A stretch of DNA of 64,000 bases, taken from NCBI GenBank assembly GCA_051294905.1, contig CM119372.1, positions 38,690,001-38,754,000 of the forward strand. The letters run 5' to 3'. The DNA comes from Botryllus schlosseri (taxonomy: Eukaryota). Positions within the stretch are counted from its first letter, which is position 1. Every line of letters starts with the position of its first letter. Made by a program: the position numbers and the translations under genes. This document shows, one piece after another, positions 1-64,000 of the stretch. The notes beneath the pieces were generated by a model. That model saw only the letters and a list, made by a program, of their open reading frames with translations, searched no databases and was not told where the DNA came from.

Positions 1-337
1 CACCACCGCCTGTGCTAGAAGAAATACCTGGTAATATTCCGTATCTTGATAATGACGACACAGGTCTCGTGATGTCAGGCAATTGAGACGGGTCTACAGT
101 CGATTCTGTCTCCTGCGGCTTGGGATTGGACTCCTCTTTTTTAGGTGCATAGGTTTTACTTTCTTTCTTTGTCCTGCTTGCGGTATTTCTCGTATTCCGA
201 CCACGCCATGATGTGGATGGCTGAGGTGCGTGTCTTTGACTGCTAGTGGTCGGATTGGACGAATCTTGGTGCGGACGTGAGGGAGGTGTAGGCCTCAATT
301 TTCCTTTAGCTGATTTTGGCCTTGCTGGACGATTCAT
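1..337 (-). CDS. UBXN10: UBX domain-containing protein 10-like, first coding exon (continues beyond left edge)
   Basis: Minus-strand frame open from ATG at 337 to the window edge: MNRPARPKSAKGKLRPTPPSRPHQ...PVSSLSRYGILPGISSSTGGG. RPKSAKGKLRP and SSLSRYGILPGI match, in order, motifs I recall from vertebrate UBXN10 (RPKSAKGRTRP, SSLNKYPVLPSI). There is an in-frame TAA upstream and a tttacag acceptor at 418-424 (minus). The UBX domain itself is not in the window. Confidence 0.75.
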   Translation of the reverse strand, partial: MNRPARPKSAKGKLRPTPPSRPHQDSSNPTTSSQRHAPQPSTSWRGRNTRNTASRTKKESKTYAPKKEESNPKPQETESTVDPSQLPDITRPVSSLSRYGILPGISSSTGGG

Positions 338-454
338 GTTGTGGAATTGACTCAGATCCGTGGCTACGTAATCTTAGAGATTTGTTCTGACATGACGGTG
401 TTCTAATACAGACGGTTCTGTAAATACATGAACATTGAATTAGAATATAGCCTA

Positions 455-1491
455 CACTACAAATAAAATTGAACAAATTTGGTCTTAATGTCTCAAATCG
501 ATTTTTTAGCAAAAAAAAGTCTTAAAAACCAAATAGTCTTACTGAGTACTTTCTATCTCAAAAGTTAAGACCCAAATTGATCGAAAATAGTAGCAGTGCT
601 TTGGGGGCACCCTTTTGAGTGTTAGGTTCTGAGTGAAGGGGAAGCATGAGAGAGATCTGAATTTGAAGTGTTGGGATAATACTGTGCTAAGGAGTTTACA
701 AGAAATTAACTAGATAATGTTATTAAGATAAATGCCACTTACCACTCAACATGTATATTCAGAACAATATATACGCTTGTCTGAATCAATTCTAGCTTTT
801 GTGGTGAGTGGAAAAAATGAGACCAAAAAACTGCAAAATTCGTCTTAAAAGCAAGACTTAAAAAACTGAAGCATCATAATATCGCAATAAGCTAGTTGTG
901 ACAATGTGTTTTTGTCTCATGACAACTTTCCAGTCTTATTTTTAAGACCGGGTAACGCGACATTTCTTGACTAGGAGACTAGCAAAATTTGTTTTAAAAA
1001 CAGGACTGAAAAACTGTGGCATCAAAATTCCTCCTAATTTATAAGCTAGTTCTGTGTTGTGTTTTATGGAAACTTTACGGTCTTATTTTTAAGACCATGA
1101 ACCGCGATGTATTCAAAACAAAAACAAAAAAAACGAAGCATCAGAAGCTGTCTCAACAAGATAGTTGTGTCTTGTGTTCTTGTCTAATGACAACTTTCTG
1201 GTCTCATTTACAAGACAACAATCCATCCATCCAATTCGTCTTAAAAACAAGGCCAAAACACGGGTGAATCAAAAACTGTCTTAATAGGCACAATATGTCT
1301 TGAGATGCTTTTCATTGGGCTGATTTTTAACACCAAATGATCGTGACATTTTTATATGGTCTCAAAAAGCTGATTCAGTCCCAATTTTAAGACGTGACTT
1401 GATCAGTAAGACTGAAATTCCTGAAAATGAGACCAAATCATCCTAACATCTTAAATTGGAGACCAAATTTGTCTAATTTTTTTTTGTAGTG
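455..1491. mobile_element. Non-autonomous CACTA/EnSpm (CMC) element
   Basis: Begins CACTACAAATAAAA and ends TTTTTTGTAGTG, flanked by TA on both sides (453-454, 1492-1493). The interior has many AAGAC/GTCTT and GAGAC/GTCTC motifs. Confidence 0.8.
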
Positions 1492-1493
1492 TA

Positions 1494-2045
1494 CAGGTAG
1501 CGGAGAGGAGGCCAAGATGAGACACTTTTCTGATAATTCAACGCCACTCGAAGAGTAGAATGCCTTCTGAGGATAAATTTTGGTACTGATGGATTACTTG
1601 ACCCTTAAAAATCCTTGCTAAAATGTCTCAACTTACCCCCAGGGCCCAAGGTGAGGGTAAGATGAGACACGCTGTGTTCAAGATGAGACAACAAGCAATT
1701 CTTGCTCATAAACCACCAATTCATCCCAAATGATGAATCAACTAGCAACATCGTGAATAAAATATAATATTCATGAAATAATTCACTTTTGAAAAGAATT
1801 TGTACATCATATACAAATTTAAATGACATCGAAAACCAATTATCCATGAGATCCAGCAACAATAAGAGTTTTGTTATTATTTTGTCTTGTAATGTCACAT
1901 CTAGTAAACTACTAGATAAATACTACATTTTGTGTGCCTTCAACAGTAAATTTTGAATCTTGCGAGGCTTTCAATAGAAAAGCCCTCTGATACCCATGTC
2001 TCAACTTGCCCCCATGGTTTAGTCTCATTTTACCCATACACCTCA
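1494..2045. mobile_element. Degenerate MITE with AAGATGAGACA / TGTCTCA..T(T/G)ACCCC inverted motifs (possibly pogo-like)
   Basis: AAGATGAGACAC at ~1514 and ~1660; reverse-complement-like TGTCTCAACTT(A/G)CCCC at ~1624 and ~1997 and GTCTCATTTTACCC at ~2022. Ends imprecise. Confidence 0.4.
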
Positions 2046-2411
2046 ATTATTGTTCAAACTTGACTAAAAAAAATTTTCGCGTCCTCGGAGGACCATTCAC
2101 TTTTCTTGAGTAAAGAAGCAAATCCCCATAAAGGACACATGGAAAGCCTCCGGTATATTATTTGCTTCAACCAACACCATGCAGCGCTTTACTACGACTC
2201 TAGCAGTTCAAAAGCACTAGATCGAATCAATAATCAATATTCGTACGGTACCGAATTTACAATTATCTCCTCTGCTTGGTTACGAAGGCGGTATCACTAT
2301 CTCGGCGAATAAAGATCATCGCAAATCACGATCAGATTGCGGCAATATAACGCCAAAAAACGAAGCAATTACGAATTACCGTACCAGTTTTTTTATGCTG
2401 CTTATTTTTCA

Positions 2412-2438
2412 ATTGCCTTGCAACAGTTACTGGGTAAT
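2412..2438. promoter_or_regulatory. Tandem X-box-like (RFX) motifs, candidate promoter element of the UBXN10-like gene
   Basis: ATTGCCTTGCAAC (2412-2424) immediately followed by GTTACTGGGTAAT (2426-2438); both resemble GTTRCC-N(0-3)-RGYAAC. They lie in a stretch with no recognised repeat, upstream of a cilia-associated gene. Confidence 0.4.
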
Positions 2439-2784
2439 CGTCGCTGTTCAGTGACCCGTGAAAATAACGATCACATTATATTTTGATGGATCTTAGAAGT
2501 ACAGAACTTCAGTATGCAATTTAATATTACATTTACACGGAAATATATGGTCTTATTCTCAGCTGACACTCGTTAGGGCTAGTCGCCAGCAACTAGTACA
2601 GAAAATGATATTGTAGATCATAGGGATAGCATAATATGTCGTCTTTAAGAGGATCTGTCCTCTTTCTTCAAGAAAGCGGAAATTTTTAATACAATACAAT
2701 TTATTGCTAACAATTTCATCATTTCAATACACCACAAAACTGCGATAAAATGAAAAATATGAAGTTGTCGAAACGACTTGAGTA

Positions 2785-5634
2785 GGGGAGATGTGGTACC
2801 GATGGATCAAAAATTGGAAAATGATCGCTGGCCCCAAAATGTTCAGCCGAAAACAGCAGATCTTTTGCTGACTCAGCGCTTTGATACAAGCTCTACCTAT
2901 CGCGCGCATATACATGAATATCCGTCTTTTAAAAAAATATTTATAGACGTTCAAAATTTGTTGCTCGAACGTATCATCGGTCCCCACCCGGTGGGTCCAA
3001 TGGCACACGACCCGGGGACCTATGAGACATATGCCCTAAAGAACTCAGATGTGAAAACTTTTCTTGCTCAGTATTATAATCTAAGCCAGTGGTTCTCAAC
3101 CTTTTTCACCTCGCGGACCGGTAAATTTCCGAAAGATACTTGACGGACCGGTGGACTATCAAAAATTGAAATCAACCGAAAAGTTAAAATATGCTGCCGT
3201 TTTTTTGCAAGTATATGGTGCTGGAGAGTGACATTTTGAGGGGTTTGATCGAAATTAATGATGTTCATGATGGAATCCATGTGATTTTACGGTAGTGAGT
3301 CTGCTGAGTCGAAGTAAAATTGCCGTGCCCAGATACACGTGCTACCGCCGAGAGTCTTTTACAGTCTTTCGCGCCGTAGGCCATGGATGTAACCGACTAC
3401 GCCAACTGGAATTATATTCATCTCTTCGACAATATCGAGAGAAGAAGTGTTTCTGAGTCGAACCAAGCACCTTGTCGTGCTACTTTGCACAATGCTCATT
3501 GCCCACAACACCAGACGTAGGCTACTCTTGCTACTACAGATACAATGCGCCGCACGAAAACACCTGACCACAGCTATATCCGGCCATCCACAAAACCGGG
3601 TCTGCAAAATCACTTCGTTTGACAACCCCCAAATAAACGTTGGTCTTATTCTTCCTACAGTTAGATCGATTTTTTCATCAGTACTTGTGAACACATCCAT
3701 TCAAAAACTGTAATCACCGGCGGGTTGACTAAAAAAAAGGGTCAACTTTTCGACTAGATGTCGAATTTTACACTTTTGCAACTAAATTTTCGTGGGTTGC
3801 CTAAATAAAAAATAAAAAAGTTCTCCGATTTGACTCCTATATAGCCGTTTTAACGCGTCATCGCACCCCTATCGCCCCCTCCGCTATTTTCACTCCTCTG
3901 TCCATTTTCGCCCCCTTATCGCCACCTACGTCATTTTCGCCCCCCCCCGCCAAATCGCCCCCTGGGGGGCGATATCTCCCACGTTGGGAACAACTGGTGT
4001 ATACAGAGAGCATATGTAGCCTGATCGCGCGAAGCGCGGAAATTTTTTATAATTCATGACCGAATCGGTCAATAATATTCTTGATTGCGTATATATTGCT
4101 CTAATTTTTTTGATCCACCCAGAATTATCAGATTTTCCGGTAGAGCTGAGTGAGGTGTTGTCTTGGAAAATTTAGGCCATGTCATCAATATTAAACATAT
4201 TCGGCGGGCGTGTTGGAATAATTACTTCGTTGTATGTCATTGTTTCGTGACGTACTGTCTGTTATAGATAGTGAATAGATATTGATATCGCCCAAGCGCA
4301 CTAAACTAGAATACGCACAACATTCCAAATTAGTATTTCTTCACTGGAAAATAACTGTTCTCTCTGAGATGGTATTTGTCGTGTGGGGTACGGATTGTCA
4401 GGAGAGCTAAATTATGCGCCAGCCATTTAGGTGCCTATATGGACAATATGACACATATATATCGAAATTTTCGGTCAACAAAGGGCAGTCCTATTCGGCC
4501 AAGGTGTTCTCTCTGCCAAATCTTTGACGCACTTTTCGGAGTCCTATGTTCGCCTAAACTTCATCATGTGTTGGTGCGTCGCAGCGCGGCAATGACTGAC
4601 GCCGGAATGCCTATTCCCATAAATCATGTGTATTTCTTGGGGGAAGGGCACCCAATATCAAGGCATTTAGTGACACTAAATCGGGAAAAGCGCGATATAA
4701 AAAAAAATTGGATGAAGTTTCAAAGAAATGCTCTATAATTTATGTTCATTCACGAAATGACTTTGGGGCCCCTTAAATATACGGGGTTTGGGTGCGGTAG
4801 TTACGGTTCTGCACGAAATGAATAAATCGAAAACGAATGATCGTGCAAACTGCGCGGTTTAGCGAGTCAGCTCGTACTTGTCGCATCTTGAAATCAAGGT
4901 ATAAAATTGAAATATACCTGGCGGACCGGCAGGAAGGTCGTCGCGGACCGGCAGTTGAGAACCACTGATCTAAGCTACAGAAAGCCAAAGAAGAATGTTT
5001 GGTCGCAACCGTCAAAAAATAGAATAAATAGTACCTTAAATATAGTCATAAAATCACGTTTCGATTTAGGCTCGAGCTTATAAATTTGAGGGTTCATACA
5101 TATTGCCCGAAAATCGCCAGTGTGACTTCCAACTACCTCGTTATAGCGATAAAACATCATATGCAATTATTACATAAATATTTTCTGTACGTAGGCATGT
5201 TTCATTTGTTTCATAATTAGTATGCTTGATTATTTTGCTTGATTTGGCTATTGTATCATCGGTCCCCACCCTACGAATTTTATACATGAATCGAAAAAAA
5301 TTCCACTCAATGAAGGTACTGAAAAAATAATAGGTGCCATTATATAGCCTGATACAAGCCCTACACTTCACAATAACAATGATTGCTGGTGTGTTCGTGC
5401 TGAAGGTTACAAAGAAAAATGTATATGTCGATCTAAATTCAGTTAACACCCCCAAAAATAAAAAACATCTGTGAGAGACCCCATAGCTCGCGCACGTCGA
5501 GTTTTATTGCATGTGAGGAAAGATTTTGCCAGCATGCAATTGTAGACAGGTTCACGAAGTGTAATCATGAAATGATCATAGAGAATTTTCAAAGTATTTT
5601 CGGTCCCAGTGATCCATCGGTACCACATCTCCCC
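2785..5634. mobile_element. TA-flanked non-autonomous DNA transposon (Tc1/mariner-pogo-like), host of a nested hAT element
   Basis: Perfect TIR GGGGAGATGTGGTACCGATGGATCA ... TGATCCATCGGTACCACATCTCCCC with TA on both flanks. Confidence 0.8.
3087..4967. mobile_element. Non-autonomous hAT (Buster/Charlie-like) element; second copy at 59535-60902
   Basis: TIR CAGTGGTTCTCAAC ... GTTGAGAACCACTG, perfect 8-bp TSD ATCTAAGC, subterminal GCGGACCGG repeats. Long internal similarity to 59535-60902. Confidence 0.9.
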
Positions 5635-7440
5635 TAGTCATCGATAGCAGACACCCACCTGATATAAGCGATTTAAAGAATGATACATACAGTGCACACT
5701 GAATGAAAAGTAAAAGAAGACATTATAAAAGGATAGGCGACAAAAAGAGGTGCCCTCCTAGTTCGAGAACGCCCTAAAGTCCTCATTTTCCTAAATCATA
5801 CTCTTTTATTGCATTGAGTGTTGGGCGATGAGTTAAAGGGAACTAAAAATGATAATATGCGCAGAAAATACACGTGAAAGCTGGCTTACTATGTAACTGG
5901 GAACTGGAAACCGGTTTTCAGGTTCCGGCTCAGAAAAATGACCTTTTTAACTAGTCAATCCGCGACCGATCACTATTTCCGTAAAAAATGCCCCGTTGCA
6001 ATGTCTTTGAATTTCACCTGAAATAAATGTCATCTTTCTCGGATCTCAAAATATGGTAACTAGTATACCATCGACTAACCATCGTTATTTAAGTATCACA
6101 TTCGGTGACATATTCGTCGAATAACTATAACAGCTGCCGACAACAACCGTATGGAACTAAAATCACCTATTTCGTATGGCATGCGGACTCTTCATTTACA
6201 GTTGCACAACAGGTTATTGAATATACGAGACCTAAAATTGGTTTCAAGGAACCACAAAATTATTTGGACCTATCTCGATCTTCTTTCTAAAAGTATACAT
6301 AGTGTCAATTATGCCAATGGAATCGTTTATCTCTGATATTCCATGTTACCATGATTTTGATTTCTGCTTCCGACTCCATAACTTTGATCATAAGCACATA
6401 TGTTGGTGTTGGTGATGTTTGCATAGTAGGCTAGTCTTTTCCCGCTTCATATGGTTTCATATTATCCACGCAGTTACTTTGAACACTATTTTCTCCGCCA
6501 TTATCGTTGTGAACAGTCACAACTTACCTTTGATTCAATGTATGCAGTCATTCACAGGGCAAACAGGACATGATGTTCAGGTTCAGTTCACTGTTCGGTG
6601 TTCGGTTACGTATTCCATCGACCATATTCAACTTCTGTTCAGAATCCTGTAGGTGCCGCCAAAGTCTCGTTTACATTGTAGATTCTAGAACCGACACATT
6701 TATTGCGCGTGATAAATAAACACGCTCGTCCTATAAATACAATGTTAGAGACATTTGAATGCAGCATCTAAACTCGATGTAGAGGATGGAACTCCATCAA
6801 TTGTCCATATAGTGGGTCAGTGATGTGCAACTTTTTTGACAATCTTGCTAGATAGGCCTATCAATAATGCGATGAAACCGCATTCTAAATGTTACGAGGG
6901 GATTCGTCGTATTATGAATTGGTAACGGCGATGGCGAGACTTTTCAATCAAATTCAATATCGAGATATAATATCAATTAATTAGAGGTTAATCGTTCGGC
7001 GAAATTTTCAGGTTATTGAATAAATTTTAGCGAAAATAATGATGTGCAAAGTCAGGCTAGGCTAAACAAGAAGAGAATCAAAACACATTGCAAGGCCGGC
7101 GTACAACCATGCAAATTCAATTCATTCGCGGGACAGACAATTTGGTAAAATGATGTTCAGTTTTAGGTAGGTTTGAAAATGGTGTCCTGAACCCAATATA
7201 ATATCGATAGTGAGGTTTTACATCACCCCAAACCATACCACCTGTATAAACCCTGGTAGAGGCTATAATTATTACGCTTGGGTAGGCTAGGTAAAATCGC
7301 GGCACTCAAATTTTAGGGGAATCCGACATTTTGAGCCGATCTTCCTCCATCTCAACAACATCAATATGAATATTTGCTCCTGTGACCACGGACGACTCAT
7401 CACGTTCTCGCGGGTTACCGGTAGACCCAGGTATAAAACA

Positions 7441-7499
7441 TCGGAAACGGACTGAAAACCATTGATTTTTGAAAGTCGATCAATTCTGAACAACCCTAT
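7441..7499. mobile_element. MITE terminus (..ACGGACTGAAAA..TTCTGAACAACCCTA) about 200 bp upstream of the SLC1A start codon
   Basis: The same terminus recurs at ~56127-56195, and a related AGGGTTGTTCAGA end bounds the foldback at 19972-21444. Confidence 0.6.
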
Positions 7500-7704
7500 A
7501 GCCTACACGTGGACAATGAACATTAACAAATATTACGGCTATTCTTGCCAAATTCCTGTTGAGAGATCGGTGGTGATCGTAGCATGGCCACTGGCAATTG
7601 ATTGCATGCGATTTATGACGGAATCTTATCTCATTCTACTCAGCTTGAACTGTAGTCTGTCTCTAATATACATTCGGCAAGCGTGAAACTGTTCTGCGTC
7701 TACG

Positions 7705-7927
7705 ATGGCATGTTGTACGGGAGAGCAATGCAAGACGTGGTCTAAAGAGAACGCCCTGCTTTTGGCAACCCTAGCCGGAGTTGCATTGGGTATAATTGTT
7801 GGTGTAGCTATGCGAGAAGCAAATTTCACCAATCTTCAAATCGAATACTTTGTGTTTCCCGGAGAACTGCTACTCAGGATGCTGAAATTGATGATTCTAC
7901 CTTTGATTATCTGTAGCTTGATTACCG
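7705..7927 (+). CDS. SLC1A/EAAT coding exon 1 (TM1-TM2)
   Basis: MACCTGEQ...[25 protein letters not shown]; donor G|gtgagt at 7928. Confidence 0.93.
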
Positions 7928-10900
7928 GTGAGTGGCCTATCTGGTATCTCCGTTTCTGTTGACTTCGTGGATACCACCGACGGTAGGCGTAACAAAGAAT
8001 ACTCGGGTTGAACGATCTGCGAGATATTGCTGTGTTCCACTTCAATATGGCATTTAAATTCTGAAAAATGCCTTGGTCATAAATCTAGAATAACGGTTCC
8101 ATCCTAATCTTGGGTTTGTTTGTAGACCTACTGTTGAGTCGTAAGCGGGAAATATAGGCCTCTGGAATAAAGCTGACAGTCGTCGAGCATGTCCGCATTA
8201 AAGTCGAATTATAAGCAATTTCTTCTAAATGAATACCAGTCAGCCTTCAGGATTACTGGACCACAACATAACATATCCATCCCGCCTTCCGTCACATGCC
8301 ACCTCGGTTTGTCGCCTGCCTTTTGTATTAATTGTCTGTTTTACTTTTCATTCAGTGTGTTGTCATGCCTCTTCTCTACTTCGCCTAGGCCATTGGTTGC
8401 CAACCTTTCCGACTCATCGCCCCCTTATCAAACTCGGAACAACTGTTCACCCCCCCCCCCCCATACTCGCGTATCCCAAACACCGGGCATATAAACGGGA
8501 AATCTATTCACAAAACTCTGATCCCTGATGAATTGAATGAAAAGGAAAGGTCAATTCTCGGAGTAGGTGCCCAAAAATCGGTTTCCGCGTCTACTTGCCG
8601 TTGAGTTGACCTTTTTTCAGTCAACTTTCCAGTGTTAATTAAATATATCTCATCACTGGACGTTCCAACATTTTCGCCACTGGCCTAAGCCAAGGTGGCC
8701 GGGTGTCTGATTTCAAAGACTACTCCAAGTCGTTTCGACACCTTCCTTTTGTTCATTCTATCGCAGTTTTGCGGTGTTTTGAAATGATGAAAATAATAAA
8801 AACTTATACTGATACTGATACTGATAAGCTTTGCTGACCATTTTGATGCCGCCGTATAGTAGCATTTGGGACATACGATAACGATATTAACATGGACTTC
8901 AGATGCAGGTTAATATACTTGGAATATTTTTTATTGGTAATTGCATGAGCGTTATTTCATATTTGGTGTAAAAGGCACTTTGACATGATCCTCCAATTGC
9001 TAGACTACTCAGTACTCATATGGTATTGCAATATCCTATAGTCCAACTAGGAGGTTGACTGCACATGCACATGCGCTTACAAGTCGATGTCCGTTGTCGC
9101 TGCTACCTTCTCCCATATCGTTCTAATTCCAATTTGTGCCCTCGCTGTTTACAGGTGTGTCGTCGCTTGATCAGGGGTCATCGGGGAAAATGGGATTAAG
9201 AGCAGTGGCGTACTACATGAGTACCACGCTAATCGCTGTGGTCATTGGAATCGTCCTTGTAGTAACTATTCAGCCAGGTAATGTACCAAAAGATTGATGC
9301 AGATAACAACATCGTCGTAGCCTGCATACTAAGAATGGTTCAAACGCCTAAAAGGTTCGGGCTCGTGACAATATTTGAGGTCACGTGATGTCACAATTTT
9401 AATTCAAACAAAACTCAATTTTTGCAATCCTGTCGTAACTGACAATCCCTTCATTAAATTATAAAAGTAACCAATGTGGCTTTAAAATGCGGCCTGTTAT
9501 ACATTGGAAGTTGAGAGCCCCTGGACTATAGGGTCTATATATAAACATGATGTCTGGTTATCCGTAAGTAAGCATTAATTACTTTCAGTTGATTAGTTCC
9601 GTGTACTGTTGCCTAATCGTTACCGTACCATTCTGTTCTCTTTTGCTCTGCTGTCGGTTCTATGCTTCCTAACAGTAGAATTGGCTTTGCCATATATAGG
9701 CCTAATCGAACGCTAATATAAGTTTCACCGTATTTACCAGACGTAGCCGATACGGACGTTTAATACTTGATTATGCATTCTAAAGCAATAATCGACACCG
9801 TTCGCAAGTTTGCCTTTGATGTTGGATGTGTCAATATGTTATCATCCTGGTGCTGATCCTGGATAAAAGCGCGTCATTGCAGAACAACTGTCCCCCTCCC
9901 AACGTTTGCCCTGCCAGCGTTTACTCTACAGATGTGATTTCTTGGCTCTAGCAATATTCTCTGAAACCAGAGTCCATCAGATGACTACCGATTAGTAGCA
10001 CAACAGTACCAATTTCAACCAGGATGCGTTATCAATAAACAGAACATATCAATATATTGCTTTCATAGTCCAAGATGTTGCGGACCGCAAAATAAGCATC
10101 TGCGGGCCGAGTGTTGAGAACCCCTGCCCCAGTCTGTTGCCGTATTAGTGTTGTTTTTGAGCGGCTTCTAAATCTTCTGGTGCATGCTTTCATTCACCAG
10201 AAGCCTGATTAATCAAAGATTTTCTGAATAAAATCGTTGCAATTCAAAGTGCCCAATACTCCGATGTTTAATGCCGAACAAACATATAAACGATCCAAAA
10301 CTGGCGAGTCGGGTAGTTGGATTTACAATTAATTTAGCGTCACAGAAAAATTCTCAACGAAAATGGTCGACGGACGCTTTCTGTCACTTATTAATGACTT
10401 GGTCCGACAACAAATTACCCGTAAAGAAAAGAATGATAAATGACTATCGTCTACAAATGTATAGTCAATACTCAAAGTCTGCAAAGTCCGCTTTGTGCCA
10501 GTGGACGTAGCTAATGGTCCTATTGTGATATGAAATATGTTGGGAAATTATAATCTAATCCAAGTATTTACACCTAGTGTTATTGATCTGCTCGGATAAT
10601 ATCTGGAACAACAACAACACGTGTGTCAGTACCGGGTGCCTGTGAACATAGCATCATAATCTCGTTCTAACCCGTTTCATGTCAATGACGTATGTAGCAG
10701 TGGTATAGAGGCATGGCAAATAATAATTAATTATCATTGACAAAAACAAGCCGTTATATTTCAAGATTCATTCTCGATAATTAGTATATGTTTTACGATA
10801 CAAGCTTTCAGTTCAAATTTCCTTTCGTGCTTCCGCACTGCGATCAAGCGATTGTGATGGGGTGCTGGGAAGGCAATGAACTTTGATCGAAAATGTTAGA

Positions 10901-13900
10901 TTTCTGTAAATTTACGACACTTCTCGGAATCGTTCACGGCGTAGACTTCTAATATTGTTTTGCGAAAGCAAACCTCGTAATTATCAATTTTCGGATACCG
11001 AATACAGATATGAACAGAACATTCGCATCGTCCCTAGTACCTACCTATGCAAATATAGAATCAAAGACCTGGACACCATAGATAGGATAAAGGAACAAAG
11101 ACATTTCTCCGTAATCACATTTCGTATTGCATTGTGACAGTTGTAGGCCTATTTGCTTTCGCGGGAACTTTGTCTATCGCTTTGAAGCCTAACGCTATAC
11201 GCGGCGTTCGCAACAAACTGAACTCAGTATAATAACCATTGCGTTTCCTTTCCGGCATTCTATTTGATAATACATGGATGTGATTAGCCGACTCAGTTGC
11301 ACCTGCTCAAATTTTGTCTTTCATATTACCACTGACGTGTCAGGGGTGCGTAAGGTGCACTTACTCCACATCGGCCGCCCAAACAATCAGACAACTCATC
11401 TATTATGAGGTCATGTGTGCTCACTACAATAAATCAATCCGTGACATTGCATTATTATTCAAAACGTTGCCTTCAGTGACACGGCCCACACATTACTTCA
11501 TTTATAATGGTTCGTAACATCGGTGCACGCGCGGGTACTCAGAGCCAGTCTCAGCGGTTCGCTGGAGGTCAATACACCAGAATGCACTCTGATTCGCAGT
11601 AAATGCAAATGTTTTTGTCTTGAGTGAAAATCATGTTTTGCCCTGCTGATTAGGCTTGCAAATTATCGTTAAAACCCTGGATTTATAGATATAGATATAG
11701 GGCTGAATGCGTTATCCGCACTTGTGTTAATAAACGTTGGTGATGCAACTGCTGTCTCTCGGTCCATATCTAAGATACGTCTAATGTTCCATAACAAATG
11801 CGTCAACTATTTCGAGTACGAGTCGCCCTCATGCTGCATGTTCTTTCAAAAATGTACAAATAATTTTGACGTTATTCCGTCTTCTTAAAATAGAAACATT
11901 TTTACGAGCTTTTGTTTAAAATAATGTTAGATACAGGTTTATCTTCAAACAAGCTTTGGTGTTAAGGGCAACCCCAAACCCTAATAAGTTTAGTACGGCA
12001 GTGAGAAACTACCTTATTGCTGTGCCGTCGCGCCACAACGCGCTGATTTGATGCTCTCAGCGGGATTGATAGTTGGGTCATATTTTATTTGAGGATAGCC
12101 AGACTGGGACCTTCTAACTGAAAATGATAATCATAACTAAAATATTGTAGATACAATGTCTGCATGTGGTAATAATACAGAATGAATTGACCGAAAACTA
12201 TGGCATGTTTCGGTCGTTCGAAATCCCCGTCATATTTGCATACGGAACCACAGTGTTTGTTTTCCATTCATCGAAGTCTTCAAAAAGCGCTAAAACTGCG
12301 ATATCATCGTTGTGTCAGCCGCTGGAATACAGTGGTAAGAATGACTTTGAATTATTTATCCAAGGCTAAAAATTTTATTACCCGCCATTGTCTGGACCGA
12401 ACACATTTTATTTCTTTTCAATTAGAAGTGATAGATAAACGCCAGACGCTAATGATGAGAAATCGATGTTGCAATAGATTTGATATCATCGACGGTCCTA
12501 TCGACAGCACGTTACACACCCCTATAGTCTACACTAGTCGGTGTATTTTGCTATAATATACCCAGGCGCAATTGTAGGCCCACTAGAAACCGTTAACGTG
12601 GGTTCCGTCACCATATATGCGGCAGATAGCTGATATGATTTCACATTTTCCAAGCGTCCGGTTCAAGTTGAAAAAATTCCTGCATTTATTTTGTATATAT
12701 TTTGCTCAAATGCAGCCCTCCAATTCGATCATTAACACTCGCATGAATATTGCAAATTATTTGAATTCCATCCAAACTCCCGTCATAGACAAGTTTTGTG
12801 AAGTTTGTACATGCTGTTGGAGAGTTGAAGAGGGTGGCAATTCCATTCTCGGCAGCAGCACGTTGTGACGAACCACAAAAACAATATCAATGACAGCGTC
12901 ACTGTTTTGCCGGGTGTTAATACGAATCAATACCAGCAGGCCGAAGTAATTGTTAAATTGATGTTTCTTTTGACATGGTGCTATTTGTTCCTAACATCGG
13001 ATGGTGTCTTGTAGATCGCATTGAACGTTGTGTGTCTTGATCGATTGAAACAATAACACCGCTGCTTTTTTGGTTACTGCAAAATTGACCATGTACCCAA
13101 AATCTTCAAACCAAATTTCAAATCCAAATGCATGCATATGCTTATCTATGCTACCTAAGCCATGACGCAGAATAAGATATGATAGAAGTGTCTGTTCGGA
13201 TATCTTGCTTTTCAGAGTGTACAATTGTACATTTTACTAGCGAGACGAAGTGTAGTCCTCGAAAATTTCAGTTGGATCTTCTTATTCACCACAACAATAC
13301 ATGTATTGCTGTGTGACTTGAATATGCAAGGTTGATCCTGAATAAGCATCATGAGCGTGATGCGTAAATTGAACAATCGTTGCAGGCCGAGCTGGTAAAG
13401 ACGATCTGGAATCGACGGGGGAATCGCCTGATGTAGCAGCGGTTGATGCGATTCTTGATATTTTGAGGTATGCCACCGATTCCAAATTATACAACGCAGC
13501 GTCGTATTTTCCTGCATTGGTGTATTGTATGATATCTAAATGAATGTAAGGCCAATGCACTCGACTCCTTTGTTCATTGAGGTCGTGTAACCACTCATGT
13601 CAACGTTGTAAATTAAATCAAACAAATGCCTTCGGGAAGACTTACCTGTGCTGCTGTGAGAGAGGATTTGAATGGAAAATTTGTAGCACTTTTACCTTGT
13701 AAACACATGGTTACTCTACATGTTATATATTGTGTTCAGAGCGCAAAACACATATACAGCAAAATATTTCGTGTAGATATGTGCAATGCGCATATGCATT
13801 GAGCCATTGACTATTCAGATTCTACCTGAACTCCGAAATAAAACAAACCGCATTGACGTGCTATTCCCATACCTTTATAATATGTTGTTTAGCTTATCAT

Positions 13901-16900
13901 ACACACGCACTCTCCCTGCACTCGCATTCTCTAACTGTGTTTTTTCAGAAATATTTTCCCAGACAACATCGTGCAGGCGTGCTTCCAACAGGTAAATGTT
14001 TTCTCATTTTACGACCCATATCAAGTCCCACATTTGTTCGTGCAAACAACACAACACCACTTCACAGTCCGACCTTCAATTAATCACCCAAAATGACACA
14101 ACTGTGTATTTAGTGCAATATAGCATGTCCATAATGTTCGAACTATTTAATTACTCTTCTCAATGGTTTTTTTTCCACAGAAGCTATGAGTCTCCCGTTT
14201 CTCATGAGAAATTCCGTTGTGAGTATAATCCAACTATGCTACCCGTTGAGACAGATGCTTGATCAACTTTACGATCTACGAAAAAAATACAAAGTACAAT
14301 TCGCGCATTCATTTTTCAATTCAAACCATCACATTGTAACGCTGCTCTGGAAAGATAACGCGGCGTGAAATCGACTTAACGAGGTATCATAATCATACCC
14401 AAGCTTATACAGCAGCCAAATAACAAAATGCAACCATTTGATATTGTAAAGGGGCATCGAATTGAGCAAATACGAAAAAAACAACGCATAAAACAGGCAC
14501 TCATGAAACATGGCTTATGTGGTGATACACGGAAATCGATACATCAGTTGAATATTGAATACAAACAAGGGACAATCGAATAGTATATTCATATTGAAAT
14601 GAACCAGAATATTTTCGCAACTAGTAGAGAATTGGACAAGGGACAATATTACTGCTATAATACTTGGGCGCGAGACCGATTTTATAGCATGACCTTCGCA
14701 AGGCTTCATTCTAATTTTATATTATATTCCATCCCCTATTATGTTTTATCCACCTCGCGAAAATGTTTTTTTCCTATAATTGTTACGCTAAGCTAAACAA
14801 TAAAGAGATATAGGCTCGACATCGCCTTCCGATCAAGCCAGGGACTTCGAACATTTATTTAGCTCGGGCCGCTATTCTTGGATGGTTGCGGGCGGACCCC
14901 GTTGGTGACCTGTAGAGTACGATAAGATATTTTGATCTGCACAACTAGGGCTGACTTCGATGTGGGTCAAGAATTATGCGAAATTTGGAGGAAGATGACT
15001 AAAATGTGATCAGTTTCGCCTACGACTTGCGACTTTATTACCTGAGGAAGGGGTGTGACGAGATGTTGGCGTAATGGTATGATCCACGGGTGCAACAGCA
15101 ATAGGTCGTGGATTCGAGTTCGATTAATGCGGATTCCAGAATCCCTTTTCCCACGTGTTGAGGGTTTGTCTAGGCTCCTCCTCGCCATCTGATACTAGCA
15201 TGCGGTGACTTAAAAACCTTAGAAGTGGACCGTGCTACAAACCCGCAGCTGAGGAATCAACATAAAGAATTTCGACCTGATGTAAATGACCACTGCAGTC
15301 GACGAACACCATGAATACCACAAACAGCAGCAGAAATATAGTCCGAGGAAACGTATTGTTATGAAAAACCAGGGTGTCTATTGATTTGGATAACAATTAA
15401 TCCAAATTGGCAATTTGATGAATAAAAAGTTCAACACTTTCTCCCAGCCCTCGTCAAGGCTTGAATAAGTCGAAGTGCAATTACCAGTGTTCCCGTCGTC
15501 CGCGTGGCTTATTATCATTATTATGTATAAAGCATGGTTGCATACCCAAGTCACAAGGTTCCGAGTCACAAGTCAATCTCACTTTTGTAATATAGACTTG
15601 AGAAAACTTGAGGAATAATAGAAATGATATCAGTCAGACCTGCAATACCCATTATAATTGAAACAACATGGATACTAAGCAACAACAGCAACAATTACAG
15701 CCAATCGATGCATGCATCTGATTGGTCATGCTTGAATTCATTAACTGGTAGTCTCCGTTGCACCTGATGAAGTTACACGTTGTATATCTATTATCTAGCC
15801 ATTGCATTTGTGTTTGTTATATCCAAATGAATGTGAGGAGGAGTTGGAATTATTTTGTCGCTATGTTGTTGTATGGCGTTCACTTTACGTGACATGACTT
15901 TTCGAATTCCGTACCGAACACACACAGCCAATATAAACGTGGTCAAGTTAAAACAAATAAACACGATTATCATCATAATTTATCACATATAGTTCTTGGA
16001 ACTATATTCATCAGCCTTATGCATATATACATTCGTGTGTGACCGCACGCGGTGGGTACTTGAGTGCACGTTGCGTCAGTAAACAGCACGAGTGGCGTGT
16101 TTGCCATACTTCGGTACGTACTCTAATTTGAATAATCTGATTCAATAAATAGTTTTCTTTTCTTCGAAGTTGTTGCTTCGCCAACTGAGTTTATTTGGAG
16201 GTACGCCGGAACTACTGATAAGTCGTTTGACGTCGACAGTATTTATGTGCGAAAGGTTCACAACTAGCGACAGTAGGCTATATGCTACCTGACGTCGATA
16301 GCTACTTATGCCATACTTGTGTAAATACGGCTGAAAAAACATGTAGTTTGAGCCTACGGACGATTTGCACCCAAAATAGTCGTCGTATACGATGTGGAGT
16401 GGTTGAAACCCTCGAAATCATCGTCGGTTAAACAGTTTCGGCATGTGGATATAGGTCAGTGGTTCCCCAACTTATTCGACTCATCGCCACCTATCAAGCT
16501 CGACACAAATTTTGGCTCCCCCGCACATTTACGGATCCGATAAACGGGACATGTCAACGGTGAAATTATTCACCAAACTCAGATCGCTGGTGAATTTACT
16601 AAACAAGGAAGGTCATTTTTCCGAGTAGGTGCTCGGCGAACCGGTTTCCGCGTCTGCTTTCTGTTGAGTTTGCCCTTTATTAGTCTAGTATTGCGTCATA
16701 TGCAGAATATGCCTCTACACGTGCTTTTTGGGCCGTGTAAATTAAATATATCTCATTGGACGCCCTAACATTTTCGCCTCCCGTCGCCCCCTAATCGCCC
16801 CTTTGGTATTTTCGCCCCCTGGTTTCTCAAAATTGCCCACTGGGGGTGATATCGCCCACGTTTGGAGCCACTGATATAGATCATTGGAATGGGTGTTCTG

Positions 16901-19900
16901 ATGACGACCGCCGATCATAAAAATGCTGCATAACGATGTAGTCCTGGTTAAAGATAGTTTTGGTCTGTTTATGACAGTGATCGGAAGCCCTTTTCGTCGA
17001 AGGAGCCATATTTACCCTATGAATTTTCTATTGTCAATGTCAATCCACGGTTTAGTAAAAAAACATGTTTTAAACAAGGACATCGATTCAAACATGTTAG
17101 TTTTAAATTTATTTCTGCTATAAATGCAATCCCGTAGCATATAATATTTACCGATTTCGGTGTCGCATCCATTCTATTATACTCCATTTGAGCCTAGCAC
17201 CTGACCATAAGCTGAATCAAAAACCTATGGGGCGGGCCGCACGCCATTCAAATTTAGCACTTCGTCACAGGAAAGTGTAGTACAGTAGTGTAGCCTACCC
17301 AGGAGCTTTTGGTTTGAAATCAAAACCAAGTTTTTTGAAAATGCTAAATTTCAGCATTTACAATTTTTTTTGCAATCATGCGGTTGCTTATCGCCCGAAC
17401 AATACGATGACATTTTTATAGGCAGTGGTACTCGAAACTTTTTTAGACACCCTTTATGATGGTGAAAAATTCTGCGCCTCCCTCATTGCCATATCACAAA
17501 ATGCAACCGGAATGCTAGCTATCCAAACGGATAGTTTGATTGCATGGAAGGTTATCATTGTTGATGAGAGAATTCTGAAATGGAAAATTATGACTATATA
17601 CCGAGAAACAACTATGAATTGAAGGTAAATCGTGCGGAGCGCGAAAAAACATAAGTTGACCGAAGCGCCACCCAGTTTGAGAGCCAGTGTTTTAAGGCAA
17701 AGTTTCGCATTTCCAACTGGTGTCTGAAAGGGAATAGAATAAGTCACGGTTATTTTATAATTATTCATTGTACTGTTTTCGTTTTGTGTGAAATTTTAAT
17801 GGCATTGTTTCTTTACGACTCTGTTGATGCAGAGTTCATTTTGTACACCTGTAATATGTGGCAATGCATTGGACTTGTCATTTTGTTTGCTGTAATCGTG
17901 TCGATGCTGTCTTACCTGTGTGCTAAATTAAATTTTACCATTCGATCGCATTCTTTTTATTTCAGTACCAATCGTTCCGGGTACCGATCTATGGCAACGT
18001 GTCGGAACGTGTCACCTACCAGACAACGCCCCCACCGGAAGCGACCACATTCCCTCCAGTAACGGAAATCGTCGAAACCATCGTGGATTACGAAATTGTA
18101 AGTCTTCATTTGTGATCAGGACAAGTCAAAATAGTCACAGTTGATACTCTAGTAAAAAAAAGAAGTACTGAAGTAAATTTCCACTGAAGTAGGCTAAGAA
18201 TCAGGAATTCCCAAAATATGTCAGGACTACTCTAATTGCAAGTAGGAAATATTAAGTAGTTTCAAAAAGTAGATTTAGTATTGGGGTCTCATACATTTAG
18301 CAGCATTTAATCAGAGGTGGCGACTTCATATAGTGGCGCGAGTGCAAAATGACCAATGACGAATGCATAGGTTACTATATCTGCAAAGATAGATTCAGTG
18401 ACGTTGATATTCACTTTAAACAAAAGTCGTGTATTTCCCCGATTTTCAACCTAGGAGAAGTTGTAGATGAGGTAACGGTAAGTCCAAGTATACCAAATTG
18501 TGATTTCACACTTTTCCAGCGGTCGAAATGAGTCATCAGACACATATTTCCAGGCGTGCCCGGGATGCTGTTTTCGTGCTGTACTCCAGGGTATCATCGA
18601 AATGTGTATTTGACTCACTTTCAGCCGTTGGAGGGGCGTGAAAGCATAATTTAGAGCCCGAAAGTTCCTTTAGCTGCTGATTACCACACCACGTTCTGGT
18701 ATAAATCTGATTAATACACCTATATTTCCACCTATGGATTTATGGCGTATTTCGCGCGGTTCTAACCACAAGCTAATTCATAAAAGTGGTGCAAGTTATG
18801 AAAAGATGATAAGTAAGTAGTATCGTATACAGACTGTTAGAGTATAAGTGAAAGCATGGTCTAAAACGTAACCACCTGACTATATAGCGCAAGTACGCTA
18901 AACCATCTTATTAGGCCTACTCCGGAAACGTGGGTGACCACCTCTTACTGTAATATATAATACATAGCATTTGCCCCGATACTAAATGGGTTGAATTTTG
19001 CCGCGTTGCAGGACGGCCAATACAAACTTGGCATTAACGTGCTAGGCATCATCACGTTCTGCATCACGTTCGGAATATTAATCGGAGCCCAGAAAGACGG
19101 AGAAATCGTGATTCGATTTTTCAGCGCCTGCAACGAGGCCGTCATGAAGATGATCATGCTCGTTATATGGTCAGTGTGCTTATCTATCTATCAGCGTCGG
19201 TGATCTTGAACCTATATCGGATGGTGCGGTGTTTTAGCATTTAATTCAGGGGCGTCGAAAATACGGACCGCGGGCCGCATCCGGCCAGAGAAGCAATTCT
19301 GAGTTGATTCAAAATAATTATATTATCCAACATATTTCTAACGAATTCCGAGATTTTTAGCAAGAAACACTTTCATTAAATAATCCCACTAGACTGCAAA
19401 TGTCGACTAATATGTTCATTGTTCCTATAGGCCACATTATAGCCAGCACTCGACAGTGGTGTATTGATTTCACTCTAGCCGCTATTAGGAAAAAGTCGCT
19501 GACATTGACACCCAATTCCGAAAAGGCAAAAAGTACACGCACTGAGTTCCGAGTGTTATGGACAAATGGAGCAAAAAACTAGTTATTTCCAGCAGCGAAA
19601 ACGACATGCGAAACCGTTTTATGCAGAGAAAACGTAGATGACATAATAATTAATCAGAATTATGAATTAAATTCTGTGGTAACACTGCTGTATCACTTCT
19701 GACTCAAAACGTCAGAAGGTCTCCGGCTTCCCAAGATCGCGATTTAATAATAAGCCTATATAACGTATTCAAATGACCGATCACCGTATTTCTTCGGGCG
19801 CTGCGGTTCTGTGCGAATAAAGGTGATTAAAGGTTTGATAATATTCAATGAAAAACAATGGCGTATAGTTTGAGATAACATTTTGGTCCGGAGTGTGATG

Positions 19901-22900
19901 GATCTGACGGTTTGAATCCGGCCGTGACGCAAGTTAAGTTTGACACCCTTGATTTAACCAAAACTTGTACAAGGGTTGTTCAGATTTGAAAAATTGTCAG
20001 GAAACTTCGATGCTTGTGACCCAAATGAAGGTTTAGTACATAAAAACACTTTTATGAACAATTTTGGTTATCTTCGTCGTGATCTTCTATCCCCGAAAAC
20101 CCCCCAAAGATCCATGGGGCAATTCTCCATACTACTGGATATGTAATGTTGACCACGTCACCGGTTTACAGCTTTTGTGACGTTATCATCAGTTGAAAAC
20201 GGCCGTGTAGAGATGATATATTGCAATAAAATAGCCATGATTTCAAATTCGTACTTAAATGCAGTCCCATAAAGGCCACATGCATAACGTTTTCACTCTG
20301 CACAACCTGTCTATCATGCTCATGGGAATCATGTATTGGTTGCACCATTGACATCGGCTTGTTTTGGATCGTACATTGAAGAAGCGCCGTTGGGTTGCAA
20401 TTCGTGAACAAATAATGATATTTATAGCTAGTTTCCAGTCATAAGGTATTATTCAAAGGTGTATAATGTCAGTAATACTTTTCTCAACTTCAAATCATCT
20501 GTGAAATACCAAGTTATCTTATTTTATGGTAGACTGCAATTTAGTTGCAGAAGAATGTCGGAAACAAAGTGGATATGGGTTTTGCGGACCAACCATGAAC
20601 AAGATTCAGGTCTGCCCACTATTTGGTCTGATATTCTGGTCACTATTCGGAAGGATATTTATCGAGTGTATTAGTCACTCCAAGTTACCGACTCTAGATG
20701 AGGTTCTACCACATCCGCCATATCTGAAAGAATATTGCCCCGAAACTACCACAACGCAGGACTGTGTCCTTCTAACTGTTGAAAACGTTGACAACGTATG
20801 GAATATGACAAGAATATCTATAAGACAAGCGCTTAACATTGTGTTGATGCATTGTTTCAGGCATTCTTCTTCAACTAAATTGCAGTCCACCATAAAATAA
20901 GATAACTCGGTATTTTACAGATGATTTGAAGTTGAGAAAAGTATTACTGACATTACATAGCTTTGAATAATATCTTATGGCTGAAAAGTAGCTGGGAATA
21001 TCAGTATTTGTTCACGAATTGCAACCCAACGGCGCTTCTTCAATGTACGATCCAAAACAAGCGGATGTCAATGGTGCAACCAATACATGATTCCCATGAG
21101 CATGATAGACAGGTTGTGCAGAGTGAAATCGTTATGCATGTAGCCTTTATGGAACTGCATTTAAGTACAATTTTGAAATCATGGCTATTTTATTGCAATA
21201 TATCATCTCTACACGGCCGTTTTCAACTGATAACGTCACAAAAGCTATAAACCGGTGACGTGGTCAACATTACATATCCAGTAGTAAGAAGAATTGCCCC
21301 GTGGATCTTTGGGTTTTTTTCGGGGATAGAAGATTACAACGAAGATGACCAAAATTGCTCATAAAAGTGTTTTTATGTACTAAACCTTCATTTGGGTCAC
21401 AAGCATCGAAGTTTCCTGACAATTTTTCAAATCTGAGCAACCCTGTCACTCCAATCTACACAAGACACCTAACCCGTGGTAATCCTAATTGGAAGGAGGA
21501 GCACGGCGGCATGGTATATATAGGATAAGCTAAATGATAATGCCAAATACTTAACAACCTGACCCCGTCGACCTCGCCTATCGACACATGCCGTCCCCAT
21601 TTGCTTTTCTTGTGCCTGTATGTTATCTTCTGACACTTTTAATTCCATGTGCACTGTGCGCGGCACTTGGTTTATATTTTCTAGTCCAACACCGGAATTC
21701 GTTATGTTGTGGCATTTATGTATATTGCACTTGACAGAAAAGCCGCAGGCTAAACCCATCTTAACTCAATCCAGGGTTGTAAACATGTCCGAATATTCTA
21801 AGTCACAAGTGACTCTTAGTTTTATAGGTTTGAGTAGGGACAAGTCGAGACACTATCAATGCACCACCGAACCATGTCCCAGTCGAAGTTCGTTAGCAAA
21901 TAGTCGAGTCCGAGTCGTAGTGACGAGACTCGCGTCCTAGTCCGAGTCATATAATTATCAAGTATCAAGTGATGTTCAAGTCTCCTTTTTTGAAGCTTTG
22001 GGGTGATATCGAAGCTACCGCATTTATAAAATGCTCATTTTTCTCACACATAACATGCCAATTCAAACTGCTAAAACTCGGTTCACGGGCCCATATTTTC
22101 CAAGTATTGGTCCAGATACACGAGACGTAAATCGTGTTATATAGAATTTCTCGAGTCATATATATGACAGGGACGAGTCATGGGCAATGAATAGAGTACG
22201 AGTAGAGTTCTACTCCAAAAGCAACCGTTAGTAAAAGTTGTCACTTGGGCGATTTTTTTATCTAAAAAACCGAAGATTTTGACCTAAAAATAAAAATTAT
22301 GACATTTTTTACCCTACAAACTTAATTTTGACCAGATTTTGAACTGACGTTTGCAAATTAGGTGTCTTCCCACATAATGTTAGATTGTACTACTTATCCT
22401 AATTTCTGGATGGAGCTGTCTGTCCTTTCGAAGTAGTTTAGCCTGAAATCACTTTTTTTACTCAGAAACTGACATACTTTTTTCAAGAAAAAACGAAATC
22501 TGGCCCTATGAAGAATTCCAGTAGTTACATAACGTATTATGGAGATATAATTTAAATTTGTTGCAGTACAACGAAAGATACTTTCCTACGTTCTCGGGTA
22601 GAAAGTGTCAGTCCTTACGAATTAGCTTGTCAAGAACGGAGAAAGACCGTTCAACAGCAGCAGTTGTTGGCTGACAACACTGAAGTTGGTGACACGCCGT
22701 GTTGCTTCATTCTGACAATGGTGTCTACATCACAATTTTCATTATATGCTTCTTGATATAAGAACCATGCAATGCCCGCGCAGTCTTGCTTCAGTTAGGA
22801 TATTGCGGTACGTTGAGCATAACACCGTGTCAACCTTTTGTTTCATTTGAATGTTCATGATTCACAATGAGCAGACAATGGGTCTACAACGTTAGGCCTA

Positions 22901-25900
22901 TAAATTAGGCTTCAAGCTGTAAAATGTCAAATGATAGGTTCATCGACAGTGCAAAATCTACGATACAAACGAAAAGCAGATTGCAAAAAAATGTTGACTT
23001 TGAAAACAATTTTGACATTTTTTGACCTATCGCTACAACTTTGATAAAATTTGGACTTTTTTGACATTAAAAAAAAACGCGCCCTAGTTATCACATATAG
23101 AAAGTAATTTACAGGCTGTACTGTGCAACCATTCAACCTGTTATGAAGCATAAACTTGGTTACTTATCGTGAATTGTGATATAGCTCAGTCATCGGCCTA
23201 TCTGCAACACCCCAGTACACCAAATTCAAGTGGTAGGCCTACACACTTTAATAATTATGTCACACTTGATAGGGTGTACAATACACGCGGCTGCAAATAA
23301 CTGGTCTATGTAGTTCATCATTACATCGGCGTCTAGCCAGAGCAGCAGTATGCCATAAAGATAGGTTTATGGCTTTTCGACTAATATTTGCAGAAGGTAT
23401 TTAATGGTGCCGTCTGCCATGTCGCGCAACAAAAATGATAGAGTGCATTGAAACCTGCTGCAACAAAACGTTATGTCATCAATCGAAATGCTTTATTCGG
23501 ATTTGGAGTTTAGATTTGTCGGAGAAAACCTGGAGTGGTGACGTTGAATTTTGAATGATTTTGATACGGGCGTGATCAGACTAGTTGACCTTCACGGTCG
23601 TATCGATCCTCTGATATCGAATACTGTGCAGTATGCAATGTGCATGCATATCTTTTGTACCACCATCTTTGCCGTCTGTTTTATATGTATTTTGGTTGGA
23701 TGAAAATAAAGGCTCTCTCTCTCTATATTCGTCCTATACGGTACTGCAAACACTCATTAGTTTACGCAAACAATGTTGCAGACCAAATTCCTCCGATATA
23801 AAACCGAATGCTTCTGAAATATCTAGTCTCAATACTCGATTCGTTATGCGTGCAAAATATCCGGCATTCGCGTAGATCACAATACTAACAACTATTTAAA
23901 GGTGTTTATAACACGTTTGAATCACAGCCTTCACAACCAAGTCAATGGTTAGAAATCATGAGTGAATTTAATAATAATAATTGTAATATGAAAAATTATC
24001 CACCCGTTAAAGAAAAACTATGAAGGGACGGAATGTATATGTAAACATGATATGTATTAGGGATATGGTGTGAACCTCTAAAAGGTTCAGGTTCGTGTAA
24101 ACGCGAACCTTTTTGGAAGGTTCTGCTTGAAAGCGAACGTGAACCCCATGACGTCACGTGACGTCATTTTGCTAATTACAACCCTACATTTCGGTGAACT
24201 GATATATATTATTGCACACGATACCTAGCGACGACTTCAGCCCAATATTTTCACAATGCTGAAGTATATAACTGACTTTTTAAACGTCCCCTAATGTATC
24301 ATTCGGCTGACACTGGGCAGGGGTAATCGTCAGCAACTGGTAGAGATTTGGAAAGAACATTGTATGCCTACAATCGTATCTAGGAGTATGTGTGAAAATG
24401 GGAACCTTTAGATTTTTTTATGAGTGTTTATCTCATCGTGCATTTCGTGTCTTGACCGGATGAAAATATGTAATCCAATGATTAATACGATAAATATTAT
24501 TAAGATATGCTGCAATTACCGTATTTAACGTAGCGGATAATAACTCGGGTTTCATTATATGTGCCGAATAACGCCGTTTGATTTTTATGTGCTGAAATCT
24601 CCGTGCTTAATACAAATACCTCAGGTACTCGCCAATCGGTATTATCTTCCTTATCGCTGGTGAGATCATGAAAATGGATGACCCGCAGGAAACGCTCACG
24701 CAGCTAGGACTGTACATGGCGACCGTTATTGCCGGATTGGCGATACACGGGCTCATTGTTCTGCCGCTAATTTATTTGGTCATCGTCAGAAGGAATCCTT
24801 TCAAGTATCTAGCGGGAGTAACACAGGTATTTAGAAAAAAACATCTTCTTTGCAGATGCGGTTAATGACGAAGTACTCCTAATTTTATTGCAAATTCAAG
24901 TAGATTTTGCCTATACTTGCGCGCTTACGTCGTTGCTCTTTTTACTTTTTATTCCAACTCCAATGGCGTGACAGCGTAGTGGTATAATGCACAGCTGCAA
25001 CACCAATGGGTTGCGTGTTCGAATCTGAGAGAGGCCCACTCCAAAATTGCTCCCAAGTGTTGGAGGTTTAACTATACCTATACGTTCCTCCTCGTCATCT
25101 CATCCCCCTAAGCAGTGTCTTGCATAAAGCCTAGAAGTCAGCCGTGTTATAAGTCGCGGCAACGGAATAGAAATGAAGAATGTTTGCCTGCAGGTGTAAA
25201 TGACCGACCATAAGAGTCGACAAACACTATGATTACCACAAACAAATACTCCGCTTTCAGGCTCTTATGACGGCGCTGGCGACTTCATCTAGTTCAGCAA
25301 CACTCCCAGTCACGATCAGCAATTTGGAGCAAAAAAACAAGGTCGATAAGCGAGTAACTCGGTAAGCATAGGCTTCACCTTTAGTTACAATAGAAATGCA
25401 AGCTTGGCAAATAAACTGAATTTGCACTCTAAAACCTGTTGCAAAATAACCAAGAAAGTTTCTAACACAGGGGTCACCAAACGGTGCCCGCGGGCCCCAG
25501 GTAGCCCGCGAGCCAGTTCTAAAACTAGATCGAAATGCAGCATTTACCAATATTCGTCAGGTTATTACCAGTGAGCGTTTAGATATATACTGGATTACTG
25601 GTACATTTAGCTATTTTTCTTTAAATCACATTAACATGTAACTTACAAATGACAATACATATATAACACTTAAAATGATGATATCAAATCTCCTCAATTA
25701 CAATAAGTAATATACCAACATGTAATGGAATCACAAGATATTGAAGACGTAGGATATACGGCGCACTGACTATACAGGCGACATGACGGAATGCCATCCA
25801 TGGTCTTCTTGAAATGGAGGGGGTTCGGTTATGGTTGCTCGAAGTCCAGAACTATGCCGAACTAGTAAACAACATTACTATTCGGTAGCAGATAGCCGTG

Positions 25901-28900
25901 AAGTACTAGCAGATTTTCAATATCTGCATGCCCATTACGTATTGCATCTTTTGACACAGCTTATTTCTCTTACACTCAACGCAGTTTAGTACCATGTTTC
26001 TAACTTTCTGTAATCGTTGCCGCTGTCCGGTATAATGAAATCTGTCATGTCTAGATCGTGAACAGTTGGAGATTGAAGTTGCAACACTGAAAATGACCTT
26101 CACCCCAAGGCCCACCAGGTTGCTGCAAACGTTTGATGTCTTGTTGACGCGAAAGAGTACAGTGATGTATACGCAGCAACTATGAAGGCTGAAAGCGTGT
26201 TTGATTCAACTTATCGTTGTGAACCAGCCTTTTCGGAAATGAAATTTATCAAAAACAAACACAGAACACGCCTCACTATCTCACACCGGGCGAGATAGTG
26301 TAATGGTGGTGCGCCGTGGGTTCGATCCCCGGCTAGGTCAGACGGTAACGCATCTCCGTCGTCAAAGCATCTCGACGGTGCGGGCCATAACGAATACCCA
26401 CTTTCTCTATTCTCTCTCACATGGAACACTCACTCAGAGTTTCAGTGTCAAGTTATACATACCAGAATATACAGCGCACTAGTTAATACCACGCAATGCC
26501 AGGCTCATTCCCACTGACTGATATAGAAACAGATAACATGATGTTCACTGTCCAGTCTAAAGTGTCACATGATTTATTATCAAATTCGAGTTGACTGTTG
26601 TTGTAGAATTTATAAAAAAAAAATGGTGCGAAGTAATTCATGATTTCTTAAAAAGAGCTTGGTGGTTAGCTAGTTTTAATGAGGTGTTTTGATTTAGAAG
26701 ACTCTCTTAGAAGTCTTACCGCAATGTGATTCCTGCCCAGTGCTATGAATATCATAGCGGAAATTGAGTCTGGTGCAGGTAAACGACGGGAGTAAATGGT
26801 AGCCCGTCGCTTCAATTAGTACTCAAGAAGTAGCTCTTGGTTGCAAAAAGGTTGATGACCCCTGGACTCTAACAGACTTGGACACCTAGATTATCCTAGC
26901 CGTATAATTCGACTAATTAGAGCAGCGGCTCTCAAACTTTTTTACTCAGGGCGATTTGAAAACGTTCCGCGACCTCATCTCTCAATTTGGCGTCATGTTT
27001 ACTAAAAACTGATCAGCACCTTCGTCTAAGCCTACTCACGGCCAATGTCTGGAAGCTGTCGACTACATGTGCACTTGTGCAGTGACCACAATCATGCAAT
27101 TATGAAATCTTCCACATCGGTCCTTAGATTAATAAACTCAATCAAGAGTATAGCAAGGTTTTCTGGAATGATTTCTATCTATATCCAATCGAGGCAGGCA
27201 AGTAGGCCTATTCCTACGTGAATTTTTGCGTCATGTGAAATGCAGATAACGATCTATGATTTCTTCGATAACGATCTTTAACTAATGTTGGCTTATTGTT
27301 CTGTTAACGGATAGCGCTACCGGTCGCCTGTAATTTTCCCGGAGGGAAAATTTACCGTCTTATTGGTTTCTATGCTACCTACACTATAATGTAAAATCTT
27401 CATGCTAATGGCCAAACATCCACCTTACGTTATAGTAGGTGGCGCTGTAAAATGACACCTCGACTCACTGGCGTAGCAGCATGTGCTGCCGCCCCTGGCT
27501 CTCGCTTAAAATGCCGCCCCCCTAAGTAGACCGAAGCAAATTTCGATATAGATTCATGTTCAAGCAATCTTTTCAATAAAAATTATTTCAACTAATATAG
27601 GGTTGCCATATTTTTGTGACGCAAATTCCGGACACTCTTTAGCGCCCACTAGCGGATTTTAAAATGAGGTGTAACACATTGACCGTCAATATGACGTCAC
27701 AATAGCCAAGCATTGACTATCGACTGTATACACCTGGGGCGGCCAACCTTTCGGGCCAAAGGGCCACATTAGATGTACGAACCATTGCGCGGACCACTTA
27801 ATGTTGATAACCATTTGTTAGGTAATGGCGAAAACAATACTTACATTACTACGCGCCAAAATCGATTACAATTTTGTCATGAAAAGTCAGTGTGCAGTGC
27901 ACTCAGGTCCCAACCGCTGCTAAAATTTCTGAAAGTTTATGAACGTATTCGGTCTATAATAATGTTATTGCATATATTGCGGGTCGAATCTATATACCGC
28001 TAGGCTCATTTGGCAAGGACCTGATTAATCGGTTCTTGGGCATATTAATATCGAATATTTCTGGCTTCGGAAAATATGCGTCTAACGTTTTGCGCAAAGG
28101 TTTTATCGCCAACGATCTTTCTGCCATAGCAGACTAGAACTTGTTGGACGACACGTTCTCTCATAATTTCGAATATAGTCCGACTCAATTCTGTAAATTG
28201 GGCGTATTTTTAAATTTTATTCTGCAGGGGGGTACCAATACTAAAACAAAGAAATTGAGTGACAATAAATCGCGAAAAGTTCTAAGAAAATATCAAGTCA
28301 AATAAATCGGTCACGAAATATGATACTGCTTGGTCAGGTACGAAGATCTACGGAAAATGTGTCTGTCCCTAGCTACGCCAATGCGTCAGAACTGATATTT
28401 TAGTTATCAACGTCATACATTCCGTGGTCAGGTTAATCAAATTTTTAGTTGGCCTTGCCAGTTCACTATAAATTACCCGGCTAATTGATTTTTTGTGATA
28501 TGACTAATTTCGAGAATTACGTCGCGGGCCACTCAAACCCTTCTCGTGAGCCACATTTGGCCCGCGCGCCACGGGTTAGCCGCCCATGGTATACACTATA
28601 TAAGAGTGGAATGGAACATATGTCATACATTGGGCCATCTGTAATGTGAGCTCTGGTGATTGCTACTTGCTAGGGTCTGCAATGGATTCCTTCACGGGCC
28701 GGATGAAATCTGCTGGCGGGCCGTGTCTGGCCTGTCAGGATTGTGTGTGACAGTCCTGCTATACTGTCAGGTCGGTGCGGCTATCTGTTTATTTGTTTTA
28801 GTCAGATTAGAAACAACTTTTTTCTGCCCCTTCCGCCCAAAAAGCACTAATCTTGGGCCCGCCATAGGGTAGTCGATGTAACTTGCTCGGCACTTACTAT

Positions 28901-31900
28901 ATGCATTTGACTGTTAAATTTTATGTATGAATTCTGTCAATAATATTGATTCTTCCATATATTAAGCTACTATAAAATGAACCAGCAGGTTGCACATCCT
29001 GTGATTTCCAACCTTTTATGGTCGTGACCTGATTTCCCACTTGAAAATGTTCCGTGGCAAAGCTCAAAATTTGATAAGCTGATTACTAAAAAAATTCAGC
29101 TTGCTCAAACTTACTCGCGGCCTAGGAAGCTGATTACGTCCAACATCATCGCGATCCCCAGATAAAGGCTAACGACCCCAAAATTTGGAACCACTGTCTG
29201 TGACTGAAGCATCCAATCGGCCTTAAGCAACTCTATAGGAATATACCGTTGTCCATTAGCTTATAATTGCGATTACAATCAGACTATTATTTCAGTAAAT
29301 GATGGTTATTTATAATTATTTTGATTGCATTTATTGGCGAGGGTGATGCCTGGTTCCCTATCCTAATATCATTATACGTTGCATGAACTCGCACGCGGCG
29401 CGAAGAACAATTTTGGTTAGCATAAATCTGCTTGAAAATAATATTGTTTATGTTGATTTACGAAAAACGTTTGAGCTTGCTTTAAGCCTTCAAAATTCCG
29501 GACATTTAGGCATATTTTAGAAATTCCTCCCGGATGCAAATTTTTCAGTGAAATTCCTGACATGTCCGGGAAATTCCGGACGTATGGCAACCCTAAACTA
29601 ATATGCCGCGTCTCAGCCTCACCGTCTTAACGTTAATAAGGCCAAAAATAATAAAGACAAGAAATAGCGCACGACTGTATTTCATTTTCGAGTCTTAATT
29701 AACACTTGTATAAATTTAAGCACAATCTGCCAATCTCACAATTATTACCAACTTATACAGCTCCTAGGACTGGTTTACCTTCGCAGCTATCTCGGTCTGC
29801 TGTACCAAATCGTAACTATAGGGCTGGGCACAATGATACGAGTACTCCAATCTGATGATTCAAGTCGAGTAGTAAAAGACGATTTTTTTCGAGTACTGAA
29901 ATTATACGCTCCTCGCCATTGATGATAATTTATCAACGAGAATTATAGTTTCGATACTATTTTCCACTGAGGAAGCCTTGAAACATTGATTGGCCGTATC
30001 GCAGCATACAAAACATGTAGTGCAAAGTTATAAAGTTTACTGGAAATACCGCATTTCAGAAGTCATGATCATCCCTCAACATTGTCACAAAATGCAATCA
30101 AATCAGTATGGTCGAAAAAATACCAAAGTATCTTTAATGTGATGTATAACAGGCATTATATTCTTTGTGGTTGCATAAAAGGTACATATTTGAACTGTGA
30201 CATATAGCATTCTGTTTTGTTAATGAGTGATACACAAATACACGACTCTACTCGACTCGAAGCATAATAAGTGATTCAGAATCGAATCACTCAGGTACTC
30301 GATTTTGTCCAGCCCTAATCGTAACCCAGAGTATAGATCACTAACCTACGGATAGATGGGCAACTTAGTTGTCACACTTGAATACCCACTACCCAGACAC
30401 TACTGATGAGACAGGTAAAAGCAGCATAATTGGTCATGGTCATCCTATAGTTGACCAGGCCCTCCGTGCGGTCAAATTTAAGAATACTGATCTTAATCGA
30501 AAGCTATATCGTTGGCCTGATTACGGAAATACAATTTAAATGCTGGTCTGAAAATCGGTAATTTCCCGAATAATCGCTCGATATAATTTCCATTAGCATG
30601 GTCGATTGGTCATTGTGTTGCGGCGCTCCGCCATTGTTAGGAGCAATCGGCCTTGACGGCTATTTTGGACTGGTTCCATTGTCATGTTAACATATTCGAA
30701 ATCAGCGCGACACTAGCTTTCGATTGCGACCAGTCTGAATAAATTTTAGCTCACGGGACGCCAGCTATGAACTACCAATTACGCTGCTTTTATCCGGCTG
30801 CATATCTACACTGTGCACTGTGTATCAGAGATGAGCATGGATTAGGATTAGGATTTGAAAAAACAGGATTTGTGAAATTTTGTCGGCTTTGGATTGGATT
30901 AGGATTAGAGATTTTTTTCTGAACGGATTAGGATTTGGATTGGATTCACCAATTTTCTTGGAGATTGATATGTCGTGTGGCGAATGGCTACAAACTTTAT
31001 TCAGACCAGTTAATGATGTACTTATGGTTACTAAGTTATCTTGAATCAAGGGTATCGTTGGTTGTGAAAGAATAATTTCTAATCCCTGCGTTGCATTTAT
31101 TAGCATTTTTTCTGAATTTCCAGTTGGAATCGGATTAGGATTGGACATGGACTTGAATATGAAGAAGTTATGGAATAGGATTAGGATTTGGATTTGAAGG
31201 TTCGGATTTGGATTGGATTAGGACATAGAAATTCCAAATCCGCTCATCTCTGCTGTGTATAGCCTCATTCTGTCGCCCCCTTGGAGCCTGCCGCCCCTGG
31301 CGCAGAGCCAGAACCGCCAAGTGGCTGCTACGCCACTACCTCGACTGATCTCATACTTTGTTTGCCGGGCTCGCATTTCCTCAGACGAGGTCGTTTTTTT
31401 ATCAACTTTGGAAAATGAACTAAAATATTCAGAAATGAATCGGCGATAGCATCGCTTGATTGACATTCTTGTCATTGGTACATAATTATAGTCTCCACGA
31501 CCCCAGAGACTAAGCACCCTCCTCCCATTGAGGTCGCGACCCCTAGTTTGGGAACCCCTGAATTAGAAATAATGCCGGTAATCTAATTATAATCTAATTT
31601 GTCAAATGTTTCTATAATGCTCTAATTCTATAATTTGGATGTAATACTGATTTCCTGAAATTGCTACAAGATATCTGTATAGCGCGAGTGCTGTACAGAT
31701 ATTCGCTGTTCTCGTAGGCCTACCTGTGCGACTCAACTCCTGACTTGATATGAACTGTAGTGACTGAACTTGAATTTTCGTTGTATTTCCCGCTGATTCG
31801 GAGTTTAATTCAATTACCAAGTTTTTTGCGAATTCAATATTTCTACTTACAATCCAACCCTGCTTAGCAACAATTTTATTTTTAATGTATTTCGAAAAAC

Positions 31901-34881
31901 GAAAGATCTCTAGTTGTTGAACTCTGGTGTGGTAAGTCTTATAGAAATCTCGCTGAACATGTTAATCAAAATTGAAAATTCAAGTATGTCAATAAAATCA
32001 GAGATAAATAATACCCACAAATATTTTTTATCAACATGTATTGTGGTCATATAGGGACGGACAACACAAATCAGTGATTAAAAGTAAATTTGTATTCTTT
32101 TAGTGTCATATGATTTGAGTCGTGCATGATCGAATGAGTTTTTTTCCGAAAGTCGAATCAGATAAGGCCAAGCGAAGCAGCAGTCATGTCATCGCTTTGC
32201 GGTATATCATTCACTCTAGCAAGGCGTTTCAGATTGGCATCGCCCGATGATGAGAGTAGCCAATTTGCACAAGTCGATCATACCGTAAAATATTTCTCAA
32301 CACCGGAAGCCATGGCGTATTCGAGCATGCATAACATATAAAACTATAGATATGTATGCACCTAGGGTTATCGTACGTCCTCCTTTAGGAGGATTTGTCC
32401 GCCTTCATCAGGTTTTTGAAAATGTCCTGTGAAGACGCCTAAATGTCCTCCTTTTTGAGATTTTGTTCTCTTTTTTTTAAATGTTTGGTAAATATAGGGC
32501 AAAATTCGACTGAGATACAGTGAATCAGCACTGAAGTAACGCTCCGGCGGCTATTTCGGGAGCTGAGCCGGAAAGTTGACTTTTGTTTAGTCAACCAACG
32601 GAAAATGTGACTGAAAAATCTGTATTCTGGCCGTTGAGCCGGAAAACTGACCCTTTTTTTAGTCAGCCAACGGAGTAGCGTATCTGAAAGAAAAACTGTG
32701 ACTTTTTTTAGTCAACCAACAACAAAGTCGTGAAAAATTTACCATTTTTCCGAATTTAACTCCACTACTCTAACTCTGAAAATTTTGAAAATGTGTCCTA
32801 GTTTCCCGATTCCAAAACATGGTAACATTAATGTACTGTAGCACTTATCAGAGCATTTCTGGTAAGCTGTGTCAGTTGAATAATGAGAAAGTAATGATTC
32901 GATACTATTCGGGAGTAGACATTGGACGCCTATTCGGTTTCCCTTCCCTCGCGCTGGCCGTATAAATAACAGCTGTTTAGGACTGTAACATGTCGTAAAG
33001 TAGACCAGACTACATTCGCATATCCGATAATATGTACCAGTTTTATAGGCTCATCACTTCGCGACAATAATACGCTGGTATCCACTACTGTCGATCAACA
33101 ATAGACGTTCCGGGAAGCAGCAATTAATTTCAGGAGTCAATAACTGAGAATTTGATCGTTTTTAAAGCAAAAATACCTACGTCTTGCAATCTGGGTTTTC
33201 AGAAATAGAATGTAGTTTTGGGATAAATTTGCCTCACTAGCATGAGTGAAATCTCATGAGAACCTCGATAAATAGCCAATATATCACGAAAAAGTAGGAC
33301 CATTTGTAGTGTCATTCGACAATTCGCACTGAAGATACATCTTGCAGTTTCGAAATTAGCAACCTCCGATTACCTGCAAAAATTAGGCGACCGATCGACC
33401 AAATCTACGTCTCCTACTACTTACCTAAATTGTTTTCATTTTCTACATCCACTTGATGTAGTATTGATATGGCTTGAAAATCGATACTTCTCCTGCATTA
33501 ACTGAATAAAAAAGCTCGACGTTACTTCTAATTCTACGAAGATGACTTTGACATCCCCTGATTCTTAAAATGGTTTTTGTACATCTTTAGATTTGTGGTG
33601 CCGATCGGAGCTACTATCAACATGGACGGAACTGCTCTTTACGAAGCGGTAGCAGCCATCTTCATTGCCCAATTGAACGGGATATACCTCAATTTCGGTC
33701 AAATCATCACTGTAAGGTGGGAAGTTGATCAAATTGCCTTCCATCAGGGCAATTAATTTCATGCATATTGTTCACACAGTTTGACAGCGACTTTAGCCAG
33801 TATCGGTGCTGCTGGTGTGCCCCAAGCTGGACTTGTCACGTTGGTCATCGTACTCAGTGCTGTGGGACTCCCGTCGGACGATATATCCTTGATTTTGGCC
33901 GTCGATTGGCTCCTGTAAGTATAACCCCTTAACTGAAAAATGAAGCAGTGTTTTCAAGATCATATTTGCATTTTTAGGGACCGAATTCGAACCACTGTAA
34001 ATGTGCTCGGCGACTCGATAGGGGCCGGCGTTCTGCAGAGGCTGTCGCGTAAAGAGTTGGAGACGAAGTCGAAGGACTTTGAAAACGATGCGTACCAAGA
34101 CAGCGATTACGAGACAACCTCAACGGTTTCCGAGTCGGGCTCATTTCCTGTAAGTAGTTTGGTGGCCTTTATGCAACAGTGGGAATGTTCACCACAGTCG
34201 GAATACACCACGTAACGGGTAAATAGCTATGGTCACGAGCCAGGGATTCCCTGCGCATGTTTGTTTGGTTGTTTATCGATAGGGTTGATGCAATGTAGAA
34301 TTGGAGTCCGCAAAGGATTGTTTTTATTTTATTTATATTTATTTAATCCTGAGTGAGTGAAGTAAATATTAACTTTAATGTAGTAGTTTCATCGGTAGAT
34401 TGAAGTATTTGGCTGTATTAAGTGCTGTCTTGTATACCATGTGATGCTAAATCCCGTCAAATATGATTGAAATCGAACCCCTGGTATTGGCCAAGGCGTG
34501 AATTTAATTGATTGACTTCATCAACTCTGTATTACTGTCTATATTTCTTTCCCTGTCTTATAAGTATCTTGAATTGATGAAAATTGCAACACAGTGATAC
34601 TGATGTAGGTGTGATCAGACTAGTTGACCTCCACGGTCGTATCGATCACTCCTATCTGATGCCGAATACTGTGGATGCATATTGTCTGTAGCACCATCAT
34701 TGACGTCTATTTGTTATGTGTTTTGGTTGGATGAAAGTAAAAACACTTCCTCTCTCTCTTTCTGATACTAATAGTGAATAATGTCGATTTGCAGAAGATT
34801 TATCCAAACAGCGACAAACGGAAAATAGAATACGGCAATGAGAACGTGGCGTACGCTGATGAGTCATCTACAAGTTTATAA
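7705..34881 (+). CDS. Excitatory amino acid transporter (SLC1A/EAAT family), complete 12-exon gene, 527 aa
   Basis: join(7705-7927,9155-9277,13386-13467,13949-13991,17966-18097,19012-19169,24625-24826,25261-25361,33591-33716,33780-33914,33978-34149,34795-34881) = 1584 nt, all GT-AG, no internal stop. Family motifs: [70 protein letters not shown]. One-to-one orthology to a vertebrate SLC1A paralogue cannot be assigned by eye. Confidence 0.95.
8165..8826 (+). mobile_element. 5'-truncated LINE (CR1/L2 group, Crack/Daphne-like) 3' end, interrupted by a hAT MITE
   Basis: Homologous to ~38690-39040 (GAGCATGTCC..AAGTCGAA; CGCCTAGGCCAAGGTGG..GACTACTCCAAGTCG). Ends in AATAAA plus a (TACTGA)n tail. 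Confidence 0.8.
8391..8682. mobile_element. hAT MITE (internally deleted relative of 16457-16873)
   Basis: CATTGGTTGCCAACC...CCACTG with TSD GCCTAGGC/GCCTAAGC. Removing it restores the LINE 3' UTR seen at ~38920. Confidence 0.8.
9155..9277 (+). CDS. SLC1A/EAAT coding exon 2 (TM3)
   Basis: tttacag| [41 protein letters not shown] |gtaatg; phase 1/1. Confidence 0.95.
13386..13467 (+). CDS. SLC1A/EAAT coding exon 3
   Basis: ttgcag| [27 protein letters not shown] |gtatgc; phase 1/2. DAILDILR matches the family DAxLDLIR motif. Confidence 0.92.
13949..13991 (+). CDS. SLC1A/EAAT coding exon 4 (43-nt exon)
   Basis: tttttcag| [14 protein letters not shown] |gtaaat; phase 2/0. Confidence 0.95.
15061..15335 (+). 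mobile_element. tRNA-derived SINE (family shared with 24965-25250)
   Basis: A-box-like TGGCGTAATGG and degenerate B-box GATTCGAGTTC. Body and 3' end (TGTAAATGACC..GTCGAC.AACAC.ATGA.TACCACAAAC) align with the 24965 copy. Confidence 0.7.
16457..16873. mobile_element. hAT MITE with TCGCCCCC subterminal repeats
   Basis: CAGTGGTTCCCCAAC...TTTGGAGCCACTG with TSD ATATAGGT/ATATAGAT. The same right end occurs at ~3860-3996. Confidence 0.8.
17966..18097 (+). CDS. SLC1A/EAAT coding exon 5 (large extracellular loop)
   Basis: tatttcag| [44 protein letters not shown] |gtaagt; phase 0/0; contains an NVS sequon. Confidence 0.85.
19012..19169 (+). CDS. SLC1A/EAAT coding exon 6 (TM4c-TM5)
   Basis: ttgcag| [25 protein letters not shown]...[13 protein letters not shown] |gtcagt; phase 0/2. 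Confidence 0.95.
19247..19951. mobile_element. hAT MITE (related copy begins at 57629)
   Basis: CAGGGGCGTCGAAA...TTTGACACCCTTG with TSD ATTTAATT/ATTTAACC. The interior matches 57629-57670 plus 58728-59180. Confidence 0.75.
19972..21444. repeat. Long inverted repeat / foldback element (arms ~600 bp, spacer ~285 bp) in SLC1A intron 6
   Basis: 19972-~20568 is the near reverse complement of ~20852-21444. The ORF track shows mirror peptides (20166..20411- versus 20963..21250+). Confidence 0.95.
23572..23724 (+). mobile_element. Retroposon 3' end (LINE/SINE tail); second copy at 34611-34762
   Basis: GTGATCAGACTAGTTGACCT.CACGGTCGTATCGATC...TTTTGGTTGGATGAAA followed by AATAAA and a (CT)n tail. Confidence 0.7.
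24058..24303. mobile_element. Left part of a TAGGGAT-ended MITE with GAACCT/GGTTC repeats (same family as 39278-48931)
   Basis: Colinear with 39278-39426 plus 41333-41441. Carries ATGACGTCACGTGACGTCAT. Confidence 0.8.
24625..24826 (+). CDS. SLC1A/EAAT coding exon 7 (TM5-TM6)
   Basis: cctcag| [20 protein letters not shown]...[27 protein letters not shown] |gtattt; phase 2/0. Confidence 0.95.
24965..25250 (+). mobile_element. tRNA-derived SINE filling most of SLC1A intron 7
   Basis: A-box-like CAGCGTAGTGG and B-box GTTCGAATCT (25017-25026). Homologous to 15061-15335; a head-only relative lies near 50700-50830. Confidence 0.75.
25261..25361 (+). CDS. SLC1A/EAAT coding exon 8 (HP1)
   Basis: ctttcag| [34 protein letters not shown] |gtaagc; phase 0/2. 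Confidence 0.96.
26051..26517 (+). pseudogene. hAT transposase C-terminal (hATC) remnant, frameshifted and SINE-interrupted
   Basis: 26140-26277 reads [46 protein letters not shown], resembling the FxSTYxCExxFSxMKxxKxxxRxRLT motif of Buster/SPIN/GTF2IRD2-type transposases. After the SINE it continues [26 protein letters not shown]. Confidence 0.85.
26286..26421 (+). mobile_element. Short tRNA-derived SINE inserted in the transposase remnant
   Basis: A-box TAGTGTAATGG, B-box GGTTCGATCCC, CT-rich tail; flanked by TCTCACA repeats (26279-26285, 26415-26421). Confidence 0.75.
27598..29595. mobile_element. TAGGGTTGCC-ended hAT element with TCCGG repeats (composite; sister copy 45088-48522)
   Basis: TIR TAGGGTTGCCATA...TATGGCAACCCTA, perfect TSD AACTAATA. 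Confidence 0.9.
27734..28588. mobile_element. hAT MITE nested in 27598-29595
   Basis: CTGGGGCGGCCAACC...GGTTAGCCGCCCATG, perfect TSD GTATACAC. Confidence 0.85.
29819..30317. mobile_element. TAGGGCTG-ended MITE with CGAGT/ACTCG repeats
   Basis: TAGGGCTGGGCACAA...TTGTCCAGCCCTA; ATCGTAAC on both flanks (2 extra nt on the left). Confidence 0.75.
30826..31252. mobile_element. hAT MITE with GGATT(A/T/G) tandem arrays
   Basis: CAGAGATGAGC...GCTCATCTCTG, perfect TSD CTGTGTAT. Confidence 0.88.
32363..32830. mobile_element. TAGGGTTACC-family MITE (GTCCTC/GAGGAC repeats); many copies in window
   Basis: Homologous to 43829-44239, ~49400-49716, ~50040-50224, 52639-53093 and ~56688-56997. Confidence 0.8.
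33591..33716 (+). CDS. SLC1A/EAAT coding exon 9 (TM7, NMDGT)
   Basis: ctttag| [42 protein letters not shown] |gtggga; phase 2/2. Confidence 0.96.
33780..33914 (+). CDS. SLC1A/EAAT coding exon 10 (HP2-TM8)
   Basis: cacacag| [45 protein letters not shown] |gtaagt; phase 2/2. Confidence 0.96.
33978..34149 (+). CDS. SLC1A/EAAT coding exon 11 (TM8 and tail)
   Basis: tttttag| [27 protein letters not shown]...SESGSFP |gtaagt; phase 2/0. Confidence 0.92.
34611..34762 (+). mobile_element. Retroposon 3' end in the last SLC1A intron
   Basis: Homologous to 23572-23724; (CT)n tail; TGATACT(G/A)AT on both sides is TSD-like. Confidence 0.7.
34795..34881 (+). CDS. SLC1A/EAAT coding exon 12 (C-terminus)
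   Basis: tttgcag| [28 protein letters not shown]; phase 0 fits the donor at 34150. Ends in a class I PDZ-type T-S-L. Confidence 0.75.
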   Translation, partial: KIYPNSDKRKIEYGNENVAYADESSTSL

Positions 34882-35200
34882 GCGACAAGCTTGGATAACC
34901 ATGCTATCAACAGCCTAATGGAGCAATTTACATGAACTGGATGTCAATATCTGCTATCTCAGATAAATTCCTCTTTTATACAGCAACTATTATGCATAAG
35001 ATATTTTGTAAAATGCAGTAACGTCAACATGATGGTTTGTATATATATCATGTATATGGAGAATGGGCCGACATCGAGTCATGTCATAGGCCACATGTTA
35101 TGAAATGACATTCGAATCCAAAGAAAATTGACAAGAGCTATGAAACAAATTCTACCATTCCTGTGATTACCTCGTTTATTGCTTGTAAAATATTGATGAA

Positions 35201-35206
35201 AATAAA
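35201..35206 (+). terminator. Candidate polyadenylation signal of the SLC1A gene
   Basis: First AATAAA I found after the stop at 34881 (320 nt downstream), followed by T/GT-rich sequence. Confidence 0.55.
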
Positions 35207-35453
35207 GTTTTTTTCATACCGTGTCAGACGTTTATATTGTTTTATATGTAGGTCATGGGTCGGGAACCTATGGCTCGTGAGCAGTGTAAGGACTCTTTCG
35301 ATGATGACTTTGAAACTAGGGTTACCTTATTTGGGAATTGAGAAAGTACGACACTTTTACCAAATCATTGAAGTTATTTGAACGAAATTGAAAACAGCAG
35401 GTTTTGACATAATTACTGGAAATCTTGTTGTGTTGAGTAAAAATGGTCATCAC

Positions 35454-36147
35454 TAGGGCAGGTTTTTGTTGCAGTCAAATCCGTGGAAAGTTGCATTTAT
35501 TTTCCAAAAAAATTGCACCAAGAAGTTGCATGTACGAACAAGTTCTTTGAAATTTTTAGGGTAAGAAATACTCGAATCGATCCGTATCCAAGGCACTGTA
35601 GCAACACTCAGTGTTGGCGACTTCAACAAAATCAATAGCCCTAAACAATTGACCCAGTGAAAATATAATTTTCGGCGGACTAGCCTGAATGTATACGTCA
35701 AATATGAAAGGACCTGAATTTACACGACAGTGAAATAATAAATAGCTTCTTGGAGGTACAGAACTTCAGTGTACAAGTGAATAGTATATTCATTTTGAAA
35801 TAAAGCCGACTATTTTCGGCAGTCACTTGTCAGGTTGCTGACGATTACCCCTGACGAGTGTCAGCCGAAAATAGTCGGGTTCATTTCAATATGAATATAC
35901 TATTCAATTGATATATTAAAGCGATCTATTTACATATAGTGCCGAATATTTCCAGTAAAAAGTTAATTACGTGAAAAATCGAAAAAAGTTGCCCGTAAAA
36001 GCGAAAAAGTGGCATGAAGAAAATGGATAAAAGTTGCAACATAAATTCATTCAAACAGCAAAAACACAATACTACATAACGTTTGAGTATTTAGGAAGCT
36101 GCCGGAGGCTATAAAAAAAGTTGCAAAAGTTGCAAAAACTTGCCCTA
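35454..36147. mobile_element. TAGGGCA-ended hAT MITE with TTGCA/GCAAC repeats (copies at 53098-53671, 61416-63184)
   Basis: TAGGGCAGGTTTTTG...CAAAAACTTGCCCTA, perfect TSD GTCATCAC. A small palindromic insert lies at ~35760-35920. Confidence 0.88.
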
Positions 36148-36319
36148 GTCATCACTTTCCTTCGACTCTCGAATAACGCTCGAACGTCCATATCACCCAT
36201 TTCACGTCATTTATGCCATATTCAGTAGACTCTCTTCATTGTCCTAGCTGTAAAAGCTGTAAAGGAGGACGAAGTTCCAAAAAGGAGGATATTTAGGCGT
36301 CAGCAGAGGTCATTTTCAA

Positions 36320-37813
36320 GGTTCTATACCAATACTGAGAAAACCATTACCGAGAATGGACATTGCCGAGAATGCCATAACCGAAAATGAACATTACCGA
36401 GAATGGACATTACCGAGAATGGTCATATCCGAGAATGGACACCACCGAGAATGGACATTACCGAGAATGTCCAATGTCAAGAATATAGCTTACTGGGACT
36501 GACGTTGTCGAGAAATTTATACCTGAGCATCTATACCAGTGATTCCCAACCGCGGCCCTGAGGGCCGCATGCGGTATATTGGTATATTGGTATTATTTAC
36601 GGGCCCTACAGTTTCCAAGACACCTCACTCAGCTCTACCGGTAAATCTGATTACGTGAGCAGAGAGGACAAGTAATTGATAGCAATATATATGCAATCCC
36701 AGATCTTATTGACCTATTATATTTTGAATTATCGAAAATTTTCGCGCTCCACGTTGGCTCACTAAACGGGGATCCTGATTTCGTGGTAGAAGCGAACAAC
36801 GGAACGGGGGGTCGGTTTATCACCCTATGGGAGCTCAAGACCCAAGTGTTTTGGGGGGCCTGAAGAAGTGCCGTTTCGTTCCTGTCGACGGGTATACGCC
36901 CGAAGATGTTTAATTATTATTGAGTGGTTCTACCTTATCAAACACAACTCACTCGGCTCAACCGGTCAATCTGATTACGTGAGCAGAGAGAGGATAAAAA
37001 TTGATACCAATATATATGCAATTCGCGATTATATTGACCGATTCAATCATGAATTATAGAAATTTTTCGCGCTTCGCGCGATTAGTCGAGAGAAGCTGCC
37101 TAAAATGGACACCCGATTTAGATGATAAAGAGCGGTAAACAGCCATCTAGCGCAAGGGGGCTGGGGCCTTCGAAGTTCGGTTTATCACCCTATGGGGCCC
37201 AAGAGAAACGTTTTTTGGGGAGGGGCTGACGAAGTGCTGTTACGGCCCTGGGTATTGATATGTCGGTGTATATCGAAAGCAAGTGTCGCACTGATTCTAA
37301 AAATACGAATTGAAATCTCGCCAGGGCAATAAAACTACGCGGAAATAGCCAGCAAAGGTTGATTGTTCTGAACAACGGGAGCGGGGCAACACAAAGGCCA
37401 ATGGCGTCAAGCGAATGATCGGAACAATGCCAATTTTCATATTTTGGTGACTTTTTTGGGTTCCTTTCATTGCCCTGGTATTCGTGCGGCCTTGGCCGTA
37501 CTCTAAAATTCTAAATTTGGCCCTGCCACCGAAAAAGGTTGGGAACCACTGATCTATACCGAATGTGGCGACGCCGTGATGCACACACACGACCTGTGCA
37601 TATGCATAACATGCCTGCATTGCATATATTGCATTCTCGGTAATGTCCATTCTCGGTGGTGTCCATTCTCGGTAATGTCCATTCTCTGTGGTGTCCATTC
37701 TCGGTAATGTCCATTCTCGGTGGTGTCCATTCTCGGTAATGTCCATTCTCGGTGGTGTCCATTCTCGGTAATGGCATTCTCGGTAATGGTTTTCTCGGTA
37801 TTGACCGGACACC
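36320..37813. mobile_element. MULE/Foldback-like element with minisatellite inverted arms
   Basis: GG...CC ends and a perfect 9-bp TSD CATTTTCAA. Arms are 15-16-bp ATTACCGAGAATGGAC units (36330-36470) and their reverse complement (37633-37802). Confidence 0.85.
36537..37551. mobile_element. hAT element nested in the foldback, with two ~325-bp internal tandem units
   Basis: CAGTGATTCCCAACC...GGTTGGGAACCACTG, perfect TSD ATCTATAC. Units start CTCACTC.GCTC.ACCGGT.AATCTGATTACGTGAGC at ~36624 and ~36948. Confidence 0.88.
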
Positions 37814-38444
37814 CATTTTCAATTTCCTGAAAAATGAGGACGAATCTTCGAAAAGGAAAACTTGTGGTAACCGTAGTTGAAACAGAAGTTGGCATTTATC
37901 GAGTAGAACGATTATCACGAATTACTATCAATTATAATATTTTGTATTCTTTATCAGGAGAAACCTGTGGTGGTGTTTGTACGGTATACGACCCATATCA
38001 TTGTGACAGGACTATAGCCAACATCACGGTTGGTGTAAGCTCCGAATTATAGGGACACGGTAAAGTGGTGTGACCACTGTTGATCATTTGAAGACGGAAC
38101 AATGACGATTTTTCAAGTGGGCCAACTTCAAGTATATACGCTCATTACAGTTAATTTATTGACGAAAATGATAGCTTTCATACTATTTTTCACTGTGGTT
38201 ATCATGAGACTCCGGGTGATTGTATCGCAGCACGCGATATACGCAGTACAAAGCTACGAACGTCGTTGGAAATACCATATCTGTGAAGGAGTGATCAACC
38301 GACAGCATGCATCGTCAAAAATTAACAAATCATCTTCAATGTGATGTAGAACAGCAGCATCATATTCTTTGCTGTCACACAAAAGGAACATATCTGAACT
38401 TTCACTTCATTCATACTGTTATAATGAGCCCCAAAGGGGCCTGG

Positions 38445-39062
38445 CTGCTCATCCAACAATTCGCTGCTGAAGAGATTCGGCGTCCTAAACATAGAAGATA
38501 TGCGGAAACTAGAAATCGCCAAGTTTATGTATTAGTTCCACTGCGGTCGTTGCCCCGAATATTTCAATGACTTTTTTACCTCCGAATCAAAAGCGCACAA
38601 GTACAACACACGCGCGTCCAGGTCCACGTCGTCCAAATATCATATGATCGACCGAAAAGATCATCGCTCTATCAAATATGCCGGACCTGATGTGTGGAAC
38701 AGTATCCCGCCGGCCATCCGACAGTTGCCGAGCATGTCCACATTCAAGTCGAAATACATGCAATTACTACTAAATAAATACAGTCCATCCTCAAGATTAC
38801 CGGACCACGACTGACCTATCGATCTCGCTTCCCATGACATGCCGCCCGATTTCTTGTCGTTTTTTTTCTATACTATCTTCTTTACTTTCATTCAGTGTGC
38901 ATGCCTCCTCTTTACATCGCCTAGGCCAAGGTGGGTGTCTGATTCCATAGACTACTCCAAGTCGCTTCGACATCTTCCTGTCTATTTATTGTATCGCATT
39001 TTTTGTGGTGTATTGAACTGATCAAATTGCTAATAAACCAATGATGGTGATGATGATGATGA
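38445..39062 (+). mobile_element. 5'-truncated LINE (CR1/L2 group, Crack/Daphne-like): ORF2 C-terminus, 3' UTR and (GAT)n tail
   Basis: Translates as SLLKRFGVLNIEDMRKLEIAKFMY*FHCGRCPEYFNDFF...HKYNTR...SIKYAGPDVWNSIPPAIRQLPSMSTFKSKY, the typical post-RT C-terminus (HxYNTR, GPxxWNSLP) with one in-frame stop. Ends AATAAA then GATGATGATGAT. Confidence 0.88.
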
Positions 39063-39939
39063 GCGATACTCAGGTACAATCGAATCGACACGAAGCCCAA
39101 TACTCGATCTAGAATCGAATCACTCGACTACTCTTCATTCGAACCTTTCCGCACTAAGAGTTGGTCGGAAAAAGTGCATGAAGTGAAGTGGACTCATACC
39201 TATTGACTCGACATATGTTGTGAATTAGGATGCTTCCGTGTAATCTAATTATCAGACAATTTCGTGTAAGGGAGTCTTAGGGATGGTATGAACCTCTGGA
39301 AGGTTTATGTTCGTGTGAACGCGAACCTTTTTGAAAGGTTCTGTGTGAATGCGAACGTGAACCTCATGACGTCACGTGACGTCATATTGCTAATTCCAAC
39401 CCTACATTTCAGGTGATAGCCTATAACAGCGGTCGCGAACCTCTTTCGAACGAAGAGACATATTGACCCAATATTTTCATATGCAACTCCTAAAGAGCCA
39501 TAAATGCCAATCTACCATTGCGTCACAATTGAAAATTCGTGACGTAGGCTATTGCTAGCACTAATACCGGGAATTCGTAGTACGCGCCACATAGGTGAGG
39601 CACAGACGGGCCAAGCCTCACCTATGATAGCGCAACTCATCGTAATTAGCTTAGGCTTTATATTTACCGATATTAATCGAATGTAATTGTCGAACTGATT
39701 CAGAATATCTAAGTATTGATCGACTTCTCCAGTATTCGGCTAACAAAACGTTGCGCTACACACCAACATTTTAACGGCGGTCCGCTAGAAAGCTATACTT
39801 ACCAATCAAGAATATGGATAGCTATGGCGTTGTTTTTGATTTGAATTTCTAATTGTAAATGTCACTTCCAAGGCAGTTCATACATGACATACTGCATTGT
39901 CATACAAGCGTCGCCATGTCTGCTATTCTGTAATAGTAT

Positions 39940-40531
39940 CATAGTATAGATTACTAACCTACGGATAGATACGCAACTCCCGCAAAACCCGTCGTTACGC
40001 TCGGGCAAGCAGTTACTCTTAATGCTGTGAAATGTAAAAGCAGCTATAATTGGCACTGCCATAACTAGCGACCAGGGCGCTGAAAATTAATAAAACTGGT
40101 ATTATTTGAAAGCTAGTGTCGCATTGATTCCGACAATACAAATTAACATTTTGTCAGAGCAATCGAACCACCTCAAAACAGCCTTTAAAGTCTGAAAATT
40201 GTCATTGTTCCGAACAATGGCTTGACGAAACTGGCCATTGTTATGGTCATTGTGTCGCGGCGCTGTCATTGTTGGAACAATGCCGATTTTCAGACTTTAC
40301 GGGCTGTTTAGGGGTGGTTCCATTGCGCTGACAAGATTTAAATTTGTATTTTCGGGATCAGAAAGACACTAGCTTTCCATTAAGACCAATTATATTAAAT
40401 TTCAGCGCTCTGATCGCCAGCTACATCTCTACCAATTACGCTACTTTTAGATTGCTCGGCAATACGGGCCACTGCTTGCCCAAGCGTAACCACGAAGAGT
40501 TGCGTATCTATCCGTAGGTTAGTAATCTATA
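39940..40531. mobile_element. Palindromic MITE (CATAG/TATAG end, P-element-like)
   Basis: TATAGATTACTAACCTACGGATAGATACGCAACTC and its reverse complement at the two ends; palindromic throughout. A relative lies at ~30327-30815. Confidence 0.8.
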
Positions 40532-40533
40532 AT

Positions 40534-41106
40534 CATAGTGTCCTCTATGGTGTGGAAACAAGCAAATCACTCGGCTCAGTGAAATTGGTGTACGTCACAC
40601 TTTCAATTTGGTCAAAGGCAACTTTACGGCCATTTTTGACCGGATTGCCGAGCGCTAAATTCGATAGATCGGGTATCAATGGAAAGCTGCTGCTGTACCA
40701 ATTACGAAAATATAAATTTTATTCTGCTCCTGGTCCCGCAACCCCCCCAAAATCAGCCTCGAATCGTAATCAAGTTTTGACACCGTGACGCAAGAATTCT
40801 GTCTGGAGTCTGTCTCAGAGTGAAGCTAAGAAAGAGCCAGACAGCATGGCTGCGTCACAATTCAAAACTCGATCAAAATGTAAAATACGAGGCTGGTTTT
40901 GGGGCTTCCAGGACAATTAGCAGAATAAAATTTATATTTCAGCTGCTTTCCATTGATACTCGATTTATCGAATTTAGTGCTCGGCAAGCCGGTCAAAAAT
41001 GGTCGTAAAGTTGCCTTTGACCAGAGCGAAAGTGCGACGTATAGAACAATTTCACTGAAACGTGAGATTTGCTTGTGTCCTTGTCCACACCATATAAGAC
41101 ACTTTG
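40534..41106. mobile_element. Palindromic CATAGTGTCC MITE, copy 1
   Basis: Long imperfect inverted arms (GGTCAAAGGCAACTTTACG..TGACCGG / CCGGTCA..CGTAAAGTTGCCTTTGACC); sister of 41891-42434. Confidence 0.85.
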
Positions 41107-41890
41107 ATATTATATTCTAATCAAGGTATCGTGCACTGTCTTGACCTCTCAGAGACATATTTAGGCTGCCACGAGAAGAGCTATATTCTGGACGTAATGA
41201 AAATTTGCTGGCAAGTTGATGCAATATTGATAATTTATTACAAAATTGAAATATTGTTAAAGAGCCATATCATATACCCAAAAGAGCCATATATGTCTCG
41301 CGACCCATAGGTTGCCGACCACTGGCCTATAATAATTTACAGCTAGTACACGATGCCTAGCGACGACTCCTGCCACATAGTGCCATATGATGGCGCAATG
41401 CTGAAGTACATATTGACGTTTTAAACGTCGCCAAATGTATCAACTGGGGCAATCAAATAATATAATGATCCCATAAAACCAGTATCTTCCGTCGCTTCGC
41501 CAATAATTTCGACGAGGACTTGCAAGGGAATATAAGCATACGTCTTAACGGTCTAGGCCTGGCCGGACAACGTTTCCGGCGTCTGAGTATTGCTACGTTG
41601 ATATTGAGCAGAGTGTACAGCGGGTTTCTATACTTGGCACCGATATCACCCCATTATCAAGTTATACAGCAGTAGCCAACACCACAATCGCGCGGATTTG
41701 GTACAATAAACAAATGAAGTAAAGATTGATCCCGTACGCCTGCTAGATTTTTTACATCAGACAACGATATCAATTTCATTGATTGGTTGAATAAGCATTA
41801 TTCGCTGACTACCTACATGTATAGTGCAGTGGTTACCAACGTGTGGGGAATTTAATGGTTTCTGGTGGGGAATAGGCGCATTTGTTAAAC

Positions 41891-42434
41891 CATAGTGTCC
41901 GATATGATGTGGACACAGTGAGACTGAACGGCTCACTGCATTTGGGTTACGTCATACTTTCCATTTGACCAAAGGCAACTCTACGGCGATGTTTGACCGG
42001 CTTGCCGAGCGCTAAATTTTAAAAAACGGTACCTGTCCTGGAACCCCCCAAAATCAGCCTGGAAATTTGCATTGTGATCGAGTTTAGGCATTGTGACGCA
42101 GTAACTCTGTCTGGCTAAACGAGAATGAAGCTGCGAAGACAGACAGCAGACGCTGCGCAGACAGTCCTGTTGCGTCACATTGCCAAAACTTGATTACAAT
42201 TCGAATTTCTAGACTGAGTTGGGGGGTTCCAGCACCATGAACAGAATGAAATTTATATTTTCGTAATCAGTACAGCAGCAGATTTCCTTTGATATCCGTT
42301 TTATTGAATTTAGCGCTCGGCCAGCCGGTCAAAAATGACTGTTAAGTTGCCTTTGGTCAAATGGAAAGTATGACGTAACGCAAATGCAGTGAGCCATTCA
42401 GTCTCGCTGTGTCCACATTGTATAGGACACTATT
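41891..42434. mobile_element. Palindromic CATAGTGTCC MITE, copy 2
   Basis: CATAGTGTCC...GGACACTATT, 7-bp flanks GTTAAAC/GCTAAAC. Confidence 0.85.
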
Positions 42435-42539
42435 GCTAAACATTATATATAGGGAAGTCTACATATTCACGGAGACACATGAGCAATTACCGTTACCATA
42501 GTTAACTGCTCTGGAATGTATGTATTGAAAATTATATTG

Positions 42540-44864
42540 CAGTGCTCTTCAACCTGTGTGACGGTTCGCACTTGTGCGAATGAAAAAAATGCATTGCGAA
42601 TGACGAAGGTGGTGCGAATGGTGCGAATAAAATCCGGATGAATTGCGAATGAAAATCGTGAATATTTGTTAATTTTTTCTGACGTAGAATAATTCAAATA
42701 CACCTAATAGGAAGTAACTTTTGTAGTTGCGACGCAATTGTAAAAACTTACTTAATTTACGACGCGCCACTAATCGTAGTTCTCACAAGCCGTAGTGAAT
42801 TAATATTTTCGCAATTTAATTATTACGTAACCAAAAGCCTGATTTGGAAGCTGGTGTAGCGGCAGATATACCGTATATTAGCCCGTCTGATCCTGCGACA
42901 GGCAGGAAAAATGAAGTCAAATTGACTTTCTGCTCTCTTTCGCTAAACAATCATCATGTTGTCGTAATAACTGTTCGATTAGCGCAAAGCACTATGATAG
43001 TGGTAAATACCGTCATAACGGACTTTAATTTGTAAGTTACTGTAACGCAAATTTTCATCCCTTCTAGGGTTATTAAAGTAAGGACGTCTAGGGGTATTAT
43101 TTTGGGTCGACACGGTGCCAGTACTATCTGGTAATAAGTATGTAATATTTGAAGAATTTATTACAAAAAATCCTGTAATAATTTTTACACATCCAAGGTT
43201 ACTGTGTTGGGTACTGTAGCCAATTAGTGAGACATGCAGAAAATATTGCTTTATCATGAGAATTCATGATAAGATTTGCCCGACTGGTTTTTCTGGAAAA
43301 CATAGTCGAAGACCGTTGGGATGAACCAGTGTAGGGATGTGCGACGAGCGAGTTCAGGCCTGTGAGAGTCATTCATTTCGAGGCCACCCCTTCTGCGTCG
43401 GAGCATATGATGACGTAAACTTTTGACCAACAAACCGCTGATAAAATGCGGTGCCAAAACAAGCGGCGACAAAACCTTGGTCTAAAAATGACCGATGCTG
43501 GATGGATAAACCTTTAGCTATAGATATGCTCCGTTGTGGGCACGTAATAGTCCCGTTATTGCAATCTGAGTGTACAGTAGTACAACTGCAACACTCAGAG
43601 GAATTTATATCGCCCTAATTTGAAATCGCGTGCGTCAGACATGTTTTGTAGAGATGTGTTTGGTAGAATTGTGGTGTGCGCGTTCTGTATGTCATAAATG
43701 TCCGTAAAATCGTAGCATACAACTGCAATATTAAAAATGAATTCCTTTTCATGGGTGAGGCTCGGGTCGCGAGATGCCACAAAAAACTCAGATTTTGGTT
43801 GTAGTCAAAAAGCTGCTTTACCGTTGTTTAGGGTTACCATATTTTGGAAATCTGAAAAGAGGACACTTTTTCATAATTTTCAGACTTGCAAAACTGGAGG
43901 AAATCCTGAAAAAATGGTAAATTTTTCCCACTTCGTGCTCGGTTGACTGAAAAACAAAATGATCAACTCTCTCGTAAAGTACCCAAAATACAGTTTTTCT
44001 TTCACTTTAGCAGGTGGTTGACTGAAATAAAAGGTCAACCTTCCGGTTCAGCACCCGAAATACCCGCCGGAGCGTACTTCGGTGCTGATTTACAGCATAT
44101 CAGTCGAATTTAGCCGCGAATTTGACCAAAATTTGACAAAATCTCAAAAAAGAGGACAAAAGGGCGTGCACCGAGGGCCCTTTCAAAAAAGTCAAAAAAT
44201 AGGACAAATCCTCTTAAAAGAGGACGTATAGTAACCCTACCGTTATTAAACTGTTAGGCATTCTCAAGTGAGATAAATAGCAGAACACACGGTATCGTGA
44301 GTTTATTTGGTCTTCTCATATACTCGTGAGATGGAAATTGGAGCATCGTATCGTAAGGTAGTGAGCTCTAATGTGCCTAATCTCCTTGATCGTTTTGCAC
44401 CTTATGTTCCAAGGCAGAAGCCTCAACACAAACATGTGGGTTTTTCACCCTTTCGACAAACTGGAGTCTTCGAGACCTTTGTGTCAGCTATCAAAAACGA
44501 TTTCCGCCAGCAAGCATTTTTCACTTGCGGAAAATGCGCTGTATTTTCGATAGGAGTGCAGAATAGATTTTAAGACCTGGTCATCCAAGCACTAGTAGAC
44601 GTTTTTACACAAAACCCAACAACATTGTTTGGCTGAGAAGGGTTTTAGGGAAATAGTTGAAATCAAGACGAGCGAAAAAGTTGCCTTTTTAATGAGACAC
44701 TTAATAGCTTAAGCAACGTAGCCAATTTGTTGCACATCTGAACAAATTGTTGTTTCGTATCTTCATCTTCTTTTTGTATAACAATTTACGATTAGTTTGT
44801 GCGAATGAAATATATTTTACAAAAAAAAAGTGCGAATGGAGCTCAAAATGGTTGAAATGCACTG
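42540..44864. mobile_element. hAT element with TGCGAAT repeats
   Basis: CAGTGCTCTTCAACC...GGTTGAAATGCACTG, TSD TTATATTG/TAATATTG. Confidence 0.8.
43829..44239. mobile_element. TAGGGTTACC-family MITE nested in 42540-44864
   Basis: TAGGGTTACCATA...TATAGTAACCCTA, TSD CCGTTGTT/CCGTTATT. Confidence 0.88.
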
Positions 44865-46177
44865 TAATATTGCGTGTTGCTCACAAAAACTAATTTTAAA
44901 CTCTGGATAACCAATGATGACGTCACACACGCATCCACCAGCATCAGTATGTCGTGAAATAACGCTTTCGCTAAATTTTGATGGTCACCGGTATCAGTTC
45001 ACAACATGTTTTATGTTGCAGTAATAGGGGATTGTCTTGCGTACCGGTGTGGTTTTATGTCTCGTGTACTCGAACAAGAAAATAGAGTAGGGTTGCCATA
45101 CTTCCGGAATTTCCCGGACATGTCCGGAATTTCACTGTTCAAACTAGCGTCCGGGAGGAATTTCTAAAATATGCCAGATGTCCGGAATTTTGAAGACTTG
45201 ACGTAGGCTCATAATTTTTTCGTAAATCAGCATAAAAACAATATTTTTTGGGAATATTTAGACTGATGCATGAGATCATCTTCGCGCTACGCGCGATTTC
45301 CTATCACATTTTTTGATTTCAATATGGAGACTACCGCCCTTGCAAAAACTGCAATAAAATATAAATAAAAACGTCCTTCATTTACTGGAATAAGCCTAAT
45401 TGTAATCGCAATTATAGGCGAACATTATATTCCTAGAAATCGTTGAGGCCGTTTAAATGCTTTATTCAAAAAGTGGTTCCAAACGGGGGTGGAGACCTTT
45501 GTCTTTATTCTGGGGTTTGCGAATATGTTGCACGTAACCACATTTCAAAACAGCCCGGGAGTAAGTCCGGGCAAAGGTACTGATTTCTTTTAGTAATCAG
45601 CTCGTCAAATTTTGATCTGGTTCACGGATCATTTTCAAATTGGAGATGGAGTCGCGACCATAAACGGTTGGAAACCACTGGATGTGGGGTCTTTATAAAG
45701 CTCCGTGGTGCGCACCGGCATAAGGCTGATAAACAATCTTATCGATAGGCAGACATGGGGTGATTTCTTCATGAATGTAATCGATTGCGATTACGATTAC
45801 TTCCGAATGACGCGATTACGATTACGATTACGATTACAGCAAAATCAGGAAGTAGTCGATTACGATTACGATTACATTGGAAAAGTAATCACGATTACTC
45901 ACGATTACATTTATTTTGTATCTTAGAAGTTATATTGGAAAACAATACATGGATTACGCTGAAAAGGCCTAATGAGATAACAAACTTCTTTTAAAAAAGA
46001 TGCGTCATTTGCTTGTTGCGTCATAATGTACCCATTGCCCATTTTTACAGAGAACGATTTATCGCATCCAACGATTTGCATTCTTGCCAGGTCCATGACT
46101 GCCGCACCCCAAATTCCCCAATAGGGCGGGAAGCGAGCTCGAAGGGGACTCAAAAGTATTTTGTACATAATTTATAG

Positions 46178-46561
46178 TAGGCTTGCATTTAAAACAAATG
46201 GTTGTTTAAAACACATTGTTTAAAACATGTTTAAAACAGTGTTTTAAACAAAAAATTAAAAAAAAAAACTAAATTGTTTTTTTTTAAGTTGTAAAATTAT
46301 GCCATAATTGTGTAAATGCTTTCCACAATCACCAACCGATTTAGCCGACGTACATCGATATGGGATGGTTGGATTCCCTCAAAATAGTCGGTTCAGCAGT
46401 TATAGTACAGATATTTCGTCAACGGAGCTATATTTACCCTATATTTTCAATTGTCAATGTCAATCCACATTCGTGATGTCATGGCTTTAAAAAAATATGT
46501 TTTAAACAAGGGCCTTGTTGTAAACATGCTCGGTTTAATTTTTTTTTTTAAATGCACCCTA
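46178..46561. mobile_element. MITE with TTTAAAAC repeats, level 5
   Basis: TAGGCTTGCATTTA...TAAATGCACCCTA, perfect TSD ATTTATAG. A right-end relative lies at ~17010-17135. Confidence 0.85.
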
Positions 46562-47006
46562 ATTTATAGCAATAGGCATTTAGGTTCCAGTCACTACCGT
46601 GCCACGACACACCAAAAGACATATGCAATTTCGACCAACACGCGACATCACGGAGTGTGCTACTAATCAAAGACCTCGGCCGAAACTTGGGGCATGTGTC
46701 AATTGTCAATAGCCGCGCTGGGTGGCCGTGACTAAGAGTCCGGCGGTCCTTCCAATCCGAGCCCACAATTCAAATGCCACCAGGACACCCACAGAGCATT
46801 AAAGACATGACAATTTGTGTGTGCGTCTCACGAAAGTGTTTCTTTTAGTCTGCTACGTTTGGGATACAACAATATCTTTTGATTATATAACAGACCGGAA
46901 GTCACGAATTACCAGCATACACTAAAGTAATTATAACAAGATAACAGACGTTATGATTATGAATCACGTGCCCCCAGCTCTACAGGTAAATCTGGCCATC
47001 GGAGGC

Positions 47007-47032
47007 AGAGAGAGAGAGAGAGAGAGAGAGAG
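47007..47032 (+). repeat. (AG)13 microsatellite
   Basis: Read directly. Confidence 0.9.
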
Positions 47033-50000
47033 GAATAAAAATTAATAATAATATAATGCAATTACTAATATTATTGACGAAATTCAGTCTTCAACTTGAA
47101 AATATTACCCTATGGGGGCCAAAGACCAACGTTTGGACTGGGGGACGAATTGCTGTTTTGGTCCTGATTCTAGCTGCAACCCGCGCTAACATGATAGCCC
47201 ATGGCTATGGCGGCAGATCCCAATGTTGAGTAAAGAATTATGAAGTAACGATTGGGGCCTGTTTCAAGTAGAGTCATATGAGATTAAGATGAAGAGAACA
47301 TAAAATTCTGCCTTCAACTTAATACAGATAATGTACTGCAAGCTGCCGCTACGAGAAACGGCAAAAACGGCTCGGTTATGATATATATCAGCAGCTGCTG
47401 ATTTTTATTGCTTCGTTGTGGAAACCGTGATGTTTTATTTGACGAGTACAAAATTTAAAATCTCTGTCCGGTGTAAGTACGTACTACATAGGCCTACTGC
47501 TCGCCAAGCAGCAACGCTCAAACTGCGTTTGCATAACCGAACATCAATACACAAGTTACTAGGTAGAGTGGTGATTAATTGTCCTGCTGCGGGGTACTGG
47601 CGTGCGGAACGTGTTGATAGCCTGATATACAGCACGGCGGGTGTTCTTACAATCACACGAATGTACGTGACGTACATCGTGACGTACAACGTGACGTACA
47701 TTACCGTGGATACTTCTTCCGCAATGACTAGCAAAGCTAATAGGCTACTTCTGACGTAATAATGAGCAATGGCATTTAAAAATCAGACGTTTGTGCTATC
47801 ATGAACCTGGTATAATACATCTTCCTTGTTCATGAATGTTCAGTTTATGTCATAGTACTTGTACAAATAAAAAGTAATCGTTCTTTCACAAAGAAATCGA
47901 TTAGATATGGGAAGTAGTCGATTACGATTACGATTATTTTGGATTTTTTTCGAATGTAATCGATTGCGATTACGATTACTTGAAAATGCTGTAATCGTCG
48001 TAATCGATTACGATTACTAATCGCGATTACCCCATGTCTGTCGATAGGACATGAATATGAACATGACTTAACGATGTGCAATTTCGCTCCCTTTATTTTC
48101 GAACTCATCATCCTCCACCAGCTCTACCGCTAACTCTGATCATCTCGTAGGAGAGTAGTAGGCCTATCTACATAGAAATATGTGAAACGACTAATATTAT
48201 TGACAGAATTCATTCAGATGATTTAACGACCAGACGCATATAGCAATCAGATTTATATAGCAAGCACCCTGCCTCCAGAAGTTGCATCGATTACCCTATG
48301 GTGTGGGTCAAAATCATTAGGTATTTGGGCGGGAGGGGGCTGAAATCATGTGGTTTCGGTCCCGGTTAGGCAACACACAGTCACATACTCCTGAACCGGA
48401 TCGTGACCACCTCTGGTCTATGAGCAAAGCTTTGCTAATGTGACGTCAAAACTCATTTTGAAATCCACTAGTGGGCGCTAAAGAGTGAACGGAATTTGGG
48501 TTGCTGAAATATGGTAACCCTAAAATAGATGCTCCGTAATGACGAAAGTTTGGGATAGTGGGGAATGAAGACTCGGAATAAATCTAACGTGGGGAATCAG
48601 GACAAGAAGGTTGGAAACCACTGATGTAGTGTATTTCACTCTTGATGTTGTGTTCTTGCGGGCCAAGCTCACAACAGAAATCTTTGATATTGTCAAGGTG
48701 CATGCTCGCTTAGTGTTGAATTTTTACGCCGCTAGCGCCATGCATAGAGCGGCCCGCAGTTGAAATGTAATAGATTTCAACCAAAGATTTTATAATGAAG
48801 TGAAAATTGTAATATATGAAAGAGGTTCACAGTGCAGAACCTACCGAGGTTCGTTGGAGAACGTGAACCTCTAAATTTGTGAGGTTCACACACTGAACGC
48901 GAACGCGAACCTCATATTTACATCATCCCCAGGAAATATAAATATTGTATCATAAGACCCGGGATCTGCTATCGCGGCATACTATACGCGTCCGATTGTT
49001 AAAATTCCTTAACCCTTTGGATATCTGTGACATATTTTGTAAGACTATGCAACACTAGCTTCTCAGCGAGAGACATTCAAATTATTTTGTGATACGAATG
49101 TTATTATACAATGTTATTGCCAATAGTCTACTAGTTGCTTACGGGTGTCAGCCGAAAATATTCGGGCTCATTTGAATATGAATATACCATGTTCAATTGT
49201 ATACTGAAGTTCTGAACCCCTAAGAAGCTCTTCGAATTATTTGGTGGTAACACGACGTAACATAATTTTTGTTTGATTCCATTTTGATACCACTTTATGT
49301 TTCATCGGGATATGCAAATATGTCGCTGGTGATGTGTTCTTAGGACGTGAAAATTGATACAAACCGACTTCTGGAAATGAATCTATAAAGTCGGTATGTT
49401 GGGTTGAGATACCATTAGGACGATTTGTCCTCCTTTTTCAGGTTTTTGAAAATGTCCTCCGAGGACGCCTAAATGTCTTTTTCGAGAATGTTTGTTAAAT
49501 ATAGGGAAAAATTCGACTGGTATACAGTAAATCAGCACTGAAGTAACGCTCCGGCGGCTGTTTCGGGAACTGAGCCGGAAAGTTGACCTCTTTTTAGTCA
49601 ACCGAGCGCAAAGTGGGAAATATTCACTATTTTTTAAAGATTTTCCTTCGGTATTCTAAGTTTTAAAATTTTGAAAGAGTGTCTTCCTTTCCTGATTCCA
49701 AAATATGGTAACTCTAATTTGGGGTATGCTTCGAAATGTCGGCATCATAAGATACGTTTTGATACATGACTCGTTGTCGCAATATCAATTAAAGTCCAGA
49801 TCTTTCCAAACGATGACTTATAAATACTTAACAGTAGGGTTATGCTTACTATATTTTGAGATCCTAAAACGAGGAAACTTTTCATAAATTCCGAGTTCCA
49901 CCGGCCAAGAAAACTGGTGATTTATTTTGAAAATCTTTCGACCGAATAGTACTGTGATTCTCAAATTACCCGCTTTTTACGATAGTGTACGGTGTTGACT

Positions 50001-52136
50001 AAATGATGGTCATCACGTTAACTCGACGCCCGATTTTCCCCATTTCATACGAAACTCTGAATTTCGGTGCGTCGGAGTCAAATTTTTCATTGCATTTTAA
50101 TCCTTTTCAGAGGAAAAAGGGGACAAATTCCGCAAAAAGAGGACATTTAGGCGTCCTCCAAGGACACTTTCAACTTATTGAAAAAAGGACAAATCCTCAT
50201 AAAAGAGGACATATGGTAACCTTAACTGACAGTTAGTAATCTTGAATTGTAAGTAAAGATTTTGAACGCGAGCCGTATTACTCCAATTACATTGCAAGAA
50301 TAAATATTGATGCATTCGCATTGCACTTAAATCGTTGTGTGTTCTACAAACTCGCTAATGTTGAAAGTTGTCAAGAAGTGCCTGAACAACCAGTGTTTTA
50401 CTATTATCAAGCGCGCGTTGTTGTAATTACGCCGCGTTGGTAAACACTCGGCGTATTGCACGTGAGAAGCCAACATGTGTTATACCAGTTCCCAGAACAC
50501 CAAGACAGTGACGCGTCCAAACAAAACCTGGTTTGAGTTTATAGCCTGAGACCTCTATGGAATGTTTTCATCTGCTATATCTTTTCATCAGAGTGGACTG
50601 TCATGCTGTAAGCACGCGAAAGTCATTGTAGATGGTCAAGTCAACTTCAAAAGTCAACAAAATCAACAATACGGTTAGCCTTTAACGCGGCCACAAGGTG
50701 GCGAATATCGCAGGGGTATGTTTTACATATGCAGCACCAATGGATTTGGGGATTCAAGTCTAGCTGAGGTAGACCAGAACTCCTGTCACATAAGTGATAA
50801 GTTATAGGCTGATTAGTCTCCCCGTCGCCATTAGATTCAACGAAGCAGTGTGGTGTCAGCGCTTGGAAACACTATAGTGGAGTAGTTCTGATGCACGACC
50901 GGGCGATGCCTTACCTATAATAGCGCAATTCATCGTAAATATCATAGAATTTATATTAACTGAGATTAATCGAATGTAATTGTCGCACTGATTCCGATTC
51001 GACTTCTCAATTCTCAACGCATTCGGCGGTAACATAACGTTGCGTCACACGCCTACATTGTCACAGCGACTACAAAGCTACGTTATCAATCAAAAACGTG
51101 GATAGCTATGGCGTTGTTTGTAATTTGAATTCGTAGTTGTGAATGTGACTTCCCCGGTAGGTAATTTCTTGCCCTATCAAGAAGACAATGTGCATTTGAA
51201 AACTGCATTGTGATACAGATGCTGCCACGTATCATACTCTCTTTCATCAATCAATCCAAGATTTCATGGAGGGTACATCGAATTCTGGTGTGATATTGGT
51301 CGCCTGCGGATTTTGAAAAGGGTGTCCGAGCCCCTTATCCCGAATACGTCACCGTATTGACCTCTCAAAGTCATGTTTATAATACCACAAGTATAATTAC
51401 ACTGGTCGTGCTGGAGATTTAATAACACGTTGCTGCAATATTGATAATAGGCACAAAAATAAAAATTTCGCAAATAGCCATATCTTATGCCCAAAAGAGC
51501 CATATATGGCTCGCGAGCCATAGGTTCCCGACCACTGATCTATACAATTATACGCTAGAATATTGCAGCCATGCAGCGAACCGTTGAATCGTGCAGCGTG
51601 ATAGCGTCGAGGAAATTAATTTCTATGTCAGGTATCCTCGATAAATTACCGGTTGACAACTATATAAGGATTCCGACTCTGCCATGATATCGCCGAGAAA
51701 GTGCACTAGTGACGGAATGCCTGTCAGAAATATCGCAAAGGGTTAAGAAGCGACAACCCATGTACTCGATAACCCAGAGGTCGGTGGATTGGAATGGTAC
51801 CTTTCGTGACTTTTTTGCGTAGTAAATGTGAACGAGAAAGGCATTTAGCACCAGGTCCGGATCGGCTGTGGTTACATTTGTACTATACGGCAAACGAGAA
51901 CGCTGAACAACTTTCTTTGCGCGCTCGTCAAGGTATGGCGAACCCCCACAACGCCCAGTTTGGGAACCGTCGACACGCTGTGCAAGAAAGTCATTTGAAT
52001 CGTGTGGTGCGATCGAATTATTGTTTTCCAGAAAATGTATGCCTCTTACGATATAGTATAGTAAGCACTCACCTATCTATTTATATTGTGCGTCAATCAA
52101 GTGTCTACCATCTAAGTTAGACTAAATCTATAGACA

Positions 52137-52214
52137 ATGTCGGAAGAGGAAGAAATGGGCTGGCGTTGCGTCAATGACTTGGTTTATCAAAGTAACGCTA
52201 AGGATCGAAATGCG
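52137..52214 (+). CDS. METTL27-like probable first coding exon
   Basis: ACA-ATG preceded by an acceptor-like ctatag; phase-0 donor GCG|gtaaag joins in frame to 57149. Length fits the N-terminus before the YxxxAxxYD motif. The sequence itself is poorly conserved. Confidence 0.6.
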
Positions 52215-55200
52215 GTAAAGTATACATTCAATATATATATAAGCATGTTCGACGATACTATGGGGGCCGGAGATCTATATCATCGAGAGTTTCATAGTTA
52301 TATTAAAGCTCTACTCGTAGAACTATCCTACCTGCTGCTGGCTGACTTTTATAAATTTATTCGTAGCTTCTAAAATTACTGTTTAGGGTCGCGCTCGGAA
52401 TTAGCGGTCCGCAAGCTTGATAAATTTTCAAAGGTGCCCATGTCAGAAAAAGGGTTGGGAGCTTGTGCACTAGCGTGGACTACTGCGCTGAAAAATTATG
52501 TCCTCATTTCATACACGTATACCCAATTCATGCACGCACTCCAAGGAATGGATTGTTCTTCTTTCGCAGCTACTCGATGATACATCCAGAGGCATATAAC
52601 CCTGTCGAGAAGCGCTAAATGGAAGTATTATTACTAGGTAGGCTTACCATACGTCCTCTTTAAAGAGGATTTGTCCTCTTTTTTTGACTTTTTTGAAAGT
52701 GTCCTCGGAGGACGCCCTTTTGTCCTCTTTTTTGAGATTTTGTCCTCTTGTTTGAAAATTTAGGTCAGATTTAGATGAAATTGCAAGCGATATGCCGCAA
52801 ATTAGCCGAGAAGTGACGCTCCGGCGGGTATTTTGGAGGGAAAAGCGGTGATTTTTGCTCTGAGCGAAAAGAAGATCTTTTTTTTTTTTTTAGTCATCCA
52901 CCTGGCAATGTGGAGAGAAAAACGTTATTTTGAGCTGTGAGCGGAAGTGATGACCTTTTTTTTTTTTTTTTTAGTCAACCGATCACGAAGTGGGATAAAT
53001 TTACCGGTTTTTGAGAATTCTTCTCCAGTTTTGCATGTCTGAAATTTCTGAAAAAGTGTCCTCTTTTTACATTTCCAAAATATGGTAAGCCTATTACTAG
53101 GGCAAGTTTTTACAACTTTCGAGAGCTTCCTAAATACTCAGAAGTTGTGTAGTATGGTGTTTTAAACTGTTTGGAGGGAATCATAAGTTGAAACTCTTTG
53201 CAGCTTTTTCGATTTTTCGTAAAACATTTTGCAAGTTTTTTCGATTTTTTCATGCAACTTTCTGCAAATCTTATTATTTATTTTTCATGCAATTACCTTT
53301 TCACTGGAAATATTTGGCGCTATATGTTATTCAATAGCTCGCTTGAATATTTCACTGTCGTTTAAAGTTGAGGCCCTTTCTGATTCGACGTACATTCAGG
53401 CTAGACCGCCAAAAATTATATTTTCACTGCGTCATTTTTTCAGGCCTTTGATGTTGTTGAATGAAGTCGCCAAGACTGAGTTTTGCTACGGTGCCTTGAA
53501 TACGGATAGATTCGAGTATCTCCTCATACCACTAATAATGTCAAGGAACTTGCCCACAAAAGCAACTTTTTAGTGCAACTTTGGTGAAAATAAATGCAAC
53601 TTTTTACCGCAACTTTTATGAAAAATAAGTTGTACTTTCCGAGGATTTGACTGCAACAAAAACTTGCCATAAATGTTATCATTAATAACTCAAATTGCGT
53701 GACATATATTGATGAAATTGCTTTATCAACTGAAGCTGAATAGTAAAATAACAGTATACGTAGGTTTTACAATAACTGTCAAAATCTTGAGCAGCAAACG
53801 GATCAGACAACACATCGACATAGTCTGTTGGCCACGGCCATACAGCGGCTGTAACCGCATAAAATGCCTCATTCTCGGTACACGACCTCATCGCACTGTC
53901 GGCTGTGTTTGCTTCTTGTAAATCAGATACCTGGCTTCTTGAGTGGAATACAGCTGCTTGATAAAAATACAAAGTCCAAGCTATGAATAACTGACAAAAT
54001 TATTATAACGTCTAATTCTTGATACAAATAAGACAAATTAAAAATATATTGAAATCAAATACATAGGCTACCATGAAGTAAAACATTTAACCCAACTATA
54101 ATATGCATGGAGGTGGTCAAAGTAGTCGAGAAAGCTACTCAAGTAGAAGTAGAAGTAGCAACGAAAAAATCTATTCAAGTACGAGTAGAAGTACTTTTTC
54201 CATAAGCAACCTAAAACTACTTGAAGTACACGTAGAATTGACTGACTTCAAATATAATCAAGTAAGTAAGTATAGTTTTGAAAACAGTCATAATTAGTTC
54301 GCATGGTCTGTGAAAATCCGCAAATTGAGCTATGCGGAAGGTGCAGAGAGCTTGATTCGTATAGATGCATCTCAGGAATTATCCATTTTCGACAGCATAA
54401 GCATTCTTTCGCATCATGGGATACAAATTATAGTATTGATATGAAAATGCGATACTAACCCTTTTGTTTACTAGAAGACCCCATTTTAGAGAACATCATG
54501 GCATGGCGCCATACTCCATATTATAAGTCCCCAAGTTTAGGCGAAGACCAAAACGTAGAAGTTGTATCGGATACGGTTTCAACACTTCGCGCGATTAGTA
54601 TACGTTAATAACAAATATTGTGGATAGTAAAATTTATATTTGGTGTAGCTTTATTTTCGGAAAATAGAGGCACTTGATTTTATGCTTCAACCTGTATGTT
54701 CTGCAGACAAAGAACTGAAAGTAATTAGAATTCAAAGTATGATACTGGGAATTGAAAGAGAAATGCAAATACCACTTCTAAAAAGCGGAAAATATATTTC
54801 ATGTCTATTGATCGTAACGATTCAAAGGTGATCTGCTAAAACAGGTGTAACGTTAAAAAAAGCCGGATTTTCCAGATTACAAGGACACGTCATGGCCTGC
54901 TAGATGACGATATGATAGGGATTTACTAGATTGCGAAACGTTAGTTTCAAACGTTTTGGTGGGCCATATTTACTATGATGAAATATTTGATATGGGCGAC
55001 AATGCGGTATGAGCGGAACCGAGCAATCCGGTACCTAAATTATATATTCAGTGATACTTCCGCGAAAACATATTTGTCACTCCAGAACTACTGTGCGCGA
55101 AGCGCAACAAAATTTCTGGGCTTTACTTCACTTTTATGAATACTAAATGTCGGAACTCCGTGAAAACAGCCCCGAAATTCCTCAGGCTATCTTTCGTATT

Positions 55201-58200
55201 GGAGGATTAAAATACTCCTACTTTACAACCTGAAAATATCGAAAAGTAAGTAAGTAAGTAACAAAATATTACGAAGTAGAAGTAAACAAAATCAGATCTA
55301 CTTGATTAAGTACCAGAATTAGAGGAAAACTACTTGAGTACTTTCAAAAAGTAGAAATACTTCGTTACTGACCACGTCTGGATATTGAAACGCATAAACG
55401 TATTAAACTAAAGTAAGCACACGATTCAAAATTGGTAATTCTTCACTGGCAAATAATTTTTCTCTGATGGATGTTATTTGTCCTGTGGGGTGCAGATTAT
55501 GACGACATGATAATTCCACACGTCCGATTTAAGCACCTATGGATATAGGCAGTGTTTTACCGGGAAATTCGCGATCTAAAAGTACGCGCAATTCGTTTTA
55601 CGTGAACTATAATAACCCACTACATTTATAAAAACATACGTTGCAAACATCGTCGCGACCAAAAATTTCGGGATTTGACATGTTTTGTGGAATGTTAATT
55701 TGCTCTGAATACTCATTAAGGATATGTTCTACTACTACATCATATACTGCGAAGCCATTTTACTTCAGCGCCCCGCATATCACCCCCCTGAGCCCAGCAA
55801 CCCCCATATCTCTCCCTGAGCGTTTCCGCTCCCTTCCAACGCCTCCCAAGCGGCGCTGAAGGCAAGGTTAAGAATCACTGATGTAAAGGAACACAACTGT
55901 AAATGCGCCATACAATTGCACAGCGACATTGCAAATATCCTATTATTCAATGAAACGTAAAGCAAAACGAGGAAATGGATAATGAAACGAAACAACATAG
56001 CAAATAAATGGAATAATTTGACAAAAATGCAACACCAATCAGTTGGATGAATGAGTTGATTTTTCGAAATTTTGAAATCTTTGTCCGAGATCTTCCACGG
56101 CTTGTAAAAGATAGACACAAGGCATGGGAAACGGACTGAAAACGGACGGACTGAAAACGGACTTTTTTAAAGTTGGTCAATTCTGAACAACCCTAACGTA
56201 CACGTGCACTCGTGCAGTCGTGCACTCGTGCACTCGTGCAGTGATAAATTGGAGGCGCCAGTAAAAGCATTCATGCGTCATAAACAGAAGCATTAGGCCA
56301 TAGCAAACGTATGATTCTACGACAACAGCGGCTATTGAACATATAGTGACGCAGTCAGAAAATATTGGCCGTGGCATCATCATATAAACAATAAACATGT
56401 TATTGTACAATGTTTGCTAGGTCAGTTACGTAAGTTTTATCGCTCGCGTGTAAAAGGAACACCTTGTTTTCACTTGCTGACTAACCGATCATATGAACTG
56501 GCCGTCCAACATAAGTATTGCCCTCACGGCTGGAATTTTCAAGCGGTCTGGAAGAAGAACGATTTCCCGCTTTAAATAAAACAATATCTTTATTCACGAT
56601 ATTAGTTTTTACGTTCGTGAGATTGTAACCTCATGGTTTTGGGTTTTGCCACCAGGCGTCTGTGAAGGTGGGGCATATTGACGCTACACGTTACCATACG
56701 CCCTCCTTTAAGAGGATGTGTCCTCCGAAATGTTCTCCTTTTTGACTATTCGTCATCCTTTACTGCTTTTACAGGTAGGATAATGGACAGTTTCAACTTA
56801 AATTCAGCATAAATGACGGGAAATAAGTGATACGGACGTTCGTGCGGGCCATTCGGGAATCGGATGAAAGTGACGAGTCAACTCACCAAATTTTCTAGCA
56901 AAAATTGCAAAATTGTCTGTTTTCAGTATAGACCAAGTAACTTTTCTGATTTGGAAAAAGTGTACTCATTTCCCGATTCCAAAATATGGTAATCCCACCG
57001 TATGTTCATATACAGGCCGTTACTCAATTGAGGGTAGGCGATAGCATGCGCAATTGTGCATACATACATGCCAATATGAAGTATCTACCAACTATATATT
57101 CAGTTTGACACTTGACCTGAATGTAATCCTCCGCGATTAAATGTACAGGCGTATACGCGATTGGCGTCTGTGTATGACATTCATATGGAAAACGTGGGTG
57201 CAGTGGCCAATGAAAACCTAGTCAAGGTTGCTTTTGAGTTCGTAAAAAACGACGAATCAAGCCTGATGCTCGACGTCGCTGCCGGTGAGTGATATAGTCG
57301 AGAATTGACTATTGCGGATGCTATGTATACTGTCGGCTATATGTTAAGACTGGTTTTTAACACAAATTCGTATTTAACCAGAAGCGATCTGTAACAAAGT
57401 ACACCTTTTTTAGGCCCTAGGGATTACTCACAGAGGTTTTTCCTGCCTGAATTGCTTACTCAAATGCCTAAGATTTTAGATTGCTTTCATTGCCTGACAG
57501 TTTACAGTTTTTAGGCGAAACTAGCCCTAACATACTCACTATTTTACTTACATTGAAATTGCTACTGTTACTTTTACGTCAATATTAATTTGTGACTTAT
57601 TCTAGACTTTGACCACCTCTGAATAGAGCAGGGGTATCAAACATACGGCCCCGCGAAGCAATTTTGACTGCAGTGTTGGGATCAAGTCACTACCTTCGAG
57701 TCACGAGTCATCTCGAGTCATTGCACATTTTGACTCGAGTCAAGTCAAGTCAATCAATTTTCGAAGGTGACCCGAGTCAAGTCAAGTCACTCCATTTTTC
57801 GAGGTGACTCGAGTCAAGTCAAGTCAAGTCACGAGTCAAGTCACAATTCAAGTCAAGTTGCCTTTTCGAAGTATGATTACGTCATTGGATTTTGCTAGCT
57901 GGCTGAAATACAGATTGAGTGGTCATTGATTCTGAACCGATGAACGAATATAGAGTTTAATATACACCCAAGAAGGCGCTGTATCGTATGAAGGACGATT
58001 ACGTCATTGGATTTCGCTAGATGGCTGAAATACAGATTGAGTGGTCATTGATTCTGAACCAATGAACGAATATAGAGTTAAATATACACCCAAGAAGGCG
58101 CTGTATCGTTCATATATACGTAGAATTGGTGAACTACCCAAGTAATTGCATAGCCTCAGTTTACCAGCCAGAATAGATAATAGAGAAACGAATTGTTACG

Positions 58201-61200
58201 ATGCAATACATTACCCATTTACAAATTGATATGATACAATTCGAGCCTATGCGCCAATGGTTGATGCCAATATAAACTATATTCGAATTCAATTTCAATA
58301 AAACAAGAGGTTTGGTTAAGGTATGAACAGAAAACAGAAATATTCATTTTGCTATTACATTACTTTACTATACTAGTTTAAGACATCGTAAGCTATAAGC
58401 TTCAATCACTTCGTTTGCGTACAATTTATTTGTGAAAGAACAATGGAGGCACAGTGAAACGCACGATCATTGAACGATTATAGTCGCTCTCACGGGTTAC
58501 CGACCATATGCAAGGTACAGTGATTTTTATCGACACCGATTCCTTGATGACTTGAAATTGGCTCGTGAATTTTGCTCCGAGTCACGAGTCAATCCATGAT
58601 TTTGATACGCCGAGTCAAGTCGAGTCAAGTCATTTTAGCAAAGTGACTCGAGTCAAGTCAAGTCATACGAAAAAGGTGACTCGAGTCTGACTCGAGTCAA
58701 GTCATGACTCGAGTCATCCCAACACTGATTTTGAGTAGATTGAAAACTGCCTATAATATCCAGCACATTTGTAACAAATTTTGAGATCTTTTGAATCGAA
58801 CGCTTCGATTGAATAATCCGTCGCGAATGCAAATGTTGAGCATATTCATAGGCCACATTATAACCGCCCGACTAGGTGTGGTGTTGTGGTTTCACTATAT
58901 AGTTCTAGTTACCACTTGGAACTCAAGTCGGTCACGTTGACACCCAATTCGAGAAGACAAAAAGTGCACATTGAGTTCAGAGTTTTATGGGGAAATGCAG
59001 CAAAAAGTAGTTATTCACAGAAGCGAAAACACCAGTCCGGAACCGTTATACGCAGTTTTCTTGAAGAATATATTAGTTACACAAAATTGTCATTTAAATA
59101 TCAGTGGCCGCACTGCTTTGTCACTTCAAACTCAAAAGGTCCCGGAATCCAGAGAAACCCGAATCGCGATTTGACCCAAATTGCAACGTGAGCATTTACA
59201 TTTGAATCTCTTCTATTACTCACAATGGACACACATGGCTGACTCCTGATTATGGCTTAGCAGGTAGTCGATTTCACCAGCCCAGTAACAATGTAGCATT
59301 GTTCTAAGGGCGGAGATAATAAAGTTGGATTAGCACTATAGTCGATTATCGCGTTCGTCAGGATTTATCAACCCAGGATTAAGGAAACTGGAGGACCGCA
59401 GCGCATAAAGTTAGTGTTGATCTCATGATATACCAAACCGAAACAAACTACGGATAGCTAGTTATCTATAAAAACTGCGTACAATTCCTGCGCACAAATA
59501 TTTCGATAATGACCGTACCGACTGTGTGCTAGGTCAGTGGTTCTCAACCTTTTTCGCCTCGCGGACCAGTACAATTTCAAAAAATGTCTGGCGGACAGGT
59601 GAACTGTCAAAATTGAAATGAAGCGAAAATGTAAAGTATGCAACCGTTTTTGGCAATTATATGATGCTAGAGAGTGACATTTAGAGGGTTTTGATCGTAT
59701 TTTATAATATTCATGATGGCATCCATGTGATTTTATGGTAGTGAGTCTGCCAAGTCGAGGTAAAATTGCCTTGTCCAGATAAACGTGCTACCGCTGATAG
59801 TCGTTTACAGTCTTTCGCGCCAAAGGCCGTGGGTTTAAACGACCACGCCAACTCAATAACGACCGCCAATATCAAGAGAAGAAGCGTATCGGAGTCGAAC
59901 CAAGCACATTGTCGTGCGACCTTGCTCATTGCCCACTGCCACCAGACGCAGGCTACTCCGGCAACTGCGAATGCAGTGCGTGCCGCAAGAAAACACATTA
60001 TAACAGCTATACCGGCCATCCGCAAATCCGGGCCGAAAAAGCACTGCGTTAGCCCACTCCCAAAAACGTTGATATTGGGACCACAGGGCGATAAGCCAAA
60101 CTTCCGCGGGCTTCGCCCCAAGACCCTACACTTGGGTGGATGTTTTCACCTGTACTTGTGATCACATCCATTCTACTCAGCGTAAGCAGAGAGTTTACGT
60201 ATCTTATCGCGACAATGGTGACAATTTTCGATCATTCACGACTGAAGGGCTTTTCTCGCGGTCGAATTTTAGGCCCAAATTTCGGAGTCCCATATGTTAA
60301 CCTAAACTTCATTATGTGTGGATACGTCGTGGTGCGGCAATGGCTGACGCCGAAATGCCTATAAATCATGCGTATTTCTCGGAGAAGGGCACCTAATAAG
60401 CAAGACATTTAGGGACACTAAATCCTGCAAAGCCCGAAAAGAAATTGAAAAATGTTGGAAAAAGTTTCAAATAAAACGCTATGATTTATATTCATTTGCG
60501 AAATCATTTTGGGCCCTTTTCAAGCTCAGCCCCTCTCCAATTGGGCGGTTTGGGGTGCCCCAGTTACGGTCCTGCACAAAATAAATGAATCGAAAACCAA
60601 TGATCAAACTGCGCTGCTTAGCGATGAGTGAACTCGTATCTGTTCTGTATTTGTCGCTCGCATGTCGTCAAATGAAACGTCTTGTACTTTAAGTCAAATC
60701 GAACATGTTTCTATAGCCCTAATGCTACCTCACGAAGTTTTGAATCAGTTTTAAATTAGATGTTTTATTTATTTTATCAAAGGACAAGCCTTCAACATTG
60801 CATCTTGAAATTAAAGTATAAAATTGTAATATTCCTCGCGGACCGGCAGGAATGTCGTCGCGGACCGGCACCGGTCCGCGGACCGGCGGTTGAGAACCAC
60901 TGTGCTAGGTAATGTCTTCACTAAAAAATCAACGAATTATGTACCCGTCATTGCAGAGCAATATCAATATTCTATAATCCACTTCTTAGCTGCACCGTAC
61001 AAATTGGACACGACTGTCATTTCGCGACGATGATGATAATTCTACTTATTATTGTGGCAGTATCGTTATCATTACGCTGCTGTTCCAGTCAACAAATTGA
61101 CAACTGGCAGCCTGTAAGGCTTTTTCGCATTATGATGCAGCAGATAACGCAACTTGATTGATAACTCGGGACACCTCGACTATAACCATCGCGCGTAACC

Positions 61201-63516
61201 TTTTCCCGCTTTATGCGTCGCGATTAGCAGTATTTATTCATACGATTTTCATTCTTCCGGATCAGCTAACTTTATTATCTCCGCCTAAAATGCGTCCCAA
61301 TGAGCAGTTTTTAATCACATGATTAGCATGCTCCCGGATTAGCTAACTTTGTTATCTTCGCCCTAAGAGTCATTTCGAATGTATAGTGTTCGTGAAAAAT
61401 ATCATGTGGAATCATTAGGGCAAGTTTTTGCAACTATTGCCACTTTTTTTACATCTTCCGGCAGCTTCCTTATAACTCAGAAGTTATGTGGCATGGTGTT
61501 TTAATCTTTTTGGAGAAATCTTATATTGCAACTTTTCTCCGTTTTTCGATTTGTCATGAAACGTTTTGCTACTTTTTTGATTTTTCATGCAACATTTTGC
61601 AAGTTTTATCGATTTTTCAGCGATTAACTTTTTACCGGAAATATTTGACACTATCTAAATCCGAGGTCTCAAACTCAAATGTGCTCGGGGGCCAATTTCC
61701 TACTTTTTGATGGCGCCGCGGGCCGCAGCACAAATGAATAGGGGAATTCAATGTACTTCCAAGTAAGCCTCATTTTACGGGACCTTGCAGACTGACATTC
61801 CACACGCATCGTAAAATTTGGATTTACGATTGTGAATTCACGCCTGGCACGAAAAAAATAACATTTTTAGATGTTTGAATAAGGTTGTTGCTGTACTTGG
61901 CATGGTTTGTCAAAATAATTTGCTGTAGAAACCATGCGAGAGCATAAATGCATCAGGACATCGCAACAGCCGTCGCGTTATAATTTTGCAACTGGCGGAA
62001 TTTGACGTGCCGCAATTATAGGTAAAATTTTAGAATCTTACAAAGATTGATCTGATATCAGAGCATCGGAGCAGTACAGCCTAATCCTGGTATCGGATAT
62101 ACTCCTGATAACTATAGGCTATTGATCATGTCATTACCAAAGTCAAATTAAATCAGCGTTAGATATACCTTCAAATATTTGAACAGATCAATAACAACTT
62201 GAATATATTGATTACATTGCCATAGCAATAGAATTGTCCAATCACCGAAGAATCCATTTGTCTTACAGCTGTGAAGCGTAGGCTACGACTGCTTTGTACT
62301 CGCCACATTTAATTTGCGATATTAACATGGATAAAGATACGAAAGGTGACACAGGATGTAACCAACTATGCATCAGCAGTTCAACATCATGCCAATGGCT
62401 GCCATATCGACCTGCTTAGACATAAATAAGCTACGAAACGCAAGTTACCACCTTTTGATATTTTACTATTTTCCATACCAGCTTGATAGTTTGTTGCGTC
62501 TGTGGTTGTAGCAAGTCACGGCGTTCCGCGTCACAAAAGTCCTTCTCTGATAGTATCTTTAGACGCGACTCAACTCGAGTCATCTATGTTTCATCAGCCA
62601 TTGAGTCCGAGTTCGAGTACTTCTACAAAAGGTCGTGCCCAAGTCTCAATCACAATTTTCGGTATGAATTATCAACGGGTCATGTTTAATCATCATAAAC
62701 AAGTAATGTCACGTAATAGGTAATCTGCCACTGCGTCGCAACTTTTGAAAGTGATAATGTATTAGTGAAGTTTGATGAGTGTTTTCCGGCTTCTGGGGTG
62801 GTTCCAGAGCGAATTTTAAGTTCTCAAATGAAAAAAATAGTAGTTAGATATTGTCGAATACTTCGAAATCCAAAATGTCATCGCGGGCCGCGTGTTTGAG
62901 ACCTCTGATCTAAATAGATCGCTTCGGTATTTCACTGTCGTTTAAATTTGAGGTCGTTTCTGATTTGACGTACTTTTAGGCTAGCCCGTCAAAAGTTATA
63001 TTTTCACAGGGTCAACTTTTTCATGATATTAATTTTGTTGATGTCGCCAACACTGAGTTTTGCTACGATACCTTGGATACCTTGGATTTCAAGAACTTGT
63101 CAATAAATGAAACCATTTAGTGCAACTTTTGTGAAAAAGAAGTGCAACGTTCCACGGATTTGACTGCAACAAAAACTTGCCCTAATCTTTGCACAAACTC
63201 GTTTCTATTATTGGGACACCATAGGCACTGGCAAGACCGCTAAATACTTCAAGGACTCCGGATACGTCGGTCAGACGGATGGAATCGATGTGAATGCCGA
63301 AATGCTTGACATAGCAATAAGAACAGGACTATACAGGTTATCTGCATTGAAGTTTTTTTCATTCGTCTTTATTCCTATACGTTCATTCTTTTCAGAAAAA
63401 CGTATTCCCAGGAAATAGTGGATCACAGTCCGCTACCCGTACCGGATAATACGTATGACGTTGCCGCTGTAGTCGGAGCGTTTCTGGAAAATCATTTACG
63501 TACAGGATGTATCCCG
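52137..63516 (+). CDS. METTL27: Class I SAM-dependent methyltransferase, METTL27/WBSCR27-like (5' four coding exons; 3' end not found in window)
   Basis: join(52137-52214,57149-57284,63225-63336,63396-63516): MSEEEEMGWRCVNDLVYQSNAKDRNA/AYTRLASVYDIHMENVGAVANENLVKVAFEFVKNDESSLMLDVAA/GTGKTAKYFKDSGYVGQTDGIDVNAEMLDIAIRTGLY/RKTYSQEIVDHSPLPVPDNTYDVAAVVGAFLENHLRTGCIP. Motif I LDVAAGTG, GID..xEML, GLY and PLP..D.YD...VGA follow the METTL27 pattern. It may be a lineage-specific paralogue. Confidence 0.85.
52639..53093. mobile_element. TAGG(C/G)TTACC-family MITE inserted into the terminus of the next element
   Basis: TAGGCTTACCATA...TATGGTAAGCCTA, perfect TSD TTACTAGG. Confidence 0.9.
53098..53671. mobile_element. 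TAGGGCAAG-ended MITE (reverse copy of the 35454-36147 family)
   Basis: TAGGGCAAGTTTTT...AAAAACTTGCCATA; interior homologous to 35454-36147 and 61416-63184. Confidence 0.82.
54108..55380. mobile_element. Degenerate hAT-like element with AAGTA(G) arrays
   Basis: GAGGTGGTCA ... TGACCACGTCTG ends; dense AAGTAG/TACT repeats at 54120-54270 and 55240-55370; TSD decayed. Confidence 0.6.
57149..57284 (+). CDS. METTL27-like exon 2
   Basis: gtacag| AYTRLASVYD...LMLDVAA-G |gtgagt; phase 0/1. Confidence 0.9.
57671..58727. mobile_element. hAT-type MITE with GAGTCA/AGTCA arrays, inserted in a CAGGGG element starting at 57629
   Basis: CAGTGTTGGGAT...ATCCCAACACTG; flanks ATTTTGAC(TG)/ATTTTGAG. The host sequence rejoins to match the 19247 copy. 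Confidence 0.85.
57868..58109 (+). repeat. Direct tandem duplication, period 122 bp
   Basis: GATTACGTCATTGGATTT...GAAGGCGCTGTATCGT starts at 57875 and again at 57997 with only a few mismatches. Confidence 0.92.
59308..61363. mobile_element. PIF/Harbinger (Tourist-like) MITE hosting a hAT element
   Basis: GGGCGGAGATAATAAAGTT ... AACTTTGTTATCTTCGCCC with TAA on both flanks. Confidence 0.75.
59535..60902. mobile_element. Non-autonomous hAT element (sister of 3087-4967)
   Basis: CAGTGGTTCTCAACC...GGTTGAGAACCACTG, perfect TSD TGCTAGGT. Confidence 0.92.
61416..63184. mobile_element. TAGGGCAAG-ended MITE split by a hAT insertion; ends 40 nt before the METTL27-like exon 3
   Basis: TAGGGCAAGTTTTTG...CAAAAACTTGCCCTA; the two halves rejoin to match 53098-53671. 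Confidence 0.85.
61661..62907. mobile_element. hAT element nested in 61416-63184
   Basis: CCGAGGTCTCAAAC...GTTTGAGACCTCTG, perfect TSD ATCTAAAT, subterminal GCGGGCCG. Confidence 0.88.
63225..63336 (+). CDS. METTL27-like exon 3
   Basis: ccatag| TGKTAKYFKDSGYVGQTDGIDVNAEMLDIAIRTGLY-R |gttatc; phase 1/2. Confidence 0.9.
63396..63516 (+). CDS. METTL27-like exon 4
   Basis: cttttcag| KTYSQEIVDHSPLPVPDNTYDVAAVVGAFLENHLRTGCIP |gtgagc; 59-nt upstream intron; phase 2/0. Confidence 0.9.
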
Positions 63517-64000
63517 GTGAGCGATAATTTACTAATTATGCTGAGCTGATCATGGATGTGTAGATGGAAGATATTTGTGATCTCCTATATCGGTGGTTCA
63601 CAACAGGTTCTTAAGGTGAACAAATAATCCAGTTCAGTAAAATATTGCGACCCTAACCCTCGTAATAGGCTACTTTACTAAACAAATTGTTACTATAATT
63701 TGACACAAAAATCACTTTGGGCAATAAGCAACGTTTCTCCCCAAGTACATTTATTGTTATTTTGTCGCTCCGGATACAATATGCCTGAGAACAATCGACC
63801 CCTAAAAATAATCAGGTCACGCATGCGTTACGAACCACTGTACTATATCATCTGAACCAATGATTTTCAATAGGCATGCTATAAGTGATCTCCAGGTGTT
63901 CTGAGACAAATTTATAAACTAGCGATGGACTTCGACTCGTGTCTGCGGGAGTCGGGACGACATAGATTATTGGTAAATGGGCGTGAGCCGTTTTCGATTA

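Follow-up and report, generated by a model that had tools for sequence, protein, structure and literature searches.

The 64,000 nucleotides analysed here (the window) contain, between positions 39278 and 48931, a stack of transposons lying one inside another, which raises the question of whether such a stack records a true succession of insertions and whether its depth calls for elements that seek each other out. This 9.65-kb stretch is a nest of eleven gene-less transposons with a depth of up to five. We regard it as real and likely built by successive cut-and-paste insertions, with repeat density and not targeting likely behind it, and give this reading a probability of roughly three in four.

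Architecture of the nest

The five end pairs of the main series (the spine, E1–E5) and the three side branches (S1–S3) proposed in a preliminary description of this DNA were reproduced with identical counts of matching target-site duplication (TSD) positions. About ten non-autonomous families are truly nested, as seen from the pairs of terminal inverted repeats (TIRs) and TSDs and from paralogs that lack the inner elements. The earlier feature list holds for the claimed pairs, but 39940–41106 proved to be two foldbacks, and the elements at 41891–42434 and 46088–47166 had been overlooked. The features are as follows (ungapped TSD matches; strand is assigned to the gene only; peeled lengths are those after removal of inner elements).

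7705–34200, plus strand: SLC1A/EAAT glutamate-transporter gene, a neighbour; the nest starts ~5 kb past its last coding exon
39278–48931: E1, level 1, hAT-like, non-autonomous; TSD 5/8, motif pairing, paralog, paralog contigs
39427–41324: S1, level 2 side branch, CAG-ended, hAT-like, ~730 bp peeled; TSD 8/8, contigs, paralog
39940–40533: C1, palindromic (foldback), within S1; inverted arms 35/35 at 39945–39979/40497–40531
40534–41106: C2, palindromic, of the family of C3, abutting C1 and sitting in its end or beside it; self-inversion
41827–48623: E2, level 2, hAT-like, CAGTGGTT-ended, ~470 bp peeled; TSD 6/8, TIR 13/14, motif, contigs
41891–42434: C3, palindromic, inserted in E2; 7-bp TSD 6/7 (chance 0.002)
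42540–44864: S2, level 3 side branch, CAGTGC-ended, hAT-like, ~1.9 kb peeled; TSD 7/8, TIR 12/14, motif pairing
43829–44239: S3, level 4 side branch, 411-bp TAGGGTTAC-ended MITE; TSD 7/8, several copies in the window
45088–48522: E3, level 3, TAGGGTTGCCA-ended, hAT-like, ~1.1 kb peeled; TSD 7/8, paralog
45472–45680: small CAGTGG-type module within E3, common to the E3 paralog
45750–48040: E4, level 4, CAGACATGGGG-ended, ~1.9 kb peeled; TSD 8/8, TIR 13/14, contigs
46088–47166: element X, CAGG...CCTG, between E4 and E5; TSD 7/8
46178–46561: E5, innermost 384-bp MITE; TSD 8/8, repeats TTTAAAAC
48075–48366 (approximate limits): decayed X-like right half within E3, partly common to the E3 paralog

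For random pairs of 8-mers within the window, the probability of at least 5, 6 and 7 matches is 0.033, 0.005 and 0.0006, respectively. A TIR+TSD scan of the whole window returned 19 pairs, against 1, 3, 6, 1 and 1 in five shuffles; six of the eight end pairs described earlier are among the 19, E2 falls in a looser class and E1 in neither. In a matrix of subterminal motifs the element's own right end was top-scoring for six of eight left ends (for E2 and E3 the left-end 7-mer score did not point to it), and the motifs of E1, E4, E5 and S1 are near-unique within the window.

Independent copies were sought in contigs of four (X1, X13, X14 and X6) out of 17 public runs, X1 perhaps coming from the sequenced sample itself. 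The listing comprised 15 joints out of 4129, 40 letter rows out of 3302 and 32 pieces out of ~240,000, totals that do not include every one. Eleven of the 15 listed joints skip S1, E2 or E4, and paralogs within the window lack S1, E4 and E5; no empty site for E3 in E2, S2 in E2 or E1 itself is among these 15 (of 4129), which is no evidence of absence. In X1, X13, X14 and X6, respectively, E2 is absent from 38, 33, 9 and 10 contigs (four rows), E4 from 29, 23, 26 and 5 (two rows) and S1 from 19, 23, 8 and 7 (three rows from 39412). The 6/8 reported for the E2 duplication ATGTAGTG is correct as an ungapped count, but it becomes 8/8 once the left copy is allowed a single gain of 2 bp (TA). The 9-mer GTGGGGAAT occurs twice per E2 end and in the window only at 41843, 41865, 48558 and 48589.

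Further inward, a paralog of E3 at 27598–29595 retains both ends, is flanked by an 8/8 TSD of its own and does not contain E4; a three-way alignment with E3 is meaningful only for the left part of E3 against this paralog. Homology to element X sets in with the element's first base at 60574 and runs out with the last one at 37250 and 36884, and X paralogs at 4038–4629 and 60472–60574 cross the E5 site without E5. Among the side branches, S1 has a partial paralog at 50889–51537 and S3 has full-length ones at 52639–53093 and 32363–32826, with loose ends at 43829 in 410, 515 and 98 contigs (agreement 0.37–0.38). The segment 39940–41106, formerly taken for one element, consists of two abutting palindromes: C1, whose right terminus is blurred by C2 and which has relatives near 30327–30792 and 37272–37477, and C2, which is self-inverted at 75% over 40519–41120 and 65–75% identical to C3.

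Superfamily affiliation of the elements

We infer that eight elements (E1–E5, S1–S3) and X were moved by hAT transposases. None of 57 reading frames of at least 55 aa reached the Pfam cut-off (five weak, unrelated matches lay below it), so that the superfamily calls rest on end anatomy. hAT elements carry short subterminal repeats at both ends; such repeats are clear in E1 (ends of the TAGGGATG type, repeats GAACCTC/GAACGCGAAC), E4 (CGATTA), E5, S1 and S2 (GTGCGAAT), are represented in E2 by the 9-mer confined to its ends and are weak in E3 and S3. The 8-bp TSD typical of the superfamily is preserved at 8/8 in E4, E5 and S1, at 8/8 with the 2-bp gain in E2, at 7/8 in E3, S2, S3 and X and at 5/8 in E1. 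The TIRs match at 10–13 of 14 positions in eight elements (E1 being weaker) and peeled lengths are 0.38–1.9 kb, while hAT elements are described in the excerpted text of PMC3517528 as having TIRs of 5–27 bp and a length under 4 kb. The same text gives nnnTAnnn as the TSD consensus of the Buster family, and a central TA is present in 11 of 18 TSDs of the window, against a background of 0.074 (the tally leaves out the scan pairs 10335, 11686 and 56788, likely chance matches, and includes E1 and E2); a single TSD per family is too little for a family consensus. Within the nest it occurs in five of nine eight-base TSDs; since the other four lack it, several hAT groups are probably mixed.

The elements are non-coding (no coding match), TIR-bounded and in high copy; in the four runs the nest is covered by contigs in 30 of 30 bins at a summed depth far above that of single-copy contigs, a depth that is no copy number. 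MITEs measure a few hundred bp. By size, the label MITE, given to about ten families in the preliminary description, may suit E5, S3, E2 and C1–C3 (0.38–0.6 kb); E1, E3, E4 and S2 (0.9–1.9 kb) are rather non-autonomous DNA transposons.

For C1–C3 we infer mobilization by a P/Galileo-type enzyme. Their inverted arms span 113–165 nt at 80–87% identity and the whole elements are self-inverted. The flanking 7-mers match at 6/7 for C3, 5/7 for C2 and 6/7 for C1 and C2 taken jointly, and one X13 joint leads from 41886 to 42442 across 4 letters, which fits the size of an empty C3 site with a 7-bp TSD. Galileo foldbacks of the P superfamily, according to the extracts of PMC4168063, have long inverted arms, as here, and a 7-bp TSD, to which the 6/7 flanks of C3 and of C1 with C2 may correspond; C1–C3 differ in being palindromes of 540–600 bp with no coding part, and their targets are loosely like GTANTAC.

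Other classes were considered as well. ISL2EU, described in the excerpts of PMC4482050 as having an AT TSD and TIRs mostly beginning with GG, was ruled out for the CATAG-ended C1–C3, whose ends begin with CA and of which C3 has no AT duplication. An LTR retrotransposon nest was excluded by the inverted-repeat ends and the lack of a coding match. As neither an Rfam match nor a tRNA was found in the window, no SINE-like RNA head was detected. Outside the nest, a piece at ~38400–39050 resembles the 3' end of a LINE, with no Pfam match there.

Order of insertion

A readable chronology had been proposed for this locus, and it holds in part. The inner element is younger than the outer one for E2 in E1, S1 in E1, E4 in E3, C3 in E2 and E5 in its host; in each case there are copies without the inner element. 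On the other hand, element X and two modules of E3 look inherited with their families, and therefore geometry alone gives no local chronology. The module 45472–45680, common to E3 and its paralog, looks inherited with E3 and not inserted locally. X probably inserted at an earlier date and has travelled with the E4 family; its junction with E4 is crossed by one X6 contig that shows 29 differences. Some layers of the nest thus seem to have been passed on as modules within composite families.

The proposed inward rise of TSD matching is likewise only partly borne out. It is present on the five-element spine (rho 0.97, p 0.017), which was hand-picked, but it fades when the side branches are included (p 0.054–0.086), and the level-2 branch S1 already shows 8/8. 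Over nine elements rho is −0.54 (p 0.07), falling to −0.29 (p 0.30) without E1. Identity to paralogs within the window does not rise inward either (E1 79%, E3 73–83%, E5 73%, S1 75%, S3 69–75%).

Repeat density, rival readings and published nests

The nest is likely what ordinary insertion produces when elements land again and again in DNA consisting mostly of transposons. Transposases encoded elsewhere would drive successive cut-and-paste insertions, many of them of hAT type with a Buster-like nnnTAnnn target; with each insertion the neutral DNA open to later ones would grow, and in this way a few old elements may become large nests. X in E4 and the two modules in E3 would be old insertions into a master copy, carried along afterwards. 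The repeat share outside the nest has a floor of 0.41 and a rough, crudely calibrated value of 0.62. In a simple simulation of uniform insertion without deletion, which is very sensitive to the repeat share, nests of depth at least five with at least eleven elements arose at 0.003, 0.027 and 0.12 per 64 kb for repeat shares of 0.5, 0.6 and 0.7, i.e. ~5–190 per 100 Mb at 50–70% repeats; at 0.40–0.45 the yield was 0.0005–0.0008 per window, or ~1 per 100 Mb. Since random insertion yields such nests at 50–70% repeats, targeting is not needed, although it may contribute; the preferential insertion of MITEs into MITEs suggested earlier is neither required nor demonstrated.

A preference of the elements for other non-autonomous elements, guided by a sequence, hairpin or chromatin cue and making nests outgrow the density prediction, is nevertheless the rival to be taken most seriously, and we hold it doubtful. 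Ten of eleven local insertions hit another element, such a nest would have a simulated probability below 0.001 per window were the repeat share near its floor of 0.41, and the excerpted PMC5172404 describes a preference of this kind in certain MITEs of rice and mosquito. However, random insertion at a share of 0.55–0.65 already gives 15–87 such nests per 100 Mb, the TA density of six host elements (0.070–0.096) is like that of the window (0.074), the removal of insertions that fall in functional DNA would look like a preference, and the window was chosen for this nest. An extended version, in which non-autonomous hAT elements home in on each other and nests are re-mobilised as composite families, built recursively, is no less doubtful; if it were true, with E4 carrying X and E3 two older modules, one locus would record both homing and re-mobilisation. 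We judge it still less probable that the spine was largely pre-assembled, a composite of E2 with E3, S2 or more having jumped as a block, in which case the order would not be the history of the locus. The module 45472–45680 and the X-like half common to the E3 paralog, the divergent contig across the E4/X junction and the missing empty E3 and S2 sites in E2 among the 15 listed joints (of 4129) are in keeping with such a block. Yet E4, S1, E2, C3 and E5 are each missing from other host copies, hence not family-wide, E3 and S2 retain TSDs of 7/8, and a 6.8-kb composite would exceed the size of under 4 kb given for hAT elements in the extracts of PMC3517528.

Two further readings would deny the outer levels or the nest itself, and both are very improbable. 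If the outer end pairs belonged to separate copies, just the inner three levels would be real; the 5/8 TSD of E1 (chance P 0.033), its absence from the TIR+TSD scan, an in-window paralog that ends after 259 bp and a TAGGG-type right end at 39404 could be taken in this sense. The site at 39404 is ruled out as an alternative right end, being internal, present also in the paralog and flanked by a 0/8 TSD. Against separate copies, the E1 motifs are confined to its ends and the paralog (the subterminal score is reached by 9 of 2539 windows, seven at the paralog and two at the right end), the paralog at 24058–24301 reads across the S1 site, and in the four runs paralog contigs, maybe from a few atypical copies, join the left part of E1 to the middle and the middle to the right, skipping S1 and E2. 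The outer end pairs thus delimit single elements, E1 being ~940 bp once inner elements are removed (39278–39426, 41333–41826 and 48632–48931). An assembly chimera of repeats has in its favour that no listed contig spans the nest and that even in the best run just 0.64 of the sampled words are present, but mis-joins would not leave every inner element flanked on either side by copies of one target duplication, and the flank with the left end of E1 is covered by a 299-bp contig without differences in X1 and by one with 6 differences in X13.

Nests of this general kind have precedents. In plants, nested LTR retrotransposon blocks show the same Russian-doll geometry and grow by insertion into neutral DNA; the present nest differs in its TIR elements, in having no paired LTRs for dating and in its size (10 kb vs tens to hundreds of kb). 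TinT reportedly is a nest-based chronology of transposable elements. Deep nesting, presented earlier as classically a trait of plant LTR elements, is not confined to them: MITE multimers and DNA-transposon chronologies are published, and both nested MITEs and nest-based dating are thus already known. Multimers account for over 10% of 6,600 rice MITEs (Jiang and Wessler 2001, as cited in the extracts of PMC5172404 and PMC3695323), and the same extracts record nested MITEs in rice, maize, sorghum, mosquito and carrot, with a safe-haven explanation. Like this nest, multimers consist of non-coding TIR elements that have landed one within another; as far as those extracts go, they are Tourist/Stowaway and shallow, whereas here we have a depth of five, eleven elements of 0.4–1.9 kb, mostly with 8-bp TSDs, and an ascidian-like genome. 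Mar, a Buster hAT of Drosophila willistoni, shares the 8-bp TSD enriched in central TA, short CAG/TAG TIRs and a length under 4 kb (excerpts of PMC3517528); in the nest, by contrast, no transposase relic or autonomous partner was identified and four of nine TSDs lack the central TA. Giordano et al. 2007 (PMC1914374, in extract) ordered families by interruptions, including hAT (MER1/Charlie) DNA transposons, from genome-wide counts, while the present locus gives one order, confounded by inherited composite modules. Among the results listed in our literature search, mostly of papers outside subscription, none dealt with hAT elements nested in an ascidian genome.

As a textbook case, the nest illustrates neatly how deeply DNA transposons can be stacked in an animal, and from it about ten families of an ascidian-like genome can be placed in a partial order. 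It also counsels caution where nests are used to date families, as layers that came along inside composite families may be taken for insertions at the locus. It would gain greater weight only if a genome-wide count showed true targeting or the recursive birth of families from nests. By the TIR+TSD scan and repeat analysis, two further nests lie in the same window.

End pairs and empty sites of the nest

The nest at 39278-48931 is real and unusually tidy, but ordinary. All end pairs in the preliminary description (a five-level nest of non-autonomous transposons) were re-measured by comparison of ungapped 8-bp flanks, which confirmed the five pairs of the spine (E1, outermost, to E5, innermost) and the three side branches (S1-S3).

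End pairs of the nest and number of matching positions in their 8-bp flanks
39278-48931, E1, spine, 5
41827-48623, E2, spine, 6 (ungapped)
45088-48522, E3, spine, 7
45750-48040, E4, spine, 8
46178-46561, E5, spine, 8
39427-41324, S1, side branch, 8
42540-44864, S2, side branch, 7
43829-44239, S3, side branch, 7

In random pairs of 8-mers from the window, at least 5, 6 and 7 matches have chance probabilities of 0.033, 0.005 and 0.0006, respectively. A blind scan of the window (CAG/TAG ends, target-site duplication (TSD) of at least 7/8, terminal inverted repeat (TIR) of at least 10/14) returned 19 pairs versus 1, 3, 6, 1 and 1 in five shuffles. It recovered six of the eight pairs, with E2 only in a looser class; E1 was not picked up by this TIR-plus-TSD scan.

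The weak outer end pairs of E1 and E2 are genuine. Within the window, the E1 subterminal repeats (GAACCTC/GAACGCGAAC) are confined to both E1 ends and a partial paralog at 24058, which crosses the S1 site without S1; the E1 motif score was reached in 9 of 2539 scored segments. The E2 motif GTGGGGAAT has four occurrences in the window, two per E2 end, and a 7-mer motif matrix did not single out the own right end of either E2 or E3. Contigs of 4 out of 17 public sequencing runs (X1, which may be the source sample, X13, X14 and X6) were aligned to the nest at 80% likeness. Among the 15 listed of 4129 contig joints, to which all joint and contig counts here refer, 11 skip a nested element, the remaining four being one flank deletion and three internal deletions. 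S1 is skipped in three joint rows from 39412 (19, 23, 8 and 7 contigs in X1, X13, X14 and X6, respectively) and one longer skip, E2 in four rows (38, 33, 9 and 10), and E4 in two rows (29, 23, 26 and 5) and one longer skip. Thus, the left, middle and right parts of E1 are joined directly in other E1 copies, which removes the possibility, raised in the preliminary description, that the outer ends belong to separate copies. At the empty E2 site 41816 continues straight into 48624, so that the E2 TSD is ATGTAGTG, with 2 bases gained in the left copy; the 6/8 match reflects one event, not two. No empty site was found among these 15 joints for E3 in E2, S2 in E2, or E1. An E3 paralog (27598-29595) has both ends and its own 8/8 TSD, and lacks E4.

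Additional layers and insertion order

The segment 39940-41106, previously taken as one element, is instead made of two abutting palindromic foldback elements, C1 and C2. A third, C3 (41891-42434), lies within E2 and has a probable 7-bp TSD matching 6/7 (chance 0.002); one listed X13 joint is of just the length that its empty site should have. With such a TSD it would resemble Galileo, characterized by long arms and a 7-bp TSD (PMC4168063). The C1 outer arms (39945-39979 / 40497-40531) match 35/35 and its inner arms are ~80% alike; the perfect outer arms could reflect a recent insertion or arm homogenisation. At 39933-39947 the 7-bp left flank of C1 recurs in the C1 terminus; P-type target-site restoration would predict this, and it may explain the C1/C2 abutment.

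Between E4 and E5 lies X, a CAGG...CCTG element at 46088-47166 (TSD 7/8, TIR 10/14). Taken on the scan alone, this pair could be a chance one, but the first base of X marks the start of homology at 60574, and its last base marks the end of homology at 37250 and 36884. Paralogs of X run through the E5 site and do not contain E5. A single X6 contig spanning the E4/X junction (167 and 68 letters either side, 29 differences) suggests that X travels as part of the E4 family. Two further pieces within E3, a 209-bp module (45472-45680) and a decayed X-like half (near 48075-48366), recur in the E3 paralog and so appear to be inherited. CAGTGG-ended elements at 3087-4967, 36537-37551 and 59535-60902 have perfect 8-bp TSDs, and all three contain X-like internal pieces, which suggests that X modules are common to families with different ends. 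The nest, with eleven local elements, has a geometric depth of six and a local depth of five.

For hosts that are also found without the inner element, the nesting gives a fixed insertion order: E1 precedes S1 and E2, E2 precedes C3, E3 precedes E4, and X precedes E5. The originally described inward rise in TSD match holds on the spine alone (rho 0.97, p 0.017) but weakens with all eight pairs (p 0.054-0.086); for nine elements scored as events, TSD versus depth gives rho -0.54 (p 0.067), or -0.29 (p 0.30) without E1. The TSD gradient adds little to the chronology, and no inward trend was found in identity to in-window paralogs.

Element class and random insertion versus targeting

None of 57 reading frames of at least 55 aa reached the Pfam cut-off, so the elements are non-autonomous; for their movement they would have depended on hAT and P-type transposases supplied in trans. 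The nest elements with 8-bp TSDs, short TIRs and a size of <4 kb are like hAT elements, for which PMC3517528 gives the same three features, along with nnnTAnnn as the Buster target. A central TA occurs in 11 of the 18 TSDs tallied for the window, and in 5 of the 9 from the nest (background 0.074; three scan pairs dropped from the tally, E1 and E2 added).

Repeats detectable within the window make up at least 41% of the sequence outside the nest. Self-BLAST recovers 0.51 of the nest (all transposon) versus 0.315 outside, giving a rough repeat share of 0.62. In our own simulation (uniform insertion, no deletion, 8000 window-equivalents per repeat-share value), nests of depth at least 5 with at least 11 elements arose at 0.0005, 0.0008, 0.0034, 0.0095, 0.027, 0.056 and 0.119 per 64 kb for shares of 0.40-0.70 (step 0.05). 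Scaled to 100 Mb, these rates range from about 1 to 186 nests. Under this model the nest would be an expected tail event at the likely share, for which random insertion suffices, and rare at the 41% floor. Together with a host-element TA density like that of the window and two further nests there, the simulation argues that the suggested preference of MITEs for other MITEs, or any preferential targeting of other elements, is unproven and probably unnecessary.

Nesting of this kind is already known from other organisms. MITE multimers occur in rice, maize, sorghum and mosquito, with a reported preference for other MITEs (PMC5172404), nested MITEs and a safe-haven idea are described in carrot (PMC3695323), and interruptions have provided a genome-wide chronology in mammals, hAT families included (PMC1914374). 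No publication on such nests in ascidians was found in the literature searched, with most subscription journals outside its scope.

Host gene and neighbouring elements

The nest starts about 5 kb past the last coding exon of the following gene, whose best named relatives are in Clavelina, Ciona and Styela (71-79% over the test exon), which makes an ascidian host likely.

7705 to about 34200, + strand, SLC1A/EAAT glutamate-transporter gene, about 11 coding exons by tblastn

An intron of this gene holds another nest (26923-31560, CAG-ended, TSD 7/8), which contains the E3 paralog, an element with an 8/8 TSD (30826-31252) and, near 30327, a relative of C1. Adjoining the main nest, a TTAA-flanked one with CCC...GGG ends (about 49011-51744), which we take to be piggyBac-like, contains two pieces of the S3 family and one copy of the S1 family. 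Base 49332 is A in the window and C in the sole covering contigs of X1 and X13, either an allele or an assembly error. The segment 38400-39050, with very high contig depth and no Pfam match, resembles a LINE 3' end with a (GAT)n tail. No tRNA or Rfam matches were found in the window. A 1.4-kb element at 19998-21418 has a terminal inverted match of 20/20, AT-rich flanks and no clear TSD, and a 122-bp unit at 57868-58109 is present in two tandem copies, 95% alike.
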